This document shows positions 1-64,000 of a stretch of DNA of 64,000 bases, one piece after another. The stretch is taken from NCBI RefSeq assembly GCF_055900595.2, contig NZ_CM148325.1; one strand, given 5' to 3'. Each line of letters begins with the position of its first letter. Position 1 is the first letter of the stretch. A program made the position numbers and the translations under genes. The notes under the pieces were generated by a model. That model made no database searches. It was not told where the DNA came from and saw nothing but the letters and a program-made list of their open reading frames with translations.

Positions 1-1904
1 AGTTGTGACTCAGTATACTGCGACGGAATATTGCCGCTGTCGATCATTGCCTGGAACTTGTTAGCAATCGCCAGGAAACCGACTTTCGCATCCGGGCTAA
101 ACGCTTTCTGCCAGCCTGCGGTCAGGGTACAAATCAGCAGCCAGGCCGTTGGTACCAGCGCCACCCAGGCGTAACGTTGACGTTTCATTTTGAACAACAC
201 CACGGCACAGAGCATCAGCGCCATCCCTGCCAGCATCTGGTTGGCAATACCAAACAGCGGCCACAGAGTGTTAATACCGCCCAGCGGATCGACCACGCCC
301 TGATGCAGGAAGTAGCCCCACGCCAGCACGCACAGCGCCGTTGCCAGCAGGTTAGCAGGCAGTGAATCGGTCCGTTTCAGACCCGGAGAAACCACGCCCA
401 GCAGATCCTGCAACATAAAGCGCGCAGCACGCGTACCTGCATCCACCGCCGTCAGAATAAACAGTGCTTCAAACAGAATGGCGAAGTGATACCAGAACGC
501 CACATCCATCATGCCGCCCAGCGCACCGTGCAGAATGTAGGCCATCCCCACCGCCAGCGTCGGCGCACCGCCCGCACGGGAAATGATCGACTGTTCACCC
601 ACTTCGCTGGCAATCTGATTTAACGTATCTGGCGTAATGCTAAAGCCCCAGCTACTCACTACCTGCGCAGCAGATGCCACTACATCCGCCGTCCCCGCCG
701 GAGCCAGCACCGCCATCGGGCTGTTCATCGCGAAGTACACGCCCGGATCGATGATACAGGCAGAAACCAGTGCCATAATCGCCACGAAGGATTCCATCAA
801 CATCCCGCCGTAGCCGATAAAGCACGCCTGACCTTCGTTCGCCAGCATCTTCGGTGTGGTGCCGGAAGAGATCAGCGCATGGAAGCCAGACACCGCGCCA
901 CAGGCGATAGTAATAAACAGGAACGGGAACAGATTACCGGTCCATACCGGGCCAGTGCCATCTACAAACTTGGTCAGCGCAGGCATGGTCAGCGTCGGAC
1001 GCATAATCAAAATGCCTACCGCCAGACCGACGATAGTCCCGATTTTCAGGAAGGTAGAGAGGTAGTCACGCGGAGCCAGCAGCAACCACACCGGCAGAAC
1101 CGCCGCCACAAAACCGTAACCCACCAGCATCCAGGTCAGCTGCACGCCGGTAAAGTCAAAGTACGGTGCCCAGGTCGGGCTTTCTGCCACCCAGCCGCCA
1201 GAGATAATGGCGAAAATAAGGAATACCAGGCCAATCACCGACACTTCCCCAATGCGGCCTGGACGCAGATAGCGCAGGTAAATCCCCATGAACAGCGCCA
1301 GCGGAATGGTGAACGCAACGGTATACGTTCCCCACGGGCTATGAGTCAGGGCTTTCACCACGATCATCGCCAGTACTGCAAGAATAATGACCATGATCAT
1401 AAAGCAGGCCACCAGCGCAATCACCCCGGCGGTTGGCCCCATCTCTTCTTTAACCAGCTCGCCCAGCGAGCGACCGTCACGGCGCGTGGAAACAAACAGC
1501 ACCATAAAATCCTGCACCGCACCGGCGAGAACCACCCCGGCAAGTAGCCAGATCATCCCCGGTAGGTAGCCCATTTGCGCCGCCAGTACCGGCCCCACCA
1601 ACGGGCCTGCTCCGGCAATGGCCGCAAAATGGTGACCGAACAGCACTTTCTTGTCCGTCGGCACATAGTCCAGCCCGTCGTTATGGCGCACCGCTGGCGT
1701 CATACGCGTCGGGTCAACCGCCAATACATTTTTGGCAATATAAAGACCATAAAAACGGTAAGCGATCAGATAGATACAGACCGACGCTACCACAATCCAC
1801 AGCGCGTTGATCTGTTCCCCACGATTTAAAGCAATGTATCCCAGAGCAAATGCTCCCATTACAGAGAGCACTGTCCAGACGAGGTATTTCCCTGATTTGT
1901 TCAT
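1..1904 (-). CDS. cstA: Carbon starvation protein A (peptide transporter), 3' end lies beyond the window start
   Basis: Minus-strand ATG at 1902-1904 translates to MNKSGKYLVWTVLSVMGAFALGYIAL..., matching CstA as recalled; the frame stays open to position 1. Plus-strand ORFs at 177-1829 are antisense to it. Confidence 0.85.
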   Translation of the reverse strand, partial: MNKSGKYLVWTVLSVMGAFALGYIALNRGEQINALWIVVASVCIYLIAYRFYGLYIAKNVLAVDPTRMTPAVRHNDGLDYVPTDKKVLFGHHFAAIAGAGPLVGPVLAAQMGYLPGMIWLLAGVVLAGAVQDFMVLFVSTRRDGRSLGELVKEEMGPTAGVIALVACFMIMVIILAVLAMIVVKALTHSPWGTYTVAFTIPLALFMGIYLRYLRPGRIGEVSVIGLVFLIFAIISGGWVAESPTWAPYFDFTGVQLTWMLVGYGFVAAVLPVWLLLAPRDYLSTFLKIGTIVGLAVGILIMRPTLTMPALTKFVDGTGPVWTGNLFPFLFITIACGAVSGFHALISSGTTPKMLANEGQACFIGYGGMLMESFVAIMALVSACIIDPGVYFAMNSPMAVLAPAGTADVVASAAQVVSSWGFSITPDTLNQIASEVGEQSIISRAGGAPTLAVGMAYILHGALGGMMDVAFWYHFAILFEALFILTAVDAGTRAARFMLQDLLGVVSPGLKRTDSLPANLLATALCVLAWGYFLHQGVVDPLGGINTLWPLFGIANQMLAGMALMLCAVVLFKMKRQRYAWVALVPTAWLLICTLTAGWQKAFSPDAKVGFLAIANKFQAMIDSGNIPSQYTESQ

Positions 1905-2084
1905 AGTTGTTATCCGTGTGCGTGTCCATAGAGATGTTACATTTTGTTTCTATAACATCTTTGTGCAATTTAACAACACGGCAACTATGTAAATCGGAGT
2001 TGAAACCAATATTTAACTTAACAATGTTAACTTGATCACTTCGTTAACTGAGTTTTCCTGCAATCTCATTTAATTCTGTCGGGT

Positions 2085-3246
<1,162 letters not shown>

Positions 3247-3247
<1 letters not shown>

Positions 3248-4104
3248 CATTTCACCTCGCGGGAGAGTAGCTTCCACCAGGCATCGATGGTCGGATTTTT
3301 CGCCAGCATGACAAAATCGATATCGCCATGCACTTTGCGCCAGCGCGCCGCCAGCGCCATCATGCGCACCGAATCCAGACCGTAATCAATTAGGTTGTCG
3401 TCATCGAACGGCTCATCGGACTCGTCCAGCAACGGCAAGATCACCTCACGCAGCGCCGATTTGCTGGCGGGGATAGGTACTGGCAGCAATTCTTCGGTCA
3501 TCACCACCCGGCCAGAACGTCCGGCCACATATTTCAGCGACATCAAATGCTCGTCACGGCTGAAATCGGCCAGCGCATCTGCCACCATAAACGGTTTAAT
3601 ATCGCGCATAAATGCGTCGGTTGCGGTGGTCATACAGCCAATGTGGGCGTACACCCCGGTTATAATCAGTTGGTTACGTCCACTCTCTTTGAGCATTTGT
3701 TCCAGCGGAGAACGATGAAACGCGCTGTAGCGCCACTTCACCAACACCGTGTCGTCGGCATCTGGCGTCAGGCGATCCACCACCTTTTGCTGTTCCGGTG
3801 AACGGGTCAGGCCCGGCCCCCACATATCATTCAACAGCGCCCGATCTTCATCGCTCTGCTCTTTCGGCTGGGCGGTGTAATAAACCGGGATATTGTGCTG
3901 TTTGCAGTAGTCGCGTAGTGCCGCAATATTCGCGATCACCTGCTCCATCATCGGGCAGTTCTCGCCCCAGAAGCTAACAAAATAGTCCTGCATATCATGG
4001 ATTAACAACGCGGCACGTTGCGGCTCAAAGGCCCAGTTGACTTTATTGTGCGGAATATCGTGAGACTCCGGCAGTGCGTAAGCCTGTAATTTTGGAATAG
4101 CCAT
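3247..4104 (-). CDS. entB: Isochorismatase / aryl carrier protein
   Basis: 285-aa ORF MAIPKLQAYALPESHDIPHNKVNWAFEPQRAALLIHDMQ... Confidence 0.9.
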
Positions 4105-4117
4105 CGTGTTCTCTCCT

Positions 4118-5728
4118 TCAGGCTGATGCGCGTGACGCCAGCCACTGACGTAATTGTTTTTTATCGACTTTCCCGACCGCCGTCAGCGGAAGTGAATCTA
4201 CACACTCCACGCGATCCGGTAATTTAAATTCGGCAATACCCTGTTCACGCAGGAAACGACGCACCTGTACCGCACGCAGTGGTTCTTTTACCACCAGATA
4301 AGCACAGCTTTTTTCGCCCATCAGCTCATCTTCCATGCTCACCAGTGCGGCGTAGATCACTGCCGGATGGCGCAGTAACAGGTTTTCGATCTCTTCGGCA
4401 GCGATCTTCTCGCCGCCACGGTTGATCTGATCTTTCTCGCGCCCCTGCACGGTGATGTACCCCTCTGGATCAATAGAGATCAGATCGCCGGAACAGTAAA
4501 AACCGTTGGCATCAAAGGCGCTGGCATTGTGCTGTGGACTTTTGTAATAGCCGCGGAAGGTGTACGGCCCGCGCGTCATCAGGCGTCCAACCTCCCCTTG
4601 CGGCAGTGGATTTCCGTCAGCATCGGCAACCCACACTTCATCATCCGGACACATTGGATAGCCCTGGGTATGGATAATTTTTTCCGCGCTATCATCAAGA
4701 CGGGTGTAGTTCACCAGCCCTTCCGCCATGCCGAATACCTGCTGTAACTGGCAGCCAATCTCTGCGGGAATACGCGCCGCAAGCGTGGCAGAAAGACGTG
4801 CGCCACCGACCTGTAACAGTTTCAGCGAGGCAAGCTGCGCCCGGCTTTCGCCTTCAGCCAGTGCCTGCAACCACAGGCTGACTGCTGGCGGCACCAGCGC
4901 GGTGACGTTCACCTGATGTTTTTCAATCAATGGGAAACAAAGCGTGGCGCTGGGGTCGGCAGCCAGAACGACAGTGCCGCCAGCGAGAAATACCCCCAAC
5001 GATCCCGGCGAACTCATGGCGTAGTTATGAGCCGCCGGGATCGCGCACAGGTAGCGCGTTTGTTGCGTGAACTGACAAATCTCGACGCTACGACGCACGC
5101 TGTAGTAGTAGTCGTTATGAGTGCGCGGGATCAGTTTCGGTGTGCCGGTGGTGCCGCCGGAAAGCTGGAAATAGGCCACTTCATCGGCAGGTGACGGTGT
5201 GGCAGTAAAATCCTCTGCCGGATGGTTAATCGCATCCTGCAAGTTATGCTCACCGCTGTCGTTCAGCAGCTGCACCACGCGAATGGAGGAGTGCTCTGCA
5301 ACAAATGTATTGAGGAAATCATCCCCGCTAAACAGCGCATGTTGGCGATCGGCAATCAGTAACACCGGTTTAATCTGGCTGGCGTATGCGTTCATTTCAC
5401 TACGCTGATGACTGAACAGCGCCAGTACCGGTGCAACGCCCAGTTTTAACAGCGCAAAAAAGGTAATATACAATTCAGCGACGTTACCCAGTTGTACCAG
5501 TGCGGTTTCACCGGGTTTAATGCCCTGACGACGCAAGCTACAGGCGAGATTATCCGCCGCCTGATTCAGTTCCCGGTAACTCAACTGACGCTCGCCGTCG
5601 ATGACCGCGATGCTGTCGCTTGCGGCATGACGGGTCAGAATGTCGGTCAGCGGCAAATCCTGCCAGTAGCCTTTTTCCCGATAGCGACGGGCAAACTCTT
5701 CCGGCCAGCGGGTGAATGGAATGCTCAT
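4118..5728 (-). CDS. entE: 2,3-dihydroxybenzoate-AMP ligase (adenylation enzyme)
   Basis: 536-aa ORF with adenylate-forming motifs ([14 protein letters not shown]-like). Confidence 0.9.
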
Positions 5729-5737
5729 CCTCGCTCC

Positions 5738-6913
<1,176 letters not shown>

Positions 6914-6940
6914 ATCATCCTCCACAAAATGATAAAGGCT

Positions 6941-6961
6941 TTAATAATGATTATCATTTAT
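6941..6961. promoter_or_regulatory. Putative Fur box in the divergent entC / fepB promoter region
   Basis: TTAATAATGATTATCATTTA resembles the GATAATGATAATCATTATC iron-box consensus; a second AT-rich near-repeat lies around 7050-7077. Confidence 0.5.
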
Positions 6962-7101
6962 ATTTTCGGTCGCTAACCTAAAAGCAAACGAGCACTATGT
7001 CAACTCTTGAGGTAATGCAATCTGCAAGTCGGGGTTGCATCTGCTTGTGGTTACAATGAAAATGAGAAGCATTAACTTCATTAATAACAGGAAGCTGATT
7101 T

Positions 7102-8058
7102 GTGAGACTCGCCCCGCTCTACCGCAACGCCCTTCTTTTAACTGGAATTTTGCTTTCAGGAATATCCGCAGTTCAGGCTGCCGACTGGCCGCGTCAGATT
7201 ACTGACAGTCGTGGTACTCATACCCTGGAAAGCCAGCCGCAACGTATTGTTTCCACCAGCGTCACCCTGACCGGCTCACTGCTGGCGATTGATGCACCAG
7301 TGATCGCCAGCGGCGCGACCACGCCGAATAACCGCGTAGCGGATGACCAGGGTTTTTTACGCCAGTGGAGTAAGGTAGCGAAAGAACGCAAACTGCAACG
7401 TCTCTATATCGGCGAACCGAACGCCGAAGCAGTAGCGGCACAAATGCCAGATCTGATTTTAATTAGCGCGACCGGCGGCGATTCAGCGCTGGCGCTATAC
7501 GATCAGCTTTCCACTATCGCACCAACGTTAATCATCAATTACGACGATAAAAGCTGGCAGTCGCTGTTAACGCAACTTGGCGAAATTACCGGGCATGAGA
7601 AACAAGCGGCAGAGCGGATTGCACAGTTTGATAAGCAACTGGTGGCGGCGAAAGAGGAAATCAAATTACCGCCGCAGCCGGTCACTGCCATTGTCTATAC
7701 CGCCGCTGCACACAGTGCCAATCTCTGGACGCCTGAATCAGCACAAGGCCAGATGCTGGAACAACTCGGCTTTACGCTGGCCAGGTTGCCCGCAGGCTTA
7801 AACGCCAGCCAAAGCCAGGGCAAACGCCATGACATCATTCAGCTTGGTGGGGAAAATCTGGCGGCAGGGTTAAATGGCGAGTCGCTATTCCTGTTCGCCG
7901 GTGATCAGAAAGACGCCGATGCGATTTATGCCAATCCACTGCTCGCGCACCTGCCTGCAGTACAAAACAAGCAGGTTTATGCGCTGGGAACCGAGACGTT
8001 CCGACTGGATTACTACAGCGCCATGCAAGTGCTGGATCGGCTTAAGGCGCTGTTCTAA
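7102..8058 (+). CDS. fepB: Periplasmic ferric-enterobactin binding protein
   Basis: 318-aa ORF starting with GTG at 7102, [26 protein letters not shown] signal-peptide-like N-terminus. Confidence 0.9.
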
Positions 8059-8061
8059 GCA

Positions 8062-9312
8062 TTAACTGTCAGACGCTGTCACCTGCGGCGGCGTCTGGCG
8101 AAAACGACGCAACTCTACCAGTACCAGCAACAACAACACGCCGATAATCAACAAACCAAAACCACTCGCGCTTGCGGAGGCCACCGGCGTCATCATCGCT
8201 CCCAGACCGCCCAACAGCGCTGCGCCTATAGCATCGCCCGTCACGTTTTGTGCCGTCCACAAACCGTTAATCCGCCCTAACATCGCTTCCGGGGTTTGCG
8301 TTTGCAGCATTGTGTATTGCAGCAACGAACTAACCGCGCTCAACCAGCCGAACAGCGCCAGACAAACCACGCCTAAAATCCACATCGGCATCAGGCCAAA
8401 CAAACCAATGGCGAGGAACGATCCCAGCGTGGAGAGCAGCATCAATAACCCTGGTCGCGCACTATGTGCCAGCTTCCCGCTGGTTAACGCGCCAATAGCT
8501 GCACCGAGCGGGATCGCCGCATAGAGAAAACCAATCTGTGCCGCCGACATCTGCCAGTTGTCAGCCAGCGCCGGATACAGTACCCGTACCGCGCTCGCCA
8601 TCGTCAATAAACCCCCCAGCAGCGCAATCCCTCCCACCAGCGGGCTGGCAAGCAGAAAACGAAATCCTGCCAGTAATGATTTCAACGGATGCTCACGCGG
8701 TTGCGGTGGCGGAGGTAGCGCCGGAAGGCTTAACAACGGTAGCAAGGTAATAAACGTGCCCGCCGCCGCCAGCCCGTAGTTCCAGGCTACGCCGCCAGTC
8801 GCCAGCAGTAAGCCGCCAATCATGGGCGAAATTACCGATCCCAGCCGCACGGTCAACATGGTGATTGCCCCGGCCTGCATTAAATTTTCACGCCCAACTA
8901 ATGCCGGAGTCGCCGCCAGAAGCGCCGTAACGCCAAGTGACGCGAAAAAGCCATCCCATAATCCGAGTAAATAGATTGCCAGCAAAGACGGCTCCGGCAG
9001 CAACGCGTTCAGGCACAGACCAATGAAGCCAATGCCACAGGTGCCGCGCGCCAGCAAAATCACTTTTTTGCGCTCATAGCGATCCGCCAGCACACCGCCG
9101 ACCATCAAGCCGACAAACATCGCCCCGCCGGTCAGCGTCACCGAAAGACCCACCTGCCAGGTAGAATGCGTCATCATCTGGATCTGCACTGGCACCGCGA
9201 CGCCGAGCAAACCCAGAGAAACAATAGAGATAAAACGAGCGAGGAATACTGCGCGAAACGCCGGGTGCGTTTTCAACAGGCTGAGGTTAAGCAGCCAGGA
9301 TTGTTTATTCAT
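8062..9312 (-). CDS. entS: Enterobactin exporter (MFS transporter)
   Basis: 416-aa highly hydrophobic ORF; position between fepB and fepD as in the K-12 cluster. Confidence 0.9.
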
Positions 9313-9385
9313 TACAATGCCTTGCCATCAAATATTTTAAATACCTATTCTTAGGCTGCACATGCTAACATATCCAAATAAGATC

Positions 9386-9410
9386 GATAACGATAATTAA
9401 TTTCATTATC
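9386..9410. promoter_or_regulatory. Putative Fur box in the divergent entS / fepD promoter region
   Basis: GATAACGATAATTAATTTCATTATC, an iron-box-like repeat immediately upstream of the fepD start. Confidence 0.5.
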
Positions 9411-9422
9411 ATGGAAGTTCGT

Positions 9423-10427
9423 ATGTCTGGTTCTGTTGCCGTGACACGCGCCATTGCCGTGCCCGGATTGCTGTTATTACTGATTATCGCGACGGCATTA
9501 AGCCTGCTCATTGGAGCAAAATCACTCCCCGCTTCCGTAGTGCTGGAGGCCCTCTCCGGCACCTGCCAGAGCGCCGACTGCACCATCGTGCTCGACGCGC
9601 GACTGCCGCGTACCCTTGCCGGTTTACTGGCAGGCGGCGCGCTTGGCCTTGCCGGGGCGTTAATGCAAACCCTCACCCGAAACCCACTTGCCGACCCCGG
9701 CTTGCTTGGCGTGAACGCCGGGGCCAGCTTTGCCATTGTGCTGGGCGCGGCGCTGTTTGGTTACTCATCCGCGCAGGAACAACTGGCGATGGCCTTCGCC
9801 GGGGCGCTGGTGGCCTCGTTGATTGTTGCCTTTACTGGCAGCCAGGGCGGTGGGCAGTTAAGTCCGGTGCGTTTAACTCTGGCGGGCGTGGCGCTGGCGG
9901 CAGTGCTGGAAGGGCTGACCAGCGGCATCGCCCTGCTTAATCCCGACGTCTACGATCAACTGCGTTTCTGGCAAGCCGGTTCGCTGGATATTCGTAATTT
10001 ACACACCTTAAAAGTGGTGCTGATCCCTGTGCTGATCGCCGGAGCAACTGCGCTATTACTGAGCCGCGCACTGAACAGTTTAAGCCTCGGCAGTGACACC
10101 GCGACGGCGCTGGGCAGTCGCGTAGCACGCACGCAGTTGATTGGGCTGCTGGCGATTACCGTGCTTTGTGGTAGTGCGACGGCGGTAGTTGGCCCGATTG
10201 CCTTTATTGGCCTGATGATGCCGCATATGGCGCGCTGGCTGGTAGGTGCCGATCATCGCTGGTCGCTGCCCGTCACGCTGCTTGCCACACCTGCCCTGCT
10301 GCTGTTTGCCGATATTATCGGGCGGGTGATTGTTCCCGGCGAACTGCGCGTTTCTGTAGTCAGTGCCTTTATTGGCGCACCAGTGCTGATCTTCCTTGTA
10401 CGACGTAAAACGCGAGGTGGCGCATGA
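9423..10427 (+). CDS. fepD: Ferric enterobactin ABC transporter permease
   Basis: ORF 9411-10427; the ATG at 9423 gives MSGSVAVTRAIAVPGLLLLLIIA...; start choice between 9411 and 9423 is uncertain. Confidence 0.85.
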   Translation: MSGSVAVTRAIAVPGLLLLLIIATALSLLIGAKSLPASVVLEALSGTCQSADCTIVLDARLPRTLAGLLAGGALGLAGALMQTLTRNPLADPGLLGVNAGASFAIVLGAALFGYSSAQEQLAMAFAGALVASLIVAFTGSQGGGQLSPVRLTLAGVALAAVLEGLTSGIALLNPDVYDQLRFWQAGSLDIRNLHTLKVVLIPVLIAGATALLLSRALNSLSLGSDTATALGSRVARTQLIGLLAITVLCGSATAVVGPIAFIGLMMPHMARWLVGADHRWSLPVTLLATPALLLFADIIGRVIVPGELRVSVVSAFIGAPVLIFLVRRKTRGGA

Positions 10428-11416
10428 TTTACGTCTCTCGTCGATTAATTATCACCTGTCTGCTGTTGCTAATAGCTTGTGTGATGGCAAGCGTGTGGGG
10501 ATTACGCAGCGGTGCCGTCACGCTGGAAACCTCTCAGGTATTTGCCGCGCTGATGGGTGACGCACCGCGCAGTATGACAATGGTGGTCACCGAATGGCGT
10601 TTACCGCGGGTACTAATGGCACTGTTGATTGGTGCGGCACTGGGCGTCAGCGGCGCGATTTTTCAGTCGTTGATGCGTAACCCACTCGGCAGCCCTGACG
10701 TAATGGGCTTTAACACCGGAGCGTGGAGCGGCGTGCTGGTGGCGATGGTGCTGTTTGGTCAGGACCTGACGGCTATCGCGCTGGCAGCAATGGCGGGCGG
10801 CATTATCACTTCGCTGCTGGTCTGGCTGCTTGCCTGGCGTAACGGTATCGACACCTTTCGGTTGATTATTATCGGCATCGGTGTTCGCGCCATGCTGGTG
10901 GCCTTTAATACCTGGCTGTTGCTGAAAGCGTCATTAGAAACGGCGCTAACAGCGGGTTTGTGGAATGCCGGATCGCTCAATGGCCTGACGTGGGCAAAAA
11001 CCTCGCCCTCCGCGCCCATCATTATATTGATGCTAATTGCCGCCGCCTTGCTGGTAAGGCGGATGCGCTTGCTGGAGATGGGCGATGACACCGCGTGTGC
11101 GTTAGGCGTCAGCGTCGAACGTTCGCGGCTGTTAATGATGCTGGTCGCCGTAGTACTTACCGCAGCTGCCACTGCCCTGGCGGGGCCGATTTCCTTTATT
11201 GCTTTAGTTGCGCCACACATTGCCCGCCGCATCAGCGGCACCGCTCGCTGGGGTCTAACCCAGGCAGCGCTGTGCGGTGCGCTGTTACTGCTGGCAGCCG
11301 ATCTCTGTGCTCAACAACTGTTTATGCCGTATCAACTTCCGGTTGGCGTCGTTACCGTCAGCCTCGGCGGTATTTACCTTATCGTCTTGTTAATTCAGGA
11401 GTCTCGCAAAAAATGA
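10424..11416 (+). CDS. fepG: Ferric enterobactin ABC transporter permease
   Basis: 330-aa hydrophobic ORF overlapping the fepD stop by 4 nt. Confidence 0.9.
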   Translation: MIYVSRRLIITCLLLLIACVMASVWGLRSGAVTLETSQVFAALMGDAPRSMTMVVTEWRLPRVLMALLIGAALGVSGAIFQSLMRNPLGSPDVMGFNTGAWSGVLVAMVLFGQDLTAIALAAMAGGIITSLLVWLLAWRNGIDTFRLIIIGIGVRAMLVAFNTWLLLKASLETALTAGLWNAGSLNGLTWAKTSPSAPIIILMLIAAALLVRRMRLLEMGDDTACALGVSVERSRLLMMLVAVVLTAAATALAGPISFIALVAPHIARRISGTARWGLTQAALCGALLLLAADLCAQQLFMPYQLPVGVVTVSLGGIYLIVLLIQESRKK

Positions 11417-12228
11417 CCGAATCAGTAGCCCGTTTGCGTGGCGAACAGTTAACCCTAGGATATGGCAAATATACCGTTGCGGAAAATCTGACTGTAGAAA
11501 TTCCTGATGGTCACTTCACGGCAATTATCGGGCCAAATGGCTGCGGTAAATCCACGTTGCTGCGTACCTTAAGCCGCCTGATGACGCCTGCTCACGGGCA
11601 TGTCTGGCTGGATGGCGAGCACATTCAACATTACGCCAGTAAAGAGGTCGCACGCCGGATTGGTTTACTGGCGCAAAACGCCACCACGCCGGGAGATATC
11701 ACCGTGCAGGAGCTGGTGGCGCGTGGGCGATACCCGCATCAACCGCTGTTTACCCGCTGGCGCAAAGAAGATGAAGAAGCGGTAACGAAAGCGATGCAGG
11801 CCACGGGAATAACTCATCTGGCAGATCAAAGCGTGGATACCCTTTCTGGCGGACAACGCCAGCGAGCGTGGATCGCGATGGTGCTGGCCCAGGAAACGGC
11901 AATTATGCTACTCGACGAACCCACCACCTGGCTGGATATCAGTCATCAGATTGATTTGCTGGAATTGTTAAGCGAACTGAACCGCGAGAAAGGCTATACC
12001 CTGGCGGCGGTACTGCACGATCTTAATCAGGCCTGTCGGTACGCTAGCCATTTGATTGCATTACGTGAAGGGAAAATTGTCGCTCAAGGAGCACCAAAAG
12101 AGATAGTCACTGCTGAACTGATTGAGCGTATTTATGGTTTGCGTTGCATGATCATTGACGATCCGGTAGCCGGAACTCCGCTTGTGGTGCCGCTCGGACG
12201 AACGGCACCTTCAACCGCGAAGATTTAA
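11413..12228 (+). CDS. fepC: Ferric enterobactin ABC transporter ATP-binding protein
   Basis: ATG at 11413 gives MTESVARLRGEQLTLGYG...; Walker A GPNGCGKST and ABC signature LSGGQRQR present. The longer ORF from 11095 is an upstream extension overlapping fepG. Confidence 0.9.
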   Translation: MTESVARLRGEQLTLGYGKYTVAENLTVEIPDGHFTAIIGPNGCGKSTLLRTLSRLMTPAHGHVWLDGEHIQHYASKEVARRIGLLAQNATTPGDITVQELVARGRYPHQPLFTRWRKEDEEAVTKAMQATGITHLADQSVDTLSGGQRQRAWIAMVLAQETAIMLLDEPTTWLDISHQIDLLELLSELNREKGYTLAAVLHDLNQACRYASHLIALREGKIVAQGAPKEIVTAELIERIYGLRCMIIDDPVAGTPLVVPLGRTAPSTAKI

Positions 12229-13358
12229 ACTAAGTGGTCTGCCATCATGGCATCCTGTTTTCTGGATGCCATGGCATGGCGCAACAGCACGCTACCACAA
12301 GCCACCATACCGCCGATCAACGCAGAAAGGATCACGATAATCGCCTTACCCGGCCCGTCTTTTTTCACTGGCAATGACGGGCTTAACTGATATTTAAACG
12401 GCGTAAAATTCACATCGTTGATATTTGCTTTTGTTAGCTGCTCAACAAGATACTGACGATTACGTAATTCACCGTTCAGTTCCGCAACGTCAGTAACCGC
12501 TTTTTCAATTTCCAGTTTGCGTTCAATACCGTCTGCGCCGAGAGAAATAGAGAAATCGGGGTCATCTTTAACGGCCTGACCATTACTGTAAACGGGCTTT
12601 TTAATTCCTGCCGCGTTGGCAATGTCGAGTGAATAATTGAGGCGCTGAATGTTTGCATCAAGTTGATTTTTCGTTTTAATGCGATCCTGAGCCAGTTTTT
12701 CTTTTTCAAACTGGGTTTTGATCTCCAGTTTATTACGGACGTTTTCTATCGACTCTTTCACCACCAATGCAGAGATATAATCGATATACCCGCTCAAAAC
12801 GGTCTGCGCCTCTTCACTGGTTGGCGCGGTAAAACTTAGCGTCCAGGAGGCATACAGTGACGGTTCATCTTTTTTCTTACTGGCATTGTCATCAACCGCT
12901 TTCATTTTTTCGCTCAATGCGACGATAGCGCGATGCAAATCCAGTTCGTCGATTTTCGCCTCTTTTAATTGGTCCATCACATAAGGTGATGAGCGCAGGT
13001 ACTCTTCCAGTAAGCTAACAGACTGAAACTTCTTGATAAACAGGTTAAATGCTTCTGTACGATCAATTTTGATATCCAGATCCAGCACACGAAGCTTAGT
13101 GAATGTTTTCTCAAGCGCCTGCCACTGAACAGGTTCTGGAGGCGTGACAACCGCCGCGCTGGTCCATTTTTGCGGCAGGATGAAAGAGATCAGTAAACCT
13201 GCGCAGACAAACGCAAAAACGACCGCCATGACCGTTTTTTTGGCCCGCCATAAAACTTCAATTAGATTAAGTAAATCAATTTCATTATTACTGGGCGACG
13301 CCAGAGGATACTCGGGAAAATGAGCGTCACTTCCCTGTTTAATATTCAGTGATGACAT
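12225..13358 (-). CDS. fepE: FepE, polysaccharide co-polymerase (Wzz-like chain-length regulator) family
   Basis: 377-aa ORF with an N-terminal TM segment and a coiled-coil-rich periplasmic region; position as in K-12. Confidence 0.85.
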   Translation of the reverse strand: MSSLNIKQGSDAHFPEYPLASPSNNEIDLLNLIEVLWRAKKTVMAVVFAFVCAGLLISFILPQKWTSAAVVTPPEPVQWQALEKTFTKLRVLDLDIKIDRTEAFNLFIKKFQSVSLLEEYLRSSPYVMDQLKEAKIDELDLHRAIVALSEKMKAVDDNASKKKDEPSLYASWTLSFTAPTSEEAQTVLSGYIDYISALVVKESIENVRNKLEIKTQFEKEKLAQDRIKTKNQLDANIQRLNYSLDIANAAGIKKPVYSNGQAVKDDPDFSISLGADGIERKLEIEKAVTDVAELNGELRNRQYLVEQLTKANINDVNFTPFKYQLSPSLPVKKDGPGKAIIVILSALIGGMVACGSVLLRHAMASRKQDAMMADHLV

Positions 13359-13573
13359 GGGGTATAACCTGAAAATGAGTCCAATAGGGGGAAATCTCCA
13401 CGGCGCTCACTTTACCAGTTGGTGAGAATTATCCGAAGCTGAAGTTTGTAAATTCCTCCCACTGAATGCAACATTCACTCTATTTCAGAGAAATATCCGT
13501 TAAATTGATAAATTAAATAAATAATAAACCCATAATCATTTATTGTAATTATGGGTTTATAGATAATATAAAT

Positions 13574-16500
13574 TTACTTATTTAGCGTCGCACGAATAAT
13601 TGGCCCTATTTTTTCAAACGCCATCGGCGAGATAATATCCACATGCGCGCAATCATGACGATAGATATCCAGCTCCGCAATCCATGGTGCCCAGGCCCGT
13701 TCGGGAGTCATCCCCTCCTGAAGCGTGCGTTCGGCAACAAACAGCGTCGCTTTTCCATCAAACGGAACACTATGGGCAGTGGTCAACAAGCGCACTGCAT
13801 CAGCGTAGTTGCCTTCAATGGTGGTAAACAGCTCCGTTGAAGTATTTCCCTGCTGTGCCGCCAAGAAAGCTTCACGTTCGCGGTTAATCTCCGCCAACAC
13901 TTCCGGGTCCAGACCATTAGCTTCTTTTTCCTGCCAGTTCTGCGTTTCTGGCGGCCAGGTATCCAGCAAGCCAAGAAATGCCACCTGTTCGCCACGGGCA
14001 CGCAGCCGTGCCGCAATCCCCTGCGCCAGCGTACCGCCCAGCGAATACCCCAGCAGGTAATAAGGGCCGTGCGGTTGTTGTTCAAGTAACGTTGCCAGAT
14101 GTGCTTCGCAGACTTCATCCAGGTTTGCCGCCGTCTGCATGGGGCCATGAGGGCGCGGAGACTGGATGCCAATAATCGACCATTGAGGATCGAGATAACG
14201 CGAGAGCACGCTAAACTGCCAGGCAAAACCAGATGCTGGATGGAAACAAAACAGCGTCGGGCCATTACCTTCACGCAACGGCAGGATGGTTTCAAATCCC
14301 ATGCGCTGGGTGCTGTCTTCTTCACCATCAATAACCGTTGCCAGTTTGGCGACGGTTGACGCGACCATCACCTGCCCCGGCGTCACCTGACGGGCAAACT
14401 GTCGACTAAGTTGTGCTGCCAGTTTCATTGCCAGTAGCGAATGACCGCCAAGCGCGAAGAAATCAGCGTCAGCATCCTGCACGTCACAACCCAGCAATGA
14501 CGAGAACGCCGTGGCGATAATCGTTTCACTGCCCGCTTTCGGCGCACGCCCCGACGCTTGTGCCTTCAGTTCCGGCAACGGTAAGGCTTTGCGATCCAGC
14601 TTACCGTTGGCGCTAAGTGGTAACTGCGGCAGTTGCAGCAGAACCACGGGCACCATATGCGGTGGCAATTTTTCGCGAAGCTGCGCCTGCAATGCGCTGG
14701 TATCCAGCGGCAGGCCCGATTGCGACACCAGATAGCCCACCAGTTGACGCGCATCCCCCCCGGTGGCTGCCGCCTGATTAATCACACAAGCGTGGGTAAC
14801 TGCTTGCTCGACATCCGGCAGAGCCTGCATCACGCGATCGATTTCGCCCAGTTCAATCCGCTGACCACGAATTTTTAGCTGATCATCACTACGCCCGAGA
14901 TACTCCACCGCGCCGTTATCCAGCCAGCGGGCAACATCTCCGGTACGGTACATGCGTTCACCTGGCGCGAAAGGATCGGCAATAAAGCGGCTGGCTGTCA
15001 GATCGGGTCGTCCAAGATACCCCTGCGCCAGTTGAATACCGGTGAGATAGAGATCGCCTGCCACACCCGGCGGCACCGGATGCATCATCGCATCGAGAAT
15101 GCGCAGGCCCGTGTTCCACACCGGGTAGCCAATCGGCACACTGCTGCCGCGTACCGCTGCAAGTTCAGCACCAAAGGCTGGATACCAGCTCACATCCACC
15201 GCCGCTTCCGTCGGGCCATAAAGATTATGTAACGGCGCGCCAGTTAACTGCTGCCATTCGCGACATAAATCGGCTGGTAAGGCTTCTCCACTACAGAAAA
15301 CCTGTTTCAACGTCGCGCAACTCTGGCGAGCGGTTTCCGGCGTCAACGAAGCAACAAACGCCGCCAGCATCGACGGTACAAAATGCGTGGTCGTTACGCC
15401 ATATTCAGCAAAGAATTGCTGCATAGCGAACGGATCGCGGTGCGCTTCCGGTTCAGCCATCACCAGTTTCGCCCCTGCAATAAACGGCCAGAAAAACTCC
15501 CACACCGAGACATCAAAACTGCACGGCGTTTTTTGGGCAACAACATCTTCGCCTGTGAGCGGGTAGTGGTTTTGCATCCATAACAGGCGGTTAACGATAG
15601 CCGTCTGCCCGACCATCACCCCTTTCGGCCTGCCGGTGGAACCGGAGGTAAAGATGATATAAGCCGTGTGGTGCGGTTGTGAAAGTTGCAGCGGCGCACT
15701 GCCCTGCGGTGTAAGCGGGGCGTTATAGCAAAGACTGGTTAAATTGGGGATATCGCTAAAGCGCGGCAGTTGATCATCGGTGGTGATTAACAGTGACGGA
15801 CGCGCATCTTCCAGCATCATTTTCAGGCGATCGTCCGGATAGCCCGTATCCAGCGGTAGCCAGGCCGCACCTGCTTCAACTATCGCATGTAGCGCCATAG
15901 TCAAAAAGACCGAGCGCGGTAGTGCCACCGCTACGCTGTCGCCAGGTTTAACGCCGCGCTCACGCAGCAGATTCGCCAGCGCCACCACCTGCTCGCGCAT
16001 TTCCCGATAACTGAACTGGTAACGCACATCTGCCAGTGCCGGAGCATCCGGCGTTTTTGCCGCCTGTTCTGCCACCAGCGCGCTCAGTGTGGTTTCTGGA
16101 ATCTCAACCTGAGTGGCGTTGATCTGCGCCAGCTGTGCATACTCTTCTGGCAGCAGAATATCGACATCGCCGCACAACCGCGCCGGATCCGCGGCAAACT
16201 GCGCCGTCAGCATTTTCAGCCGTTCAGCATGCTTGATTAACGTTGGCTCATCGTAACGCTGTTTATTGGCGAGGATCTCAATACTCAAATCACCGTTTTC
16301 ATCCGGGAAAAGGGCCAGTTCAAGGTCATTAACCGGACCGGTTGCCAGGGTATGGGTTTGCGCCTGTACCCCCGGAATATCTAACTGATAATCAAATACT
16401 TTAATATTGAGCACCGGACCGAACAGCGGTTCCTCTCCCGCCGCGCGCCCGCTGTCACGGACAATTTGTTCGGCATCGTAACGTTGATGACGACGCATTT

Positions 16501-17455
16501 TTTTCAGTTGTGCCGCTAGTCGTGCTGCCAGTTGCGGCAATGTTTCTTGTGCCTCAATGTGAATACCCAACGGCAACACGTTGAGCACGGGTCCGGTAGC
16601 CGTCAGCGCCGCTGAGCCCAGTCGACGCATAAAGATAAATCCGGCGGCGTAGTCCATGCGGCTGCACAATCGCCCCAGCCACAAAGCCGCCAGCGCAAGG
16701 GCTATATCGGTACGTTGTACACCTGAAAGTTGCGTAGCCAACTGGCGGAATTCCCCGCCGTTAAATTCCAGTTTCAGACGCAAAATATCTGCCGAGGCGC
16801 TGCGCCCCGGTAAAGGGGCTGGAGAAAGTGACGCGGGCGGTGGTAGTTGACGACGCTGTTCCGCCCAGAATGCCGCATCACGCTGCCAGGCTTCGCTTTC
16901 GCGGTACTGCTGGTACTCTTCCACGACATCAGCGAAAGGCGTAAACGGCGAAGCAGGCGTTGGTTCGCCACACCCCCATGCACAGTAAATGTTGGCGATC
17001 TGGCGGGTAATGACCGGGAAACTGAAGCCATCGACCAGCAAATGGTGGTAACGCTGATACCAGTACCAGCGGTTATCTGCCACCTGTATCAGTTGATGAA
17101 AAACCAGAGGTTTACCGCTATCGACGCGCAGATCTTGTTGCAAATCCGCCTGCATTAATGCCTGCGCAGTACCGTGCGGATCAATGTTGGTTCGCAGGTC
17201 GATAATTTCTGGCAGTTCGAACGTCAGCGCATCATCGACCCATTGCCAGACTTCGCCGTTATCTTCCGTAAAACGCATCCGCAGCGTATCTGCTTGCGCT
17301 AATCCGGCAACCACCGCGCGAGCCAGTAATGGCGCATCAACATCTCCGGTTAACTCAACGTAATGCGCCACGCTCCAGGCGGAGGGTAAATCCGACAGTT
17401 TTTCTGCCATCCAGATGCCGGGCTGTGCGGCAACTAAAGGTAAATGCTGGCTCAT
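13574..17455 (-). CDS. entF: Enterobactin synthase component F (NRPS: C-A-PCP-TE)
   Basis: ATG at 17453-17455 gives MSQHLPLVAAQPGIWMAEKL...; 1293 codons; adenylation, PCP (GGHSLLAM) and thioesterase (GYSLGG) motifs present. Confidence 0.9.
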   Translation of the reverse strand: MSQHLPLVAAQPGIWMAEKLSDLPSAWSVAHYVELTGDVDAPLLARAVVAGLAQADTLRMRFTEDNGEVWQWVDDALTFELPEIIDLRTNIDPHGTAQALMQADLQQDLRVDSGKPLVFHQLIQVADNRWYWYQRYHHLLVDGFSFPVITRQIANIYCAWGCGEPTPASPFTPFADVVEEYQQYRESEAWQRDAAFWAEQRRQLPPPASLSPAPLPGRSASADILRLKLEFNGGEFRQLATQLSGVQRTDIALALAALWLGRLCSRMDYAAGFIFMRRLGSAALTATGPVLNVLPLGIHIEAQETLPQLAARLAAQLKKMRRHQRYDAEQIVRDSGRAAGEEPLFGPVLNIKVFDYQLDIPGVQAQTHTLATGPVNDLELALFPDENGDLSIEILANKQRYDEPTLIKHAERLKMLTAQFAADPARLCGDVDILLPEEYAQLAQINATQVEIPETTLSALVAEQAAKTPDAPALADVRYQFSYREMREQVVALANLLRERGVKPGDSVAVALPRSVFLTMALHAIVEAGAAWLPLDTGYPDDRLKMMLEDARPSLLITTDDQLPRFSDIPNLTSLCYNAPLTPQGSAPLQLSQPHHTAYIIFTSGSTGRPKGVMVGQTAIVNRLLWMQNHYPLTGEDVVAQKTPCSFDVSVWEFFWPFIAGAKLVMAEPEAHRDPFAMQQFFAEYGVTTTHFVPSMLAAFVASLTPETARQSCATLKQVFCSGEALPADLCREWQQLTGAPLHNLYGPTEAAVDVSWYPAFGAELAAVRGSSVPIGYPVWNTGLRILDAMMHPVPPGVAGDLYLTGIQLAQGYLGRPDLTASRFIADPFAPGERMYRTGDVARWLDNGAVEYLGRSDDQLKIRGQRIELGEIDRVMQALPDVEQAVTHACVINQAAATGGDARQLVGYLVSQSGLPLDTSALQAQLREKLPPHMVPVVLLQLPQLPLSANGKLDRKALPLPELKAQASGRAPKAGSETIIATAFSSLLGCDVQDADADFFALGGHSLLAMKLAAQLSRQFARQVTPGQVMVASTVAKLATVIDGEEDSTQRMGFETILPLREGNGPTLFCFHPASGFAWQFSVLSRYLDPQWSIIGIQSPRPHGPMQTAANLDEVCEAHLATLLEQQPHGPYYLLGYSLGGTLAQGIAARLRARGEQVAFLGLLDTWPPETQNWQEKEANGLDPEVLAEINREREAFLAAQQGNTSTELFTTIEGNYADAVRLLTTAHSVPFDGKATLFVAERTLQEGMTPERAWAPWIAELDIYRHDCAHVDIISPMAFEKIGPIIRATLNK

Positions 17456-17670
17456 TGCGCCTCCTGCTGCTGGATGAAATTCGCCGGTGTCAGAGTACGC
17501 CAGTGGGCGTCCAGCCACTGCTGGCAGGACGCCTGTGACTGCGGCTGACACACAACATCCCAGCCTGCCGGTAAGGCGCACTGTTGCGGCCACAGACTGA
17601 ATTGCCCCTGCGCATTGCGTAAAATGTAAAACACGCCCTGCGGATCATCGAAGGGATTACTGAATGCCAT
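17452..17670 (-). CDS. ybdZ: MbtH-like protein
   Basis: 72-aa MAFSNPFDDPQGVFYILRNAQGQFSLWP... ; 4-nt overlap with the entF start. Confidence 0.85.
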   Translation of the reverse strand: MAFSNPFDDPQGVFYILRNAQGQFSLWPQQCALPAGWDVVCQPQSQASCQQWLDAHWRTLTPANFIQQQEAQ

Positions 17671-17672
17671 AT

Positions 17673-18875
17673 TCAACTCCTGTCATGGAAAAGTGGTTGC
17701 CAGAGGTCGATTAGCCCCTGCATCAAGCCACCGCGCCAACAAAGCGCATCATGTCCGCCGTCAACCTGACGCCAGAAAATGGATTCTTTTAGGGGGGGTA
17801 ATTGCGCATACAGCGCCTGATTGGCCCGCATAATCATCGGCTCGCGAAGACCCGCTTCCAGCACAATGCGCAGACCTTCGGCGCTAACTTCACCAGCTTT
17901 GAGCTGTTCAAGTAACATGCCCTCTTGCTGACCGCTCCGGTGCGGCCACCAGTACGATCCCGACTGGCTTAATACACAGCCAAAGCGTTCAGGCCAGTGC
18001 AGTCCGGCATACAGCGCGGAAAGCCCACCAAAACTCTGCCCGGCGACCACAGTACGATCGGCGCGATCGCTAAAGGGGGCGATAGTTTTCACCTGGGGTA
18101 ATAACTCTTGCTGTACTGCCAGCCAGAAATCCGCATTACATGGCAGTTCGTGGGCACGTTGCGTGGTGTCGATAGCGTCGATCAACACGTACACGGCGGG
18201 AGGAAGTTGCTGACGATGGGTCAACGAAGTCAGCGCAGGCCAGACGGGCATACTCTGCGCCCAAAATTCGCCATCAAGTAAAACTGCCAGCGGACGTTCT
18301 TCTGCTGTTGCATCGCCGGTGGTAAAAATCCATACACGGCGTGAATTTTTCAACCGTTCACTTTTCCAGATAATTTCTTTGGCAGGCGTTTCTGGCGCTT
18401 GCGGACAATCCCATCCTGGTTGCAGGGGCGCTTGCGGCATTTCGAGTGCAGAAACAGCGTGCCCTCGCCCGCCTTTCCAGCTTTGTGGATTCAGCGGATC
18501 GGCTATCGCCAGGGGTAATAGTTTTCGCCAGCCTTCGCGCAATTCGAGGCGATCAGGTGATGGAGCAGAAAAAATGTCATCACGTTCGGTAGGAATAAAA
18601 CAGTAGCTGCCGCGCCAGTTGGCATTGAGTTGTGTCGTCCACTGCCAGACATCGGTCCCTGCAATTCGCTGCATCGACTGGGGCTGGCTGTTCTGATGGT
18701 GATCGGTCACGCCAGTGATATAGACCCATACGCGCTTTATCGTCGAGTGGTCTTCAGAACCTTGTGGATCACGCCACCAGAAAGTGACCTGATACATTTC
18801 GTCATTCAGACGCTGACATTCCGGGCCATGTTTCGACTGCCACCAGCTCTCACTTCCTACTTTTAACGCCGTCAC
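17673..18875 (-). CDS. fes: Enterochelin (ferric enterobactin) esterase
   Basis: 400-aa ORF MTALKVGSESWWQSKHGPE... with a GTG start at 18875; esterase GQSFGG serine motif. Confidence 0.9.
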   Translation of the reverse strand: MTALKVGSESWWQSKHGPECQRLNDEMYQVTFWWRDPQGSEDHSTIKRVWVYITGVTDHHQNSQPQSMQRIAGTDVWQWTTQLNANWRGSYCFIPTERDDIFSAPSPDRLELREGWRKLLPLAIADPLNPQSWKGGRGHAVSALEMPQAPLQPGWDCPQAPETPAKEIIWKSERLKNSRRVWIFTTGDATAEERPLAVLLDGEFWAQSMPVWPALTSLTHRQQLPPAVYVLIDAIDTTQRAHELPCNADFWLAVQQELLPQVKTIAPFSDRADRTVVAGQSFGGLSALYAGLHWPERFGCVLSQSGSYWWPHRSGQQEGMLLEQLKAGEVSAEGLRIVLEAGLREPMIMRANQALYAQLPPLKESIFWRQVDGGHDALCWRGGLMQGLIDLWQPLFHDRS

Positions 18876-18925
18876 ACCATAACCCCATGTTTACTGTGCA
18901 ATTTTTCATTGATTGCAGAAATATA

Positions 18926-18958
18926 TTGATAATATTATTGATAACTATTTGCATTTGC
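18926..18958. promoter_or_regulatory. Putative overlapping Fur boxes in the divergent fes / fepA promoter region
   Basis: TTGATAATATTATTGATAACTATTTGCATTTGC contains tandem GATAAT-type hexamers. Confidence 0.5.
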
Positions 18959-19117
18959 AATAGCGTAATGGCGCGCCGTGGGAAGCGCGGACATTAATTA
19001 ACCAACTGCACTGCGTGTCTTTCAGGATCAAAGGTTTTCGCGGTAGCGGGATACGTCGTATTGATGACGACTACGCCCGACAGTTGCAATTCGTGGCAAA
19101 AATGCAGGAATAAAACA

Positions 19118-21358
19118 ATGAACAAGAAGATTCATTCCCTGGCCTTGTTGGTCAATCTGGGGATTTATGGGGTAGCGCAGGCACAAGAGCCAACCGATAC
19201 TCCTGTTTCACATGACGATACTATTGTCGTTACCGCCGCCGAGCAGAACTTGCAGGCGCCAGGCGTTTCGACCATCACCGCAGATGAAATCCGCAAAAAC
19301 CCGGTTGCCCGCGATGTATCGGAGATCATTCGTACCATGCCTGGCGTTAACCTGACAGGTAACTCCACTAGTGGTCAGCGTGGTAATAACCGCCAGATTG
19401 ATATTCGCGGCATGGGTCCGGAAAACACGCTGATTTTGATTGACGGTAAGCCTGTCAGCAGCCGTAACTCGGTGCGTCAGGGCTGGCGTGGCGAGCGTGA
19501 TACCCGTGGTGATACCTCCTGGGTGCCGCCTGAAATGATTGAACGTATTGAAGTTCTGCGTGGTCCGGCAGCTGCGCGTTATGGCAACGGCGCGGCGGGC
19601 GGCGTGGTTAACATCATTACCAAAAAAGGCAGCGGCGAGTGGCACGGCTCCTGGGATGCTTATTTCAATGCGCCAGAGCATAAAGAGGAAGGTGCCACCA
19701 AACGCACCAATTTCAGCTTGACCGGTCCGCTGGGCGACCAATTCAGCTTCCGTTTATATGGCAACCTCGACAAAACTCAGGCTGATGCGTGGGATATTAA
19801 CCAGGGCCATCAGTCAGCGCGTGCCGGAACGTATGCCACGACGTTACCAGCCGGGCGCGAAGGGGTGATCAACAAAGATATCAATGGCGTGGTGCGTTGG
19901 GACTTCGCCCCTATGCAATCACTCGAACTTGAAGCGGGCTACAGCCGCCAGGGTAACCTGTATGCGGGTGACACCCAGAACACCAACTCTGACGCTTACA
20001 CTCGCTCTAAATATGGCGATGAAACCAACCGCCTGTATCGCCAGAACTACTCGCTGACCTGGAACGGTGGCTGGGATAACGGCGTGACCACCAGCAATTG
20101 GGTGCAGTACGAACACACCCGTAACTCGCGTATACCGGAAGGTTTGGCGGGCGGCACCGAAGGGAAATTTAACGAAAAAGCGACACAAGATTTCGTCGAT
20201 ATCGATCTTGATGACGTGATGTTGCACAGCGAAGTTAACCTGCCGATTGATTTCCTCGTTAACCAGACGCTGACGCTGGGGACTGAGTGGAATCAGCAGC
20301 GGATGAAGGACTTAAGTTCCAACACCCAGGCGCTGACCGGAACGAATACCGGCGGTGCTATTGATGGTGTAAGTGCCACTGACCGTAGCCCATATTCAAA
20401 GGCAGAAATTTTCTCGCTATTTGCCGAAAACAACATGGAGCTGACTGACAGCACCATCGTAACGCCGGGGCTGCGTTTCGATCATCACAGCATTGTCGGC
20501 AATAACTGGAGTCCGGCGCTGAATATATCGCAAGGTTTAGGCGATGACTTCACGCTGAAAATGGGCATCGCCCGTGCTTATAAAGCGCCGAGCCTGTACC
20601 AGACTAACCCGAACTACATTCTCTACAGTAAAGGTCAGGGCTGCTATGCCAGCGCGGGCGGCTGCTATTTGCAAGGTAATGATGACCTGAAAGCGGAAAC
20701 CAGCATCAACAAAGAGATTGGTCTGGAGTTCAAACGCGACGGCTGGCTGGCGGGCGTCACCTGGTTCCGTAACGATTATCGCAATAAGATTGAAGCGGGC
20801 TATGTGGCTGTAGGGCAAAACGCAGTCGGCACCGATCTCTATCAGTGGGATAACGTGCCGAAAGCGGTGGTTGAAGGTCTGGAAGGATCGTTAAACGTAC
20901 CGGTTAGCGAAACGGTGATGTGGACCAACAACATCACTTATATGCTGAAGAGTGAAAACAAAACCACGGGCGACCGTTTGTCGATCATCCCGGAATATAC
21001 GTTGAACTCAACGCTGAGCTGGCAGGCACGGGAAGATTTGTCGATGCAAACGACCTTCACCTGGTACGGCAAGCAGCAGCCGAAGAAGTACAACTATAAA
21101 GGTCAGCCAGCGGTTGGACCGGAAACCAAAGAAATTAGCCCTTACAGCATTGTTGGCCTGAGCGCGACCTGGGATGTGACGAAGAATGTCAGTCTGACCG
21201 GCGGCGTGGACAACCTGTTCGACAAGCGTTTGTGGCGTGCGGGTAATGCCCAGACCACGGGCGATTTGGCAGGAGCCAACTATATCGCGGGTGCCGGCGC
21301 GTATACCTATAACGAGCCGGGACGTACGTGGTATATGAGCGTAAACACTCACTTCTGA
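19118..21358 (+). CDS. fepA: TonB-dependent ferric enterobactin outer-membrane receptor
   Basis: ATG at 19118 gives MNKKIHSLALLVNLGIYGVAQAQEPTDTPV...; TonB-box-like DTIVVTA; terminal aromatic F. Confidence 0.95.
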   Translation: MNKKIHSLALLVNLGIYGVAQAQEPTDTPVSHDDTIVVTAAEQNLQAPGVSTITADEIRKNPVARDVSEIIRTMPGVNLTGNSTSGQRGNNRQIDIRGMGPENTLILIDGKPVSSRNSVRQGWRGERDTRGDTSWVPPEMIERIEVLRGPAAARYGNGAAGGVVNIITKKGSGEWHGSWDAYFNAPEHKEEGATKRTNFSLTGPLGDQFSFRLYGNLDKTQADAWDINQGHQSARAGTYATTLPAGREGVINKDINGVVRWDFAPMQSLELEAGYSRQGNLYAGDTQNTNSDAYTRSKYGDETNRLYRQNYSLTWNGGWDNGVTTSNWVQYEHTRNSRIPEGLAGGTEGKFNEKATQDFVDIDLDDVMLHSEVNLPIDFLVNQTLTLGTEWNQQRMKDLSSNTQALTGTNTGGAIDGVSATDRSPYSKAEIFSLFAENNMELTDSTIVTPGLRFDHHSIVGNNWSPALNISQGLGDDFTLKMGIARAYKAPSLYQTNPNYILYSKGQGCYASAGGCYLQGNDDLKAETSINKEIGLEFKRDGWLAGVTWFRNDYRNKIEAGYVAVGQNAVGTDLYQWDNVPKAVVEGLEGSLNVPVSETVMWTNNITYMLKSENKTTGDRLSIIPEYTLNSTLSWQAREDLSMQTTFTWYGKQQPKKYNYKGQPAVGPETKEISPYSIVGLSATWDVTKNVSLTGGVDNLFDKRLWRAGNAQTTGDLAGANYIAGAGAYTYNEPGRTWYMSVNTHF

Positions 21359-21397
21359 TGCTAACGTCAGATTGTTGACAAAGTGCGCGTCGTTCAT

Positions 21398-21495
21398 GCC
21401 GGATGCGGCGTGAACGCCTTATCCGGCCTACAAAAATCTTGCCAATTCAATATATTGCAGGATAGTGTAGGCCTGATAAGCGTAGCGCATCAGGC
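21398..21495. repeat. REP / BIME-type palindromic repeats between fepA and entD
   Basis: GCCGGATGCGGCGTGAACGCCTTATCCGGCCTAC and inverted partner GTAGGCCTGATAAGCGTAGCGCATCAGGC. Confidence 0.6.
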
Positions 21496-21532
21496 AGTTT
21501 TGCGTTTGTCATCAGTCTCTAATATGGTCGAC

Positions 21533-22153
21533 ATGAAAACTACGCATACCTCCCTCCCCTTTGCAGGACATACGCTGCATTTTGTTGAGTTCGATCCAGT
21601 GAGTTTTCGCGAGCAGGATTTACTCTGGCTGCCACACTACGCACAACTGCAACACGCTGGACGTAAACGTAAAACAGAGCATTTAGCCGGACGGATCGCT
21701 GCTGTTTACGCCTTGCGGGAATATGGCTATAAATGTGTGCCCGCAATCGGCGAGCTACGCCAACCTGTGTGGCCTGCGGAGGTATACGGCAGTATTAGCC
21801 ACTGCGGGACTACGGCATTAGCCGTGGTATCTCGTCAACCGATTGGCATTGATATCGAAGAGATTTTCTCTGTACAAACCGCAAGAGAATTGACAGACAA
21901 CATTATTACACCAGCAGAACACGAGCGACTCGCAGAATGCGGTTTAACCTTTTCTCTGGCGCTGACACTGGCATTTTCCGCCAAAGAGAGCGCATTTAAG
22001 GCAAGCAAGATACAGGCCGCTCAAGGTTTTCTGGATTATCAGATAATTAGCTGGAATAAACAGCAGATCATCATTCGACTAGAGGATGAGCAGTTTGCTG
22101 TGCACTGGCAGATAAAAGAAAAAATAGTCATAACGCTGTGCCAACACGATTAA
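21533..22153 (+). CDS. entD: 4'-phosphopantetheinyl transferase
   Basis: ATG at 21533 gives MKTTHTSLPFAGHTLHFVEFDPVSF... (206 aa); the longer ORF from 21383 is an upstream extension. Confidence 0.9.
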   Translation: MKTTHTSLPFAGHTLHFVEFDPVSFREQDLLWLPHYAQLQHAGRKRKTEHLAGRIAAVYALREYGYKCVPAIGELRQPVWPAEVYGSISHCGTTALAVVSRQPIGIDIEEIFSVQTARELTDNIITPAEHERLAECGLTFSLALTLAFSAKESAFKASKIQAAQGFLDYQIISWNKQQIIIRLEDEQFAVHWQIKEKIVITLCQHD

Positions 22154-22274
22154 TTGACAACATCTGGTACGATTCGCCCGCAGCCATCACTGACCACGGG
22201 CGAAAGTGTAAAGCAGGTGCCTTACCATCCTGACCTGACAACCGGATATGCGGGGATTGCTCCCCGCACAACGG

Positions 22275-22427
22275 CTACTTCTTCGGTTCGTAAGCGAGAA
22301 CAGCCTTAAACTCAATATTACGTTCCTTTACGGTAAACTCACACAGCGAGTCGCCGACCAGAAGCGTAAATCCCAGCACTGTCAAACATAGCACTATGAC
22401 CGCCACAAGGGCATATTTCGTCAGCAT
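22275..22427 (-). CDS. hokE: Hok-family type I toxin, copy A (HokE-like)
   Basis: 50-aa [50 protein letters not shown]; an upstream in-frame extension (ORF to 22571) may correspond to a mok-like leader frame. Confidence 0.8.
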
Positions 22428-22776
22428 GTTTATATTGCCTCCATGCGAAGAAGGGACTACCATCCAAATTGTCTGGTTTGGAGTGGCGGCCCCAGGGTTG
22501 ATAGAAATATCTCCTGGGGCTTCATCTTTCCAGACCTCAGAGTAAACCTGAAACCGGAAAGCTTCAGGCACCCGCCGTTATCTTACCCTTCCTTAGCAAA
22601 ATAGCTGTTTATTTATACAGTAAATCCTGTTCCGGACTTTTCATTGGTATTATCGCCCATGCCAGTTAAACGAAATCGCCCGCAGCCATTGCTGACCGCG
22701 GGCGAAAATGTAAAGCAGGTGCCTTACCATCCTGACCTGACAACCGGATATGCGGGGATTACTCCCCGCACAGCGG

Positions 22777-22929
22777 CTACTTCTTCGGTTCGTAAGCGAG
22801 AACAGCCTTAAACTCAATATTACGTTCCTTCACCGTAAACTCACACAGCGAGTCTCCGACCAGAAGCGTAAATCCCAGCACCGTCAAACACTGCACTATG
22901 ACTGCCACAAGGGCATATTTCGTCAGCAT
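22777..22929 (-). CDS. Hok-family type I toxin, copy B (variant with L13Q in the transmembrane segment)
   Basis: [20 protein letters not shown]...; differs from copy A by adjacent substitutions (CTA to CAG codon). Confidence 0.75.
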
Positions 22930-23371
22930 GTTTATATTGCCTCCATGCGAAGAAGGGACTACCATCCAAATTGTTCGGGTTTGGAGTGGCAGCCCCAGGG
23001 TTGATAGAAATATCTCCTGGGGCTTCATCTTTCCAGACCTCAGAGTAAACCTGAAACCGGAAAGCTTCAGGCACCCGCAGTCATCTTACCCTTCCTTAGC
23101 AAAATAGCTGTTTATTTATACAGTTGGTCTTATTTCGGACTTCTCACTACGCATTAGATCAACCGAAACTAAGCCAGTTTTTCCTTCGCCCCTCAATCAT
23201 CAAAATTCTCCGCCGCCAGCCAGCTCTGCCATAACTTGGCACATTGCAAAAGTAGCCAAACTTCTTCAGTCACAATCAGTTCACCATCACCAAAAAAAAG
23301 AAACATTCCAGAACTTCCGCATCTCCCCCGGCCGCTCCCACTTCTATACTGAAATGAAAACGCCAACATAA

Positions 23372-24499
<1,128 letters not shown>

Positions 24500-24564
24500 G
24501 TCGGGAATTGCCTTACAGAAGAATATCCCTGACAATGGTGTTTTAACTTACATTTAACAATGTT

Positions 24565-24813
24565 ATGAAACACCCTTTAGAAACCTTAACCACCGCAGCA
24601 GGCATTTTGCTGATGGCTTTCCTTTCTTGCCTGCTGCTGCCCGCCCCCGCACTGGGACTGACGCTGGCACAAAAACTGGTGACCACGTTCCATCTGATGG
24701 ATCTTAGCCAGCTTTACACTTTATTGTTTTGCCTGTGGTTTTTAGTGCTGGGCGCAATTGAGTATTTTGTTCTGCGCTTTATCTGGCGACGCTGGTTCTC
24801 GCTGGCGGATTAA
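24565..24813 (+). CDS. ybdJ: Small inner-membrane protein of unknown function
   Basis: 82-aa ORF with two hydrophobic segments; K-12 gene order. Confidence 0.8.
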
Positions 24814-24877
24814 ACGTCGATTATCGCCGTACTTCACGGCATACTTTGCTTATTCTCCTTCGCCTAAAGGAACGTTT

Positions 24878-25246
24878 ATGGATAAGCAATCACTGCACGA
24901 AACGGCGAAACGCCTGGCCCTTGAGTTACCCTTTGTCGAGCTTTGCTGGCCTTTTGGCCCGGAGTTCGATGTTTTTAAAATTGGCGGCAAGATTTTTATG
25001 CTATCGTCGGAGCTGCGCGGCGTCCCCTTTATCAATTTGAAGTCCGATCCACAAAAATCCCTGTTAAATCAGCAGATATACCCGAGCATTAAGCCAGGAT
25101 ATCACATGAATAAAAAGCACTGGATTTCAGTGTATCCCGGCGAGGAAATCTCCGAAGCGTTACTTAGCGATCTGATCAACGATTCGTGGAATCTGGTGGT
25201 TGATGGCTTATCTAAACGCGATCAAAAAAGAGTGCGCCCAGAGTAA
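24878..25246 (+). CDS. ybdF: Protein of unknown function
   Basis: ATG at 24878 gives [26 protein letters not shown]... (122 aa). Confidence 0.8.
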
Positions 25247-25340
25247 AAGCGAAAATCTATAGCGCATTTTTCTCGCTTACCATTTCTCGTTGAACCTTGT
25301 AATCTGCTGGCACGCAAAATTACTTACACATGGAGTCTTT

Positions 25341-25994
25341 ATGGATATCATTTCTGTCGCCTTAAAGCGTCATTCCACTAAGGCATTTGATGCCAGCAAA
25401 AAACTTACCCCGGAACAGGCCGAGCAGATCAAAACGCTGCTGCAGTACAGCCCATCCAGCACCAACTCCCAGCCGTGGCATTTTATTGTTGCCAGCACGG
25501 AAGAAGGCAAAGCGCGTGTTGCCAAATCCGCTGCCGATAATTACGTGTTCAACGAGCGCAAAATGCTTGATGCCTCGCACGTCGTGGTGTTCTGCGCGAA
25601 AACCGCGATGGACGATGCCTGGCTGAAACAGGTTGTTGACCAGGAAGATGCCGATGGCCGCTTTGCCACGCAGGAAGCGAAAGCCGCGAACGATAAAGGT
25701 CGCAAATTCTTCGCCGATATGCACCGTAAAGATCTGCATGATGATGCTGAGTGGATGGCAAAACAGGTTTACCTCAATGTCGGTAACTTCCTGCTGGGCG
25801 TTGCGGCGCTGGGTCTGGACGCGGTGCCAATCGAAGGTTTTGACGCCGCAATCCTCGATGAAGAATTCGGTTTGAAAGAGAAAGGCTACACCAGCCTGGT
25901 GGTTGTTCCGGTAGGTCATCACAGCGTCGAAGATTTCAACGCTACACTGCCGAAATCCCGTCTGCCGCAAAACATCACCATAACTGAAGTGTAA
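25341..25994 (+). CDS. nfsB: Oxygen-insensitive NAD(P)H nitroreductase
   Basis: ATG at 25341 gives [50 protein letters not shown]... (217 aa). Confidence 0.9.
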
Positions 25995-26053
25995 TTCTCC
26001 TTTGCCGGGCATCCGCCCGGCTATTTCCCCTCAGATTATCCTGATTTGCATAA

Positions 26054-27349
<1,296 letters not shown>

Positions 27350-27356
27350 TTAAAAA

Positions 27357-27387
27357 ATCCGCTCTCATCGAATGGATGAGAGCGGAT
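27357..27387. terminator. Hairpin terminator between convergent ybdG and pheP
   Basis: ATCCGCTCTCATC-GAATG-GATGAGAGCGGAT perfect 13-bp stem; A-run on one side gives a T-run on the minus strand, so it is oriented mainly for pheP transcripts. Confidence 0.5.
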
Positions 27388-27405
27388 TCAGATGGTTGAC
27401 TTCGT

Positions 27406-27486
<81 letters not shown>

Positions 27487-27505
27487 AAATCAGCCTCACA
27501 TCAGC

Positions 27506-28888
27506 TTAATTCGCTTTTCTACGCAATGTTTTAAACGCCACAAACAGGAATACAATCCACACCGGCAGCAAAATTGCCGACAAGCGCATATCATCCATCG
27601 TGCACATCAGCAGCAAAATCATGCCGAGGAAGGCAATGCAGAGATAGTTGCCGAATGGATAGAGCAGCGCCTTAAACTGTGTTTCACGCCCCTGACGTCG
27701 CATCGCCGCGCGAAAACGCAGATGCGCCAGACAGATCATAATCCAGTTCAACAGCAACGTTGCCACCACCAGCGCCATCAGCAGACCAAATGCTTTTTGC
27801 GGCAGCAGATAGTTGATCAACACCACCAGCGAAGTGATAGCCCCGGAAAGCATCAGCGAGTTAATCGGCACGCCGCGACGGCTGACGCGAGTCAAAAACT
27901 TCGGTGCATTACCCTGCACAGAAAGACCAAACAGCATCCGGCTGTTGGAGTAAACCCCGCTGTTGTATACCGATAATGATGCTACCAGAATGACGAAGTT
28001 CAGCGCAGAAGCCACCACGTTGCTGTCGAGATTATGGAAAATCATCACAAACGGGCTACTGTTGGATTTCACTTCCACCCACGGATAGAGTGCCAGTAAA
28101 ACCACCAGTGAACCGATATAAAACAGCAGGATGCGATAAACCACCTGATTTACCGCTTTTGGAATACTTTTTTCCGGATCGCGCGCTTCAGCGGCAGTAA
28201 TCCCAATCAGCTCCAGCCCGCCGAAGGAGAACATAATCACCGCCAGGGACAAAATCAGCCCATTCCAGCCCGTGGCAAAGAAACCACCGTAGCGCCAGAG
28301 GTTGTCGATACTGGCTTTCTCACCGCCGTGACCAGAAAACAGCAGCCACAGGCCAAAGCCGATCATACCGATGATCGCCAGCACTTTAATCAGCGCAAAC
28401 CAGAACTCAGTTTCGCCATATAAGCGCACATTCACCAGGTTAACAGCATTGATGATAATAAAGAAGGCGGCAGCCCAGATCCAGGTGGGAACATCCGGGA
28501 ACCAGTACTGCATATAGATGCCCGCAGCGGTGAGTTCAGCCATCCCTACCAGTACGAACATCACCCAGTAGTTCCAGCCTGAGAGGAAGCCCGCAAACGG
28601 TCCCCAGTATTTATAGGCAAAGTGGGCAAACGAACCGGATACCGGCTCCTCAACCACCATCTCGCCAAGCTGGCGCATAATCAGGAAAGCAATGATCCCG
28701 GCGACGCCGTAGCCCAACAATACAGCCGGACCTGCCATCTGAATCGCCGGGCCAATGCCAAGAAACAGACCAGTACCAATAGCGCCACCCAGCGCAATCA
28801 GTTGAATATGACGGTTATGTAATCCGCGATGAAGCGTCGGCTCTTTATTCGACGCAGTATCTTCCGATACGGTTGACGCGTTTTTCAC
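27506..28888 (-). CDS. pheP: Phenylalanine-specific permease (APC family)
   Basis: Frame open from 28924; a GTG at 28886-28888 gives (M)KNASTVSEDTASNKEPTLHRGLHNRHIQLIALGGAIGTGLFLG...; start is approximate. Confidence 0.9.
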   Translation of the reverse strand: MKNASTVSEDTASNKEPTLHRGLHNRHIQLIALGGAIGTGLFLGIGPAIQMAGPAVLLGYGVAGIIAFLIMRQLGEMVVEEPVSGSFAHFAYKYWGPFAGFLSGWNYWVMFVLVGMAELTAAGIYMQYWFPDVPTWIWAAAFFIIINAVNLVNVRLYGETEFWFALIKVLAIIGMIGFGLWLLFSGHGGEKASIDNLWRYGGFFATGWNGLILSLAVIMFSFGGLELIGITAAEARDPEKSIPKAVNQVVYRILLFYIGSLVVLLALYPWVEVKSNSSPFVMIFHNLDSNVVASALNFVILVASLSVYNSGVYSNSRMLFGLSVQGNAPKFLTRVSRRGVPINSLMLSGAITSLVVLINYLLPQKAFGLLMALVVATLLLNWIMICLAHLRFRAAMRRQGRETQFKALLYPFGNYLCIAFLGMILLLMCTMDDMRLSAILLPVWIVFLFVAFKTLRRKAN

Positions 28889-28989
28889 GCCTTTCCCCTG
28901 TGTGTCTTTTTTGTTGAGGGGCACCTTTTAACATTTAGTGCCCATCGTCGCAAGACACAATCCACACGGTTAAACCGGGTATCTTGCTT

Positions 28990-31900
28990 TTATTTCCGTA
29001 CCCGGTGTCGGTGCAGCCACATCAGCTTATACGCCGCCGGAATAATAAACAGCGACAGCAAAGGTGCGGTAATCATGCCGCCAATCATCGGCGCGGCAAT
29101 CCGGCTCATCACCTCTGAACCTGCCCCCGTTCCCCACAAAATCGGCAGCAGACCCGCGATAATCACCGCCACCGTCATCGCTTTCGGGCGCACGCGCAGT
29201 ACCGCGCCGTGATATAACGCTTCATCCAGCTTCTGCTCGCTGAATGTTTGCGGATTATCCAGGGATGGATCTGCCTCTATGGCGTGACGTAAATACATCA
29301 ACATCACCACGCCAAATTCGGCGGCGACCCCGGCGAGGGCGATAAAGCCAGTGCCCGTCGCCACGGAAAGATGAAAGCCCATCCACCACAGCAACCAGAT
29401 GCCGCCCACCAGCGCAAACGGTACGCTGCTGATAATCAGCAACGCTTCGCCCACGCGACGGAACGCCAGATACAACAGCACGAAGATGATCATCAACGTC
29501 ATCGGCACCATGAGTTTCAGCTTATGGTTGGCGCGCTCCAGTAGCTCGAACTGCCCGGAGAATGCCACGCTGGTGCCCGGTTTTAACTGCACTTTCTCGG
29601 CAATCGCTTTTTGCAAATCGTGAACCACCGACACCATGTCACGATCGCGGGCATCGATATAAATCCAGCTTGTCGGGCGCGCATTCTCGGTTTTCAGCAT
29701 CGACGGTCCGGTAGAGACTTTAACGTCGGCCACATCCGCCAGGGTGATTTGCTGCTTCATCGGCGTCAGGATCGGTAGCTGGCGCAGCGCCTGTGGGCTA
29801 TCGCGCCAGCTTTGCGGATAACGCAGATTAATTGGATAACGGGCAATCCCTTCCACCGTTTCACCAACCATCGCACCGCCCACCGCAGAAGTCACAAACA
29901 ACTGCACATCCGCCACCGTCATACCGTAACGCGCGGCTTTTTCACGGTTGATCTCAACGTTGATATAGCGCCCACCTTCCAGACGCTCGGCAAGGGCAGA
30001 AGCCACGCCTGGCACCGTTCGCGCCACTTCTTCAATTAGCTCCGCCATCGCGTCGATATCCGCCAGCACAGTGCCGGAAACTTTAATGCCGATGGGGCTT
30101 TTAATGCCAGTCGAGAGCATATCGATACGGTTACGGATTGGCGGCACCCACAGATTCGCCAGCCCCGGCAGACGCACGGTGTTGTCCAGTTCCTCAATGA
30201 TTTTGTCCATCGTCATGCCTGGCCGCCACTGATCCTGTGGCTTAAGCTGGATGGTCGTTTCTACCATCTCCAGCGGTGCGGAGTCGGTGGCGGTTTCCGC
30301 TTTCCCGGTTTTGCCAAACACCCGCGCCACTTCAGCTACGCTCATAATCAGCTTGTCGGTTTTTTGCAGCATACTCGCCGCCTCCGCTGCGGAAATCCCC
30401 GGCAGTGTCGATGGCATATACAACAAGTCGCCTTCATTGATCTGCGGTAAAAATTCTCCGCCAACTTTATTGAGCGGCCAGAGAACCGTCAGCACCGAAA
30501 GCGCCGCCACCAACAGCGTGGTTTTAGGCCAGTGCAGTACTTTCAGCAACAGCGGATGATAAACACGAATCAAAAAGCGATTGAGCGGATTACTGCTTTC
30601 TGGTGGAATTTTGCCACGGATCCAGTAGCCCATCAGGATCGGGATCACTACGATCGCCAGCAGCGCCGCGCCCGCCATCGCATACGTTTTGGTGAACGCC
30701 AGCGGGCCAAACAGACGCCCTTCCTGCCCTTCCAGGGTGAAGATCGGGATAAACGACAGCGTGATAATCAGTAGACTGATAAACAGCGCTGGCCCCACTT
30801 CAACAGATGCATCGGTGATCACCTGCCAGCGCGTTTTATTATCCAGCGTGGCGTCAGGATGCTGGTGCTGCCACTCTTCCAGCCGTTTATGCGCATTCTC
30901 GATCATGACGATAGCGGCATCGACCATCGCCCCGACGGCAATCGCAATACCGCCCAGCGACATAATATTGGCATTCAGCCCCTGGAAGTGCATGATAATA
31001 AAAGCAATACACAACCCCAGCGGCAACGAAATAATCGCCACCAGCGCCGAGCGCACATGCCAGAGAAACAGCGCGCAGACTACCGCCACCACAATAAACT
31101 CTTCCAGCAGCTTGCCGCTGAGGTTGTCGATGGCGCGGTCAATAAGCTGGCTGCGATCGTATGTTGTAACTATCTCCACGCCTTCCGGCAGACTGCTTTT
31201 CAGCGTTTCCAGTTTGTCCTTCACGGCGGCGATCACTTCACGGGCGTTTTTGCCGGAACGCAGGATCACCACCCCACCTGCCACTTCGCCTTCGCCGTTC
31301 AGTTCGGCAATACCCCGGCGCATTTCCGGGCCAACCTGGACCTTCGCAACATCACGCAGATAGACGGGCACGCCATTTTCACTGGCTTTTAAAACGATGT
31401 GATTAAAGTCGTCGAGCGTTTGCAGATAGCCGCTGGCGCGCACCATATATTCCGCTTCCGCCAGTTCGATCGACGAACCGCCCGCTTCCTGGTTTGAAGC
31501 ATCCAGCGCGCTTTTTACTTCGGCGAGACTGATGCCATATTGCGCCAGGCGCTGTGGATCGATAACCACCTGATACTCTTTCACCACACCGCCCACCGAC
31601 GCCACTTCCGCAACGTCAGGGATGGTTTTTAGCTCATATTTGAGAAACCAGTCCTGCAATGAGCGTAAATCGGCCAGATCGTGCTTACCGCTGCGATCCA
31701 CCAGTGCATATTCATAGATCCAGCCAACACCCGTGGCATCTGGCCCCAACTCGGCGCTGACTCCCGCAGGCAGTTTACCCTGTACCTGGTTGAGGTACTC
31801 CAGTACCCGCGAGCGCGCCCAGTACGGATCGGTGCCATCTTCGAAAATGACATACACATAAGAGTCGCCAAACTGCGAGAAACCGCGCACAGTCTTCGCG

Positions 31901-32133
31901 CCAGGTACTGACAACATGGTGGTGGTTAGCGGATAAGTCACCTGATTTTCAACGATTTGCGGTGCCTGACCGGGATAGCTGGTTTTAATAATCACCTGCA
32001 CATCGGAGAGATCCGGCAGCGCATCCACTGGCGTGTTAATGATAGTCCAGGTGCCCCAGATACTCAGAAACAACGCGCCCATCAGCACCAGAAAACGGTT
32101 CGCCACCGAGCGACGAATAATCCATTCAATCAT
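28990..32133 (-). CDS. cusA: RND copper/silver efflux pump inner-membrane transporter
   Basis: 1047-aa [30 protein letters not shown]..., 12-TM RND architecture. Confidence 0.95.
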
Positions 32134-32144
32134 TGGTTATTCCC

Positions 32145-33368
32145 TCAATGCGCATGGGTAGCACTTTCAGAGCGCATCCGCTCCAGTGCGCCAGAAATAT
32201 TGGCTTCAGAATCAATCAGGTACAGGCCGCTGGAAACCACCTTTTCACCTTCCGCCAGACCAGAACGTAGCGCGGTGACGCCTTGCGACGCCTGGAAAAC
32301 AGCAACGCGTTTCGGTACAAAGCGCCCGTCGGCATCAACGGTAATCACCCGCTGTTCGTTACCAGTATCAATCAGTGCCTGTGACGGAATGAGCAGCATC
32401 GGTTCACTGGCGGTGTTGAGTTGCAACCAGGCGTTCATTCCCGGTTTTAGCGCCTCGTCGGCGTTGTCGACCTCCAGACGCAGTTGCAGCGTGCGGGTCG
32501 CGGCATCCACGCCGGGTAGAAGGGTCCATTTGCGGATGCTGAGCGTTTTATCCGGTCGCGCCGGAACGGTGAGCGTAAATTGCGAGGCATCTTTCACCAG
32601 CCAGGCGATGGACTCCGGGATCGCAGCAGTGACCCACACCGGGTCCATACCCTGAATTTTCGCGACCACGTTATCTTTGGCGATATTCATTCCCGCGCGC
32701 AGATCAAACGCGGTGATCACGCCATCAATGGGCGCTTTGAGCGTAAAGCGAGTCTGGATTTTTTGCGTGGTAATCAGGCGGCGAATATCGGCCTCCGGCA
32801 TTCCCGCCAGCCGCAGGCGCTCAAGAATGCCTTCAGTCTGGGTCGCCGTACCGCCGGTTTCGCGCAGCAGTAAATACTCACTCTGCGCTTCCACCCAGTC
32901 GGGAATGGTCAGGTCGAGAAGCGGTGTGCCCTTTTGCACTTTATCGCCCACGGTGAGCGGATACACCTTGTCGATAAACCCGGCGGCGCGGGCCTGCACA
33001 ATGGCAAACTGATACTCGTTGTAACTCACATTCGCTGGGAAACTCTGGGCAAAAGTCAGCGGCCCGCGCGTGACGGTCGCCGTTTTCACCCCCAGATTTT
33101 GCGTCTGGGTCGGGTCAATGCGCACACCAGACGCAGAACTCTCTTCATCGGCATATTTCGGCACCAGATCCATATCCATAAACGGCGATTTACCTGGTTT
33201 ATCGAACCGCGTATTGGGATACATTGGGTCGTACCAGAATAAGACTTTACGTTCTGCGGTCGACGTTTTTTCTGCGGGCGGTTCAGCCTTTGCAAACCAG
33301 GTAAAACCTGCCGCAGAAATAATACCGCCCGCGATCATGCTGCCGATAATAAGCGCGATTTTTTTCAT
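32145..33368 (-). CDS. cusB: Copper/silver efflux membrane-fusion (periplasmic adaptor) protein
   Basis: 407-aa ORF MKKIALIIGSMIAGGIISAAGFTWFAKAEPPAEKTS... Confidence 0.95.
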   Translation of the reverse strand: MKKIALIIGSMIAGGIISAAGFTWFAKAEPPAEKTSTAERKVLFWYDPMYPNTRFDKPGKSPFMDMDLVPKYADEESSASGVRIDPTQTQNLGVKTATVTRGPLTFAQSFPANVSYNEYQFAIVQARAAGFIDKVYPLTVGDKVQKGTPLLDLTIPDWVEAQSEYLLLRETGGTATQTEGILERLRLAGMPEADIRRLITTQKIQTRFTLKAPIDGVITAFDLRAGMNIAKDNVVAKIQGMDPVWVTAAIPESIAWLVKDASQFTLTVPARPDKTLSIRKWTLLPGVDAATRTLQLRLEVDNADEALKPGMNAWLQLNTASEPMLLIPSQALIDTGNEQRVITVDADGRFVPKRVAVFQASQGVTALRSGLAEGEKVVSSGLYLIDSEANISGALERMRSESATHAH

Positions 33369-33383
33369 CTCATTAAACCTGGG

Positions 33384-33716
33384 TTACTGGCTGACTTTAA
33401 TATCCTGTAATAAAGAAAGGTTGCCCTGCTGGACAAAATTAAACGCTACTTTGTCGCCAGTTTTAATTTCACTCATTTTCGTCTGCGGGGTGATGGTAAA
33501 GCGCATGGTCATCTCCGGCCAGTTCACGGCAGCAATCGGATCGTGATGGATGGTGATTTTTTTGCTTTCCAGATCAACACCTTTTACCACACCGGTGGCG
33601 CTAATAACCTGTGGTTGTGCTTCGCTCATGGTTTCATGGTGATGTTCGTTAGCCTGGGCATTAAAGCCAATAACAGTAAACAGACTGAACATTACGACTT
33701 GCAGTGCTTTTTTCAT
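33384..33716 (-). CDS. cusF: Periplasmic copper/silver chaperone
   Basis: 110-aa ORF with a signal peptide and a His/Met-rich region (ANEHHHETMSEAQ). Confidence 0.9.
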   Translation of the reverse strand: MKKALQVVMFSLFTVIGFNAQANEHHHETMSEAQPQVISATGVVKGVDLESKKITIHHDPIAAVNWPEMTMRFTITPQTKMSEIKTGDKVAFNFVQQGNLSLLQDIKVSQ

Positions 33717-33738
33717 TATTCTCTCCTGGAGTTAAAAT

Positions 33739-35121
33739 TTATTGCTGCCAACCGCCACCCAGGGCGGTATATAAGGAAACTTCGTTAACCTGACGGGCAT
33801 AATTCAGGTCGAGTAAAGTTTGTCGGGTTGCAAATAAAGAACGTTCGGCATCCAGCACTTCCAGATAACTTACCGCGCCGTGCTGATATAATGCCCGCGC
33901 CCGTTGCAGGGTAATTTGCAGCGACGCCAGATAACGCTGCTGGGCGCTGATTTGATCGTTCAGGCTTTGACGTAATGCAAGCGCATCTGCCACTTCTTTA
34001 AAGGCGTTCTGAATTTTCTGTTCATAATTCACCACCGACTGCTGCTGGCGAATTTCGGCGATATCCAGATTGGCCTGGTTGCGTCCGGCATTAAAAATGG
34101 GGATCTCAATTTTGGGAATAAAATTCCACATCCCGCTGCTGGCGTTAAATAATGATGACAGATCGCTGCTGGCGGTTGATATTCCACTGGTCAGGCTTAT
34201 AGACGGGAAAAATGCCGCACGCGCAGCACCAATATTGGCATTAGCCGCCATTAACGCGTGTTCAGCTTCCATAATATCCGGGCGCTGCAACAAGATTTGC
34301 GACGACAAGCCCGCCGGTAATTTAACGCTTTGCAGGCTGTCGCTGTTTACTGTCTGCGCTTGCGGCAGCTTGCCGTAGTTTCCCAATAACAGTTGCAATG
34401 CATTATTCGCCTGCGCCAGTTCCCCCTGACGTTTAGCGATATCACTGCGGGTACTTTCTATCACCCCGCGAGCCTGTTCCAGCGCCAGAACATTGCTGCT
34501 ACCAGTCAAAAGTTGTTTTTCGACAAACGCATATGACTGCTGATAATTACGCAGCGTTTCTTCGGCTATTTGTAATTGCGCATAAGCCAGTTGCTGATTG
34601 AAATAGCTTTGCGCGACATTAGAAACCAGCAGAATATGCACCGCGCGCTGAGCTTCCTCAGTGGCTAAATAATTTTGTCGCTCGGCTTCGCTCATGTTCT
34701 TTAAGCGACCGAAAAAATCGAGATCAAAGCTGGCGTTAAGGCCAGTCGAGAACTCCCGCGTCGTGGCTGAATCGCCTTTAAGATTGCCGCTCCAGCTGCC
34801 GCTACCCTCGCCATTGAGCTGCGGGTAGCGGTCGGCATCGGTCAGACGATATTGCGCCCGTGCCTCCTGCACTTTCAGCGTCGCCATGCGCAAATCCCGA
34901 TTATTCACCAGCGCCTCGCTAATCAGCGTCTTCACCTGATTATCAACAAAAAAGGTGCGCCAGCCCGCGTTCTGGTAGTTATCTACCGCGTTAACCAGGC
35001 CGTTCTGGCTGAGTGAGAACTGCTGCGGCACGGGCATTGCCGGACGCTGATATTCCGGTGCCAGTGAACAACCGGTTAGCGCAAGGGCCACACAAAATGG
35101 CAGAAGTTTACAAGGAGACAT
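33739..35121 (-). CDS. cusC: Outer-membrane factor of the Cus efflux system (lipoprotein)
   Basis: 460-aa ORF MSPCKLLPFCVALALTGCSLAPEYQRP... with lipobox LTGC. Confidence 0.9.
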   Translation of the reverse strand: MSPCKLLPFCVALALTGCSLAPEYQRPAMPVPQQFSLSQNGLVNAVDNYQNAGWRTFFVDNQVKTLISEALVNNRDLRMATLKVQEARAQYRLTDADRYPQLNGEGSGSWSGNLKGDSATTREFSTGLNASFDLDFFGRLKNMSEAERQNYLATEEAQRAVHILLVSNVAQSYFNQQLAYAQLQIAEETLRNYQQSYAFVEKQLLTGSSNVLALEQARGVIESTRSDIAKRQGELAQANNALQLLLGNYGKLPQAQTVNSDSLQSVKLPAGLSSQILLQRPDIMEAEHALMAANANIGAARAAFFPSISLTSGISTASSDLSSLFNASSGMWNFIPKIEIPIFNAGRNQANLDIAEIRQQQSVVNYEQKIQNAFKEVADALALRQSLNDQISAQQRYLASLQITLQRARALYQHGAVSYLEVLDAERSLFATRQTLLDLNYARQVNEVSLYTALGGGWQQ

Positions 35122-35190
35122 AGGCTCATAATTTCTGGTGATTTTATGCCGCCAACTTTACTCGCCAGGCTCTGATTTTCCGGTGACAGG

Positions 35191-35212
35191 AAAATGACAA
35201 AATTGTCATTTT
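35191..35212. promoter_or_regulatory. Putative CusR box in the divergent cusC / cusR promoter region
   Basis: Perfect palindrome AAAATGACAAAATTGTCATTTT between cusC and cusR. Confidence 0.6.
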
Positions 35213-35277
35213 GCCAATAAGCGATTGCCATCTGATCCCGCTACTCTAGAATTGCCCGGGCAACATGCGGAGGAAAT

Positions 35278-35961
35278 ATGAAACTGTTGATTGTCGAAGA
35301 TGAAAAGAAAACCGGCGAATACTTAACCAAAGGGTTAACCGAGGCCGGTTTTGTGGTTGATTTGGCCGATAACGGGCTGAATGGATACCATCTGGCGATG
35401 ACAGGTGATTATGACCTGATAATCCTAGATATTATGCTGCCGGACGTGAACGGCTGGGATATCGTGCGTATGTTGCGTTCCGCCAATAAAGGGATGCCGA
35501 TTCTGTTGCTTACCGCGCTTGGCACCATTGAACATCGCGTCAAGGGGCTGGAGCTGGGAGCGGATGACTATCTGGTGAAGCCGTTCGCTTTTGCTGAACT
35601 GCTGGCGCGGGTGCGCACTCTACTGCGTCGCGGGGCGGCGGTGATTATCGAAAGTCAGTTTCAGGTTGCCGATTTAATGGTTGATCTGGTCAGCCGCAAA
35701 GTCACCCGCAGCGGCACGCGCATCACTTTGACCAGTAAAGAGTTTACTCTGCTGGAGTTTTTCCTTCGCCATCAGGGCGAAGTGCTGCCCCGCTCGCTTA
35801 TCGCCTCGCAGGTGTGGGACATGAATTTCGACAGCGACACTAACGCCATTGATGTGGCGGTGAAGCGGCTGCGCGGCAAAATCGACAACGACTTTGAGCC
35901 GAAGCTGATTCAAACCGTGCGCGGCGTGGGTTACATGCTTGAGGTGCCGGATGGTCAGTAA
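35278..35961 (+). CDS. cusR: Copper-responsive two-component response regulator (OmpR family)
   Basis: 227-aa [33 protein letters not shown]..., receiver plus winged-helix domains. Confidence 0.95.
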
Positions 35962-37393
35962 GCCGTTTCAGCGCCCGTTTTCGCTGGCAACCCGCCTGAC
36001 CTTTTTTATTAGCCTGGCCACCATCGCGGCGTTTTTCGCCTTTGCATGGATCATGATCCACTCAGTAAAAGTGCATTTTGCCGAGCAGGATATTAATGAT
36101 TTAAAAGAGATTAGCGCCACACTTGAACGGGTACTTAATCACCCTGACGAAACGCAAGCCCGACGCTTAATGACGCTGGAAGATATTGTCAGTGGTTATT
36201 CCAATGTGTTGATTTCTCTGGCAGATAGCCACGGTAAAACGGTGTATCACTCCCCCGGCGCGCCGGATATCCGCGAGTTTGCACGTGATGCCATACCCGA
36301 TAAAGACGCTCGGGGCGGCGAGGTGTATCTCCTTTCCGGCCCGACAATGATGATGCCAGGCCACGGTCACGGGCATATAGAACACAGCAACTGGCGGATG
36401 ATTAACTTGCCGGTTGGCCCGCTGGTGGACGGCAAACCGATTTATACGCTCTACATCGCGCTGTCTATTGATTTTCATCTTCATTACATTAATGATTTGA
36501 TGAATAAACTTATTATGACCGCATCGATCATCAGCATCCTGATCGTCTTTATCGTGCTGTTGGCGGTACATAAAGGCCACGCGCCAATTCGCAGCGTCAG
36601 CCGTCAAATCCAGAACATTACCTCGAAAGATCTCGACGTTCGCCTCGATCCACAGACCGTGCCCATTGAACTGGAACAACTGGTGCTGTCGTTCAACCAT
36701 ATGATCGAGCGTATCGAGGATGTCTTTACCCGCCAGTCCAATTTCTGTGCGGATATCGCCCACGAAATTCGCACGCCGATTACGAATCTCATAACGCAAA
36801 CGGAAATCGCCCTCAGCCAGTCGCGCAGCCAGAAGGAGCTGGAAGATGTGCTCTACTCTAATCTCGAAGAGCTGACGCGAATGGCGAAAATGGTCAGCGA
36901 TATGCTGTTTCTCGCTCAGGCCGATAACAACCAGTTAATCCCCGAAAAGAAAATGCTCAACCTGGCGGATGAAGTTGGTAAAGTGTTCGATTTTTTCGAG
37001 GCGTTAGCGGAAGATCGCGGCGTAGCACTACGGTTTGTTGGCGACAAATGTCAGGTTGCGGGCGATCCGCTGATGCTGCGTCGGGCGCTAAGCAACCTGC
37101 TTTCTAACGCCCTGCGTTATACGCCGCCCGGAGAGGCAATTGTAGTGCGCTGTCAAACGGTCGATCACCAGGTGCAAGTTACCGTCGAAAACCCCGGTAC
37201 GCCCATTGCGCCCGAGCACTTACCGCGTTTGTTTGACCGTTTCTACCGCGTTGATCCTTCCCGCCAGCGAAAAGGTGAAGGTAGCGGTATTGGTCTGGCG
37301 ATAGTGAAATCAATTGTTGTCGCGCATAAAGGCACGGTTGCGGTAACGTCAGATGCGCGGGGGACAAGGTTTGTTATCATATTACCCGCTTAA
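35951..37393 (+). CDS. cusS: Copper-sensing histidine kinase
   Basis: ATG at 35951 gives [38 protein letters not shown]...; H-box [10 protein letters not shown]; overlaps the cusR stop. Confidence 0.9.
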
Positions 37394-37542
37394 TCCTTCA
37401 GCAATCGGCAACTTTTATAACCAGTGTAAAAATAACGTGCCGCAATAATCCTACCTATTAATGATAAAAAGCTGTCACAATTCATAAAAAACTTTAATAT
37501 ACGCCACCCTAAACATAACCAGCGTTAATGTAAGGTTTTTGT

Positions 37543-39780
37543 GTGGACTGGCTTCTTGATGTTTTTGCAACCTGGCTATATGGCTTAAAAGTAATCGCGA
37601 TAACGTTAGCGGTCATCATGTTCATCAGCGGGCTGGACGATTTTTTTATTGATGTCGTCTACTGGGTACGCCGCATTAAACGCAAGTTGAGTGTTTATCG
37701 CCGCTACCCGCGAATGAGTTACCGCGAACTGTATAAACCAGATGAAAAACCGTTAGCGATTATGGTTCCGGCGTGGAATGAAACGGGCGTCATCGGCAAT
37801 ATGGCCGAGCTGGCGGCGACCACGCTCGACTATGAAAACTATCATATCTTTGTTGGCACCTACCCCAACGACCCAGATACTCAGCGTGATGTTGACGAAG
37901 TGTGCGCTCGCTTCCCAAACGTGCATAAGGTAGTCTGCGCGCGTCCTGGCCCCACCAGCAAAGCCGACTGCCTGAACAACGTGCTGGACGCCATCACCCA
38001 GTTTGAGCGTAGCGCCAATTTCGCTTTTGCTGGTTTTATTCTGCATGACGCCGAAGACGTAATTTCACCGATGGAATTGCGTCTGTTCAACTATCTGGTC
38101 GAGCGTAAAGATCTGATTCAGATCCCGGTATACCCATTCGAACGCGAATGGACGCACTTCACCAGCATGACTTACATTGATGAGTTTTCAGAACTGCATG
38201 GCAAAGATGTTCCGGTGCGTGAAGCCCTCGCCGGACAGGTGCCCAGCGCAGGCGTCGGTACTTGTTTCAGCCGCCGCGCCGTGACCGCACTGTTAGCTGA
38301 TGGTGACGGTATTGCTTTCGACGTGCAGAGTCTTACTGAAGATTACGACATTGGTTTCCGCCTGAAAGAAAAAGGTATGACGGAAATTTTTGTCCGTTTT
38401 CCGGTGGTGGACGAAGCCAAAGAACGCGAGCAGCGTAAATTTTTACAGCACGCGCGGACGTCAAACATGATCTGCGTGCGCGAATATTTCCCCGATACCT
38501 TTTCGACGGCGGTTCGACAAAAATCTCGCTGGATCATCGGCATTGTTTTCCAGGGCTTTAAAACCCATAAATGGACCTCCAGCCTGACGCTGAACTACTT
38601 TCTCTGGCGCGACCGCAAAGGGGCAATCAGTAACTTTGTCAGCTTCCTCGCGATGCTGGTGATGATCCAGCTTTTGCTGTTACTGGCGTATGAAAGTTTC
38701 TGGCCCGATGCCTGGCATTTCCTTTCTATTTTCAGCGGCAGCGCATGGTTAATGACCCTGCTGTGGCTAAACTTTGGTTTGATGGTTAACCGCATCGTGC
38801 AGCGGGTGATTTTTGTCACTGGCTACTACGGTCTGACGCAGGGGCTGCTATCTGTCCTGCGTCTTTTCTGGGGCAACCTGATTAACTTCATGGCCAACTG
38901 GCGCGCGTTAAGACAGGTACTTCAACACGGCGATCCACGTCGCGTCGCGTGGGATAAAACAACGCATGACTTCCCCAGCGTCACTGGCGATACCCGCTCG
39001 TTGCGCCCGTTAGGTCAAATTCTGCTGGAAAATCAGGTCATCACTGAAGAACAACTCGATACGGCACTGCGTAATCGTGTCGAAGGTCTACGCTTGGGCG
39101 GTTCAATGTTGATGCAGGGGCTGATTAGCGCCGAACAGCTGGCACAGGCACTGGCAGAGCAAAACGGCGTGGCGTGGGAGTCCATCGATGCCTGGCAGAT
39201 CCCTTCTTCGCTGATTGCCGCGATGCCGGCCTCCGTGGCGCTGCATTATGCGGTGCTACCGCTGCGTCTGGAAAATGATGAGTTAATTGTCGGCAGTGAA
39301 GATGGTATTGACCCGGTTTCGCTGGCAGCCCTGACGCGTAAAGTTGGATGCAAAGTGCGTTACGTCATTGTTCTGCGGGGACAAATTGTCACGGGGTTAC
39401 GTCACTGGTATGCACGCCGACGCGGTCACGATCCGCGGGCAATGTTGTACAATGCGGTTCAGCATCAGTGGCTCACGGAACAGCAGGCCGGTGAAATCTG
39501 GCGGCAATATGTGCCGCATCAGTTCCTGTTCGCCGAAATACTGACCACGCTCGGTCATATTAATCGTTCAGCAATTAACGTGTTGTTATTGCGCCATGAA
39601 CGCAGTTCTCTGCCGCTCGGCAAGTTTTTGGTCACCGAAGGCGTTATCAGCCAGGAAACGTTGGATCGCGTCCTGACAATTCAACGCGAATTACAAGTTT
39701 CGATGCAATCACTATTACTCAAAGCAGGTTTAAACACAGAACAGGTTGCGCAACTGGAGTCCGAAAATGAAGGAGAATAA
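37543..39780 (+). CDS. nfrB: NfrB inner-membrane glycosyltransferase (phage N4 adsorption protein B)
   Basis: 745-aa ORF with a GTG start, (M)DWLLDVFATWLYGLKVIAITLAVIMFISGLDD... Confidence 0.9.
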   Translation: MDWLLDVFATWLYGLKVIAITLAVIMFISGLDDFFIDVVYWVRRIKRKLSVYRRYPRMSYRELYKPDEKPLAIMVPAWNETGVIGNMAELAATTLDYENYHIFVGTYPNDPDTQRDVDEVCARFPNVHKVVCARPGPTSKADCLNNVLDAITQFERSANFAFAGFILHDAEDVISPMELRLFNYLVERKDLIQIPVYPFEREWTHFTSMTYIDEFSELHGKDVPVREALAGQVPSAGVGTCFSRRAVTALLADGDGIAFDVQSLTEDYDIGFRLKEKGMTEIFVRFPVVDEAKEREQRKFLQHARTSNMICVREYFPDTFSTAVRQKSRWIIGIVFQGFKTHKWTSSLTLNYFLWRDRKGAISNFVSFLAMLVMIQLLLLLAYESFWPDAWHFLSIFSGSAWLMTLLWLNFGLMVNRIVQRVIFVTGYYGLTQGLLSVLRLFWGNLINFMANWRALRQVLQHGDPRRVAWDKTTHDFPSVTGDTRSLRPLGQILLENQVITEEQLDTALRNRVEGLRLGGSMLMQGLISAEQLAQALAEQNGVAWESIDAWQIPSSLIAAMPASVALHYAVLPLRLENDELIVGSEDGIDPVSLAALTRKVGCKVRYVIVLRGQIVTGLRHWYARRRGHDPRAMLYNAVQHQWLTEQQAGEIWRQYVPHQFLFAEILTTLGHINRSAINVLLLRHERSSLPLGKFLVTEGVISQETLDRVLTIQRELQVSMQSLLLKAGLNTEQVAQLESENEGE

Positions 39781-42739
39781 CCTTAATCGCGTCATCGGAT
39801 GGTCTGGTTTACTGCTGACGTCTTTATTGAGTACCAGCGCACTCGCAGACAATATCGGCACCAGCGCAGAAGAGCTGGGGCTGAGCGATTATCGCCATTT
39901 TGTTATTTATCCCCGTCTCGATAAGGCGCTGAAGGCACAGAAAAATAACGACGAAGCAACCGCCATCCGCGAATTTGAATATATACACCAGCAGGTGCCG
40001 GATAATATTCCGCTGACTTTATACCTTGCGGAAGCCTATCGCCATTTTGGTCATGATGACCGGGCGCGGCTGTTGCTTGAGGATCAACTGAAACGTCACC
40101 CAGGAGATGCCCGACTTGAGCGCAGTCTGGCGGCTATTCCAGTTGAAGTGAAAAGCGTTACGACTGTTGAAGAACTGCTTGCCCAGCAAAAAGCGTGCGA
40201 CGCTGCGCCGACCCTGCGTTGTCGCAGTGAAGTCGGGCAGAATGCCCTGCGGCTGGCACAATTACCTGTCGCCAGAGCGCAACTGAACGATGCGACGTTT
40301 GCTGCATCGACGGAAGGAAAAACGCTGCGAACCGATCTGCTGCAACGGGCAATCTACCTCAAGCAGTGGTCGCTGGCAGAAGCGTTGTTCAGTGAATCAC
40401 GGCAACAAAATACATTAAACGCAGCTGAGCGCCGTCAGTGGTTTGATGTTCTGCTCGCAGGCCAGCTGGATGATCGGATCCTGGCGCTGCAATCAGAGGG
40501 GATCTTCACCGATCCACAGTCATATATTACTTACGCGACCGCGCTGGCTTATCGTGGCGAGAAAGCACGCCTCCAGCATTATCTCATTGAAAATAAGCCG
40601 CTGTTTACCACGGACGCACAAGAGAAAAGTTGGCTCTATCTGTTATCTAAATACAGCGCCAACCCCGTTCAGGCGTTGGCGAATTATACGGTACAGTTTG
40701 CCGATAACCGCCAGTATGTTGTTGGCGCGACGCTACCGGTGCTGTTAAAAGAAGGTCAGTACGACGCAGCGCAAAAACTGCTCGCCACCCTCCCCGCCAA
40801 TGAAATGCTTGAGGAGCGTTATACCGTTAGCGTAGCGACCCATAACAAGGCTGAAGCTCTGCGTCTGGCACGATTGCTGTATCAGCAAGAACCGGCAAAT
40901 CTTACCCGCCTGGATCAACTGACCTGGCAACTGATGCAGAACGAGCAGTCACGCGAAGCTGCCGATTTATTGCTGCAACGCTATCCTTTCCAGGGCGATG
41001 CGCGTGTCAGCCAGACTTTAATGGCGCGACTGGCGTCTCTGCTGGAAAGTCATCCTTACCTGGCAACTCCGGCGAAGGTGGCGATTTTATCGAAACCCTT
41101 ACCGCTGGCGGAGCAACGTCAGTGGCAAAGTCAGTTGCCGGGTATTGCAGATAATTGCCCGGCAATAGTTCGCTTGCTGGGCGATATGTCGCCTTCCTAC
41201 GATGCCGCCGCCTGGAACCGTCTGGCAAAGTGTTATCGGGACACGCTACCCGGCGTGGCGTTGTATGCATGGCTTCAGGCCGAACAACGGCAACCGAACG
41301 CCTGGCAACATCGTGCGGTAGCCTATCAGGCGTATCAGGTTGAGGATTACGCCACCGCACTGGCGGCCTGGCAGAAAATCAGTCTTCACGACATGAGCAA
41401 TGAGGATCTGCTTGCTGCTGCCAATACCGCCCAGGCGGCAGGAAATGGTGCGGCTCGCGATCGCTGGCTTCAGCAGGCAGAACAACGTGGGCTGGGAAAC
41501 AATGCCCTCTACTGGTGGCTGCATGCGCAACGTTACATTCCTGGTCAGCCGGAACTCGCACTGAACGATCTCACGCGCTCAATCAATATTGCGCCTTCTG
41601 CCAACGCTTACGTTGCGCGGGCGACAATTTATCGCCAACGTCATAATGTCCCGGCGGCGGTGAGTGATTTGCGCGCCGCTCTGGAACTGGAACCGAATAA
41701 TAGCAACACCCAGGCAGCGCTCGGTTACGCCTTGTGGGATAGCGGTGATATTGCACAGTCGCGGGAAATGCTCGAACAGGCGCATAAAGGGCTACCGGAC
41801 GATCCGGCACTTATCCGACAACTGGCCTACGTGAACCAGCGTCTGGATGATATGCCTGCGACGCAGCACTACGCCCGGCTGGTGATTGATGACATTGATA
41901 ATCAGGCGCTGATAACCCCACTGACCCCAGAGCAAAATCAGCAACGCTTCAATTTCCGCCGTCTGCATGAGGAGGTCGGTCGCCGCTGGACGTTCAGTTT
42001 CGATTCTTCTATCGGCTTGCGTTCCGGCGCAATGAGTACCGCTAACAATAATGTCGGCGGCGCAGCGCCAGGGAAAAGCTATCGTAGCTACGGGCAACTG
42101 GAAGCCGAGTACCGCATCGGACGCAATATGCTGCTGGAAGGCGACCTGCTCTCGGTTTACAGCCGTGTATTTGCCGATACCGGAGAAAACGGGGTGATGA
42201 TGCCGGTGAAAAATCCGATGTCCGGCACCGGTCTGCGCTGGAAGCCGCTGCGCGATCAGATCTTTTTCCTCGCCGTCGAACAGCAGTTGCCGCTGAACGG
42301 GCAAAATGGCGCATCCGATACCATGCTGCGCGCCAGCGCCTCATTCTTTAATGGCGGCAAATACAGCGACGAATGGCACCCGAACGGTTCAGGCTGGTTT
42401 GCCCAAAACCTGTACCTCGATGCGGCGCAATATGTCCGCCAGGATATTCAGGCGTGGACGGCAGATTATCGCTTAAGCTGGCATCAGAAGGTGGCGAACG
42501 GACAGACTATTGAGCCTTACGCTCACGTTCAGGACAACGGCTATCGGGATAAAGGTACCCAGGGCGCGCAGCTTGGCGGTGTCGGTGTCCGCTGGAATAT
42601 CTGGACCGGCGAGACGCACTACGACGCCTGGCCGCACAAAGTCAGTCTCGGCGTCGAATATCAACATACCTTTAAGGCGATTAATCAACGTAACGGAGAG
42701 CGCAACAACGCGTTTCTCACCATTGGAGTGCACTGGTAA
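39767..42739 (+). CDS. nfrA: NfrA outer-membrane protein (phage N4 adsorption protein A), TPR-rich
   Basis: ATG at 39767 gives MKENNLNRVIGWSGLLLTSLLSTSALA...; overlaps the nfrB stop; C-terminal beta-barrel-like region ending in W. Confidence 0.9.
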   Translation: MKENNLNRVIGWSGLLLTSLLSTSALADNIGTSAEELGLSDYRHFVIYPRLDKALKAQKNNDEATAIREFEYIHQQVPDNIPLTLYLAEAYRHFGHDDRARLLLEDQLKRHPGDARLERSLAAIPVEVKSVTTVEELLAQQKACDAAPTLRCRSEVGQNALRLAQLPVARAQLNDATFAASTEGKTLRTDLLQRAIYLKQWSLAEALFSESRQQNTLNAAERRQWFDVLLAGQLDDRILALQSEGIFTDPQSYITYATALAYRGEKARLQHYLIENKPLFTTDAQEKSWLYLLSKYSANPVQALANYTVQFADNRQYVVGATLPVLLKEGQYDAAQKLLATLPANEMLEERYTVSVATHNKAEALRLARLLYQQEPANLTRLDQLTWQLMQNEQSREAADLLLQRYPFQGDARVSQTLMARLASLLESHPYLATPAKVAILSKPLPLAEQRQWQSQLPGIADNCPAIVRLLGDMSPSYDAAAWNRLAKCYRDTLPGVALYAWLQAEQRQPNAWQHRAVAYQAYQVEDYATALAAWQKISLHDMSNEDLLAAANTAQAAGNGAARDRWLQQAEQRGLGNNALYWWLHAQRYIPGQPELALNDLTRSINIAPSANAYVARATIYRQRHNVPAAVSDLRAALELEPNNSNTQAALGYALWDSGDIAQSREMLEQAHKGLPDDPALIRQLAYVNQRLDDMPATQHYARLVIDDIDNQALITPLTPEQNQQRFNFRRLHEEVGRRWTFSFDSSIGLRSGAMSTANNNVGGAAPGKSYRSYGQLEAEYRIGRNMLLEGDLLSVYSRVFADTGENGVMMPVKNPMSGTGLRWKPLRDQIFFLAVEQQLPLNGQNGASDTMLRASASFFNGGKYSDEWHPNGSGWFAQNLYLDAAQYVRQDIQAWTADYRLSWHQKVANGQTIEPYAHVQDNGYRDKGTQGAQLGGVGVRWNIWTGETHYDAWPHKVSLGVEYQHTFKAINQRNGERNNAFLTIGVHW

Positions 42740-43630
42740 ATGCGTAAGTTCATTTTCGTATTGCTGACACTGCTTTTGGTCAGCCCTTTTTCCTTTGCGA
42801 TGAAAGGTATTATCTGGCAACCACAAAACCGTGATAGTCAGGTTACCGATACCCAGTGGCAGGGGCTGATGAGTCAGTTACGTTTGCAAGGCTTCGATAC
42901 CCTGGTTTTGCAATGGACCCGTTACGGCGATGCATTCACCCAGCCAGAACAGCGCGCGTTATTGTTTAAGCGTGCCGCAGCTGCGCAACAGGCTGGCCTG
43001 AAGCTGATTGTCGGGCTGAATGCCGATCCGGAATTTTTTATGCACCAGAAACAGTCATCCGCGGCGCTGGAAAGCTATCTTAATCGCCTGCTGGCTGCCG
43101 ATCTCCAGCAAGCCAGATTATGGAGCGCCGTACCTGGCGTAACGCCGGATGGCTGGTACATCAGCGCGGAAATTGACGACCTGAACTGGCGCAGCGAAGC
43201 CGTCCGTCAGCCCTTGCTAACGTGGTTAAACAATGCGCAGCGGCTGATTAGTGATGTTTCGGCAAAACCGGTTTATATCAGTAGTTTTTTCGCCGGAAAT
43301 ATGTCGCCCGATGGCTATCGCCAACTGCTGGAACACGTTAAAGCAACCGGCGTTAATGTCTGGGTTCAGGATGGCAGCGGCGTTGATAAACTCACCGCTG
43401 AACAGCGTGAACGTTATCTACAGGCCAGCGCCGATTGCCAAAGCTCCGCCCCAGCAAGCGGCATTGTTTATGAACTGTTTGTCGCCGGCAAAGGCAAAAC
43501 CTTTACCGCGAAACCGAAACCGGATGCAGAGATCGCCTCGCTGTTAGCGAAACGTTCCTCTTGCGGTAAAGACACGCTCTATTTCTCTCTGCGCTATTTG
43601 CCCGTCGCGCACGGCATTCTCGAGTATTAA
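42740..43630 (+). CDS. ybcH: Periplasmic protein YbcH (third gene of the nfrBA-ybcH unit)
   Basis: 296-aa MRKFIFVLLTLLLVSPFSFAMKGIIWQP..., start immediately after the nfrA stop. Confidence 0.85.
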   Translation: MRKFIFVLLTLLLVSPFSFAMKGIIWQPQNRDSQVTDTQWQGLMSQLRLQGFDTLVLQWTRYGDAFTQPEQRALLFKRAAAAQQAGLKLIVGLNADPEFFMHQKQSSAALESYLNRLLAADLQQARLWSAVPGVTPDGWYISAEIDDLNWRSEAVRQPLLTWLNNAQRLISDVSAKPVYISSFFAGNMSPDGYRQLLEHVKATGVNVWVQDGSGVDKLTAEQRERYLQASADCQSSAPASGIVYELFVAGKGKTFTAKPKPDAEIASLLAKRSSCGKDTLYFSLRYLPVAHGILEY

Positions 43631-43812
43631 ATCTCCTCCAGGTAAGTCGGGTACGACCTGGCTTACCTCTTTCGCTCTCGTCAGAATTCCATCAAGATTA
43701 ATTGCTAAAAAGCGTGCTAAAGAAAGAAGATCGTTATCGGCGAACGGGCCGATCACTCATGCAGGAAGCATAGATCCTTTGAGCGGAGTTTCTGATATCT
43801 GAGGAGTGCGAA

Positions 43813-44574
43813 ATGCAATTGAGCAGCAGTGAACCTTGCGTGGTGATCCTGACCGAAAAAGAGGTAGAGGTAAGCGTCAATAACCATGCTACGTTTACCC
43901 TTCCGAAAAACTACCTGGCCGCCTTCGCGTGCAACAATAACGTCATTGAACTCTCAACGTTAAATCACGTATTAATCACCCACATCAACCGTAACATCAT
44001 CAACGATTATCTGTTGTTTTTAAATAAGAACTTAACCTGTGTAAAGCCCTGGTCGCGGCTGGCTACCCCGGTTATCGCTTGTCATAGCCGTACACCGGAA
44101 GTGTTCCGGCTAGCCGCCAACCACAGCAAGCAGCAACCCAGCAAACCCTGCGAAGCGGAGTTGACGCGCGCATTGCTTTTTACCGTATTGTCTAACTTTC
44201 TTGAGCAATCGCGGTTTATTGCCCTACTGATGTATATCTTACGCAGCAGCGTCCGCGACAGCGTCTGCCGCATTATTCAAAGCGATATTCAGCATTACTG
44301 GAATCTGCGAATTGTCGCCAGTTCGCTATGTTTAAGCCCCAGCCTGCTCAAAAAGAAATTAAAAAACGAAAATACCAGCTATAGCCAGATTGTCACAGAG
44401 TGTCGTATGCGTTACGCCGTACAGATGTTATTGATGGATAACAAAAATATCACTCAGGTAGCGCAATTATGTGGCTATAGCAGCACGTCGTACTTTATCT
44501 CTGTTTTTAAGGCGTTTTACGGCCTGACACCGTTGAATTATCTCGCCAAACAGCGACAAAAAGTGATGTGGTGA
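43813..44574 (+). CDS. envY: AraC-family transcriptional regulator EnvY
   Basis: 253-aa ORF with a C-terminal AraC-type HTH (QVAQLCGYSSTSYFISVFKAFYGLTPLNY). Confidence 0.85.
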   Translation: MQLSSSEPCVVILTEKEVEVSVNNHATFTLPKNYLAAFACNNNVIELSTLNHVLITHINRNIINDYLLFLNKNLTCVKPWSRLATPVIACHSRTPEVFRLAANHSKQQPSKPCEAELTRALLFTVLSNFLEQSRFIALLMYILRSSVRDSVCRIIQSDIQHYWNLRIVASSLCLSPSLLKKKLKNENTSYSQIVTECRMRYAVQMLLMDNKNITQVAQLCGYSSTSYFISVFKAFYGLTPLNYLAKQRQKVMW

Positions 44575-44619
44575 AGGGCAAAGCGGAAACAGATAAGACT
44601 GGCATAAATCAAGAAGAAA

Positions 44620-44664
44620 TGGCGCGCCCTGCAGGATTCGAACCTGCGGCCCACGACTTAGAAG
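44620..44664 (-). other. 45-nt copy of the 3' end of tRNA-Arg (argU), a prophage attachment-site repeat and not an intact tRNA
   Basis: Minus strand reads CTTCTAAGTCGTGGGCCGCAGGTTCGAATCCTGCAGGGCGCGCCA (T-arm, acceptor stem and CCA); identity to argU as recalled stops at the anticodon-stem side and there is no D-arm or anticodon loop. Confidence 0.75.
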
Positions 44665-45086
44665 TTCCTAGAACGACATTTTAAGTCAACAACTTACCGC
44701 GCCATCTCTGCGCTCACACGTCCCACTACCTCAAAACATGTAAAGCCTTGCAAGCCATTGTGAGGCCTTATGTGTCTCAGTTTTGTCCCTCTTTTTTGTA
44801 CTAAAAAACATAGTAATTGAGGATAAACCTCATGCTATTTTCGCTTATATGCCTCTAAAGGCATGGCACTTAAATAGATAAAAGCACCACAAAAGCATAA
44901 AAAACCACACAGTAAAACCGCAATATGAAACAATAACAGATAATTAAACCAAAAACAGATAGCGCATTGTGATAATCATTCAATACTAAACAAAATATAA
45001 ACAGTGGAGCAATATGTAATTGACTCATTAAGTTAGATATAAAAAATACATATTCAATCATTAAAACGATTGAATGGAGAACTTTT

Positions 45087-46040
45087 ATGCGGGCGAAACT
45101 TCTGGGAATATTCCTGACAACCCCTATTGCGATCAGCTCTTTTGCTTCTACCGAGACTTTATCGTTTACTCCTGACAACATAAATGCGGACATTAGTCTT
45201 GGAACTCTGAGCGGAAAAACAAAAGAGCGTGTTTATCTAGCCGAAGAAGGAGGCCGAAAAGTCAGTCAACTCGACTGGAAATTCAATAACGCTGCAATTA
45301 TTAAAGGTGCAATTAATTGGGATTTGATGCCCCAGATATCTATTGGGGCTGCGGGCTGGACTACTCTCGGCAGCCGAGGTGGCAATATGGTCGATCAGGA
45401 CTGGATGGATTCCAGTAACCCCGGAACCTGGACAGATGAAAGTAGGCACCCTGATACACAACTCAATTATGCCAACGAATTTGATCTGAATATAAAAGGC
45501 TGGCTCCTCAACGAACCCAATTACCGCCTGGGACTCATGGCCGGATATCAGGAAAGCCGTTATAGCTTTACAGCCAGAGGTGGTTCCTATATCTACAGTT
45601 CTGAGGAGGGATTCAGAGATGATATCGGCTCCTTCCCGAATGGAGAAAGAGCAATCGGCTACAAACAACGTTTTAAAATGCCCTACATTGGCTTGACTGG
45701 AAGTTATCGTTATGAAGATTTTGAGCTAGGTGGCACATTTAAATACAGCGGCTGGGTGGAAGCATCTGATAACGATGAGCACTATGACCCAGGAAAAAGA
45801 ATCACTTATCGCAGTAAAGTCAAAGACCAAAATTACTATTCTGTTGCAGTCAATGCAGGTTATTACGTAACACCTAACGCAAAAGTTTATGTTGAAGGCG
45901 CATGGAATCGGGTTACGAATAAAAAAGGTAATACTTCACTTTATGATCACAATGATAACACTTCAGACTACAGCAAAAATGGTGCAGGCATAGAAAACTA
46001 TAACTTCATCACTACTGCTGGTCTTAAGTACACATTTTAA
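45087..46040 (+). CDS. ompT: Outer-membrane protease (omptin)
   Basis: 317-aa MRAKLLGIFLTTPIAISSFASTETLSFTPDNINADISLGTLSGK... ending ...AGLKYTF. Confidence 0.9.
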   Translation: MRAKLLGIFLTTPIAISSFASTETLSFTPDNINADISLGTLSGKTKERVYLAEEGGRKVSQLDWKFNNAAIIKGAINWDLMPQISIGAAGWTTLGSRGGNMVDQDWMDSSNPGTWTDESRHPDTQLNYANEFDLNIKGWLLNEPNYRLGLMAGYQESRYSFTARGGSYIYSSEEGFRDDIGSFPNGERAIGYKQRFKMPYIGLTGSYRYEDFELGGTFKYSGWVEASDNDEHYDPGKRITYRSKVKDQNYYSVAVNAGYYVTPNAKVYVEGAWNRVTNKKGNTSLYDHNDNTSDYSKNGAGIENYNFITTAGLKYTF

Positions 46041-46289
46041 GAACGCCAACTAAAATTTCCCCGAGGTGAAAATCGCCCCGGGGAATAACTAGCCATTTCA
46101 ATGTAACAATTAACCCTTAAAATAAACCCAGAAGGTTATTAACTAAATCACATAGAAAACCATCAATTATAGTGTGTATAAAATAGCCGACAGCAACCCA
46201 ATTACAAATTAATGGTTCCAGAATATCACATCAAAAAACACGCTGTATAATATTATAATTAACATGTAGACAACTTGTAATAAACATTA

Positions 46290-47039
46290 TCAGTCAATTG
46301 TTTTGTTTATTCCATCTGTGACGCCGATTATTTTCTCAAAATAATGAGATGGCGTGACACCATAATAATCTTTAAATGCACATATGAAATATGAAGTACT
46401 GTTATAGCCACATTTCTGGGCTACGACATTGATAGAATAAGAGTTTGAAGTTATGAGTTTTTTTGCATACCTCATCCTAGTATCTCTCAATATTTCAGTA
46501 AATGACGTTCCTTCATCCCTTAATCTTTTTTTTATTAAACTTTCACTCGTATAAATCAATTCCGCAATATCTTTTAAATGCCATTGCCGCTCAATATTAA
46601 AACTGATTATTCCAGTAATTTTACATGTAAATGTATTTATATTTGTTAGTATAAATGAATTTACACTTTCGCGTTTTTTGAACATGGCAAGTAAGGATAT
46701 ACATAGTCTTTCTTTTAACCAAAGGGAGTGTGAGTCTGCTATTTTAATCCCTTCAAACAGAGAAAAAACAAGCGATAATGGAGGTTCCTCTTCAGCAATA
46801 TAGCCATTCTTATCAAGAGTAAATTTGCCAGGCAACTCATTATTCACGTCGATAAAAAAGGATAAACATGTTTTCTTATCTATATCAACAATTCTTAGTT
46901 TAGAGGGGCATACTGGTAACTCTCTTCTAATTTTGTCGCTTACAATAAACAATGAATTTTTTTTGAACGAGATAACTCTCCTGTTTATAATTAAATCAAA
47001 TGATTGACAGATGAAAACTACGGAGCAAACATAATCCAT
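46290..47039 (-). CDS. appY: AraC-family transcriptional activator AppY
   Basis: 249-aa [36 protein letters not shown]...; AT-rich gene and AT-rich upstream region (47040-47600). Confidence 0.9.
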
Positions 47040-47714
47040 CTTGCACCTATCATAAAATTAAAACAAGTTGATAGTAGTCAAATAACAGCCAATTAAATAC
47101 ACAATCATAATCAGGATGATGTGCATTTATATTTTTATACACAAAATTATAGTTTGCAAATTTTAATAAGTTTCATTTAAGATTAAATTATTATATGTAT
47201 ATTGTTTTTTATTCTAACGTATTTCAAAGTTACATTTTTCAACGCTTACTATGCTTTTTATTAACATAAACTCACTACAACGCACCTGAAACCTCTTGCT
47301 ATATATATGTCAACCGTTTGAATTTAAAATAAAAAGAGTATCATTTTTACTTGCATTTCTTATCAAGTCACATTCAACAACAGTAAAAAAACATTATTAG
47401 AACCATTCAATTAACAAAAAACCAACATCCAGCTTGCTTAATTTTTCTTTATTAAACGATATTGAAAATCAATTGATAAAATACATCTAAACAACCTTTT
47501 GGGGCGCAAAAGCATAACATCAAACAAACAAATAACACACCGAAAAAACTCACAATTAATAACCTATGATATACATACTGTTTATTATGGTTGAATAAGC
47601 CACTCGATATCTGGTGCTACGGAAGTGTCCACACGGTTTAGCAGCACCCGATACTTTTTCCAGGCTTCCAGCAACGAGTTTTCTTCCTCCGTTGCATATA
47701 CAGCTCACCTTTTT

Positions 47715-48008
47715 TCACCCACGATTAACCAACAGCCAGACCAGCAGACACGCCACCACCGGCACAGCAAAATCCATCAGGCTTGCCACATCCCATGCAC
47801 GTGTATCAAAACCGCCCCACCACGGCATATTCATTCGCTTGCCATGCCCGAACATTTCGATCCAGCGATATTCTGCCTGGGTGTGTTCACGCGCAATGAA
47901 GAACGTACAACCGGCTATCGCCCCGTAAGCCCAGTTTCCGGTAAAAAGACCAACCAGTACCTGCGCAGCCACAGCACAAAGTGCATGAAGGAAAGGTGTT
48001 ATATCCAT
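47715..48008 (-). CDS. Hypothetical small membrane protein (prophage-borne)
   Basis: 97-aa ORF with two strongly hydrophobic segments (LHALCAVAAQVLVGLF..., FAVPVVACLLVWLLV); no family recognised. Confidence 0.4.
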   Translation of the reverse strand: MDITPFLHALCAVAAQVLVGLFTGNWAYGAIAGCTFFIAREHTQAEYRWIEMFGHGKRMNMPWWGGFDTRAWDVASLMDFAVPVVACLLVWLLVNRG

Positions 48009-48018
48009 TATTCCTCCT

Positions 48019-48723
48019 TTATCCGATATCGCTTCGGGAAGTTAATAACAACTTTAATTCTGACTCAAGTTCATCAACTCTTTCAGTCAGCTTCTGGATA
48101 TGGTGAATCAGTGGAACAACCAGACGTTCGTACATTACACCTTCGGCAACAAGGCCATTGCTGGAAATAGCTTCAGGAGCATCATCTTCGTTAGCTGGTC
48201 GCCAGTGTACAAACTGAGGGGCAATTTCTCCTACTTCCTCGGCAATCAATCCGTAGAACCCCCAGTCACGCCTGTCATTTTCGCATTGCGACCTGTACCA
48301 CACAGGGCGCATCCTGAAAATGACATCGGCGTGCTCTGAATCTATCGTCTCTACTGAATGTTTATAGCGGATAGACGATGTGGACCGCAGTACAGACGAA
48401 ATTGCAGGGTCAGGATTAAGATAAAGGTTTGCCGCCGCAGTAGTCGTGCCCAACCCCCATAAATAAAACGCTTCGCGGCCAGTCAGCGGGTAAAAATCAC
48501 CGCCATAACGACCGCTTTCCAGATCGTTCGCTTCCACTTTGTTTTTCAGCTTATTATCAACTTCAGTTTTTGTGTATCTGGTGCTGATATCCTGCTTTGC
48601 ACTGGTCATATCAATCTGAAGCGTTGATACTTTTCCGTTAATTGAGGAAATATCTTCCTTAGTTTTACTGACATCTCCCTTTAGCGTGGTGATATCTCCA
48701 GGAATTACTGTCGATGTAGCCAT
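48019..48723 (-). CDS. Putative tail-fibre segment with a C-terminal intramolecular-chaperone (peptidase S74-like) domain
   Basis: N-terminal repetitive coiled-coil-like region (TLKGDVSKTKEDISSINGKVSTLQIDMTSAKQDIS) followed by GFYGLIAEEVGEIAPQFV, typical of the self-cleaving chaperone domain of tail fibres and spikes; recognition from memory. Confidence 0.5.
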   Translation of the reverse strand: MATSTVIPGDITTLKGDVSKTKEDISSINGKVSTLQIDMTSAKQDISTRYTKTEVDNKLKNKVEANDLESGRYGGDFYPLTGREAFYLWGLGTTTAAANLYLNPDPAISSVLRSTSSIRYKHSVETIDSEHADVIFRMRPVWYRSQCENDRRDWGFYGLIAEEVGEIAPQFVHWRPANEDDAPEAISSNGLVAEGVMYERLVVPLIHHIQKLTERVDELESELKLLLTSRSDIG

Positions 48724-48732
48724 TTGTCTCCC

Positions 48733-49014
48733 TCACATCCAGCCACGAAGTTGATGCTCAACAACAACCGCGTATTCATCGAATATTGACGGTGTTTTCA
48801 CATCATTAATGATGCGCACGTTTACAAAATATCCGTCTTCCTTAACACATACCGGCTCGCCATCTTCAGTAATTTCCCCGGTTTCTTTGTACACGTTACC
48901 TATCACATCAATGAGAACATTGTTCTGCATCACCTCGTCATCGTCATAACCAATGCTATCCATAAAGGCCGAAAAGTCGGCCTTGTCTGTGAATTTGATA
49001 ATTAAGTCTCGCAT
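48733..49014 (-). CDS. Hypothetical acidic protein (prophage tail region)
   Basis: 93-aa ORF between the two tail-fibre-like genes; no family recognised. Confidence 0.4.
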   Translation of the reverse strand: MRDLIIKFTDKADFSAFMDSIGYDDDEVMQNNVLIDVIGNVYKETGEITEDGEPVCVKEDGYFVNVRIINDVKTPSIFDEYAVVVEHQLRGWM

Positions 49015-50024
49015 TATATTACCTCTCCCATTTGTGCATCGGTTAATTCTTTATGCCATATACGAAAATTACGAATGTGACCGAAAAGATGACGTAGACC
49101 GCTATTAGTCTGTCCCCCAATCCTGAAGAAATAACCAGATTTAACACCGACATGATCCGTGGTTTTAGGAGTCCCATGCTGGGCATTGCTAACGAAATGC
49201 ACATTACCAGATTCATTTAAAACAAATCCAAGAACAGATTTTTGTTCAAATAATACTGGCGATACGGCGGCTACTGTACTACCGTTTTTATTGTGCATCG
49301 TAACACCAGGAAATAATGTTGAACTAATAGCAACACTTATATATTGACCCGGAGTTGTGCTCCCACCACTGGTATCAAAAATTCGTGGTGCTGCATTTGG
49401 CGTTTCGTTCCAGTTTGTATGAACTTCAGCTAGAAATGTTAAAGGTGGTGTACCGATATTGTTATTTGTTGGTATATTCACCATATCACTGGCTCTTGTG
49501 ACTGGCGTTGCCTCAGTAATAATAAACGAAGAAGCGCACGAACCGCCTTCGACCTGAGGAGTTGCAACATAAATATAATCATCTGCACCAGTGCTTCCCC
49601 CTTTTGGTGGTGCATATTGCACCATCGCACCGATCATATTTTCTGTATCAAGTGCCTTAATTGTTGCCTCAAAGAAAATCCATTTGCTTGCTTCATTTTT
49701 AACAGCCCTTGCAGTAATACGACTTGCAGCGCCGCCAGTTTTATCAATCGATAAATCTGTCATATTTAAGTAAGCATCACCCAGGAATTTGTAGGTAGAT
49801 CCATCATATTCTTCAAATCGTAATCGACATCTTAAATTTGGAGTCCCACTTTGTACCCTGCATGAGATAGTTACATACTTTTCATCGCCGGTAACATCAT
49901 ATCCTTTGCTTCCAGATACTGTGACAATAGAAATGGCTGAGGTTTGCCCCACCATTTCTGGTTTTAATGTGAATTTTGCGTACTGGAAACCAAAATCATC
50001 TACACCTGATGTATTTAAAATCAT
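49014..50024 (-). pseudogene. Putative phage tail-fibre / receptor-binding protein, probably 5'-truncated by IS1
   Basis: ORF 49014-50048; its first Met codon lies inside the IS1 terminal inverted repeat and the next in-frame ATG (50024) has no ribosome-binding site; C-terminus ...GYFFRIGGQTNSGLRHLFGHIRNFRIWHKELTDAQMGEVI resembles lectin-like tail-protein domains. Confidence 0.45.
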
Positions 50025-50049
50025 ATTTGATGACGGTAATGACTCCAAC

Positions 50050-50553
50050 TTATTGATAGTGTTTTATGTTCAGATAATGCCCGATGACTTTGTCATGCAG
50101 CTCCACCGATTTTGAGAACGACAGCGACTTCCGTCCCAGCCGTGCCAGGTGCTGCCTCAGATTCAGGTTATGCCGCTCAATTCGCTGCGTATATCGCTTG
50201 CTGATTACGTGCAGCTTTCCCTTCAGGCGGGATTCATACAGCGGCCAGCCATCCGTCATCCATATCACCACGTCAAAGGGTGACAGCAGGCTCATAAGAC
50301 GCCCCAGCGTCGCCATAGTGCGTTCACCGAATACGTGCGCAACAACCGTCTTCCGGAGCCTGTCATACGCGTAAAACAGCCAGCGCTGGCGCGATTTAGC
50401 CCCGACATAGCCCCACTGTTCGTCCATTTCCGCACAGACGATGACGTCACTGCCCGGCTGTATGCGCGAGGTTACCGACTGCGGCCTGAGTTTTTTAAGT
50501 GACGTAAAATCGTGTTGAGGCCAACGCCCATAATGCGGGCAGTTGCCCGGCAT
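50050..50553 (-). CDS. insB: IS1 InsB reading frame (expressed as an InsAB' fusion by -1 frameshift)
   Basis: 167-aa ORF ...[33 protein letters not shown]...; overlaps insA. Confidence 0.85.
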
Positions 50554-50747
50554 CCAACGCCATTCATGGCCATATCAATGATTTTCTGGTGCGTACCGGG
50601 TTGAGAAGCGGTGTAAGTGAACTGCAGTTGCCATGTTTTACGGCAGTGAGAGCAGAGATAGCGCTGATGTCCGGCGGTGCTTTTGCCGTTACGCACCACC
50701 CCGTCAGTAGCTGAACAGGAGGGACAGCTGATAGAAACAGAAGCCAC
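50472..50747 (-). CDS. insA: IS1 InsA protein
   Basis: 91-aa [43 protein letters not shown]... Confidence 0.85.
50488..50499 (-). promoter_or_regulatory. IS1 programmed -1 ribosomal frameshift site (A6C run)
   Basis: Minus strand reads CTTAAAAAACTC in the insA / insB overlap. Confidence 0.5.
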
Positions 50748-50801
50748 TGGAGCACCTCAAAAACACCATCATACACTAAATCAGTAAGTTGGCAGCATCA
50801 C

Positions 50802-51430
50802 CCATTACCGCCCATAATGATGATATTAGTGACGCCCTCACTAAATTCTGCGTAGCTCTCAATATCATCATTTGGATCAAAAGTTTCTTTATCCTTACCT
50901 GACCACTCAGCACCGCCAGACTGAGTGATGATATTTTGTGGTTTAATATTCCAGTCCAGCTCATAACGTTCAATACCATCGCCCTCAATGATATTTTTCC
51001 CCGTTGTGATTGCCTGAACGGCAAGCCATTCAATACGTGCACGAATAGCTTTAGCCTGATTTACAATCGCCTGTTTAACTTTAATATTACGCGCTCCAAA
51101 AGCATTGTATTGCTCAGGTGATACACCAGCAGGGCGCACAGCTAACTTATTTGGATCAATGCTGCTTTTCGGCTTCATATAGCCTGGACGAATTGTTTTT
51201 GATTCGAACCCTTCGTCACGTGAAACTTTACTACCCACCATAGGAGAACAAAACGCTGCAATTGGGATATTTGGATCGTCGATTGTATCAAGAATAATAT
51301 CGCGCGATTCAAACATTACCGAGCGAGTAAAAAACAAACTGGTAAACAACGCATTTAGTTGTTTTTGTACATCTACAGCATTAACCACCTGTACAAGCTG
51401 AGTAGGCGAATATAAATCAACCATACGCAT
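50802..51430 (-). pseudogene. Divergent lambda-E-like major capsid protein gene, 3'-truncated by IS1
   Basis: ATG at 51430 gives MRMVDLYSPTQLV... (compare lambda E MSMYTTAQLLA); continues ...NIITQSGGAEWSGKDKETFDPNDDIESYAEFSEGVTNIII (compare lambda E NNITQSGGTEWSKRDKSTYDPTDDIEAYALNASGVVNIIV), then runs into the IS1 end after about 206 codons. Confidence 0.6.
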
Positions 51431-51640
51431 CCTCTTTGCATTCATTAAAAATAATTGTGGATATATGCTATCACCGATATTTGTCATGCGAACACATGCA
51501 ACCGAGTGCAATGTTGTATAAAGTTTTGGGGTGACAACTTCAGTGCGGACAATTAGTGTTAATATCTTCACTCCCTTTGGTCGGGATTTATGTAGCATGC
51601 CGGAAAATTTATTTTTTCTGGCTTTTTTTATTGGCAATAT

Positions 51641-52090
51641 TTAAAACGGGATATCATCTCCCCATTGCTCATTATCTCCCACTGGTGGCTGGCTTCCTTG
51701 CTGATCTGCCTGTTGTTTTGCTCTGTTCAGTGCGTCAGTAGCCTGCCCCTGTTGGCCTTTATTGCCGCCCGGTCGCACCGATCGCGCACTGATTACGCTG
51801 TCTGCGATAACCTGCCAGCCCTGCCGCGTTTCGCCGTTCTGTCCAGTCCACTGGCTCATCTGCATGTTACCCGCCACGCTCAGGAGTTCGCCTTTGTGAT
51901 GCTTTGCCAGCGCGTCGGCTTGTCTGCCAAACGCCAGGACAGATAACCACATCGTCGCCTGACCGTCATCCGACTGACTGCAGGGCAGTGATACCGCCAT
52001 ACGCGCCAGCGTCATGGGGGTGCCCTTGCTGGTCTGTTTTGTCTGCGGGTCGTCCACCAACCGCCCGTAAACTGATATTTGCGCCGTCAT
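51641..52090 (-). CDS. ssb: Single-stranded DNA-binding protein
   Basis: 149-aa ORF with an OB-fold-like N-terminal region, a Gly/Gln-rich linker and the acidic SSB tail ending DDIPF. Confidence 0.75.
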   Translation of the reverse strand: MTAQISVYGRLVDDPQTKQTSKGTPMTLARMAVSLPCSQSDDGQATMWLSVLAFGRQADALAKHHKGELLSVAGNMQMSQWTGQNGETRQGWQVIADSVISARSVRPGGNKGQQGQATDALNRAKQQADQQGSQPPVGDNEQWGDDIPF

Positions 52091-52332
52091 GCTGCCTGCT
52101 CTCCGGACTTAATATTGATTGTTGTCACTTCCTCCGCTTCAGCAATCTCCCGTTCGGTCAGAGTGGCAAAGTTTGCAGCCGCCGTTGTCATGAATGCGCT
52201 AATCAGTTCGGGATGTGCTTTCGCGTATCCTTCCCCGGCGTTGCGGTCGATGATTTTTATCGACACCCTTAACCAGTGTTCCGTCAAATCAAGGGCGTGC
52301 GATTGTGATTTTTTTGTGTGCTTCGCTGTCAT
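52087..52332 (-). CDS. Hypothetical protein, translationally coupled to ssb
   Basis: 81-aa ORF whose stop overlaps the ssb start (ATGA); no family recognised. Confidence 0.45.
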   Translation of the reverse strand: MTAKHTKKSQSHALDLTEHWLRVSIKIIDRNAGEGYAKAHPELISAFMTTAAANFATLTEREIAEAEEVTTINIKSGEQAA

Positions 52333-52379
52333 AGGCTTTATCTCACAGCAGTAAATTAAAATTTTTGCGTTTTAACCCT

Positions 52380-52610
52380 TCACCTGTTCACCTTTTGATA
52401 TTTTCTCTTTTAATTCATAATGTTAATGGGTGAACAGTTTCACAAAAACTATTCACCAACTGTTCACCACTGTTCACCCTTGAAGCTCAATAAACAATCA
52501 AAAAGGTGAACAGTGAATAGTTTGGTGAACAGTTCATAAATAACTGTTCACCCTATAATATACTGATATAAAAGATATTTATGACAGGGTGAACAGTGGT
52601 GAACAGTTAT
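52380..52610. repeat. Iteron array (about ten copies of CTGTTCACC / GGTGAACAG in both orientations), putative satellite origin of replication
   Basis: Copies near 52385, 52429, 52451 (variant), 52461, 52471, 52505, 52524, 52545, 52588 and 52598, interspersed with AT-rich spacers; the octamer TGTTCACC is the P4 type I iteron as recalled; lies directly 3' of the primase gene. Confidence 0.65.
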
Positions 52611-52619
52611 TCCATAAGT

Positions 52620-54440
52620 TTAATTTTTGCTATCGTCATTAGTGACCGATACACATGATGGCATCCAGTCTTCTGATTCCTCCGTCAGTGTCACGTTTGA
52701 ACGCAAACCGTGCTTCGTTTTCCGTTTCATATACTCCCTGCCATATTCCGCCATTGCCCCCGGCATATCTTTACCGAAGCGCGTCAGTGTTACAGGTTTA
52801 CCAAACCCATGTGCCCTCATATAAGCCAGATAGGCATGATAGAGATACCTGCGTGGGCTAAATGGCACAATTTCAGCATTACCCACTAACAGGCCATCAC
52901 ACATTACCGATGCCATGAGATAGCCGCAGAAGTCCACCAGCGAATCCCCCTCTCGCTTTATCGCCAGTGCTTCTTCAGATTTCTGCTGCTCATATAACAG
53001 GCGTCTGGCTTCGTCCTGATCATCAAACCGTGTAAGCAGATGACGAATCACTACCGCCAGCTCACCTTCTATTTTTTCCGCCAGCATCGAATCGCGTTCG
53101 TTCTCCGGTACAACTTCCGAAAAATTGAATATCACCCGACGACGTGAGATCCCCCCGCTGCGGTCACTGAATGACATGGCGTTATTGTTAACCGCCAGCA
53201 CTACTGCCGGAATACGCGTTGAATAGGGGGCTTTGTGTTTCGGGTCAATTGCCACCTTGTCACCGCCTGTAATGGCCTTAATCCCTGCCCCATCACCAGC
53301 GTAGCGGGTCATATCCGGCATGATAATCAGCGAAAAGCCAACCACTAACGCACGTTCCCTTGCATCTTCCAGCGCCTTCATGCTTGCTGATACTGTATTA
53401 GCCTTACCCGCCAGCATGGTGCAAATCTCCGCCATCACACTTTTACCACTTCCCCCCGGCCCTGTTACCTCAATGAATAACTGCCAGTCGTACCGGTTCG
53501 CCAGCACCATGAATAATGCCGCCAGTACGCGATCTGCCTTGCGGTCATTCTCAGCCACCGAACGGCGCAACCACTTCCAGAAATTCGGCGCATGTGTTGC
53601 CAGCGTTTCCCCCTCTGCTGGTGGGCTGAAAGGTAATTCACTGGCAATTAACAACCAGTCGTTTTTGTTATGCTCCCGAAAATTACCTGTTCTGGTATCA
53701 AATACCCCGTTACTGAATCCAATCAGGTTACGGGCTGTATTCCCCATTACAGGCAAACTTAACTTCATGGTATCTACCGCCGATTTAATGGCGTTCTGCG
53801 AATAGCTGATCTCCACATCAATGAAAATCTGCGCCATAGCACGCTGTAACTCTTTATCCTGAACCGGCTCCCATACAACGCCGTTGTAATGATGAACGGT
53901 GTCAGAGTCGGCATTGATTGCCAGTTCGCCGCCGTAATGTGCCAGGAGAACTTCACCGCGCTGGCTGGCCCCCATCTGATTCAACGCCAAAGATGAAGCA
54001 CGCTCGTCATTTTTGCGCTCTGCCTTCTTCACTGGCAGTTCAATCACCAGACTTTCCCCATGCTCCGCTTCAGCTTTTAGGCCGACAAGGCGCGGAGTCC
54101 AGTCTTCAGGCTCTCGATCAACAAAGCTACGGTAACAACGTGCTTCCTTTACGCCTGCAATAGCAAGTAATGTCGCAACCTTCGTCAGATTTTTCTCTGC
54201 GATCTTTCCGGCACGATAAACACGCACATAATGACGGCCTTCATCGATAATTTGCATATCATCCAGGTTTTCCAGTTGTTCCGTACCCAGAATTACTGGT
54301 GGTGTATCATCTGCTGCAATATGCTTACCCGCCCATTCATTCCATTCTTTTGCATGGCTCCAGGCATCACTGCCAGCAAAAATGATGACTTCTGTCATTT
54401 TGTCGCGCGGTTGGTATTTTAAGTTCGGAGCACGTTTCAT
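52620..54440 (-). CDS. Primase/helicase-type replication initiator (P4 alpha / D5-like, P-loop NTPase)
   Basis: 606-aa ORF; Walker A GPGGSGKS in the C-terminal half; iterons immediately downstream. Confidence 0.8.
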   Translation of the reverse strand: MKRAPNLKYQPRDKMTEVIIFAGSDAWSHAKEWNEWAGKHIAADDTPPVILGTEQLENLDDMQIIDEGRHYVRVYRAGKIAEKNLTKVATLLAIAGVKEARCYRSFVDREPEDWTPRLVGLKAEAEHGESLVIELPVKKAERKNDERASSLALNQMGASQRGEVLLAHYGGELAINADSDTVHHYNGVVWEPVQDKELQRAMAQIFIDVEISYSQNAIKSAVDTMKLSLPVMGNTARNLIGFSNGVFDTRTGNFREHNKNDWLLIASELPFSPPAEGETLATHAPNFWKWLRRSVAENDRKADRVLAALFMVLANRYDWQLFIEVTGPGGSGKSVMAEICTMLAGKANTVSASMKALEDARERALVVGFSLIIMPDMTRYAGDGAGIKAITGGDKVAIDPKHKAPYSTRIPAVVLAVNNNAMSFSDRSGGISRRRVIFNFSEVVPENERDSMLAEKIEGELAVVIRHLLTRFDDQDEARRLLYEQQKSEEALAIKREGDSLVDFCGYLMASVMCDGLLVGNAEIVPFSPRRYLYHAYLAYMRAHGFGKPVTLTRFGKDMPGAMAEYGREYMKRKTKHGLRSNVTLTEESEDWMPSCVSVTNDDSKN

Positions 54441-54724
54441 TTGTTACCTCCGGCAACTAACATTGCCCGAATTTTGCGGATATAGCCTGCGGCACGCCTC
54501 TGATTATCTGTCTTGCAATTTTTTACCAGAATGAAATCTCTTTCGAACTGCTGACGCGGCATAACACATTCAAAATCATAACCATCACGCAAATAAGAGA
54601 CACGACGATCATCAACCGAAATAATCTTTACCCGATAGCCATAGCTGTCTTTGAAAATATCCCCAAGGCTGATTTTTGAATGAGTTTGACCGCTGGCAAT
54701 AAAGCCAGAAAATTTATTTTTCAT
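54437..54724 (-). CDS. Hypothetical small basic protein, translationally coupled to the primase
   Basis: 95-aa ORF with a GGAG ribosome-binding site 8 nt upstream of the ATG; stop overlaps the primase ATG (ATGA). Confidence 0.45.
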   Translation of the reverse strand: MKNKFSGFIASGQTHSKISLGDIFKDSYGYRVKIISVDDRRVSYLRDGYDFECVMPRQQFERDFILVKNCKTDNQRRAAGYIRKIRAMLVAGGNK

Positions 54725-54727
54725 TTT

Positions 54728-54952
54728 TTATTCTCCGGTATAGCTCTGGTCGTGTATTTTTATAGCTTCATCCAGCTCTTTGATGACAGGATCAAGTAAC
54801 GTAATTAACGCTCCAGCTAAATTAGCATCCCGTTCATCGTGTTCCGCATTTGTTGTCCCATCAAGCCAGGTTGATAAGATTTCTCGCATATTTTTGCCAC
54901 AAACGAGCGCGTTTTCAGCATGTGTCAGCACTTTAAAATAAAGATCATTCAT
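54728..54952 (-). CDS. Hypothetical small acidic protein
   Basis: 74-aa ORF in the same operon-like array upstream of the primase. Confidence 0.4.
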   Translation of the reverse strand: MNDLYFKVLTHAENALVCGKNMREILSTWLDGTTNAEHDERDANLAGALITLLDPVIKELDEAIKIHDQSYTGE

Positions 54953-55148
54953 GGCACACCTCCTGACGAATACGGGCGGCGAATATCATCACGTAGCCAG
55001 TTGGGGATTGCAGCCGGGCTTCCTGTTCGCTGGCGGCCTCGATGGTAATCACGCGCGGTTGTGCCGTACTCAGGGCGATAAAACGCCAGATGTATTTATT
55101 CAGGTTGTGCGGGTCCCGCCCTTGCGGGTGTGTGGTATGATTTCTCAT
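54945..55148 (-). CDS. Hypothetical small protein (first gene of the leftward replication operon)
   Basis: ATG at 55148 with a GAGG ribosome-binding site 7 nt upstream gives MRNHTTHPQGRDPHNLNKYIWRFIAL...; the longer ORF to 55259 is probably an extension. Confidence 0.4.
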   Translation of the reverse strand: MRNHTTHPQGRDPHNLNKYIWRFIALSTAQPRVITIEAASEQEARLQSPTGYVMIFAARIRQEVCHE

Positions 55149-55287
55149 AGCTACCTCGATACTGTTGCTATCGTTGGTGGTTAGAAGCCCGTTGGTGTTC
55201 CTAGCACCTTCGGGCTTTGCTTTTTTAAGTGCCTCCGTGTTAAGGTGGTCACCTAACAATGAAAAGGCTAATTCAATAGGTGGTCAC

Positions 55288-55479
55288 TTGTCAACGATCA
55301 AACGCGATAAAAGTCCTAAGGGTGATGGGCAATCTCCACAATTCAGAATGCGAATTTCTCCAGAGCTAAAAGAGCAATTCGACAAAGAAGCGCAGAGCGA
55401 CGGCATAAGCCTAGCCAACTGGCTTAAAGAATTAGGGCGCAAAGAGCTGCTACGGCGCGGTATTGAACCAAAAGGATAA
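55288..55479 (+). CDS. Putative ribbon-helix-helix (Arc/MetJ-like) DNA-binding protein
   Basis: TTG at 55288 preceded by AGGTGG; product ...FRMRISPELKEQFDKEAQSDGISLANWLKELGRKEL has the beta-strand then two-helix pattern of Arc-type repressors; an alternative ATG start at 55348 is possible. Confidence 0.5.
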   Translation: MSTIKRDKSPKGDGQSPQFRMRISPELKEQFDKEAQSDGISLANWLKELGRKELLRRGIEPKG

Positions 55480-55506
55480 GAATAATTGAAGTCAAGGAGC
55501 TAACAC

Positions 55507-55863
55507 ATGAAATACGAATTCTTCGCAACAAGTAGCAGTAGTTTGGATGTATACATAGTCACTGTATCAAACGATTCTGGCTCTCTAATCATGACTTGTA
55601 ATTGTCCAGCAGGAAGTAAAGGTATTCTATGTAGACACCGTAAAGCTTTAATTACCGGAAAAATCCGCGGTATATTCACTCCCCCAAGAAGGAATAATCC
55701 CGAAAAATTACAAGAAGCTATAAATTTAATAGCCACATATGGCATAGATAAAACATTAAAGTTGTACACTGATGAGTTAGAACGAGCAGAACAGACTTGG
55801 ATAAGTGTTCGCGATAATTTGAGAGCAATGATAAACGCTCTTGTTGAACCACCTAAATATTGA
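55507..55863 (+). CDS. Small SWIM-type zinc-finger protein
   Basis: 118-aa ORF with an AAGGAG ribosome-binding site; CNCPAGSKGILCRH fits the SWIM CxCx(n)CxH motif. Confidence 0.55.
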   Translation: MKYEFFATSSSSLDVYIVTVSNDSGSLIMTCNCPAGSKGILCRHRKALITGKIRGIFTPPRRNNPEKLQEAINLIATYGIDKTLKLYTDELERAEQTWISVRDNLRAMINALVEPPKY

Positions 55864-55929
55864 ACTGTTCACATTGCCTATCAGGCGATAACCTCGTATT
55901 CTGATTAAGGCTAACTATATACTCACATT

Positions 55930-55955
55930 GGCGACCAATTCTGGTCGCCTTTATC
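55930..55955 (+). terminator. Rho-independent terminator after the SWIM gene
   Basis: GGCGACCA-ATTC-TGGTCGCC hairpin followed by TTTATC. Confidence 0.5.
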
Positions 55956-55994
55956 TACCATTTTTATAATATCATAGATTAAGAGTGTTAATCC

Positions 55995-56816
55995 TTACCC
56001 CCTGAATGGAATTGATGAGGATTTAATTTCCACAGAACCAAATCCTCTTGAATCCAAAAACATTTTTATACCAGCCTCAATAAAATCATAATCGCTTGTC
56101 GGGCCAATTGTAATGCTTTTAATTGGTAACTTTCTATTATCTTTATTATTAATAATGATATAAGGGATGATACCATTATTATTTATTCTAAATTTCACAT
56201 CTGGCATTTGTATCCACGGAGTAAACACCAGTCTAAATTCATTTTCTTCGATAAAACTAGGATGTTTAAAAAATGGGATATATTTAGATATAAATTGATA
56301 CGTAGAGACCATTGTTACAAAATGATCATTCATTTCTTTAATGTTAATACCATTACAAGAAAAAAACTCATCCAACTCCTTACTCATCTTTGTAATATCG
56401 TCATTATTTGAATATATAACATCATGTGCAACACAATTTAAATAAATATTTTGACAAAAACTCACAAGTTCATCCGCATCAAATTCAATGCAAACGCCCT
56501 GTTTATTTCCGTAACCTCTCCACTGACTTAACTTATCGTTTTCTTTACAAAAAGATATGCTATAAACATGTTTATCAATCCCTTTTTCTTTTTGTAACTT
56601 CCCTTTCTCATACATGTCAAGAGACTTGAGCAAAATAGTTTTCTTATCTTTTGGGATGATATTATCATCAACTATTTTAATTGTATTTCGAAAACATTCA
56701 CATCCATGGTTAGACTCCTCTTTATCATTTAAGAAATATATATTTGTAGCCCATAAAGAATTAGAGTCTAATATACCTTTCAAACCAAAAAGATCTGTAT
56801 AATGAAATATAGCCAC
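55995..56816 (-). CDS. DUF2971-like protein of unknown function on an AT-rich cargo segment
   Basis: GTG at 56816 preceded by AGGTGG gives (M)AIFHYTDLFGLKGILDSNSLWATNIYFLNDKEE...; the N-terminal aromatic-HYT ... LW ... NDxxE pattern is assigned to DUF2971 from memory; markedly AT-rich by eye compared with the neighbouring int/alpA. Confidence 0.6.
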   Translation of the reverse strand: MAIFHYTDLFGLKGILDSNSLWATNIYFLNDKEESNHGCECFRNTIKIVDDNIIPKDKKTILLKSLDMYEKGKLQKEKGIDKHVYSISFCKENDKLSQWRGYGNKQGVCIEFDADELVSFCQNIYLNCVAHDVIYSNNDDITKMSKELDEFFSCNGINIKEMNDHFVTMVSTYQFISKYIPFFKHPSFIEENEFRLVFTPWIQMPDVKFRINNNGIIPYIIINNKDNRKLPIKSITIGPTSDYDFIEAGIKMFLDSRGFGSVEIKSSSIPFRG

Positions 56817-56833
56817 AATGCCCCACCTAATAG

Positions 56834-57064
56834 TTAAGTCGTTTCCCACTCACCTCGAATCCATGCCTGCACTTCTGAAAGACGATATGCAACAGCAGTG
56901 GAACCAATCTTGATCCGCTTAGGAAATTTTCCTTCCTTCTCCAGCTTCCAGCGTGTGCTGTTCGCAAGAGTGGTTAGCTCCCGACATTCTTTCTCACGGA
57001 TCATACGATCGATGTTAGGAATGTACTCCAGACCCTTTTTATCAACAATTGCCATTTTTTTCAT
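56834..57064 (-). CDS. alpA: AlpA-family transcriptional regulator / excisionase-like protein
   Basis: 76-aa MKKMAIVDKKGLEYIPNIDRMIREKECRELTTLANSTRWKLEKEGKFPKRIKIGSTAVAYRLSEVQAWI..., immediately downstream of the integrase. Confidence 0.8.
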   Translation of the reverse strand: MKKMAIVDKKGLEYIPNIDRMIREKECRELTTLANSTRWKLEKEGKFPKRIKIGSTAVAYRLSEVQAWIRGEWETT

Positions 57065-57065
57065 G

Positions 57066-58301
57066 TTAACCAGCCTTTTGTTTGAGGATTGTCACTTTTG
57101 AATCAGCACCTGCGATGCTATTGAGATATGTAGTCCAGAGTTCCAGAGCATCCAGTTTTTTAGCCATAAACTTACTCCGGTTGTAAACACCCGCCACGCC
57201 AGGTAGCGCATGGCCTAACAGTTGTTCTACTACATAAAATTCAACACCGAGATCACTTAGATGAGTAGATAGCGTTCTTCTAAGGTCGTGTAGTGACCAT
57301 TGTTTTTCATGGCCCAAACGTTTACCGATTTTCCCCCCAATCTTGCTTACGCTTTCTCTAATTCGCAGACTTCCCAGCACATAACCAGTATGTTTTGTCT
57401 CTTCGTGAACATCCGTTACCCACTGTCGTAGAATTTCAGGTACTGGTCTGACGATTTCAACACCAGTTTTTGAGTGATCTTTTGGTACCGTCCAAACCCA
57501 ACTTTCGAGATCCCATTCGCTCCATTCAGATAATCGGGCTTCACTCATTCGACATCCAAATACTGTACAAAGCACAAACATTTTTCGCGTGTATTCAGAC
57601 ATTAGTTTTAAATCAGGCTCGACAAAAATTGCCTTCCAGAGCTGGCCGAGTTCGGCTTCATCCAGAACCCGATCCCGCTTACCTGCAATCTGCCCCACAT
57701 CACTCATGCGCAAATCCTTTAAAGCATCACACGTCGCGTACTGGCGTACCCGACAAAAACGAAGAGCTAATTTAGTGTCAGAAAAAACATACGCCGCCAT
57801 AACTGGTGCATTACGTTTAATTCGGTCAAAACAGTCCAGCCATTCATATAGGTGAGTGTCATTTACGGGCAAATGACCGATATAGGGAAAGATATGCTTT
57901 CGAAATCTGCCAAGCGTTACAGCATGAGTTTTACGACGCACCTTACAGTAATTTTCATACCAGTAATTTAGTGCATCCTCCACTGTGACCGGCTTTAAGC
58001 GTTCTTCAGCCTGAATCTTAATCTGGATACGCGGATCACGTTTGTCAGCCAACCAACCACGGCACTCGTCGCGCTTTTCCCTTGCCTGTTTGAGTGACAT
58101 ATCAGGATATTTACCCAACGTTAGCCAGACCGGAGCAGCCCGGCCACCTGCTAACCTGTAGAAGAAAACAAAGCTCACAGCCCCTTTAGTACTCACACGA
58201 ATAGAAAGCCCCTTTCCATCAGCAATGGTGATCTGCTTTTCTCTGGGTTTCCCCAGATATCCTTTAAGCGCTTTGTCGCTCAGTTTGTTCTCGCCAGCCA
58301 T
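57066..58301 (-). CDS. Tyrosine recombinase, P4-type integrase
   Basis: ATG at 58299-58301 gives MAGENKLSDKALKGYLGKPREKQITIADGKGLSIRV...; C-terminal catalytic region with ...HDLRRT... and ...LLGHAL...Y motifs; the 5' end sits about 160 bp from the point where the E gene breaks. Confidence 0.85.
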   Translation of the reverse strand: MAGENKLSDKALKGYLGKPREKQITIADGKGLSIRVSTKGAVSFVFFYRLAGGRAAPVWLTLGKYPDMSLKQAREKRDECRGWLADKRDPRIQIKIQAEERLKPVTVEDALNYWYENYCKVRRKTHAVTLGRFRKHIFPYIGHLPVNDTHLYEWLDCFDRIKRNAPVMAAYVFSDTKLALRFCRVRQYATCDALKDLRMSDVGQIAGKRDRVLDEAELGQLWKAIFVEPDLKLMSEYTRKMFVLCTVFGCRMSEARLSEWSEWDLESWVWTVPKDHSKTGVEIVRPVPEILRQWVTDVHEETKHTGYVLGSLRIRESVSKIGGKIGKRLGHEKQWSLHDLRRTLSTHLSDLGVEFYVVEQLLGHALPGVAGVYNRSKFMAKKLDALELWTTYLNSIAGADSKVTILKQKAG

Positions 58302-58433
58302 TTTTAGCCCCAAAAAGCAATACAAGCTGCAATACAGAGATGATTGCAACACACAGATAACGAGGAAAATTCAGTGAAAGCACCAGATAAACTTATTCTT
58401 TATTATCAAAAGATTAAGTGTAAAAACCAGCAA

Positions 58434-58709
58434 CTACACGAAAGCCTCAGAAAGCCATGCTAAGTGCTTGGGTTTGACATAACCCGGCGTAAATTCAGAG
58501 GTGGAGCCGCCACGGGATCGGATAACCTCACCGGAAACAATCGGCGAAACGTACAGCGCCATGTTTACCAGTCCCGGAATTTGTGAGAGATAGACTTTTT
58601 CCGTGGTGAAAGGATAGGTTTCACGGAAAAACAGGCGCAGAAACAGCGGATCGAACTTAAAGTGATGCTGGGTCGATGCCAGTAATTCTGCAGTTGTATA
58701 TACAGACAT
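58434..58709 (-). pseudogene. Lambda-like major capsid protein E, N-terminal 82 codons only
   Basis: MSVYTTAELLASTQHHFKFDPLFLRLFFRETYPFTTEKVYLSQIPGLVNMALYVSPIVSGEVIRSRGGSTSEFTPGYVKPKH then unrelated LAWLSEAFV and a stop; similarity to lambda E ends at 58463/58464. Confidence 0.8.
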
Positions 58710-58764
58710 AAATTATTTCCATAAAAAAAGCCGCACAGGCGGCCTTTGTTGATGAAGGGGAAGA

Positions 58765-59097
58765 TTAAACGATGCTGATTGCCGTTCCGGCAAACGCGGT
58801 CCGTTTTTTAGTCTCGTCGCTGGCAGCCTCCGGCCAGAGCACATCCTCATAACGGAACGAGCCGGACTTGTAGAACGTCAGTGTGGTGCTGGTCTGGTCA
58901 GCAGCAACCGCCAGAATGCCAACGGCTGCACCGTCGGTGGTGCCATCCCACACAACCAGCTTACGGGTAGTGCCATCCAGCATCAGCGGGGTCATTGCAG
59001 GCGTTTTCGCACTCAATCCGCCAGGCGCAATTGCTGTATGAGCCGGATCACTGTTACCCAGCGGCTGGTAATGGTTAAACTCTTCTTTTGTCGCCAT
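58765..59097 (-). CDS. Head decoration protein (lambda D-like)
   Basis: 110-aa [42 protein letters not shown]...FAGTAISIV, close to lambda gpD as recalled. Confidence 0.9.
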
Positions 59098-59106
59098 AAC
59101 TGCCTC

Positions 59107-60418
59107 TTATACCGGTAAAGCTTCAGGTGTATTAAGTAATTCTTTATTGGTATCAGATGCCAGGTTACCTGCAGCCAGCGGTGCCGGTGCACCCTGCATC
59201 AGACGATCCAGCGCAGTGTCACTGCGCGCCTGTGCACTCTGTGGTGCTGCAGCCAGAATGCGGCGGGCCGTTTCCACGGTCATTCCGGGGGTTTCGGCCA
59301 GAACGCGCGCCTGTTCTTCGCGTCCGTGAGCCTCCTCACAGTTGAGGATCCCCATAATGCGGCTGTTTTCTGCCGCAACCGCTGCGGTGATCTGCGCGTT
59401 CACGTCCGGCTGCGCCGCGCTGGCGTTTTCGCCCTCCGTCGCTGGCACCACGTCAGTAACGTCAGCCTGCGAAGCAGTGGCTGAAACAGTTGTTGATTGA
59501 GTCTCTTTGGTCATTCGCCCTCCTGAGAGACGGGATTTACGCGCATCCAGTGCATCACGCATGACGGTGATCGCATCGGTGCTGTTAACAAGTTCATCAG
59601 CCAGTCCGGCATCAATGGCCTCCTGACCGCTGTACACTGCAGCCTCGGTATCCAGCACAGCCTGCACAGACAGGCCGGTATATGCCGACACCTTCTGCGC
59701 AAACATCTGGCGGGTTGCGTCCATCCGGGACTGCAGTGTCTCCCGGACGTCATCCGGAAGATGGCTGTAGGGATTGCCATCCACCTTATGGCTGCCGCTG
59801 TAAATCAGCGTGATTTCCACACCCTGTTTCTCCAGGGCAGCACCGTAATTACTGTGAGCCATCATGACGCCGATGGAGCCTGTCCGGGCGGTCTGCGTGA
59901 CCAGACGCCGGGAGGCGGCACTGGCAAGCAGCTGACCTGCACTGCAGTTCATGTCGTTGGCCAGCGCCCATACCGGTTTTATGTCACGCACACGGGCGAT
60001 GATGTCAGCGCAGTCAAATGCCCCCGCCACCATTCCGCCTGGCGTGTCCATATCGAGCAGAATGCCGTCCACCATCGGGTCGCTGGCAGCCTGTTGCAGA
60101 CGGGCGATAATGCCGTTGTAACCGGTCATCCCCGAGTACGGCTGCAGCGCCCGCGTCCGGCTGACCAGCGTGCCGGACACCGGCAGCACGGCGATGCCGT
60201 TCATGACCTGATAACTGCGGGCCTGTCGTGGTCCGTCATCATCACCGGATAATGCCAGCGTCGCGAGTGCCTCCTGGGCAGTCAGGCTGTCGCCGGACAC
60301 CGCATCCGTCAGGCGGCTGATCCCAAGCTGGCCTGCAAGCGCACAAAAGAAAACCCGCGCATAGGCGGGTTCAAGCATCAGCGGCTCATTAAAGGCCATG
60401 CTGGCAATATGCGGGAGA

Positions 60419-60438
<20 letters not shown>
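59107..60438 (-). CDS. Head maturation protease / scaffold (lambda C-like, with nested Nu3-type scaffold frame)
   Basis: GTG at 60438 gives (M)TAELRNLPHIASMAFNEPLMLEPAYARVFF...; overlaps the portal gene end by about 20 nt as in lambda. Confidence 0.85.

Positions 60439-64000
<3,562 letters not shown>

Follow-up and report, generated by a model that had tools for sequence, protein, structure and literature searches.

A truncated helper-embedded PICI of the published 11capE family in the major capsid gene of a lambda-like prophage

The stretch of DNA analyzed here (64,000 nucleotides of contig NZ_CM148325.1, assembly GCF_055900595.2; hereafter the window) carries a satellite-like module, and the question raised by this locus is how such an element might exploit a helper phage when none of the familiar hijacking genes is apparent. 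The first-pass annotation had outlined the module at positions 50802-58463 and had described it as satellite-like, with a P4-type integrase and a P4-alpha-like primase but no recognizable hijacking genes. The module is a truncated copy of a phage satellite family that has already been published, and is thus both known and degraded. Its genes were found on the minus strand essentially where they had first been placed, in the order int, AlpA, cargo, three coupled small ORFs, primase/helicase, iteron origin, a further orf, SSB and capsid gene. More exactly, the module is bounded by the IS1 junction at 50802/50803 and by an attachment core at 58465-58474.

Positions 50803-58474 can be assigned with high confidence to the 11capE family of helper-embedded PICIs (HE-PICIs): they span the 7.7 kb nearest int of an element that is 11 kb long when intact. 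The type element, Eco567.11capE (site group E:Phage_cap_E:80, E. coli NRG857c), was reported by Tommasini, Mageeney and Williams (2023, NAR Genom Bioinform 5:lqad036; PMC10111431). The two elements share the same att core, the same target codon and an arm motif at the same distance; alpA, the Icd-like gene, the DUF4222 gene, pri, ori, ssb and the MCP gene are near-identical, with 99.1-99.6% nucleotide identity outside the cargo. Comparison of the remnant with an intact element in E. coli T-HYM1 gave 99.5% identity over 7668 bp. The four HE-PICI zones are present in order: Integration (Int, AlpA), dynamic/Bro, Replication (Pri, SSB, ori) and Late, the last cut down to 207 codons of the MCP gene. 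The attributes of Gram-negative PICIs were likewise observed, namely the int/alpA/pri trio, mostly unidirectional genes, an ori downstream of pri and a length of 10-20 kb (10.9-11.1 kb in the intact relatives). The module is therefore an ordinary HE-PICI, now immobilized, and the gene it interrupts encodes the major capsid protein of a lambda-like prophage.

The target gene is represented in the window by an N-terminal fragment (codons 1-82; 58465-58709, minus strand) of the lambda-E-type major capsid gene of the helper, split by the satellite. This fragment matched Pfam Phage_cap_E over model positions 1-78 (E=4e-14), breaking at residue 82 and so ending near model position 78-80, and the PHROG major head protein (E=2e-46); its counterparts in relatives are annotated as "major capsid protein, missing C-terminus." Beside it lie the helper head genes D, C, B, W and A (58765-63965, with A cut by the window end), which are 98.4% identical at the nucleotide level to the annotated helper head region of NRG857c. 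These head genes and the main genes of the satellite all occupy the minus strand, so that satellite and helper are co-oriented. Neither the co-oriented insertion within a prophage major capsid gene nor membership of the published 11capE family had been noticed in the first-pass annotation.

The crossover or identity block at attL is the 10-bp sequence AACCCAAGCA (58465-58474, minus strand), which is found identically at both att sites, attL and attR, in the NRG857c type element (L002). The intact relatives L001 and L002 each have the pair; in the window, the attL copy is retained and the attR side is deleted. A doubled arm motif, TGTATTGCAGCTTGTATTGC (58317-58336, minus strand), corresponds to the int-side copy of the HE-PICI attP signature and is the sole perfect match in the 64 kb. 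Its doubled TGTATTGC unit starts 133.5 nt from the core centre in the window, as it does in L001 and L002. The relatives also have the second TGTATTGC copy, at a distance from the core of 81.5 nt in L002 and 94.5 nt in L001, on the arm that is deleted from the window; the published distances from the attP centre are 132 ± 2 downstream and 81 ± 2 upstream (PMC10111431). In-silico excision of 11,077 bp from NRG857c restored a 341-aa lambda-E-like ORF. The integration module itself comprises a tyrosine integrase of the HE-PICI clade (57066-58301, minus strand; Pfam Arm-DNA-bind_3 and Phage_integrase; PHROG 1, E=7e-64) and AlpA, a putative excisionase/activator (56834-57064, minus strand; Pfam Phage_AlpA, E=4e-15). 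The integrase is identical to that of Eco567.11capE at 410 of 411 residues, and this near-identity was used to place it in the E-site clade, a tree being judged unnecessary; the lineage has been published as targeting this capsid-gene site (PMC10111431).

The replication operon, also on the minus strand, begins with an Icd-like small protein (54945-55148; NCBIfam phage_ICD_like, E=3e-19, above cutoff) that is 87.5% identical to its homologue in EcCICFT073. It is followed by a 74-aa conserved PICI protein (54728-54952; PHROG 2196, E=4e-35; 42% identical to an EcCICFT073 ORF) and a DUF4222 protein (54437-54724; PHROG 285; 48% identical to the EcCICFT073 DUF4222 protein), neither of which had a relative when searched against the PDB. 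The three ORFs (54437-55148) overlap or abut by 8, 3 and 4 nt. They had been put forward as candidates for a different set of exploitation functions, a suggestion at odds with their occurrence as conserved PICI genes upstream of pri that are not specific to this lineage. The Pri replication protein (52620-54440) contains D5_N, SF3-helicase (DUF5906) and Pox_D5 domains (Pfam; PHROG 864, E=6e-186), and is identical to 11capE Pri at 604 of 606 residues and 44% identical to EcCICFT073 Pri. An origin of replication was assigned by motif count to 52383-52607, where ten GGTGAACAGT iterons occur in both orientations; these are 10 of the 14 matches in the whole window, for which 2.9 would be expected by chance. 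This position, downstream of pri, is that of Gram-negative PICIs (PMC10111431). There follow, on the minus strand, an 81-aa conserved PICI protein (52087-52332; PHROG 1231, E=2e-48; 83% identical to the ORF that follows pri in EcCICFT073) and a single-stranded-DNA-binding protein (51641-52090; PHROG 44, E=7e-38; 69% identical to EcCICFT073 SSB).

The gene at the IS1 end, termed capsid-like in the first-pass annotation, is a genuine Phage_cap_E-type major capsid gene belonging to the satellite itself, of which the first 207 of 346 codons remain (50803-51424, minus strand; PHROG 29 major head protein, E=6e-46). Identity is 205 of 206 residues to 11capE MCP and 41.6% to helper E. A dN/dS of 0.05 was obtained for this gene between E-site and portal-site HE-PICIs, and the satellite capsid and decoration genes are conserved under purifying selection. 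The gene is cut after codon 207 by a 768-bp IS1 (50035-50802, minus strand), identified from its terminal inverted repeats, which marks the end point of a deletion. Comparison of the IS1 flanks, TTTGATGAC and CATTACCGC, revealed no target duplication. An unrelated tail-fibre gene lies on the far side; the left flank is a DLP12 region (the corresponding flank of the type element is an icd region), and the head genes are nearest to those of an icd-site prophage. The junction could have arisen either by a single deletion or by an IS1-mediated rearrangement between two prophages. By comparison with intact relatives, the IS1-associated deletion removed the 3' part of the capsid gene, the decoration gene, a second AlpA-like gene, cos, the distal cargo and attR, together with the 3' part of helper E and the helper tail genes. 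The integration module, cargo slot and replication module remain intact. Given that attR and cos are absent, neither excision nor packaging of the window copy would be expected.

The 11-kb intact relatives were used to establish what the lost segment had contained. Their capsid gene is followed by genes for head decoration and for a second AlpA-like protein, then by cos, variable defence cargo and attR. The earlier proposal that exploitation genes were lost at the IS1 end thus holds for the capsid remainder, decoration gene, second AlpA-like gene, cos and attR, but not for P4 or Rpp genes, which are absent from that part of the relatives. Searches by tblastn with P4 Sid, Delta, Psu, Eps and the cI ORF gave nothing beyond noise (E<=1) in the window and two intact relatives, and RppA, a query whose identity was confirmed against PDB 6HLK (E=5e-31), had no match in the window, L001 or L002. 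The description of the element as a phage satellite without sid, psu, delta or Rpp is accordingly sustained.

The intact relatives show the standard layout of EcCICFT073, which was isolated as the Gram-negative model PICI in E. coli CFT073 (Fillol-Salom 2018, 2019). This largely refutes the idea of an element with non-standard functions, and the window copy is simply truncated. Both have the order int, alpA, divergent small repressor-like gene, Icd-like gene, small ORFs, DUF4222 gene, pri, ori, orf, ssb, MCP, decoration and cos, with 42-87% amino acid identity gene by gene, and both have a lambdoid cos phage as helper. By contrast, EcCICFT073 is integrated in the chromosome and encodes RppA, next to which a PICI-specific cosB stands beside a lambda-like cosN, whereas the 11capE lineage has no Rpp and keeps a lambda-type cosB of R3-I1-R2-R1 organization.

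A P4-like satellite of a P2-type helper, in which sid, psu and delta were lost or replaced, would account for the Arm-DNA-bind_3 integrase, for an AlpA/Vis homologue 37% identical to P4 ORF88 and for a Pri protein 50.6% identical to P4 alpha; P4 also has an iteron origin, a length of ∼11 kb and cargo hotspots. The match to alpha is, however, confined to residues 323-771, and sequence comparison gave no match to the N-terminal primase part. The integrase is 25% identical to P4 Int but 45% identical to EcCICFT073 Int, and AlpA is 58% identical to its EcCICFT073 counterpart. In addition to the missing Sid, Delta, Psu, Eps and cI ORF, no C4/isrK-type RNA was detected by Rfam search at E<=1. P4 depends on P2 and integrates in a tRNA gene; here, the cos is lambda-type, the target gene and its neighbours are of lambdoid and not of P2 type, and the synteny is with EcCICFT073. 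The term "P4-type" suits the integrase in its domain architecture and Pri in its resemblance to the C-terminal two thirds of alpha, and nothing else; the reading as a P4-like satellite may for practical purposes be regarded as refuted. It is no more credible that the module is the remnant of a cf-PICI, an element that makes capsids of its own and pirates tails alone. An own major capsid gene, accompanied by decoration in the relatives and with both genes under purifying selection, is what such an element would carry, but MCP and decoration are the only head genes in the intact relatives, whose gene content includes no TerS, portal, protease/scaffold, terminase or head-tail connector genes, and the equivalent capsid gene of EcCICFT073 is dispensable for transfer (PMC10111431, citing Fillol-Salom 2018).

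The position of the element within a phage gene invites two further explanations. The zone layout, together with int, alpA, icd-like, DUF4222, pri, ssb, MCP and decoration genes homologous to those of EcCICFT073, would suit a Gram-negative PICI of the classical Rpp type whose arrival in the capsid gene was an accident of off-target integration. This is very improbable, as the same E'/int junction is shared by 172 of the 5426 complete E. coli genomes and also turns up in a Buttiauxella genome, the integrase lineage is the one published for this site (PMC10111431), and the intact relatives lack Rpp and have a lambda-type cosB, not the PICI type found beside rppA in EcCICFT073. A prophage mosaic or moron region with a duplicated capsid gene, and hence no independent element, would be consistent with a location wholly inside the prophage and co-oriented with its late operon; yet the module has its own integrase and AlpA, ori and att core repeats, its in-silico excision restores E exactly, empty-site alleles are abundant (3205 genomes match the E side only, up to the att core, and hold the uninterrupted target sequence), and excision with attP formation has been measured for the type element (PMC10111431). 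We therefore give this last explanation almost no weight, and the module is taken to be an HE-PICI of the 11capE family.

How an 11capE element might be mobilized can be outlined from these comparisons. The integrase inserts the satellite at the 10-bp core, at codon ∼80 of the lambda-E-type capsid gene and in the orientation of the late operon. The integrated satellite, splitting the helper capsid gene, is replicated passively with the helper and probably transcribed passively too. On helper induction, Int and AlpA would excise the satellite and so restore E, and Pri/helicase acting on the iteron origin, together with SSB, would replicate it. For the type element, excision was found to follow helper replication, with attP formation measured, and replication was also reported; plaque assays with 11capE-type elements failed (PMC10111431). 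The helper cos terminase presumably packages the satellite into helper-built virions. The cos of the intact relatives matches the helper cos over 258 bp at 89.9%, and its cosB is complete and lambda-type, with R3-I1-R2-R1 conserved. Given the absence of Rpp and TerS and the completeness of this lambda-type cosB in the intact relatives, we infer that helper TerS (Nu1) may recognize the satellite cos directly. The cohesive-end sequences of cosN differ between the satellite (GGGCGTCAGGCG) and the adjacent helper (GGGCGGCGACCT), a difference that could affect cutting.

Other HE-PICIs encode a TerS of their own; one lies at the portal site in E. coli O121 201805972, another at the E site in Buttiauxella. 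Like the 11capE lineage, these are embedded in helper late genes, have an int/alpA/pri module of the same family and carry a triad of MCP, decoration and 127-aa AlpA-like genes followed by cos. What sets them apart from 11capE is a Nu1-like TerS, whose N-terminal DNA-binding region differs, together with a cosB that is not of the lambda type. Of such a TerS gene, the 11capE type element retains no more than the first 12 Nu1-like codons, after cos. A tentative reading, which we regard as possible but rather doubtful, is that the 11capE lineage represents a third packaging strategy among E. coli PICIs. Its own TerS would have been lost and Rpp never acquired, with helper TerS packaging the satellite through a complete helper-type cosB without a redirecting protein; the satellite would gain its edge by holding the helper capsid gene hostage until excision and possibly by placing in virions, instead of the helper proteins, its own capsid and decoration proteins, which are maintained by selection and ∼42% identical to their helper counterparts. 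The region relevant to this reading has been lost from the window copy, which puts it beyond study there.

The segment between alpA and the Icd-like gene also distinguishes the window copy from Eco567.11capE, in which other genes stand in place of positions 55093-56845. The window carries DUF2971, SWIM and Arc-like ORFs; the type element has a 178-aa hypothetical protein and a YlcI/YnfO gene. The Arc-like ORF (55165-55479, plus strand; start uncertain) has an Arc/ribbon-helix-helix repressor-like domain in its C-terminal 50 aa (PHROG 228 Arc-like repressor, E=4e-6) and runs divergent to the replication operon; its position and orientation are held by a YlcI/YnfO-family gene in both 11capE and EcCICFT073. 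Of the divergent regulatory region previously proposed at 55148-55288, the gene divergence is real, with the Icd-like gene running leftwards and the Arc-like ORF rightwards, but a consensus promoter scan lent the region no support. A GC-rich, terminator-like hairpin (55930-55949; consensus scan only) lies between the convergent genes for the SWIM zinc-finger protein (55507-55863, plus strand; PHROG 13130, E=1e-82; annotated in RefSeq in L001; weak PADLOC PDC-S62 match) and the DUF2971 protein (55995-56849, minus strand; Pfam DUF2971, E=1e-11; weak PADLOC PDC-S31 match), both variable cargo. The slot formed by these two genes is probably anti-phage. The DUF2971 gene is a candidate abortive-infection/defence gene on the strength of its domain, which is also found in the validated lactococcal antiphage protein Aristaios (PMC11381338).

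The genes of the satellite remnant at 50803-58474 were re-located and assigned by domain and family matches, and the gene order and coordinates given in the first-pass annotation were found to be correct. On the minus strand lie a tyrosine integrase gene (57066-58301; Arm-DNA-bind_3 and Phage_integrase domains), alpA (56834-57064; Pfam Phage_AlpA, E=4e-15) and a gene for a DUF2971 protein (55995-56849) that overlaps alpA by 16 nt. Then come three tightly coupled small genes, encoding an Icd-like protein (54945-55148), a 74-aa ORF (54728-54952) and a DUF4222 protein (54437-54724), and the gene for a replication protein of 606 aa (Pri, 52620-54440; D5_N/DUF5906/Pox_D5). Ten GGTGAACAGT iterons occupy the intergenic region at 52383-52607, against 2.9 chance matches expected for the whole 64 kb. 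An 81-aa ORF separates this region from the SSB gene (51641-52090), after which a Phage_cap_E-type major capsid gene (MCP, 50803-51424) is present up to codon 207; all these genes are on the minus strand. The plus strand, opposite to the module, carries a gene for a SWIM zinc-finger protein (55507-55863) and an ORF (55165-55479) that has a C terminus of the Arc-like ribbon-helix-helix type. PDB sequence searches gave no meaningful matches for the 74-aa, 81-aa and DUF4222 proteins. A promoter scan of 54900-58500 returned no more consensus promoters than shuffled sequence and none at all in the divergent regulatory region that had been proposed there.

The embedding of the module in a prophage capsid gene had escaped the first-pass annotation. 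Just upstream of int, a 10-bp block, AACCCAAGCA, is present at 58465-58474. Past it, a lambda-E-type major capsid gene is represented by its initial 82 codons, which match positions 1-78 of the Pfam Phage_cap_E model. This stub, E', is followed by the head genes D, C, B, W and A of a lambdoid prophage, co-oriented with the satellite. Intact relatives in Escherichia coli T-HYM1 (locus L001) and NRG857c (locus L002) likewise lie inside a prophage capsid gene, the halves of which are labeled in RefSeq as N- and C-terminally truncated pseudogenes, and the identical 10-bp block is found at both element junctions. In-silico removal of the 11,077 bp between the cores in NRG857c restored a lambda-E-like reading frame of 341 aa. 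Among 5426 complete E. coli genomes, the E'/int junction of the window was present in 172, and a match to the E side only, ending at the core, in 3205. The “capsid-like gene” of the module belongs to the satellite itself; the actual capsid gene of the prophage survives as the 82-codon stub beside the integrase.

The NRG857c element has been described by Tommasini, Mageeney and Williams (2023) as Eco567.11capE (11capE), an 11-kb PICI in the capsid gene E of a lambdoid helper and the founding helper-embedded PICI (HE-PICI), with 201 instances at site E:Phage_cap_E:80 (PMC10111431). Its attL and attR share a 10-bp identity block, a doubled tgTGTATTGCantgTGTATTGCa motif flanks the attP center at 81 ± 2 bp on the upstream side and 132 ± 2 bp on the downstream side, its 258-bp cos-like segment is 90% identical to the helper counterpart, and HE-PICIs are divided into four zones: Integration, Bro/dynamic, Replication and Late (PMC10111431). 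Mitomycin C led to the composite being excised and replicated and afterwards to satellite excision, as followed by qPCR and sequencing, and attempts to obtain infectious 11capE particles were unsuccessful (PMC10111431). The integrase of the window is identical to that of 11capE at 410 of 411 aa and Pri at 604 of 606. The remnant is 99.5% identical to the T-HYM1 element across 7668 bp and 99.1-99.6% identical to 11capE outside a swapped cargo segment at 55093-56845. The motif TGTATTGCAGCTTGTATTGC has a single exact occurrence (58317-58336), its start being 133.5 nt away from the core center; in the intact relatives, the second copy is on the opposite arm, at a distance to the core of 81.5 nt in L002 and 94.5 nt in L001. 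The element is a truncated, immobilized member of the published 11capE family, with an ordinary PICI gene layout, and is not of a novel kind. The main yield for the window is a corrected annotation, in which the “satellite without hijacking genes” becomes a published HE-PICI.

The reported absence of P4 hijacking genes and of an Rpp-type packaging-redirecting protein was borne out, and it extends to the intact relatives. When all P4 proteins were used as tblastn queries against the window and the two intact relatives, matches were obtained for Int (25% identity), ORF88/Vis (37%, to both AlpA-like genes) and residues 323-771 of alpha (50.6%), and none for Sid, Delta, Psu, Eps or the cI ORF. An Rfam search of 50000-59000 (E<=1) revealed no C4/isrK or P4-type CI/seqA RNAs, only sub-threshold chance matches. 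In the model Gram-negative PICI EcCICFT073 (CFT073 1,377,930-1,388,654), the 144-aa ORF was confirmed as RppA because it matches the structure of RppC (6HLK, E=5e-31); neither the window nor the intact relatives yielded a homologue. Apart from RppA, EcCICFT073 is syntenic and homologous to the genes of the element in the window and its intact relatives, with amino acid identities of 45% for Int, 58% for AlpA, 87.5% for the Icd-like protein, 48% for DUF4222, 44% for Pri, 83% for the orf after pri, 69% for SSB, 55% for MCP and 54% for the decoration protein. With this synteny and no RppA homologue, the layout is that of a standard Gram-negative PICI without Rpp. Capsid genes are themselves common among PICIs, 21 of 29 reference elements having one (PMC10111431), and when the EcCICFT073 genes after ori were expressed one by one, only rppA blocked lambda (PMC6739421).

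Two explanations had been suggested for the missing functions. That part of the equipment lay in the stretch deleted at the IS1 end agrees with the gene content of the intact relatives, in which the capsid gene is followed by a head-decoration gene, a second AlpA-family gene of 127 aa, a cos-like segment, variable distal cargo and attR. Nothing marks out as hijacking genes the small ORFs that had also been nominated, which lie upstream of pri and have EcCICFT073 homologues. The late 127-aa protein was also considered as an Rpp and rejected, its sole PDB match being the AlpA-family structure 8C3T. BLASTP gave no alignment of it with RppA or a 137-aa EcCICFT073 protein, nor of RppA with the terminase small subunit (TerS) of a sister HE-PICI. 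An AlphaFold2 model of the late protein from a 27-sequence alignment (pLDDT 51, pTM 0.23) was too low in confidence for a fold search.

The evidence on packaging and decoration comes from the intact relatives, the region being deleted in the window. Their cos segment (L002 4553-4810; L001 10599-10810) was aligned to the cos of the helper and to the left end of lambda. Here, cosQ and the entire cosB (R3, I1, R2 and R1) are conserved, and the 12-nt cohesive-end sequence is GGGCGTCAGGCG in 11capE-type satellites versus GGGCGGCGACCT in the adjacent helper. Another, similar cohesive-end variant, GGGCGGAAGGCG, occurs in the lambdoid phage PhiR46_1. By contrast, in EcCICFT073 a lambda-like cosQ/cosN precedes an unrelated cosB adjoining rppA, an organization also given in the review by Murialdo and Feiss (PMC9026076). 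Two sister HE-PICIs, at the portal site of E. coli O121 strain 201805972 (L006 7080-8207) and the E site of a Buttiauxella genome (L010 9001-10109), share the MCP, decoration and AlpA-like triad of 11capE and continue with a GGTGGTGGT-rich cosB that is not of the lambda type and a Nu1-like TerS of their own, divergent in its N-terminal region. Of the sister-type TerS gene, 11capE keeps just the first 12 codons (L002 4396-4590). The idea that the 64-aa ORF following the 11capE cos encodes a truncated Nu1 DNA-binding domain was rejected because the match is limited to its first 12 residues.

The helper-type cosB, the lack of an Rpp and the reduction of the TerS gene to 12 codons suggest that helper TerS may recognize the 11capE lineage directly. 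The leverage of 11capE over its helper would then lie in the interrupted capsid gene and not in a redirecting protein. Satellite MCP and helper E are 41.6% identical, and the satellite decoration protein and helper D are 41.7% identical. Between E-site and portal-site elements, MCP shows 27 synonymous versus 5 non-synonymous differences (dN/dS 0.05). The satellite MCP is under strong purifying selection and therefore has some role. Syntenic PICIs thus display three packaging solutions, namely Rpp with a PICI-type cosB, an own TerS with an own cosB, and a plain lambda-type cosB; this comparison is a modest, testable addition to the published HE-PICI work.

A 768-bp IS1 (50035-50802) marks the end of the module, and the IS1 flanks, TTTGATGAC and CATTACCGC, do not form a target duplication. 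The decoration gene, the second AlpA-family gene, cos, the distal cargo and attR are all missing from the window, as are the 3' portion of helper E and the tail genes. This copy is unable to excise because attR is missing and unable to be packaged because cos is missing, and the helper prophage is defective too. One IS1-associated deletion would explain why both prophage and satellite are dead here. The remaining ORFs are full length and match those of the intact T-HYM1 element at 97-100% aa identity, suggesting that the truncation is recent.

On the far side of IS1 are the C-terminal 344 codons of a tail-fiber-type protein, followed by appY, ompT, envY, ybcH and nfrA of the DLP12 region. The left flank (40000-50034) is 100% identical to DLP12-region DNA with tail-fiber remnants and these same genes, and 46000-47500, near appY/ompT, is very AT-rich (25-33% GC versus 40-60% around it). 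The head genes on the right (58400-64000) share 98.4% identity with the NRG857c helper prophage at the icd site. The exact tail-fiber/IS1/MCP junction was not found in any complete E. coli RefSeq genome. It arose either in a DLP12-site prophage with 50icd-like head genes or by IS1 recombination joining two prophages. In E. coli Z0117EC0005 (L007 28318-30191), a DLP12-site prophage carries a different deletion, with a terminase-small-subunit stub fused directly to the same fiber gene, so the head-to-tail region of the DLP12-site prophage has been lost independently more than once. In the O121 portal-site HE-PICI, the homologous satellite capsid gene is interrupted by a simple insertion of IS1 (L006 9001-9768), flanked by the target duplication TACCACCCA, 3 bp from the position of the window's IS1 junction. 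The two insertions are independent and at nearly the same spot, a possible IS1 hot spot.

The alpA-to-icd interval is a swap site. The DUF2971, SWIM and Arc-like genes occupy it in the window and eight other genomes, and other genes are found there in 11capE and further relatives. DUF2971 is the only recognized domain of Aristaios, a lactococcal protein that has an ADP-ribosyltransferase fold and was validated by experiment as acting in abortive infection (PMC11381338). PADLOC returned only weak candidate-family matches for the cargo; the DUF2971 gene is a plausible candidate for defense, and the satellite leftover may still serve its host as the carrier of a candidate anti-phage gene. A second slot for cargo, lying between cos and attR of the intact relatives, contains a restriction endonuclease in T-HYM1 (L001 8918-9790) and, in NRG857c (L002 2616-4332), a DUF262/HEPN pair that matches PADLOC NsnA/PD-T4-2 (E=2e-59). 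The convergent DUF2971 and SWIM genes of the window have a GC-rich hairpin with an 8-bp stem exactly between them (55930-55949); if this were a bidirectional terminator, read-through from the helper late operon would end before the satellite replication operon.

Follow-up and report, generated by a model that had tools for sequence, protein, structure and literature searches.

The window analysed here is the whole stretch of 64,000 nucleotides (64 kb). At 52333-52619 it contains a 287-bp gap between a 606-aa ORF and an 81-aa ORF, both of which are encoded on the minus strand, and this gap is occupied by a dense array of short repeated sites (iterons). The larger ORF is pri (pri-rep), whose product is homologous to the alpha protein of phage P4. 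The features in and around the gap are listed below in plain coordinates of the window.

51641-52090, minus strand: single-stranded-DNA-binding protein (SSB) of the island, in the replication zone (phrog_44; RefSeq annotation in relatives)
52087-52332, minus strand: 81-aa ORF immediately downstream of the putative origin, syntenic in relatives (phrog_1231)
52377-52478, plus strand: distal module, with sites at 52377 (degenerate), 52385, 52429 (minus), 52450 (degenerate), 52461 and 52471
52505-52605, minus strand: pri-proximal module, with sites at 52598, 52588, 52545, 52524, 52512 and 52505
52385, 52461, 52471 and 52545, plus strand: exact TGTTCACC sites
52429, 52505, 52524, 52588 and 52598, minus strand: exact TGTTCACC sites
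52377, plus strand: degenerate site CCTTCACC
52450, plus strand: degenerate site TATTCACC
52512, minus strand: degenerate site AGTGAATA
52393-52428: spacer of the distal module, 36 bp, 83% A+T
52479-52504: central spacer joining the modules, 26 bp, 73% A+T
52553-52587: spacer of the pri-proximal module, 35 bp, 80% A+T
52620-54440, minus strand: pri (pri-rep), encoding the 606-aa initiator
52659-52949, minus strand: C-terminal winged-helix origin-binding domain, Pri residues 498-594 (match to PDB 1KA8, E = 2e-24)
53085-53954, minus strand: D5_N and SF3 helicase core, Pri residues 163-452
54057-54440, minus strand: N-terminal domain, Pri residues 1-128, common to the Pri protein of EcCICFT073

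Of the ten copies of the octamer TGTTCACC in the 64-kb window, nine are concentrated within the 221 bp of 52385-52605. Shuffles of the window gave an expectation of 2.04 +/- 1.25 copies per whole window, and none of them attained ten. All nine exact sites of the array are also exact copies of the 9-mer CTGTTCACC. Together with the three degenerate sites they form an array of 12 sites at 52377-52605, six in each orientation. An earlier note on this DNA had described about ten copies of the 9-mer in both orientations, separated by AT-rich spacers, at 52380-52610, and this description was borne out. The first iteron lies 15 bp from the stop codon of pri, and the GC content of the gap is 22-43%, compared with about 50-55% in the flanking genes. 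The counterparts of the 81-aa ORF on the other side of the gap are labelled hypothetical protein in three relatives (L002, L084 and L085).

The sites are not loosely scattered but arranged as two inverted six-site modules, each about 100-125 bp long. Read on the minus strand, the pri-proximal module shows the pattern > > (43 bp) < (21) > (12) > (7) >, where the arrowheads give the orientation of the sites. The distal module is an inverted copy with an equal pattern on the plus strand, and the two modules are identical at 79 of 109 positions (z = 16). Because the modules are inverted, the whole array makes one long imperfect palindrome with its centre near 52492, and for the same reason either single strand of 52370-52612 folds into one hairpin of ~110 bp (dG -47.5 and -50.7 kcal/mol, z = -7.8). 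Cruciform extrusion or a priming signal can be named as example roles for such a hairpin. By analogy with other origins, the AT-rich spacers at 52393-52428 and 52553-52587 are candidate unwinding elements; the within-module spacer length is kept in every iteron class described below.

In iteron plasmids, oriV consists of tandem direct repeats of ~17-22 bp, with DnaA boxes and an AT-rich element close by. An origin of this kind (RepA/pi/TrfA type) was considered and rejected, as the sites of the array are 8-9 bp long and lie in inverted modules, and the DnaA box TTATNCACA is absent in and near the array. Rfam families, C4/isrK included, gave no match in 50000-59000.

The helicase and C-terminal domain of the 606-aa Pri protein are 51% identical to residues 323-771 of P4 alpha, and the Pfam matches of Pri are D5_N, DUF5906 and Pox_D5. 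The Walker A motif GPGGSGKS, D376, NNN418-420 and RRR433-435 (the RRR finger) are conserved between the two proteins. The structure matched by the C-terminal domain, PDB 1KA8, is the solved origin-binding domain of P4 alpha. An AF2 model of the Pri domain has the topology H-H-H-beta-beta at modest confidence (pLDDT 61), and would place the wing hairpin at about residues 572-581. The Pri ORF is intact. Its translation is the commonest allele, being 100% identical in 20 IMG/VR loci and 99% identical in two more.

P4 alpha combines an SF3 helicase with a DnaG-type primase domain and, at its C-terminus, a winged helix (PMC2777425). Whereas the P4 initiator thus carries its own N-terminal zinc motif and primase domain, Pri does not: neither BLASTP nor hhalign profile comparison revealed similarity between its first ~148 residues and the primase domain of P4 alpha, and residues 1-145 have no NCBIfam or Pfam match. 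In the AlphaFold model, residues 1-145 fold into a small alpha/beta domain (pLDDT 77), for which Foldseek returned nothing significant. The modelled fold weakly resembles Toprim, but the acidic residues are absent, the positions of the Toprim glutamate and the DxD motif reading FAG and RAG. A degenerate Toprim identity of this N-terminus is a lead suggested by the model. The name primase, which the earlier note had also used, is an inherited label that finds no support in the sequence, and judged in this way the gene is a primase in name only. What stands of that assignment is the relationship to the helicase and origin-binding domains of P4 alpha; the P4-type primase domain is absent, and the gene is better named an alpha-like helicase and origin-binding initiator.

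A one-base variant of TGTTCACC, TGTTAACC, is found near 53186 within the pri gene of the window. Many relatives of ~87% identity (L029-L067 and others) carry an extra exact TGTTCACC inside pri, at about +540 nt, which may be due to chance.

In the P4 record (NC_001609), TGTTCACC bears the label "ori type 1 repeat", at ori (9310-9413) as well as at crr (4291-4590). The earlier note had equated the core octamer with the P4 type I iteron, and the annotation agrees with this. P4 has 11 exact copies of it, compared with nine in the array. When the modules were aligned with P4, the pri-proximal module matched the type I cluster of ori at 80 of 109 positions, site for site (z = 19), and the distal module matched ori at 60 of 75 (z = 26). 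The distal module also matched the crr repeat (48 of 58 positions, z = 17). However, both modules align across all six ori sites, whereas the crr repeat is matched over its first half only. This comparison with ori and crr had been proposed in the earlier note, and it came out on the side of ori, crr being matched less fully.

The P4 ori module has the layout > > 43 < 22 > 11 > 10 >, that is, spacings of 10, 43, 22, 11 and 10. Hence the octamer and the six-site layout are shared with the window, the modules being 73-80% identical to P4 ori, and the helicase and origin-binding domains of the two initiators are homologous. P4-like hallmarks found in the window are the clustered TGTTCACC sites in both orientations and the alpha-type SF3 helicase joined to a winged-helix domain. 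The overall arrangement differs. P4 has one module at ori, where type II repeats are also found, and its crr lies apart at a distance of 4.7 kb, while the window has two head-to-head modules at a single locus. In P4 it is crr that directly follows the alpha stop codon, with ori ~4.7 kb off; in the window, two ori-like modules occupy the position of crr. Like the modules, crr lies directly 3' of the initiator gene and contains two direct iterons, a T-rich spacer of ~35 bp and an inverted iteron. The two repeats of the window are inverted and match P4 ori throughout, whereas the two 120-bp repeats of crr are direct, lie 60 bp apart and differ from the modules in the distal half (+ + - - +). The bipartite cis requirement of P4, with ori and crr kilobases apart, has no counterpart in the window or in the complete relatives. 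A P4 cosmid paper describes crr and ori as present but inactive. A full-text search with the octamer and with "cis replication region" found no paper that prints this iteron in context.

A P4-like satellite with a P2-type helper was also considered for the element as a whole and was rejected. No sid, delta, psu, epsilon or CI RNA was found among the PHROG matches or the RefSeq annotation of the window island and the complete relatives, which have capsid and decoration genes and a lambdoid helper instead.

Islands of E. coli NRG857c and MLI108K3 share 98-99% identity with the island region of the window. In both strains the island interrupts the major capsid gene of a lambdoid prophage and brings capsid and decoration genes of its own. 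That of NRG857c is 11capE, a published helper-embedded phage-inducible chromosomal island (HE-PICI) stated to have "its own primase and origin" (PMC10111431). As indicated by the identity to 11capE-type islands and by the PHROGs, the PICI hallmarks are found here: int, alpA and pri in one direction, a length of ~11 kb and a lambdoid helper. Thus the element is a helper-embedded Gram-negative PICI of the 11capE type, inserted into a lambda-like prophage at its major capsid gene, which is a published configuration of helper-embedded PICIs (PMC10111431). Nucleotide identity to 11capE is 99% over pri, ori and their neighbours, and the integrase and the capsid-gene insertion are the same. Throughout int, the alpA-like gene and the regulatory zone, the window island is 98% identical to complete islands. 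The boundaries of the island in the window are marked by the following features.

50035-50802, minus strand: complete IS1 of 768 bp with both terminal inverted repeats
about 58464-58709: 5' fragment of the prophage major capsid gene
58765-59097: prophage decoration gene
59107-60552: prophage S49 protease

The portal and large terminase genes come next within the 58464-64000 region and run off the end of the window. At the other side, and unlike in 11capE, the island is cut in its capsid gene by IS1, which abuts and truncates this gene at 50803 and leaves a remnant ORF at 50798-51637. No 9-bp target duplication was found at the flanks of IS1. Neither the distal third of intact islands, which includes the distal attachment site, nor the prophage tail genes have a match left in the window. 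These observations suggest that a deletion associated with IS1 brought the island next to a tail-fibre-like remnant (49014-50048). Because this deletion took the distal third, the island is a remnant, in which the replicon (pri and ori) is intact in sequence but the satellite is not, and the island can probably not excise normally. The earlier note had inferred an intact replication module in a satellite that could replicate if supplied with a helper. The first part fits the intact Pri ORF and the intact site spacing, while the satellite itself has lost its distal third.

In Gram-negative PICIs, the origin is located immediately 3' of pri-rep and consists of two sets of iterons flanking AT-rich DNA (PMC6092414); the position 3' of pri is also stated in PMC10111431. 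Both features were found in the window, where the array immediately follows pri and two iteron sets flank AT-rich DNA. The closest functional precedent is EcCICFT073. Its pri-ori fragment lets a temperature-sensitive plasmid persist at 44 °C, an ability lost in the delta-ori and delta-pri derivatives, and its pri and ori together replicate a plasmid in DH5alpha without any phage function (PMC6092414). The cloning experiment that the earlier note had suggested has therefore already been performed, for EcCICFT073 (PMC6092414). As pri and ori of this island replicate without a helper, the helper is needed for induction and packaging and not for replication itself, so the part of the earlier view that tied replication to a helper does not hold for EcCICFT073 (PMC6092414).

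The origin of EcCICFT073 (13997-14284 of locus L085) has a layout and spacing like those of the window, with the iteron TGTCTACC. Both origins lie immediately 3' of pri and have two inverted iteron sets with AT-rich spacers, and the gene order around them is shared (DUF4222, pri, ori, small ORF, SSB, then the genes for major capsid and decoration proteins). The Pri proteins are 43% identical over their full length, the N-terminal domain included. On the other hand, the iteron of EcCICFT073 is TGTCTACC and not TGTTCACC, and its C-terminal DNA-binding domain is only 32% identical to that of the window Pri. EcCICFT073 is integrated in the chromosome, whereas the window island lies inside a prophage. 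Moreover, the origin of EcCICFT073 is validated by experiment, while that of the window is predicted from its sequence.

Taken as a reading of the sequence, the array is very probably the replication origin of the helper-embedded PICI, with a probability of about 0.85. The earlier note had already suggested a satellite origin, and this suggestion is supported by the adjacent gene for a P4-alpha origin-binding domain, by the homology to P4 ori and by the PICI precedent.

The array is strongly conserved. It was kept right after the pri stop codon in 80 of 80 IMG/VR relatives (85-100% protein identity), and nearly all of them had sites at the offsets 0, 10, 53, 74, 93, 127, 137, 169 and 213, with a few lacking one or two exact sites. 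The 12 sites of the window keep this family-standard spacing. A wider scan took one genome per species and gave 80 loci, from Enterobacterales and one Oceanisphaera. In most of these species loci, repeats formed an array within 400 bp downstream of the gene, and the palindromic layout was alike in all 19 arrays whose sites were mapped. Among nine species using TGTTCACC, the iteron columns were 92% conserved and the spacers 73% (Mann-Whitney p = 4e-14). The iterons themselves differ between groups as follows.

TGTTCACC: islands of Klebsiella, Citrobacter, Raoultella, Pluralibacter and Pectobacterium, and P4
TGTTCACC: with the 813-aa alpha proteins of Xenorhabdus and Photorhabdus
TCTCCACC: Yersinia, Rahnella, Edaphovirga and Erwinia
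TGTCCRCC: Serratia
TGTCTACC / TATCTACC: CFT073, Kluyvera georgiana and Raoultella ornithinolytica
TGTATACC: Lelliottia
TGTTCATA: Escherichia sp. ESNIH1 and Mangrovibacter
TGTATAGT: Oceanisphaera

At least seven iteron specificities are thus placed on one conserved palindromic layout (loci L099, L152, L096, L102, L162-L164 and L160). The octamer tracks the C-terminal domain of the initiator, and neither the helicase nor the N-terminus. In Kluyvera georgiana (L099), the helicase is 90% and the C-terminal domain 64% identical to those of the window, and the iteron is TGTCTACC; in Pectobacterium (L091), the N-terminus is unrelated, the C-terminal domain is 80% identical, and the iteron is TGTTCACC. 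On the alignment, the differences between iteron classes cluster in the beta-hairpin wing and include insertions of one and five residues. This comparison of sequences suggests that changes in iteron specificity go together with changes in the C-terminal wing and do not depend on the helicase or the N-terminal domain, and cases such as the Kluyvera and Pectobacterium loci would amount to a natural domain-swap series.

Within the Pri family, at least three interchangeable N-termini were seen on one helicase core. One is the P4-type zinc finger and primase of the ~813-aa proteins in Xenorhabdus and Photorhabdus, another is the PICI-type 128-aa domain of the window Pri and EcCICFT073, and a further one is an unrelated domain of ~128 aa in Pectobacterium, Yersinia and Serratia (L091, L096, L102 and others). 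No recognisable primase signature was found in either of the two short N-termini.

A working model can be proposed on these grounds. By homology and by the co-variation across species, the winged-helix domain of Pri would bind the twelve TGTTCACC-type sites. Initiator molecules would then assemble on both modules, oligomerise and melt an AT-rich spacer, in analogy to P4 alpha. The inverted modules might load helicase rings in opposite directions, as the analogy with P4 alpha, SV40 and papillomavirus suggests. In SV40 large T antigen and papillomavirus E1, an SF3 helicase is likewise fused to an origin-binding domain, and inverted sites flank AT-rich DNA. Head-to-head helicase loading is therefore a possible working likeness, although the DNA-binding domain is unrelated (a winged helix here) and the origins have no sequence relationship. 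P4 alpha and PICI Pri proteins are not known to assemble into double hexamers. Priming would probably rely on host DnaG, because Pri does not have the zinc-finger and DnaG-type primase part of P4 alpha. The island SSB, encoded two genes downstream, would be expected to assist replication. The two adjacent modules might do at one place the job of the separated ori and crr of P4.

Other explanations of the array have to be weighed against an origin. Since the element directly 3' of alpha in P4 is crr, with ori at a distance, and the modules of the window also align with the crr repeat, the array could be a crr-like cis enhancer that binds the initiator, the true start of replication lying elsewhere in the island. 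This is highly unlikely because there is no second cluster and because the modules match P4 ori better than crr, over the whole length. In the window no second iteron cluster was found, 54440-58400 showing only scattered single matches with one mismatch, and the complete relatives L002, L084, L003 and L085 have one cluster in each whole island. Furthermore, the pri-ori fragment of EcCICFT073 replicates by itself (PMC6092414). A mainly transcriptional function, in which the bound initiator autoregulates pri or gates read-through into the SSB and capsid genes, is also improbable. The array does lie within a unidirectional operon, and no terminator separates pri from the genes that follow. Initiators that bind iterons often double as regulators as well, and this habit speaks for such a function. 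However, a consensus scan of 52000-52800 detected neither a sigma-70-like promoter nor an intrinsic terminator, and the array is placed downstream of pri, away from the promoter of that gene. Conservation of the two modules with their fixed AT-rich spacers speaks for an origin, as does the delta-ori phenotype of EcCICFT073; gating of read-through may still be a secondary role of the array. That the repeats are a packaging signal (cos or pac) or a chance feature of low complexity is hardly credible. Gram-negative PICIs do carry the helper cos site (PMC6092414), somewhere in the island. Yet the lambda cosN core is absent from the 64-kb window, the enrichment of the octamer far exceeds chance, and the octamer is a known initiator-binding site that co-varies with the DNA-binding domain of the initiator.

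The most serious reservation concerns the activity of the array rather than its identity. It is possible, though rather unlikely, that the array is an origin by descent but an inert fossil in a decaying island and prophage. IS1 (50035-50802) took the distal third of the island with the distal attachment site, as well as the prophage tail genes. In addition, 11capE showed little replication after excision: upon induction, the attP:attB ratio was near 1 in two of three repeats and 1.6-1.9 in the third (PMC10111431). With a ratio near 1, autonomous replication after excision is weak or absent under those conditions. Against a fossil stand the Pri protein, which is the commonest allele with intact helicase motifs, all 12 sites at family-standard spacing, and int, the alpA-like gene and the regulatory zone at 98% identity to complete islands. 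With the initiator, its sites and the island genes preserved in this manner, the replicon could still fire in place.

The kind of element, the position and organisation of its origin, and this very island are already known from the literature (PMC6092414, PMC10111431). The value of the present analysis thus lies mainly in the correct annotation of 52377-52605 as the probable origin of a helper-embedded PICI. Modest additions to those two papers are that a PICI origin module is homologous to P4 ori site for site, and that at least seven iteron classes seem to switch with the winged-helix wing. Further modest additions are one two-module locus in place of ori and crr of P4, and an initiator with no recognisable primase domain. 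According to PMC6092414, no other known replicon has the organisation of PICI origins, and P4 evolved independently. The homology to P4 ori and the wing-linked specificity bear on how origins might be cross-recognised between satellite families and how specificity is encoded.

A bolder proposal drawn from the same sequences, which we regard as tentative and on the whole doubtful, is that the PICI lineage uses the P4 origin code, its primase domain having been swapped for a short domain that may be dead, and that the satellites cross-recognise each other's origins. P4-like satellites exploit P2-type phages and PICIs exploit lambdoid phages. If the code were shared, members of the two families could fire, titrate or exclude each other's origins in a shared cell. 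The Pri family would then offer a natural domain-swap series with three N-termini and at least seven iteron specificities, and an alpha-type initiator would be seen to work without a primase of its own.

Near-identical islands differ in their accessory genes (55507-56849 in the window, 7418-9134 in L002 and 6095-7237 in L084), and compared with 11capE, the middle "Bro zone" and the cargo genes vary between strains. Genes for DUF2971 and SWIM-zinc-finger proteins are found in the window island and in MLI108K3, DUF262 and HEPN genes in the NRG857c island, and a TIR-domain gene in MLI108K3. These variable genes are probably anti-phage cargo. To the left of the prophage remnant, 39746-47039 contains nfrA (phage receptor), a DUF4434 gene, two AraC-family regulators and an omptin-family protease. 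This segment is similar to the DLP12 prophage region of E. coli at its right end.

The only megablast match in the phage collection was LR881103 (L003, "Escherichia phage vB_KppS-Ant", 16.5 kb), a record submitted as that of an induced phage. It encodes an integrase and combines an alpha-like pri with a two-module TGTTCACC origin (4600-4828); capsid, portal, connector and terminase genes are present, but few tail genes. In its gene content, LR881103 resembles a satellite that forms capsids more than a complete phage.

Follow-up and report, generated by a model that had tools for sequence, protein, structure and literature searches.

We consider it probable that three small open reading frames of 67, 74 and 95 codons (ORF67, ORF74 and ORF95) in the window (the whole 64,000-nucleotide stretch of DNA analysed here) lead the replication (early) operon of a satellite, in which a gene for an Icd/Kil peptide is followed by an accessory pair composed of ORF74 and an RgdR-family protein. 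The element that carries them is a helper-embedded PICI (HE-PICI, capsid-E site) of the published 11capE type within a lambda-like prophage. According to the definition of Tommasini, Mageeney and Williams 2023, an integrase, AlpA, a primase with ori, late genes and insertion in the capsid gene of a lambdoid prophage were all found. That study describes neither the three small ORFs nor the ribbon-helix-helix gene and operators presented below, and DUF4222 has 0 occurrences in it.

Each of the three ORFs, at positions 55148-54437 on the minus strand, has a Shine-Dalgarno sequence ahead of it, and the series continues into the primase gene:

55148-54945, minus strand: ORF67, Icd-like small protein, first gene of the operon
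54952-54728, minus strand: ORF74, predicted two-helix hairpin, phrog_2196/ECs1580-like, in a variable slot
54724-54437, minus strand: ORF95, DUF4222 protein of the RgdR family, with its stop overlapping the primase start (ATGA)
54440-52620, minus strand: primase-helicase with D5_N, DUF5906 and Pox_D5 domains, P4 alpha family (profile searches)

The sizes, positions and ATGA entry into the primase agree with a previous sequence-only reading of this DNA, which had also described overlaps of 4-8 nt throughout the stack; this is correct for two junctions but not for the third. ORF67 and ORF74 overlap by 8 nt (ATGAATGA, with AGGAGGT upstream, as read from the sequence) and ORF95 and the primase by 4 nt (ATGA, with GGAGGT upstream), so that at both junctions the stop/start overlap comes with a Shine-Dalgarno sequence located within the preceding gene, whereas ORF74 and ORF95 are separated by a 3-nt spacer (TAA-AAA-ATG, with GGAG upstream), which makes coupling at this junction less certain. 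GAGG lies 4 nt ahead of ORF67's own ATG. A 104-codon form of ORF67 starting from TTG was ruled out, because upstream alignments show 1-nt indels and conservation at the nucleotide level.

The order of Icd-like gene, 8-nt overlap, variable slot, DUF4222 gene, 4-nt ATGA overlap and primase is kept in 79 of 82 related loci, and the gene overlaps are strictly conserved across them. The same layout is also present in Sakai OI-51 and in Citrobacter, the latter having a DUF927 protein as the replication gene in place of the primase, and no match was detected when phage genomes were searched at the DNA level. Considering that the arrangement is shared by 79 of 82 loci and that dN/dS falls below 1 solely in the annotated frames (0.2-0.45 in frame versus at least 1 out of frame), the layout is beyond chance, and purifying selection acts on all three ORFs in their annotated frames; the lack of coding conservation that the sequence-only reading had named as its refutation was not observed. 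Strictly conserved overlaps would also be compatible with regulatory leader ORFs whose translation alone matters for anti-polarity or coupling, the peptides themselves being functionless, and translation of P4 eta/kil controls left-operon termination (Forti et al., as reported in a citing paper). However, the contrast in dN/dS between frames indicates selection on the amino acids, the predicted folds are confident and RgdR has trans-acting phenotypes, all of which make this explanation very improbable.

Profile and structure searches, the check that had been suggested earlier, point to an Icd-like protein (ORF67), a phrog_2196 hairpin (ORF74) and a DUF4222 protein with a predicted Tudor/KOW-like barrel (ORF95), while searches of PDB sequences with all three peptides returned nothing at E<=10. 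Two of the three peptides, previously considered unrecognisable, are thereby placed in curated families (ORF67 in NF033153 and ORF95 in PF13973). Sequence similarity makes ORF67 an Icd-like protein homologous to P4 Kil/Eta and ECs1577: it matches the NCBIfam Icd-like model NF033153 with 68.9 bits (cut-off 25, E 2.8e-19) and PHROGs phrog_6196 with E 2.9e-42, is 49% identical to ECs1577, and shares the NF033153 match with residues 85-132 of P4 'cI ORF137'. Its median dN/dS is 0.45, compared with 1.1-1.4 in the other frames, and its core is predicted as beta-beta-alpha-beta (pLDDT about 80) in a model of ORF67 and ORF95 as an artificial linker fusion based on only 18 alignment rows. ORF67 is the first translated ORF of the operon, with its 8-nt overlap into the next gene conserved across loci. 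The NCBIfam family bears the name of P1 Icd, a small protein that reportedly inhibits cell division and whose reading frame runs into the downstream gene, with translational coupling between the two. Members of ORF67's family are host cell-division inhibitors, and for one relative a role as effector in cell death triggered by a phage gene has been proposed.

This last relative belongs to a six-gene prophage-like locus of ECOR61 (including the Icd-like gene and a primase) that killed cells upon expression of phage orf24, and cell death was abolished without the Icd-like gene. Such results raise the question of whether the stack serves abortive infection or superinfection exclusion, with an Icd-like death effector freed on sensing of a phage protein and the small genes and primase required for triggering. 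We consider this unlikely, as the long N-terminal extension of the ECOR61 protein is absent from ORF67, PADLOC gave no match for any of the three peptides, and the universal linkage to the replication gene among satellites would suit a function in the life cycle no less than one in defence. The regulatory analogy with P1 icd and P4 kil is incomplete, since neither C4/CI antisense RNA nor isrK/seqA was detected at E<=1 by Rfam search of positions 50500-58800; the positive controls (P4 and the related loci L077 and L085) were matched. The sole Rfam matches in that region were spurious miRNA models over the iteron region.

ORF95 matches Pfam PF13973 (DUF4222) with 78.2 bits (gathering cut-off 27) and is 45% identical (E 6e-26) to RgdR (ECs1581) of EHEC island OI-51, which occupies the same position; as in relatives and Sakai, it lies directly upstream of the primase with the ATGA overlap. 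RgdR was characterized by Flockhart et al. as a pleiotropic regulator of 99 aa and pI 10 with non-specific DNA binding, which activates LEE1/T3S and represses motility. An RGD motif has been reported to be important for RgdR activity, and the corresponding residues 20-22 of ORF95 are LGD. In the same fusion model, the core of ORF95, which is basic, forms a Tudor/KOW-like barrel with a helix after it. In the lambdoid phages SfIV, mEp390 and Eeyore, too, the DUF4222 ORF runs up to or into the start of the replication gene, as judged from a phage-context survey of five inspected loci. An anti-repressor role for ORF95, one of the functions that the sequence-only reading had envisaged for the stack, is not favored by these data, because the best-characterised relative is a pleiotropic regulator rather than an anti-repressor.

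ORF74 matches phrog_2196 over residues 1-73 of 74 (E 3.9e-35), shows 30% identity to ECs1580 (E 2e-5), and has no match in Pfam, NCBIfam, PADLOC or PDB sequences. At E<=1e-3 it was matched by 51 of 1.84 billion representatives, its gene is present in 72 of 5426 E. coli genomes, and a word-indexed protein search with ORF74 and ORF95 retrieved near-identical matches only. Comparison with Citrobacter and metagenome copies gave dN/dS values of 0.20-0.25. The AF2 model (pLDDT 91) consists of helices 2-32 and 37-72, for which Foldseek found generic helical hairpins only (E at least 0.69). The position of ORF74 is a swappable slot occupied by unrelated small genes across loci, and the slot variants are not detectably related to each other, given hhalign probabilities below 1% between the ORF74 family and two other slot proteins. 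Relatives of ORF74 are directly upstream of DUF4222 in 8 of the 11 contexts seen, and ORF74 tracks DUF4222 subtype across elements; the ORF74 and ORF95 families are a recurrent pair.

The slot also bears on helper derepression, in which one of the peptides, most plausibly ORF74, would bind the helper repressor as P4 epsilon binds P2 C. In P4, epsilon is the ORF next after kil/eta, which it overlaps by 8 nt, and the exchange of unrelated small genes is the pattern expected of helper-specific factors. Nevertheless, the P4 epsilon family PF25738 gave no match to ORF67, ORF74 or ORF95 (Pfam, E<=0.1), the hhalign probability between the ORF74 family and P4 epsilon was 0.2%, and searches of the three peptides revealed no anti-repressor domain. 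Moreover, it is the helper that induces E. coli PICIs (via AlpA) and not the reverse (Fillol-Salom et al. 2018), an embedded satellite replicates passively along with its helper, and ORF74 follows DUF4222 subtype. We therefore regard an anti-repressor as improbable, slightly more so than a defence function. What can be retained from the earlier interpretation is that the three genes belong to the satellite, are expressed together with its replication gene and show a P4-like layout with a variable slot, but neither epsilon homology nor an anti-repressor domain was detected.

Upstream of ORF67, four further features were identified:

55157-55173, minus strand: hairpin CGATA-N7-TATCG, ending at the ORF67 Shine-Dalgarno sequence
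55185-55217, minus strand: conserved leader hairpin with 13-nt arms (from alignments)
55243-55297, no strand assigned: promoter/operator region upstream of the operon
55348-55479, plus strand: unannotated gene for a 43-aa ribbon-helix-helix (RHH) protein, divergent from the operon

The stem of the 55157-55173 hairpin is invariant and its loop hypervariable across about 50 loci, with a compensatory CGTTA/TAACG variant in two loci (L074 and L087). From one element to another, a base pair of the leader hairpin changes from A-T to C-G in a compensatory manner, in a single instance; the reading of this hairpin as a plus-strand terminator of an antisense RNA was dropped, since the T-run is not conserved between elements. 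The operon promoter has an invariant -35 TTGACA at 55294-55289 on the minus strand, and two near-palindromic operators (AGGTGACCACCT type) lie 35 bp apart within 55243-55297. The RHH gene is conserved in 30 loci with a dN/dS of 0.19 on its strand, and its product matches the Arc-like repressor family phrog_228 (E 4.4e-6) and, weakly, HicB. Six operator sequence groups match six variants of the RHH beta-strand, that is, the operators and the RHH protein co-vary, suggesting the 43-aa protein as a candidate repressor of the operon.

In the replication-operon model that we prefer, transcription would start from the promoter with the -35 element at 55294-55289 and proceed through ORF67, ORF74, ORF95 and the primase, and the two operators that overlap this promoter are probably bound by the divergently encoded RHH protein. 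When the satellite is switched on, ORF67 may, like P1 Icd and P4 Kil, block host division or be toxic, and its translation together with the 8-nt overlap would bring ribosomes into ORF74. ORF95 may be an accessory factor that binds nucleic acid without sequence specificity or binds a polymerase, and the ATGA overlap would allow it to be made in a fixed ratio with the replication initiator, while ORF74 might be its partner or modulator. Beyond this model, two linked ideas are put forward as tentative possibilities, neither of them likely at present: that DUF4222 is a Tudor/KOW-like RNA polymerase or replisome adaptor, which would be produced in a fixed ratio with initiators in both lambdoid phages and satellites and have the ORF74 hairpin as its partner, and that the RHH protein is the 'missing' master repressor of Gram-negative PICIs, which might govern the operon through element-specific operators.

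For E. coli satellites such an arrangement is nothing unusual, two of the three ORFs belonging to partly studied families; the stack is standard equipment of E. coli PICIs and corresponds to the left operon of P4. The finding serves chiefly to refine annotation, because two of the three genes already bear family names, phenotypes have been published for RgdR, and P1 Icd and P4 Kil are themselves studied proteins. It nevertheless implies that RgdR, a known virulence regulator, is the conserved gene probably coupled to the satellite primase, with a recurrent partner gene in the ORF74 family and a domain that also precedes replication genes of lambdoid phages. If true, the adaptor idea would explain the pleiotropic effects of RgdR on LEE and motility. 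The co-varying RHH/operator pair offers a testable candidate for the silencing of Gram-negative PICIs, which was left open by Fillol-Salom et al. 2018.

Comparison with known systems places the stack among several related arrangements. In the immI operon of P1 (c4, icd, ant), an anti-repressor gene rather than a primase is downstream of icd, and icd is under the c4 antisense RNA, which is absent in the window. The P4 left operon (kil/eta, epsilon, orf151, orf106, alpha) differs from the window in having C4/CI RNA and isrK upstream and no DUF4222 gene, and its epsilon (PF25738), orf151 (no family) and orf106 (DUF5375) are unrelated to ORF74 and ORF95. Epsilon follows kil/eta with an 8-nt overlap and ORF74 is in the same position as the second ORF, a likeness of position only; the Icd-like domain in first place, the 8-nt overlaps, the small-ORF stack and the P4-family primase are common to both. 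Lambdoid phages (SfIV, mEp390, Eeyore and Stx2 phages) have only the 55-62-aa core of DUF4222, without the N-terminal tail and C-terminal helix of the satellite versions. Its ORF belongs to their early rightward operon and, as in the satellites, reaches or overlaps the beginning of the replication initiator gene. The 11capE type shares the integrase, AlpA, dynamic zone, replication zone, late zone with its own capsid gene, and insertion near codon 80 of the lambda-like capsid gene E, although the satellite capsid gene of the window element is truncated by IS1. The stack also closely resembles that of EcCIEDL933 (OI-51/CP-933C/Sakai Sp7, ECs1577-ECs1582) and EcCICFT073 (c1493). In the slot, the Sakai island carries two small ORFs more than the window element, and it is inserted in the chromosome, whereas the window element lies inside a prophage capsid gene. 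In both satellites, gene order and junctions are as in the window, with EcCIEDL933 encoding the Icd-like ECs1577, small ORFs, ECs1580 (the ORF74 relative), RgdR/ECs1581 (DUF4222), ATGA and primase, and the identities to ORF67, ORF74 and ORF95 being 49%, 30% and 45%, respectively.

The three small ORFs ahead of the satellite primase, named here by codon count, and the primase itself are arranged as follows:

55148-54945, minus strand, ORF67
54952-54728, minus strand, ORF74
54724-54437, minus strand, ORF95
54440-52620, minus strand, primase-helicase of 606 aa

The sequence-only reading had described three small ORFs that lead into the primase with overlaps of 4-8 nt, and this arrangement was borne out with a single correction; the functional interpretation offered with it receives partial support. 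ORF67 overlaps ORF74 by 8 nt (ATGAATGA, with AGGAGGT upstream) and ORF95 overlaps the primase by ATGA (with GGAGGT upstream), but only two of the three junctions fit that wording because a 3-nt spacer (TAA AAA ATG) separates ORF74 from ORF95. The GAGG located 4 nt ahead of the ORF67 ATG is its own, and no terminator-like sites were found between the stack genes on the minus strand. We infer that the four genes are translationally coupled.

Scanning IMG/VR with the primase yielded 80 loci (primase identity 85-100%), and 82 loci were analysed (the IMG/VR loci, three reference loci, and the window; two loci have no Icd-like match). The preceding ORF overlaps the primase by 4 nt in 79 of the 82 loci, and in most of them the Icd-like ORF overlaps the next one by 8 nt. 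Nei-Gojobori estimates of dN/dS were low in the annotated frames of ORF67 (median 0.45; 1.1-1.4 in the other two frames), ORF95 (median 0.41; about 1.05), and ORF74 (0.20-0.25; 0.7 and 1.5-1.7), the last being compared with Citrobacter and metagenome copies of 64-67% amino acid identity. Lack of conservation as coding sequence had been named as the observation that would refute the earlier interpretation; since in-frame values lie below those of the other frames, the ORFs are conserved as coding sequence. It was also considered that the leader ORFs might matter only as translated sequence, but selection on the peptides counts against this.

The satellite carrying these ORFs is about 8 kb long and interrupts the major capsid gene, E, of a lambdoid prophage (window 50050-58709); the 80-odd codons for the N-terminus of E lie at 58709-58434. 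The same insertion is present in intact relatives (E. coli T-HYM1 and KMi006), where the 3' part of E follows the satellite. It is a helper-embedded PICI of the 11capE type (site Phage_cap_E_80), which was described by Tommasini, Mageeney and Williams (2023) in a paper that contains no discussion of the three small genes and 0 occurrences of the term DUF4222. Its gene order starts with integrase (58352-57066), AlpA (57064-56834), a DUF2971 gene, and plus-strand SWIM and RHH genes, and continues after the three ORFs with the primase, an iteron-rich region, an 81-aa gene, SSB, and the satellite's own lambda-E-like capsid gene (51637-50798), truncated by IS1 (50050-50747). The stack is a further example of the PICI and P4-type early replication operon. 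Just downstream of the primase, a long stretch of inverted and iteron-like repeats (52432-52548; GTGAACAG-type), for which Rfam returned spurious miRNA models only, is probably the satellite origin. The SWIM zinc-finger gene (55507-55863) and the DUF2971 gene (55995-56849), located between alpA and the operon, may be satellite cargo; they show weak PADLOC matches to candidate defence families (PDC-S62, E 4.9e-5, and PDC-S31, E 2.4e-4).

The following features precede ORF67:

55157-55173, hairpin CGATA-N7-TATCG abutting the ORF67 Shine-Dalgarno sequence
55185-55217, conserved leader hairpin with 13-nt arms and one compensatory change between elements
55348-55479, plus strand, 43-aa ORF divergent from the operon, with Arc/HicB-type ribbon-helix-helix (RHH) similarity

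Alignment of seven elements upstream of ORF67 reveals an invariant TTGACA and two near-palindromic operators, 35 bp from each other, of which one lies in the promoter spacer and the other near the expected start site. The hairpin next to the Shine-Dalgarno sequence has an invariant stem and a hypervariable 7-nt loop, with a compensatory CGTTA/TAACG variant in other loci. In some elements only, a T-run follows the 55185-55217 hairpin on the plus strand. The RHH ORF is conserved in 30 loci, including the EHEC island Sakai OI-51, with a dN/dS of 0.19 on its strand; an antisense frame has a similar value, as is possible when frames share third codon positions. RefSeq differs in annotating a pseudogene on the opposite strand. 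The RHH gene and the operators lie next to each other (window 55243-55479). Across loci, the N-terminal strand of the RHH protein occurs in six variants, which pair with six operator sequences, for example:

RHH strand RISPE, operator GTGACCACCT
RHH strand RIAPE/RIVPE, operator GTGTACACCT
RHH strand RLPEE, operator GGTAATTACC

This pairing supports the RHH protein as a putative operator-binding regulator of the operon, and the protein is a candidate for the master repressor of this group of PICIs. The global repressor of Gram-negative PICIs was called unclear by Fillol-Salom et al. (2018), and our literature search found no paper pairing PICIs with an RHH regulator.

None of the three products had been considered recognisable by eye; two of them, ORF67 (Icd-like) and ORF95 (DUF4222), already have names. 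ORF67 matches NCBIfam NF033153 ('host cell division inhibitor Icd-like'; 68.9 bits, cut-off 25), in agreement with RefSeq, and also phrog_6196; megablast detects a copy in 1330 of 5426 complete E. coli genomes. Its model, taken from a fusion construct, shows a disordered N-terminus followed by a beta-beta-alpha-beta core (residues 19-61, pLDDT about 80). That PHROGs labels Icd-like proteins 'transcriptional repressor' goes back to the obsolete 'cI ORF137' annotation of P4 (L088 8171-8584). Residues 85-132 of ORF137 are the Icd-like domain, to which the nested kil/eta genes correspond, and residues 22-85 are Pfam Phage_ASH, overlapping the C4/CI RNA gene (8420-8507); part of the Phage_ASH family may be a translation of an RNA gene. 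The Icd-like ORFs of P4 and P1 are under C4/CI RNA control, whereas no such RNA was found in the window; it is present in two relatives (L077 and L085) and absent from ten other related loci scanned. In one locus (L053), a 225-aa ORF fuses the Icd-like domain to an N-terminal domain that is HNH/AP2-like by eye, and in L085 and L077 duplicated Icd-like copies flank isrK and C4 RNA genes, in keeping with reported domain swapping in the 'Bro network'. An abortive-infection role for ORF67 is plausible by analogy with the prophage-like cell-death locus of strain ECOR61, in which six linked genes, including a primase, are required.

ORF74 matches only phrog_2196 (E 3.9e-35), with no match in Pfam, NCBIfam, PADLOC, or PDB sequence searches, and is present in 72 of 5426 E. 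coli genomes. Its profile retrieved 51 matches at E<=1e-3 from 1.84 billion representatives, nearly all of 65-85 aa. A 41-sequence alignment gave a confident two-helix hairpin (pLDDT 91), for which structural searching returned generic matches only. ORF74 occupies a variable slot, which in other elements holds unrelated ORFs of 106, 66, 154+106, 78+70+72, or 142+77 aa. This variability and the position are what favour the anti-repressor role proposed earlier, in the manner of P4 epsilon, but PICI biology counts against it and the homology is absent: the ORF74 family has no detectable relation to epsilon or to two of the other slot ORFs. An ORF74-family gene immediately precedes a DUF4222 gene in 8 of the 11 contexts seen (the window, L079, L035, L085, L087, Sakai ECs1580, L094, and L097), and wherever the 106-aa gene fills the slot, the DUF4222 subtype is a different one; because of these two observations, ORF74 and DUF4222 proteins may form a functional pair.

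ORF95 matches Pfam DUF4222 with 78.2 bits (cut-off 27). By tblastn, the domain occurs in 50 lambdoid phage records, and so extends beyond satellites. In SfIV, mEp390, and Eeyore, a DUF4222 ORF of 55-62 aa terminates at or over the replication gene start, and one Stx2 phage and one Klebsiella phage carry the domain in the same cII-to-O interval. Annotation of these phage ORFs is often missing or in a different frame; the following are unannotated or lie under a CDS called in a different frame or on the opposite strand:

L004 2438-2659, phage SfIV
L090 about 1962-2162, Klebsiella ST101-KPC2phi6.3
L091 about 1977-2162, Stx2a phage

Taken together, opening of a switch, for which RHH derepression and/or AlpA activation are candidates, would allow transcription of the operon and successive translation of ORF67, ORF74, ORF95, and primase. 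ORF67 might exert an Icd/Kil-like action on the host and feed translation into the stack, while ORF95, probably with ORF74, could be a basic accessory factor, binding DNA non-specifically or binding polymerase, that is co-produced with the initiator; the primase would then fire the adjacent iteron origin. Two of the three genes were already named and a close relative of ORF95, RgdR, has been studied experimentally; more promising leads are the general association between DUF4222 and replication initiators and the RHH-operator switch beside the stack.

RgdR (ECs1581 of EHEC OI-51; 99 aa, pI 10) is the characterised DUF4222 member: it is an activator of LEE1 and type III secretion and a repressor of motility, its DNA binding in EMSA is non-specific, and the CFT073 orthologue c1493 is active as well. 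ORF95 shares 45% identity with ECs1581 (E 6e-26) and has LGD in place of RGD. In Citrobacter, the replication protein that follows the three-gene stack is a DUF927 protein and not a P4-type primase. In Sakai, ECs1581 occupies exactly the position of ORF95: ahead of it come ECs1577, which is Icd-like, and three small ORFs, and it shares an ATGA overlap with the primase ECs1582.

Follow-up and report, generated by a model that had tools for sequence, protein, structure and literature searches.

A predicted ADP-ribosyltransferase gene in the variable slot of an E. coli phage satellite, beside a candidate backbone regulator and an optional SWIM gene

Three small genes lie between alpA and the replication operon of a phage satellite in the window, a stretch of 64,000 nucleotides from contig NZ_CM148325.1 (RefSeq assembly GCF_055900595.2). 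We think it probable that they are three separable parts: a DUF2971 cargo effector, a ribbon-helix-helix (RHH) regulator belonging to the satellite backbone, and an optional SWIM zinc-finger gene. The evidence supports the DUF2971 gene as horizontally acquired, AT-rich cargo in the satellite's variable slot. The original prediction had placed all three genes in one cargo island, as a possible anti-phage system. The open reading frames that it called are confirmed, at the positions listed here with the other features of the region.

54945–55148, minus strand: Icd-like protein gene, first of the leftward (replication) operon (NCBIfam phage_ICD_like, 7.4e-19; RefSeq annotation of L001)
55184–55226, plus strand: hairpin (55184–55218) followed by a T-run (55221–55226), with an invariant TGGTTAGA ahead (RNAalifold)
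55244–55288, no strand: two operator-like 10-bp palindromes, GGTGGTCACC (55244–55253) and GGTGGTCACT (55279–55288), with 35 bp between centres
55265–55294, minus strand: candidate promoter for leftward transcription of the icd-like/replication operon, with a perfect -35 TTGACA (55294–55289), an 18-nt spacer and a -10-like TAGCCT (55270–55265)
55288–55479, plus strand: 63-aa RHH protein, core divergent regulator of the PICI family and candidate repressor (profile matches; dN/dS 0.046)
55507–55863, plus strand: stand-alone SWIM zinc-finger protein of 118 aa, encoded by an optional second member of the RHH operon, 36% GC (Pfam and phrog matches)
55930–55949, plus strand: terminator-like hairpin GGCGACCA-attc-TGGTCGCC separating SWIM from the convergent DUF2971 gene (hairpin search)
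55953–56845, minus strand: variable cargo cassette, 29% GC, the 'Bro zone' downstream of alpA (homology break against L011)
55995–56816, minus strand: 273-aa DUF2971 protein with a predicted ADP-ribosyltransferase (ART) fold of the H-Y-E clade (GTG start, AGGTGG ribosome-binding site, 17 nt past the alpA stop)
56834–57064, minus strand: alpA (excisionase/activator family), on the strand of the cargo gene and directly upstream of it (phrog_2790, 5.8e-18; L001 annotation)
57066–58301, minus strand: tyrosine integrase of the HE-PICI clade targeting lambdoid capsid gene E (phrog_1, 2.4e-64; 1236 nt in the L001 annotation)

Gene order (int-alpA-...-primase-late) and integration inside a lambdoid late gene identify the satellite, from its sequence, as an E. 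coli helper-embedded PICI (HE-PICI, 11capE type) within the capsid gene of a lambdoid prophage. Although it carries a P4-family primase, the element is a helper-embedded Gram-negative PICI and not a P4-like satellite. In the annotation of the intact twin L001 the capsid gene is split on either side of the satellite, and the window holds a capsid 5′ fragment at 58434–58709. The alpA gene shares 99.5% identity with its counterpart in NRG 857C, the prototype strain. HE-PICIs, roughly 490 of them, were described as a class, with insertion into lambdoid capsid gene E and a dynamic 'Bro zone', by Tommasini, Mageeney & Williams (2023; PMC10111431). The window element shares their integrase, alpA and primase backbone and their capsid gene E insertion, and its cargo sits at the variable Bro zone position of that paper. 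It differs in that the occupant of the slot is an ART-fold gene and not a Bro-network protein, and in that this copy is truncated, its far end having been lost to IS1. In the same paper the opposite-strand genes count as hypothetical, and there is no discussion of the RHH regulator, its operators or SWIM.

The limits of the slot come from an alignment with L011, which has the same int, alpA and SWIM genes and a different cargo. Homology ends at 55952 and restarts at 56846. The cassette between these points, with alpA and SWIM as neighbours, contains a single ORF, the DUF2971 gene, and RHH, SWIM and their terminator fall outside the swap boundaries. The proposed variable cargo island is thereby reduced to one gene. 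Comparison of the slot among related satellites, as originally suggested, found unrelated genes replacing DUF2971 in sister elements (alternative alleles in L011, L028 and L024). Among 5426 complete E. coli genomes, DUF2971 is the slot allele in thirty-five, a phrog_2611-like 265-aa membrane protein in four and a 273-aa protein of phrog_16034 in four; in the prototype NRG 857C the slot is empty of cargo. The 273-aa protein of L028 was considered as a diverged DUF2971 allele of equal length and rejected, being unrelated on comparison. PADLOC gave zero matches to the alternative cargo genes. Phage satellites are known carriers of defence cargo, and a swap slot (55953–56845) for which one backbone shows at least three unrelated alleles is a small, clean search site for new accessory or defence genes.

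GC content is 29% for DUF2971, 36% for SWIM and 46% for RHH, which indicates three separate gene histories; the satellite backbone stands at 47%. The description of the whole segment as AT-rich is correct for DUF2971 and SWIM but not for RHH, which is the same as the backbone.

The RHH protein matches the Arc-like repressor family phrog_228 (1.2e-6) and Pfam HicB (6.9e-4, covering model positions 18–48 of 51), in agreement with its earlier Arc-like assignment. It resembles Arc/MetJ/CopG-type repressors in size, in its RHH signature and in the tandem palindromes over promoter elements and its own gene start; this likeness is at profile level only, and DNA binding is predicted. The family comprises fifty-five clusters across Enterobacterales. 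In several genera the gene is conserved on the opposite strand, flanked by the Bro zone and the replication operon, with or without SWIM or DUF2971, and in Proteus and Dickeya satellites it is the lone opposite-strand gene, with neither of the others adjoining. By this distribution, RHH is a core gene of the satellite family. Because it is conserved alone in Proteus and Dickeya, it is a candidate regulator in satellite maintenance, and the earlier statement that none of the three genes had an obvious role of this kind fails for RHH.

The RHH start codon is TTG, and the L011 orthologue has ATG at the same position. RefSeq omits the gene in related genomes and annotates a pseudogene on the minus strand in its place. 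Every related element has the plus-strand ORF intact, but in most of them the ORF on the minus strand is broken. A 247-aa minus-strand ORF annotated over this region in O157:H7 was rejected, with stops in most elements and no family match. By dN/dS the RHH frame could not be told apart from one antisense frame with an equally low value, as expected because that frame shares wobble positions with the RHH frame. The strand call was based on ORF integrity and family matches.

The SWIM protein matches Pfam SWIM (PF04434, E = 3.9e-5) and phrog_13130 (1e-82). Residues C31, C33, C42 and H44 (CxC-x8-CxH) are invariant in sixty-six homologues, and the AF2 model (pLDDT 94) has a long C-terminal helix beyond this motif. 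The family, with 529 representatives at E ≤ 0.001, consists of proteins of about 115 aa found in prophage immunity regions. Relatives directly follow a CI-type repressor gene or occupy other moron-like prophage positions, and fusions to BRCT and exonuclease domains occur among them. No SWIM homologue was found in the GenBank phage collection. We would expect the protein to be expressed in the resident state and to act on DNA or on a DNA-bound partner.

Closer ties among these genes have to be weighed against the separable reading. SWIM might be the regulatory partner of RHH, a sensor or anti-repressor-binding adaptor linking the satellite switch to a helper signal, and not an independent accessory. 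It starts 27 nt past the RHH stop, and the two apparently share one transcript that runs to the 55930 hairpin. The pair is conserved over three SWIM subtypes and several backbones, and in a lambdoid prophage one relative lies right behind an S24 repressor gene of CI type. However, RHH occurs without SWIM in satellites of O157, Enterobacter, K. aerogenes, Proteus and Dickeya, the prototype NRG 857C has another gene behind the regulator, the two genes differ in GC (36% and 46%), and relatives of SWIM sit at tail-gene and early-region moron positions with no regulator adjoining. We regard this partnership as unlikely. A single system of all three genes, for example one in which RHH or SWIM neutralises or senses for an ART toxin, is far less probable still. 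The genes are adjacent and convergent in thirty-five E. coli genomes, all three gene types also lie together in a Buttiauxella satellite, no antitoxin belonging to the ART gene is evident, and NCBI names RHH homologues 'HicB family antitoxin'. Yet the RHH protein is without the N-terminal HicB domain, and no HicA-like ORF occurs in the window or in L002–L033. The same RHH and SWIM pair adjoins two unrelated cargo genes, and a 74%-identical pair stands without DUF2971 in six of six places examined (P0123 cluster, 372 contigs). DUF2971 homologues have RHH but lack SWIM in K. aerogenes and Enterobacter, and examples on plasmids lack both. RHH alone is kept in Proteus and Dickeya, the swap boundaries enclose only DUF2971, and the three GC values differ. 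With the genes thus decoupled across lineages, the idea that they act together is largely refuted by their distribution.

The DUF2971 gene begins with GTG, not ATG. The start at 56816 is correct and a longer ORF from 56849 is wrong, because all thirty-five aligned homologues start four residues ahead of the HYT motif. As for SWIM, the earlier domain call passed an HMM search (Pfam DUF2971, PF11185, E = 1e-11, model positions 1–89 of 89); the thirty-six aligned homologues all match the same family. Across thirty-six sequences of 29–60% identity, H5-Y6-T7, S97QWRGY102 and E190-E191-x-E193 show little or no variation, with H5, Y6, Y102, E190, E191 and E193 invariant. These supply the His of motif I, the Tyr of motif II and the Glu/ExE of motif III in the scheme of a paper that assigns DUF2971 to the ART H-Y-E clade near DarT/AbiGi (PMC12522546). 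The structure prediction and search suggested at the outset gave an AF2 model (pLDDT 88) with the predicted ART core fold. Its closest solved structures are DarT and Tpt1, and Foldseek gives the same top matches. Both are nucleic-acid-modifying NAD+ transferases, and DarT is the ssDNA ADP-ribosyltransferase of DarTG toxin-antitoxin/anti-phage systems.

The cargo protein is therefore predicted, from its model and motifs, to be a DarT-like ADP-ribosyltransferase with an intact H-Y-E/ExE motif. It differs from DarT in being only 9–14% identical, with no DarT family match in a Pfam search, and in having two large helical inserts and an additional C-terminal beta-rich region. Unlike DarTG, the locus is without a DarG macrodomain antitoxin. 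A PDB sequence search with the DUF2971 profile found no relative, its only matches, from GABA receptors to a short LWATN..FLNDK stretch, being spurious, and the GenBank phage collection yielded three weak DUF2971 matches (27–28% identity). The gene is under purifying selection (omega 0.11). It is also dispensable, since IS3 and IS5 insertions lie in or beside it in three of thirty-five genomes.

Homologues of 43–60% identity directly follow int-alpA in Klebsiella, Buttiauxella and Enterobacter satellites, and relatives (39–48% identity) are present on 559 plasmids, one of them adjoining an Abi_C protein and DUF3800 far from any satellite. Aristaios, a single-gene DUF2971 anti-phage system of a lactococcal plasmid, has an abortive-infection phenotype (NAR 2024, PMC11381338). 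The window gene is likewise a single-gene cassette with a Pfam DUF2971 domain and a predicted ART fold, borne on a mobile element without a partner antitoxin. The two were compared by domain and description; Aristaios is a 316-aa protein of a Gram-positive plasmid, whereas the window protein has 273 aa, belongs to an E. coli phage satellite and is encoded within the int-alpA operon. By this analogy, the DUF2971 protein plausibly belongs to an already described kind of anti-phage effector, encoded by a single gene. The anti-phage proposal thus survives for this gene, given its ART fold, Aristaios and the plasmid relatives beside Abi_C, but not for a three-gene system. The PADLOC search proposed earlier returned weak matches that are partial and at domain level, not full length: PDC-S31 (2.3e-4, 74 of 259 positions) and PDC-S62 (4.9e-5, 85 of 566). 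The searchable literature holds nothing on either.

Acting alone in abortive infection, as Aristaios does, the protein would respond to phage infection by ADP-ribosylating nucleic acid (protein less likely), and replication would be halted. The cassette appears to be without an antitoxin gene, and a low basal level of int-alpA operon transcription may provide control; alternatively or in addition, the two large helical inserts may serve as a trigger-sensing module. If DUF2971 protects E. coli, a defence family so far confined in tests to Lactococcus would extend to enterobacterial satellites and several hundred enterobacterial plasmids with relatives, and the protein would be a tractable antitoxin-free ART effector. 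HE-PICIs as a class and the ART nature of DUF2971 are already published, and specialists would be little surprised.

The ART could instead serve the satellite life cycle or interfere with the helper: produced together with int and alpA on helper induction, it would modify helper or host nucleic acid or proteins so that satellite packaging is favoured. Phage-encoded ARTs that reprogramme the host provide an analogy. The position of the gene fits: DUF2971 starts 17 nt past alpA on the same strand with no promoter of its own found upstream, and cargo in this slot, the regulatory 'Bro zone', always lies close behind alpA (an overlap in L011; gaps of 26–27 nt in L015 and L024). A Klebsiella plasmid has retained an alpA-alpA-DUF2971 remnant between IS5 copies. 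AlpA is an activator whose expression is helper-dependent (PMC6092414), and helper late transcription has been proposed to run into int in HE-PICIs (PMC10111431). The apparent co-transcription with the helper-switched alpA fits a satellite-cycle role at least as well as constitutive defence. Nevertheless, near-identical satellites carry unrelated genes or nothing in the slot, so DUF2971 is unnecessary for the satellite life cycle. Relatives also occur on conjugative plasmids beside an Abi_C gene, away from satellites, and the sole DUF2971 protein tested so far is an anti-phage abortive-infection gene. We consider a role in the satellite cycle rather than in host defence somewhat unlikely. A joint reading, in which an antitoxin-less, DarT-like nucleic-acid ART is gated by satellite induction and RHH is the 'global repressor' of Gram-negative PICIs, is doubtful but a little easier to credit. 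Here alpA and helper late transcription would gate toxicity, giving an abortive or anti-competitor weapon fired only when a phage is active.

Returning to RHH as a separate backbone regulator, the candidate GGTGnnCACC palindromes flank the candidate leftward promoter next to its gene, and appear to lie in the promoter spacer and over the predicted transcription start. The right palindrome, GGTGGTCACT, overlaps the ribosome-binding site and start of RHH. The AGGTGG noted originally as a ribosome-binding site of both RHH and DUF2971 does precede both starts, but the RHH copy belongs to the repeated GGTGGTCAC(C/T) palindrome. The palindrome arms covary between satellites, with the GGTGACCACC type kept in E. 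coli O157, Proteus and Dickeya. The GTCAA of the leftward promoter is invariant in eight satellites, in two of which it is non-coding. Its -10 is poor, and it was missed by a consensus scan that needed at least 4/6 matches per hexamer; that scan gave no more matches than expected from shuffling, and its matches within the AT-rich gene lack credibility. For RHH itself, no clear promoter emerged. RHH dimers would bind the GGTGnnCACC sites, repress the leftward TTGACA promoter (icd-like/primase operon) and autoregulate their own gene, leaving the satellite quiescent. The 2018 paper describing Gram-negative PICIs called it unclear whether a global repressor exists (PMC6092414), and RHH with its candidate operators is a testable candidate for their silencing.

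The element at 55184–55226 is either a plus-strand structure resembling an intrinsic terminator or a leader structure of the leftward operon. Across eleven satellites, RNAalifold folds the 55184–55218 hairpin with thirteen pairs, seven of which show compensatory double changes. An Rfam search of 51000–58800 at a permissive threshold returned no C4, isrK or credible family, with chance miRNA and PAGEV matches only. The 55184–55226 region is 83% identical to Klebsiella elements whose flanks cannot be aligned. The terminator originally seen after SWIM was found as the hairpin at 55930–55949, which is conserved backbone within the block common to L011.

Three open reading frames and a terminator-like hairpin after the SWIM gene had been predicted in this part of the window, and all four were found:

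55288-55479, plus strand: RHH gene (63 aa), TTG start
55507-55863, plus strand: SWIM gene (118 aa)
55930-55949: terminator-like hairpin of RHH and SWIM
55995-56816, minus strand: DUF2971 gene (273 aa), GTG start six bases after AGGTGG

HMM searches upheld the domain calls. DUF2971 matched at E = 1e-11, SWIM at E = 3.9e-5 (C31, C33, C42, and H44 are invariant in sixty-six homologues), and the RHH protein matched both phrog_228 'Arc-like repressor' (1.2e-6) and Pfam HicB (6.9e-4). The description of the segment as AT-rich fits the DUF2971 (29 per cent GC) and SWIM (36 per cent) genes but not the RHH gene (46 per cent), which is on a par with the satellite backbone (47 per cent). All aligned DUF2971 homologues start four residues ahead of the HYT motif, and a longer reading frame from 56849 is therefore ruled out. 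The RHH orthologue of strain E1 begins with ATG where the window gene has TTG, and the sequence MSTIKRDK.PKG at the N-terminus is conserved. RefSeq/PGAP misses this gene in many genomes and has in its place a pseudogene or a 'hypothetical protein' on the minus strand (the latter with 247 aa in O157:H7, L010 4910-5653); the corresponding minus-strand frame in the window (55212-55478) seems to be an antisense artefact.

The window comes from E. coli, and NZ_CP018206 (L001) holds an intact twin of its satellite, with 100 per cent identity across the three-gene interval and 98.3 per cent across 13.2 kb. The twin begins with int, alpA, and DUF2971, followed by SWIM and RHH on the opposite strand. 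Next come an icd-like gene (the first of the leftward replication operon), a hypothetical gene, DUF4222, primase, another hypothetical gene, and SSB. At its far end the satellite carries an E-like capsid gene and a D-like decoration gene of its own, then an HTH gene and one for a TIR protein. The whole of it lies within the major capsid gene of a lambdoid prophage, and the pieces of that gene are as follows:

Window 58434-58709, minus strand: prophage capsid gene piece
L001 12365-12610 and 800-1588: prophage capsid gene pieces

A satellite with its own capsid and decoration genes inside a prophage capsid gene is the published configuration of the helper-embedded PICI (HE-PICI) type '11capE' (PMC10111431), and alpA of the prototype strain, NRG 857C, is 99.5 per cent identical to that in the window. 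HE-PICIs have four zones (Integration, Bro, Replication, and Late), and the Bro zone, after alpA, has been termed dynamic (PMC10111431). Related insertions in prophage late genes occur in Enterobacter, Buttiauxella, and Klebsiella (L017, L014, L012, L024).

Strain E1 shares with the window its integrase protein, SWIM protein, and insertion site. In an alignment of the two, homology spans 54900 to 55952 and restarts at 56846, so that the exchanged block is 55953-56845, the DUF2971 gene alone. RHH, SWIM, and the terminator hairpin lie within the backbone common to both. Among complete E. coli genomes (n = 5426), this backbone occurs with different slot occupants. DUF2971 was present in 35/5426; IS3 interrupts the gene in two of these carriers, in a third the matched pieces are separated by an IS5, and three others have IS1414 in the SWIM gene. 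Four genomes carry a 265-aa membrane protein with a weak phrog_2611 match, and four a 273-aa phrog_16034 protein unrelated to DUF2971. The alternative occupants, comprising a 233-265-aa family with the weak phrog_2611 match and the phrog_16034 protein, were located at:

L011 (strain E1) 5953-6750: phrog_2611-like protein with two predicted membrane helices
L024 4388-5089: alternative occupant
L015 5207-5974: alternative occupant
L028 2261-3082: phrog_16034 protein

None matched PADLOC, and all are AT-rich (35-36 per cent GC where measured). In NRG 857C, the alpA strand of the slot has no gene, and a YlcI/YnfO family regulator and then a 178-aa gene replace RHH and SWIM.

The three genes are also decoupled across satellites. 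A 74 per cent identical RHH-SWIM pair (SWIM cluster on 372 contigs) occupies the same position without DUF2971 in satellites whose integrases and modules for replication and capsid differ, and likewise in Klebsiella. Conversely, DUF2971 homologues (43-60 per cent identity) directly follow int-alpA elsewhere, with an RHH-like gene and no SWIM in K. aerogenes, with RHH and a SWIM-like gene in Buttiauxella, and with RHH only in Enterobacter kobei, where a phrog_2611-like gene precedes DUF2971. In Proteus and Dickeya satellites, which have neither SWIM nor DUF2971, the 63-aa RHH is the sole opposite-strand gene, with the replication operon on one side and a Bro, pRha, or AntA gene on the other. 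Comparison of related satellites thus bears out a variable slot for DUF2971 and not the proposed three-gene system, which is absent: the swap takes DUF2971 alone, and RHH belongs to the shared backbone and is not cargo.

Across thirty-six DUF2971 homologues (29-60 per cent identity), H5-Y6-T7, W22-A-T, N30-D31, E34, S97-Q-W-R-G-Y102, Y135, K184, and E190-E191-x-E193-x-R195 are invariant or nearly so. These residues correspond to the H-Y-E pattern and ExE motif of the ADP-ribosyltransferase (ART) superfamily, by which a 2025 survey placed DUF2971 beside DarT, AbiGi, and Tox-ART-HYD1 (PMC12522546). The protein has no sequence-level relative in the PDB and no DarT Pfam match; its likeness to DarT is therefore at the predicted fold level, outside the DarT family, and no DarG antitoxin accompanies it. 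Two E. coli alleles give a dN/dS of 0.11. Relatives at 39-48 per cent identity are found on 559 plasmids, including one on an IncI plasmid adjoining an 'abortive infection family' (Abi_C) gene and DUF3800, and another in an alpA-alpA-DUF2971 remnant flanked by IS5 copies. Besides DarT and the HE-PICI Bro zone, the closest known counterparts are the DUF2971 ARTs such as Aristaios, a single-gene anti-phage system with an abortive-infection phenotype validated in Lactococcus (PMC11381338).

The ART motif, the plasmid relatives, and the Aristaios precedent lead us to infer that the protein is an ART effector working on its own, with nucleic acid as its most likely target. The gene is cargo, plausibly with an anti-phage role. 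The main rival is that the ART serves the satellite's induced cycle. The gene starts 17 nt past alpA, slot cargo always lies close behind alpA or overlaps it (as in E1), and AlpA is an activator turned on via the helper (PMC6092414). Against a need for it in the life cycle stand the copies on plasmids and the unrelated alleles of the slot. An ART effector that lacks an antitoxin is worth an experiment.

The close family of the SWIM protein is small (eight clusters). A profile search of 1.84 billion representatives returned 529 relatives at E<=0.001, nearly all stand-alone, 105-125 aa, and aligned end to end. The few fusions involve BRCT, an RNase_T exonuclease plus BRCT (Pfam-confirmed), a membrane helix, or a tandem duplication; a role linked to DNA is only hinted at by these. 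One lambdoid prophage has a relative directly 3' of its S24 CI-type repressor gene, and in a lambdoid early region another is inserted on the opposite strand; further relatives lie between the tail genes of a Mu-like prophage and in another capsid-embedded satellite, adjoined by yet another cargo gene. The predicted structure (pLDDT 94) has a three-stranded sheet, a zinc knuckle, and a 34-residue C-terminal helix, and a structural search gave no informative neighbour. We conclude that SWIM is optional, looks foreign, and would be expressed together with the resident-state regulator.

The spacer from the icd-like start (55148) to the RHH start is 139 bp and contains two features, a conserved hairpin and a pair of palindromes, beside a candidate promoter element:

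55184-55218: hairpin, then a T-run (feature to 55226), with invariant TGGTTAGA upstream
55294-55289, minus strand: candidate -35 TTGACA (perfect), then 18 nt, then TAGCCT

Among eleven satellites from at least six genera, seven of the thirteen hairpin pairs show compensatory double changes, and the hairpin retains 83 per cent identity where its flanks no longer align; it matched no Rfam family. It may act as the terminator of a plus-strand RNA that runs antisense to the start of the icd-like gene, or it may give structure to the leftward operon's leader. The 10-bp palindromes, GGTGGTCACC and GGTGGTCACT, lie 35 bp apart upstream of RHH, and their arms co-vary by element type (GGTGTACACC in E1; GGTGACCACC in O157, Proteus, and Dickeya; GTACGTAC in the 74 per cent identical type; others in Klebsiella and Enterobacter). 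The GTCAA core of TTGACA is invariant even where non-coding. A consensus promoter scan did not report the leftward TTGACA/TAGCCT promoter, and we found no convincing candidate for RHH's own. The right palindrome would fall in the promoter spacer and the left over the transcription start, a layout that would suit repression of a promoter driving the icd-like/primase operon. As the right site also covers the RHH ribosome-binding site and start, autoregulation is suggested. RHH is a candidate global repressor of Gram-negative PICIs, and its operator arrangement, too, merits an experiment.

In the window the satellite is cut short, as IS1 breaks into its own E-like capsid gene at about 50803:

50050-50747: IS1 insA/insB ORFs (IS1 region 50050-50803)
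50798-51637: truncated satellite capsid gene
L001 800-4704: this end in the intact twin

Compared with the intact twin, this copy lacks the decoration, HTH, and TIR genes, attR, and the prophage capsid gene's 3' portion, and precise excision is probably not possible. Intact copies encode a 380-aa TIR-domain protein at the far satellite end (L001 1798-2940, plus strand), which matched the PADLOC TIR-PNTD (Aga-type) models at 1.6e-17 and ThsB more weakly. This position is a second cargo slot, with a gene more clearly defence-like. Downstream of the primase gene, the window has a long AT-rich inverted repeat (52432-52548) with chance miRNA-like Rfam scores, in a place consistent with the replication origin region of PICIs, which has been described as lying 3' of pri.

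Follow-up and report, generated by a model that had tools for sequence, protein, structure and literature searches.

Junction between a fragment of prophage capsid gene E and an Eco567.11capE-family satellite remnant in Escherichia coli

P4-type integrases usually target tRNA genes. P4-like satellites carry psu, sid, delta and epsilon genes and have a P2-like helper, and the capsid-forming PICIs (cf-PICIs; Alqurainy et al. 2023) reportedly encode a complete capsid module of their own (terS, portal, protease, capsid and connectors). The EcCICFT073-type chromosomal Gram-negative PICIs (Fillol-Salom et al.) are presented, in the summary given in PMC10111431, as sitting in chromosomal genes away from the helper and as acting in trans only. 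A further class was named helper-embedded PICIs (HE-PICIs) by Tommasini, Mageeney & Williams 2023, NAR Genomics Bioinformatics (PMC10111431). Its member Eco567.11capE, in strain NRG857c, is an 11-kb island that sits in, and disrupts, the lambda-E-like capsid gene of a prophage located at icd. The site is designated E:Phage_cap_E:80, a 10-bp identity block is shared between attL and attR, and the island encodes a diverged capsid gene of its own (PMC10111431). After treatment of NRG857c with mitomycin C, the composite excised and replicated and the satellite then excised precisely, as followed by qPCR and deep sequencing. An HE-PICI-specific motif, tgTGTATTGCantgTGTATTGCa, flanks the attP centre on both sides, at distances of 81±2 bp and 132±2 bp. 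Many HE-PICI helpers appear truncated, and virions were not recoverable in the published work (PMC10111431).

Here we describe a junction between a fragment of gene E and an integrase-bearing satellite in a 64-kb stretch of E. coli DNA (64,000 nucleotides of contig NZ_CM148325.1, assembly GCF_055900595.2; the whole stretch is called the window below). Positions 27500–47100 of the window are ordinary E. coli backbone in K-12 order (pheP, cusABFC, cusRS, nfrBA, ybcH, envY, ompT, appY). We conclude, with a probability of about 0.95, that the junction is the attL end of an HE-PICI of the Eco567.11capE family and that the copy in the window has since decayed by an IS1-associated deletion. The element family has already been described, and the window adds no new principle.

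The E/satellite junction in the window

We compared the window with a set of 5426 complete E. coli genomes and with loci from E. coli NRG857c (L001), W284 (L002), AST216 (L005) and T-HYM1 (L008). The features around the junction are as follows.

58465..58709, minus strand: 5′ fragment of the helper prophage major capsid gene E, codons 1–82; 90% identity to lambda gpE residues 1–82; its last 10 bp are the shared core
58465..58474, no strand: att core or identity block TGCTTGGGTT (AACCCAAGCA on the E coding strand), codons K79–H82; single copy in the window, present at both satellite ends in NRG857c and W284
58302..58464, no strand: integrase-proximal arm of the satellite attachment site (attL arm); identical up to the core in NRG857c, W284, AST216 and T-HYM1; unrelated to E
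58317..58335, minus strand: doubled arm motif GCAATAC-N5-GCAATAC (TGTATTGC-type repeats on the minus strand); sole occurrence in the window; ~132 bp from the core centre

The E-like ORF (58434–58709, minus strand, start at 58709) was aligned with what we take to be the lambda E sequence, which acted in the analysis as a full-length E homologue. It shared 74 of 82 amino acids with gpE residues 1–82 without gaps (E=2e-54), and the match ended exactly at His82, in agreement with an earlier reading made from the sequence alone, in which the frame followed lambda E for 82 codons and then switched. At the DNA level, homology to E extended from 58709 down to 58465 (uninterrupted E genes of other genomes matched the junction query from its position 1400, which is window position 58465). 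Alignment to these intact E genes thus places the end of E-derived DNA exactly at 58465 and the E/satellite boundary at 58464/58465; the switch reported earlier is real, but its position had been set 1 bp off, at 58463/58464. Base 58464 is satellite-derived, and codon 82 still encodes His by chance (CAC instead of CAT). In other genomes, PGAP names the same fragment 'major capsid protein, missing C-terminus'.

The core 10-mer TGCTTGGGTT occurs once in the 64-kb window, as the attL core at 58465–58474, attR having been deleted, and the crossover point would lie somewhere within these 10 bp. Between the junction and the integrase start (58301) there are 163 bp of non-coding DNA. The spacing of the doubled motif in this arm fits the published value of 132±2 bp, and a third, degenerate copy of the motif is found at about 58344–58352. 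A GC-rich hairpin (GCCGC-n4-GCGGC, 58727–58746) in the D–E intergenic region, followed by a T-run on the minus strand, resembles an intrinsic terminator; the terminator scan reported it on the plus strand only.

Upstream of E, the window continues through the head genes of the helper prophage.

58765–59097, minus strand: D, helper head gene upstream of E
59107–~60440, minus strand: C/S49 protease, helper head gene
60419–62020, minus strand: B portal, helper head gene
62017–62223, minus strand: W, helper head gene
62220 to beyond 63965, minus strand: A terminase, helper head gene

Over 58765..64000, these genes were 97–99% collinear with the annotated prophage head genes in NRG857c and W284. 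From the flanking appY, ompT, envY, nfrAB and cus genes we infer that the helper occupies the DLP12 position next to appY/ompT, the argU att site lying outside the window.

Satellite genes and comparison with described elements

On the other side of the junction, the satellite runs from the integrase gene to a capsid gene that is cut by IS1.

57066..58301, minus strand: satellite tyrosine integrase, 411 aa, apparently intact; Pfam Arm-DNA-bind_3 and Phage_integrase; 410/411 identity to the NRG857c 11capE integrase
56834..57064, minus strand: alpA (excisionase/regulator); Pfam Phage_AlpA, E=3.7e-15
55101..56844, no strand: variable 'dynamic' zone, the sole stretch not collinear with the NRG857c satellite
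55995–56849, minus strand: DUF2971 protein of the variable zone (Pfam DUF2971)
55507–55863, plus strand: SWIM-type protein of the variable zone
55165–55479, plus strand: small ORF of the variable zone
54945–55259, minus strand: Icd-like cell-division inhibitor; NCBIfam phage_ICD_like, 67.6 bits
54728–54952, minus strand: small hypothetical ORF, in the gene block 54437..55259
54437–54724, minus strand: DUF4222 protein, in the gene block 54437..55259
52620..54440, minus strand: P4-family primase (replication zone); TIGR01613 primase_Cterm, E=3.6e-27, 95 bits, below the curated cut-off of 108.7 bits
52087–52332, minus strand: small hypothetical ORF
51641–52090, minus strand: satellite SSB; TIGR00621 ssb, 70 bits
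50803..51424, minus strand: the satellite's own E-like major capsid gene, cut by IS1 after codon 207 of 346; collinearity with NRG857c ends at 50803

The integrase ORF lies on the same strand as E, reads away from the junction and has the domain architecture of P4/CP4-57 integrases. Its distance from the boundary, its Pfam domains and the alpA gene that follows it all agree with the earlier description of a P4-type integrase, about 160 bp further on and transcribed away from the break. With 410 of 411 residues identical to those of the type element, the integrase would belong to the HE-PICI clade and to its cap_E subclade. Outside the variable zone (55101–56844), the satellite is 99% collinear with 11capE of NRG857c; the gene that corresponds there to the primase is named DNA primase family protein by PGAP, and the block 54437..55259 was likewise named via the PGAP names of its collinear NRG857c genes. 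The zones follow one another in the order int–alpA, DUF2971/SWIM/icd-like, primase–SSB and capsid′, the late zone being truncated by IS1. All of E′, D, C, B, W and A as well as the satellite int, alpA, primase, SSB and capsid′ are on the minus strand.

The DUF2971/SWIM version of the variable zone was found in 35 complete genomes, where PGAP names the products DUF2971 and SWIM zinc finger proteins. In PADLOC, the matches of the variable-zone proteins were weak (19–20 bits) and confined to candidate families, and we claim no defence function for them. Among the loci compared, a swap hotspot extends from alpA to the icd-like gene (window 55101–56844; NRG857c 17679–18868; W284 17771–18901; AST216 18840–19750). 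In the window it is occupied by the DUF2971 and SWIM genes; W284 has a TIR-domain protein there, AST216 an abortive-infection protein and NRG857c yet other genes. A second cargo hotspot is located at the far end of intact satellites, with DUF262 and HEPN in NRG857c (9653–11369), an Abi protein and a small terminase subunit in AST216 (10835–12828) and a restriction endonuclease in T-HYM1 (6820–7692).

With Eco567.11capE the window shares the 10-bp core in the same E codons, the int-side arm, the doubled motif at the same spacing, the order int, alpA, variable zone, primase, SSB and capsid, and the orientation relative to the helper late genes. It differs in that its helper is at the DLP12 position instead of icd and its variable zone holds DUF2971 and SWIM genes instead of those of NRG857c. 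Moreover, the satellite copy, truncated by the IS1, has lost half of its capsid gene, its decoration gene, the far arm with attR and the cos-like segment; from its helper, the tail genes and the 3′ portion of E are missing.

The resemblance to other satellites is partial. As far as the EcCICFT073-type PICIs are covered by the published summary, elements of the 11capE family share with them a similar size, an int–alpA module, a primase replication module, a late-zone gene of the capsid family and presumed lambdoid cos packaging, but differ in integrating inside, and disrupting, a late gene of the helper. P4 and P4-like satellites have in common with the window an Arm-DNA-bind_3 P4-type integrase, alpA, a P4-family primase, an Icd-like gene and a variable cargo hotspot. 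However, the 11capE family has a lambdoid and not a P2-like helper and integrates into a phage gene instead of a tRNA gene, and an Rfam scan of window positions 50000–59200 at E≤0.1 found no immunity RNA of the C4/isrK type. The genes psu, sid, delta and epsilon were absent from the annotated genes of the NRG857c, W284, AST216 and T-HYM1 copies and from an NCBIfam scan of the window ORFs. Like the cf-PICIs, the 11capE family encodes its own major capsid protein homologue; unlike them, it has only capsid and decoration genes (with a small terminase gene, terS, in some relatives) and no portal, protease or head–tail connector set.

The satellite capsid gene could suggest a quite different origin of the junction, namely homologous recombination between this E homologue and the helper E that left a hybrid gene. 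In the full-length NRG857c homologue, however, protein identity to lambda gpE is 42% over the whole length, and such a pair is too diverged. In addition, the junction lies beside int and the att arm, 7 kb from the satellite capsid gene, and the core-equivalent site in that gene reads ctTTtcGGcT, with only 5 of 10 bases matching. We therefore regard a recombinant origin of this kind as having a negligible chance of being correct.

Intact copies and empty sites in other genomes

The junction region (57900–59100) was detected in 169 of the 5426 complete genomes and the integrase gene with its arm in 173, at 97.8–99.7% DNA identity. An even sample of the matches included 28 integrase-bearing rows, and in every one of them the sequence ran on past the junction into E, so that the same int is indeed found beside E in other genomes; no copy of the integrase at a tRNA site was seen among the sampled rows. 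These results bear on whether E could be a secondary, off-target site of an integrase that normally uses a tRNA or housekeeping gene. The general preference of P4-type integrases for tRNA genes would be in line with this. Furthermore, 28 off-target events have been reported for HE-PICI integrases, as has a small group with a near-identical integrase in tRNA-Phe (PMC10111431). Against this stand the 28 of 28 rows in E, the 201 elements counted at the E site in PMC10111431 and the use of that site in prophages of at least three contexts, which make off-target integration highly improbable.

In NRG857c, W284, AST216 and T-HYM1, an element of ~11 kb separates one major capsid gene into two annotated halves, a 246-bp 5′ part beside int and a 789-bp 3′ part at the opposite end. 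Together the halves amount to 1035 bp, which is 9 bp above a lambda-length E gene (341 codons plus stop) and is consistent with a short sequence common to both annotated fragments. Read directly, the satellite ends are ...cacctcaTGCTTGGGTTacatgagtc... at the far end and ...gctaagTGCTTGGGTTtgacataaccc... at the int end. The core 10-mer is present exactly twice in the NRG857c locus (9489 and 20566) and exactly twice in that of W284 (9581 and 20566), at the element ends. We assembled a virtual empty site of 610 bp from the 3′ E flank of NRG857c, the core and the 5′ E flank of the window, and from end to end it was 100% identical to uninterrupted E genes of several strains, LF82 among them. The predicted attB junction sequence of the restored site is CACCTCATGCTTGGGTTTGACATA. 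An uninterrupted E homologue is held by 3097 genomes.

Two core variants were found. The second, TGCTTCGGCT, is synonymous with TGCTTGGGTT in E and is present at both element ends in AST216 (~10666 and ~21398) and T-HYM1 (~6616 and ~17565); within one genome, the attL and attR variants are identical. In the genomes with TGCTTCGGCT, the satellite sequence immediately beyond the core does not differ. It seems that the attP core tracks the E allele of the helper. The junction query matched some genomes at 99.6% identity and most at about 94.7%, compared with >99% for the int query; judged by these values, E and D beside the junction differ between genomes much more than the satellite does.

The helpers vary as well. 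AST216 carries the satellite in a complete lambdoid prophage at tRNA-Arg (argU, intD) that adjoins ompT and ybcH, and the T-HYM1 prophage has Qin-type genes (cspI, cspB, cspF, ydfT, nohA). The T-HYM1 satellite, also in E, has a variable zone 100% identical to that of the window, and its helper represents a third context besides icd and argU.

Taken together, the two E halves, the perfect empty site, the linkage of the integrase to E and the variety of helpers indicate repeated site-specific integration. A single ancient rearrangement is hard to reconcile with the varied helper contexts, E/D alleles and core variants. For the source genome itself, the case for site-specific integration rests on near-identity to intact composites elsewhere, because attR and the 3′ part of E are absent from the window.

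The alternative considered in the sequence-only reading was that a recombination or deletion had fused the two elements. In such a case, illegitimate recombination or a deletion would have joined a satellite from elsewhere, for example from a tRNA gene beside the prophage, to a truncated E. The window by itself has one junction only, and it contains a real IS1-associated deletion, so that a deletion mechanism has been active in the region. A fusion would nevertheless have to account for a base-identical junction in about 170 genomes with both E halves around the satellite, for flanks that rejoin to a perfect empty site, and for a break that coincides with a 10-bp repeat and keeps a constant spacing to the arm motifs. 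The 64-kb window contains no tRNA or tmRNA gene at all, which also speaks against such a source. Finally, the E break does not coincide with the deletion endpoint at IS1, which is ~7.7 kb away in the satellite capsid gene. We therefore reject a fusion as the origin of the E junction; the likelihood that it is correct is vanishingly small. The reading preferred earlier, an attL–int end placed in a phage structural gene instead of a tRNA gene, is upheld by the split E gene, the 10-bp block, the empty site, the 28 of 28 rows and the published excision.

The far end of the satellite is known from the intact copies. In NRG857c, the far-side doubled motif lies about 80 bp from the core centre; it is absent from the window through the deletion. 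A 258-bp cos-like segment (NRG857c 11590–11847), also described in PMC10111431, is 90% identical to the helper sequence at 26729–26986, beside the small terminase subunit gene (nohD). The far arm (ACATGAGTCAAT...), apart from the GCAATAC repeats, differs past ~12 bp from the core between satellites with the same integrase. When used as queries, the NRG857c far junction and far arm retrieved only about 30 genomes and, because of this variation, are unusable as a census of intact versus orphaned copies. For the same reason, the lack of matches (0) to the predicted circular or concatemer attP junction CATGCTAAGTGCTTGGGTTACATGAGTCAATCC in IMG/VR viral contigs is uninformative on packaging.

In the mechanism we propose, an intact satellite of about 11 kb would integrate into E, splitting the gene, in the same orientation as the late operon. 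Its order is int, alpA, variable zone, icd-like gene, primase, SSB, E-like capsid, D-like decoration, cos-like segment and variable defence-type cargo. Upon prophage induction, the whole composite excises and replicates, and subsequent excision of the satellite restores E, as was measured in NRG857c (PMC10111431). Helper late transcription might read through into the satellite int, as the shared gene orientation and a consensus scan that listed no minus-strand terminator between E′ and int faintly suggest. The helper cos machinery would then package the satellite, and the capsid and decoration homologues may build satellite-sized heads.

IS1-associated deletion and decay of the composite

Two features mark the far side of the satellite remnant.

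50035..50802, minus strand: IS1, 768 bp, complete, with no target-site duplication (left flank tttgatgac, right flank cattaccgc); deletion endpoint
49014..50034, minus strand: fragment of the prophage side tail fibre (stf-like) gene; 100% identical to the tail-fibre/appY-proximal end of DLP12-locus prophages in 11 genomes

The IS1 is 99.7% identical to IS1 copies in E. coli O121 strain 201805972 (L003), and PGAP assigns the matching copies to the IS1A family. To its left lie the stf fragment, tail-fibre genes, appY, ompT, envY, ybcH, nfrAB and cus, which are 100% identical to the right ends of DLP12-locus prophages in 11 genomes. The endpoints of the deletion are thus codon 207 of the satellite capsid gene and the side tail fibre gene of the prophage, and about 18 kb is missing when set against AST216. 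The satellite has lost the C-terminal part of its capsid together with the decoration gene and an HTH regulator, and further on the cos-like segment, the cargo of the far end and the far arm with attR. Lost from the helper are the last 789 bp of E at its 3′ end, the genes FI through J, lom and a portion of stf. IS1 insertion followed by an adjacent deletion, or recombination between two IS1 copies, would account for the arrangement.

The tail-fibre flank, IS1 and the satellite capsid flank were found together in no complete E. coli genome of the collection; since this exact junction is absent there, the deletion is neither datable nor demonstrably shared. It had been claimed earlier that the helper lost its capsid gene at the satellite boundary. 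The loss of E is true of the source genome, but at that boundary E was only split, and it was the separate IS1 event that removed the rest. The prophage is unable to make capsids or tails. The remnant should be unable to excise, because attR is missing, and unable to be packaged, because cos is missing. What is left in the window is thus an immobile remnant of a known element, lying in a prophage at the DLP12 position that has itself decayed.

Related prophages show other rearrangements. In strain 201805972, a related, diverged satellite (12198–24656) is apparently embedded in a portal gene, annotated as missing its N-terminus, and the region has four IS1 copies. One of them (16001–16769) interrupts the satellite capsid gene 3 bp from where the window IS1 sits, is oriented like it and has a clean 9-bp duplication, TACCACCCA; on account of this duplication, its insertion was independent of that in the window. 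It is doubtful that the satellite capsid gene is a preferred IS1 target or that its inactivation is selected, as is the broader proposal that the remnant is kept for its intact int, alpA, primase and DUF2971/SWIM genes. In E. coli Z0117EC0005 (L004, 22418–24291), a DLP12-locus prophage has a small-terminase fragment fused straight to a tail-fibre gene. This is a different deletion, with the whole head and tail region gone.

The decayed state of the window copy was anticipated by the truncated appearance of many HE-PICI helpers (PMC10111431). The window is of value as a well-resolved example of E site use in a prophage at the DLP12 position, and it shows the decay of a composite through IS1-linked loss of attR, the cos-like segment and helper morphogenesis genes. 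For annotation, a 'partial major capsid protein' pseudogene beside an integrase gene is here half of an att-split gene and not the product of random decay. More broadly, the helper-embedded satellite represents an unusual form of parasitism: it sits within an essential late gene, is replicated and probably transcribed along with its helper, and holds the helper capsid gene hostage until it excises.
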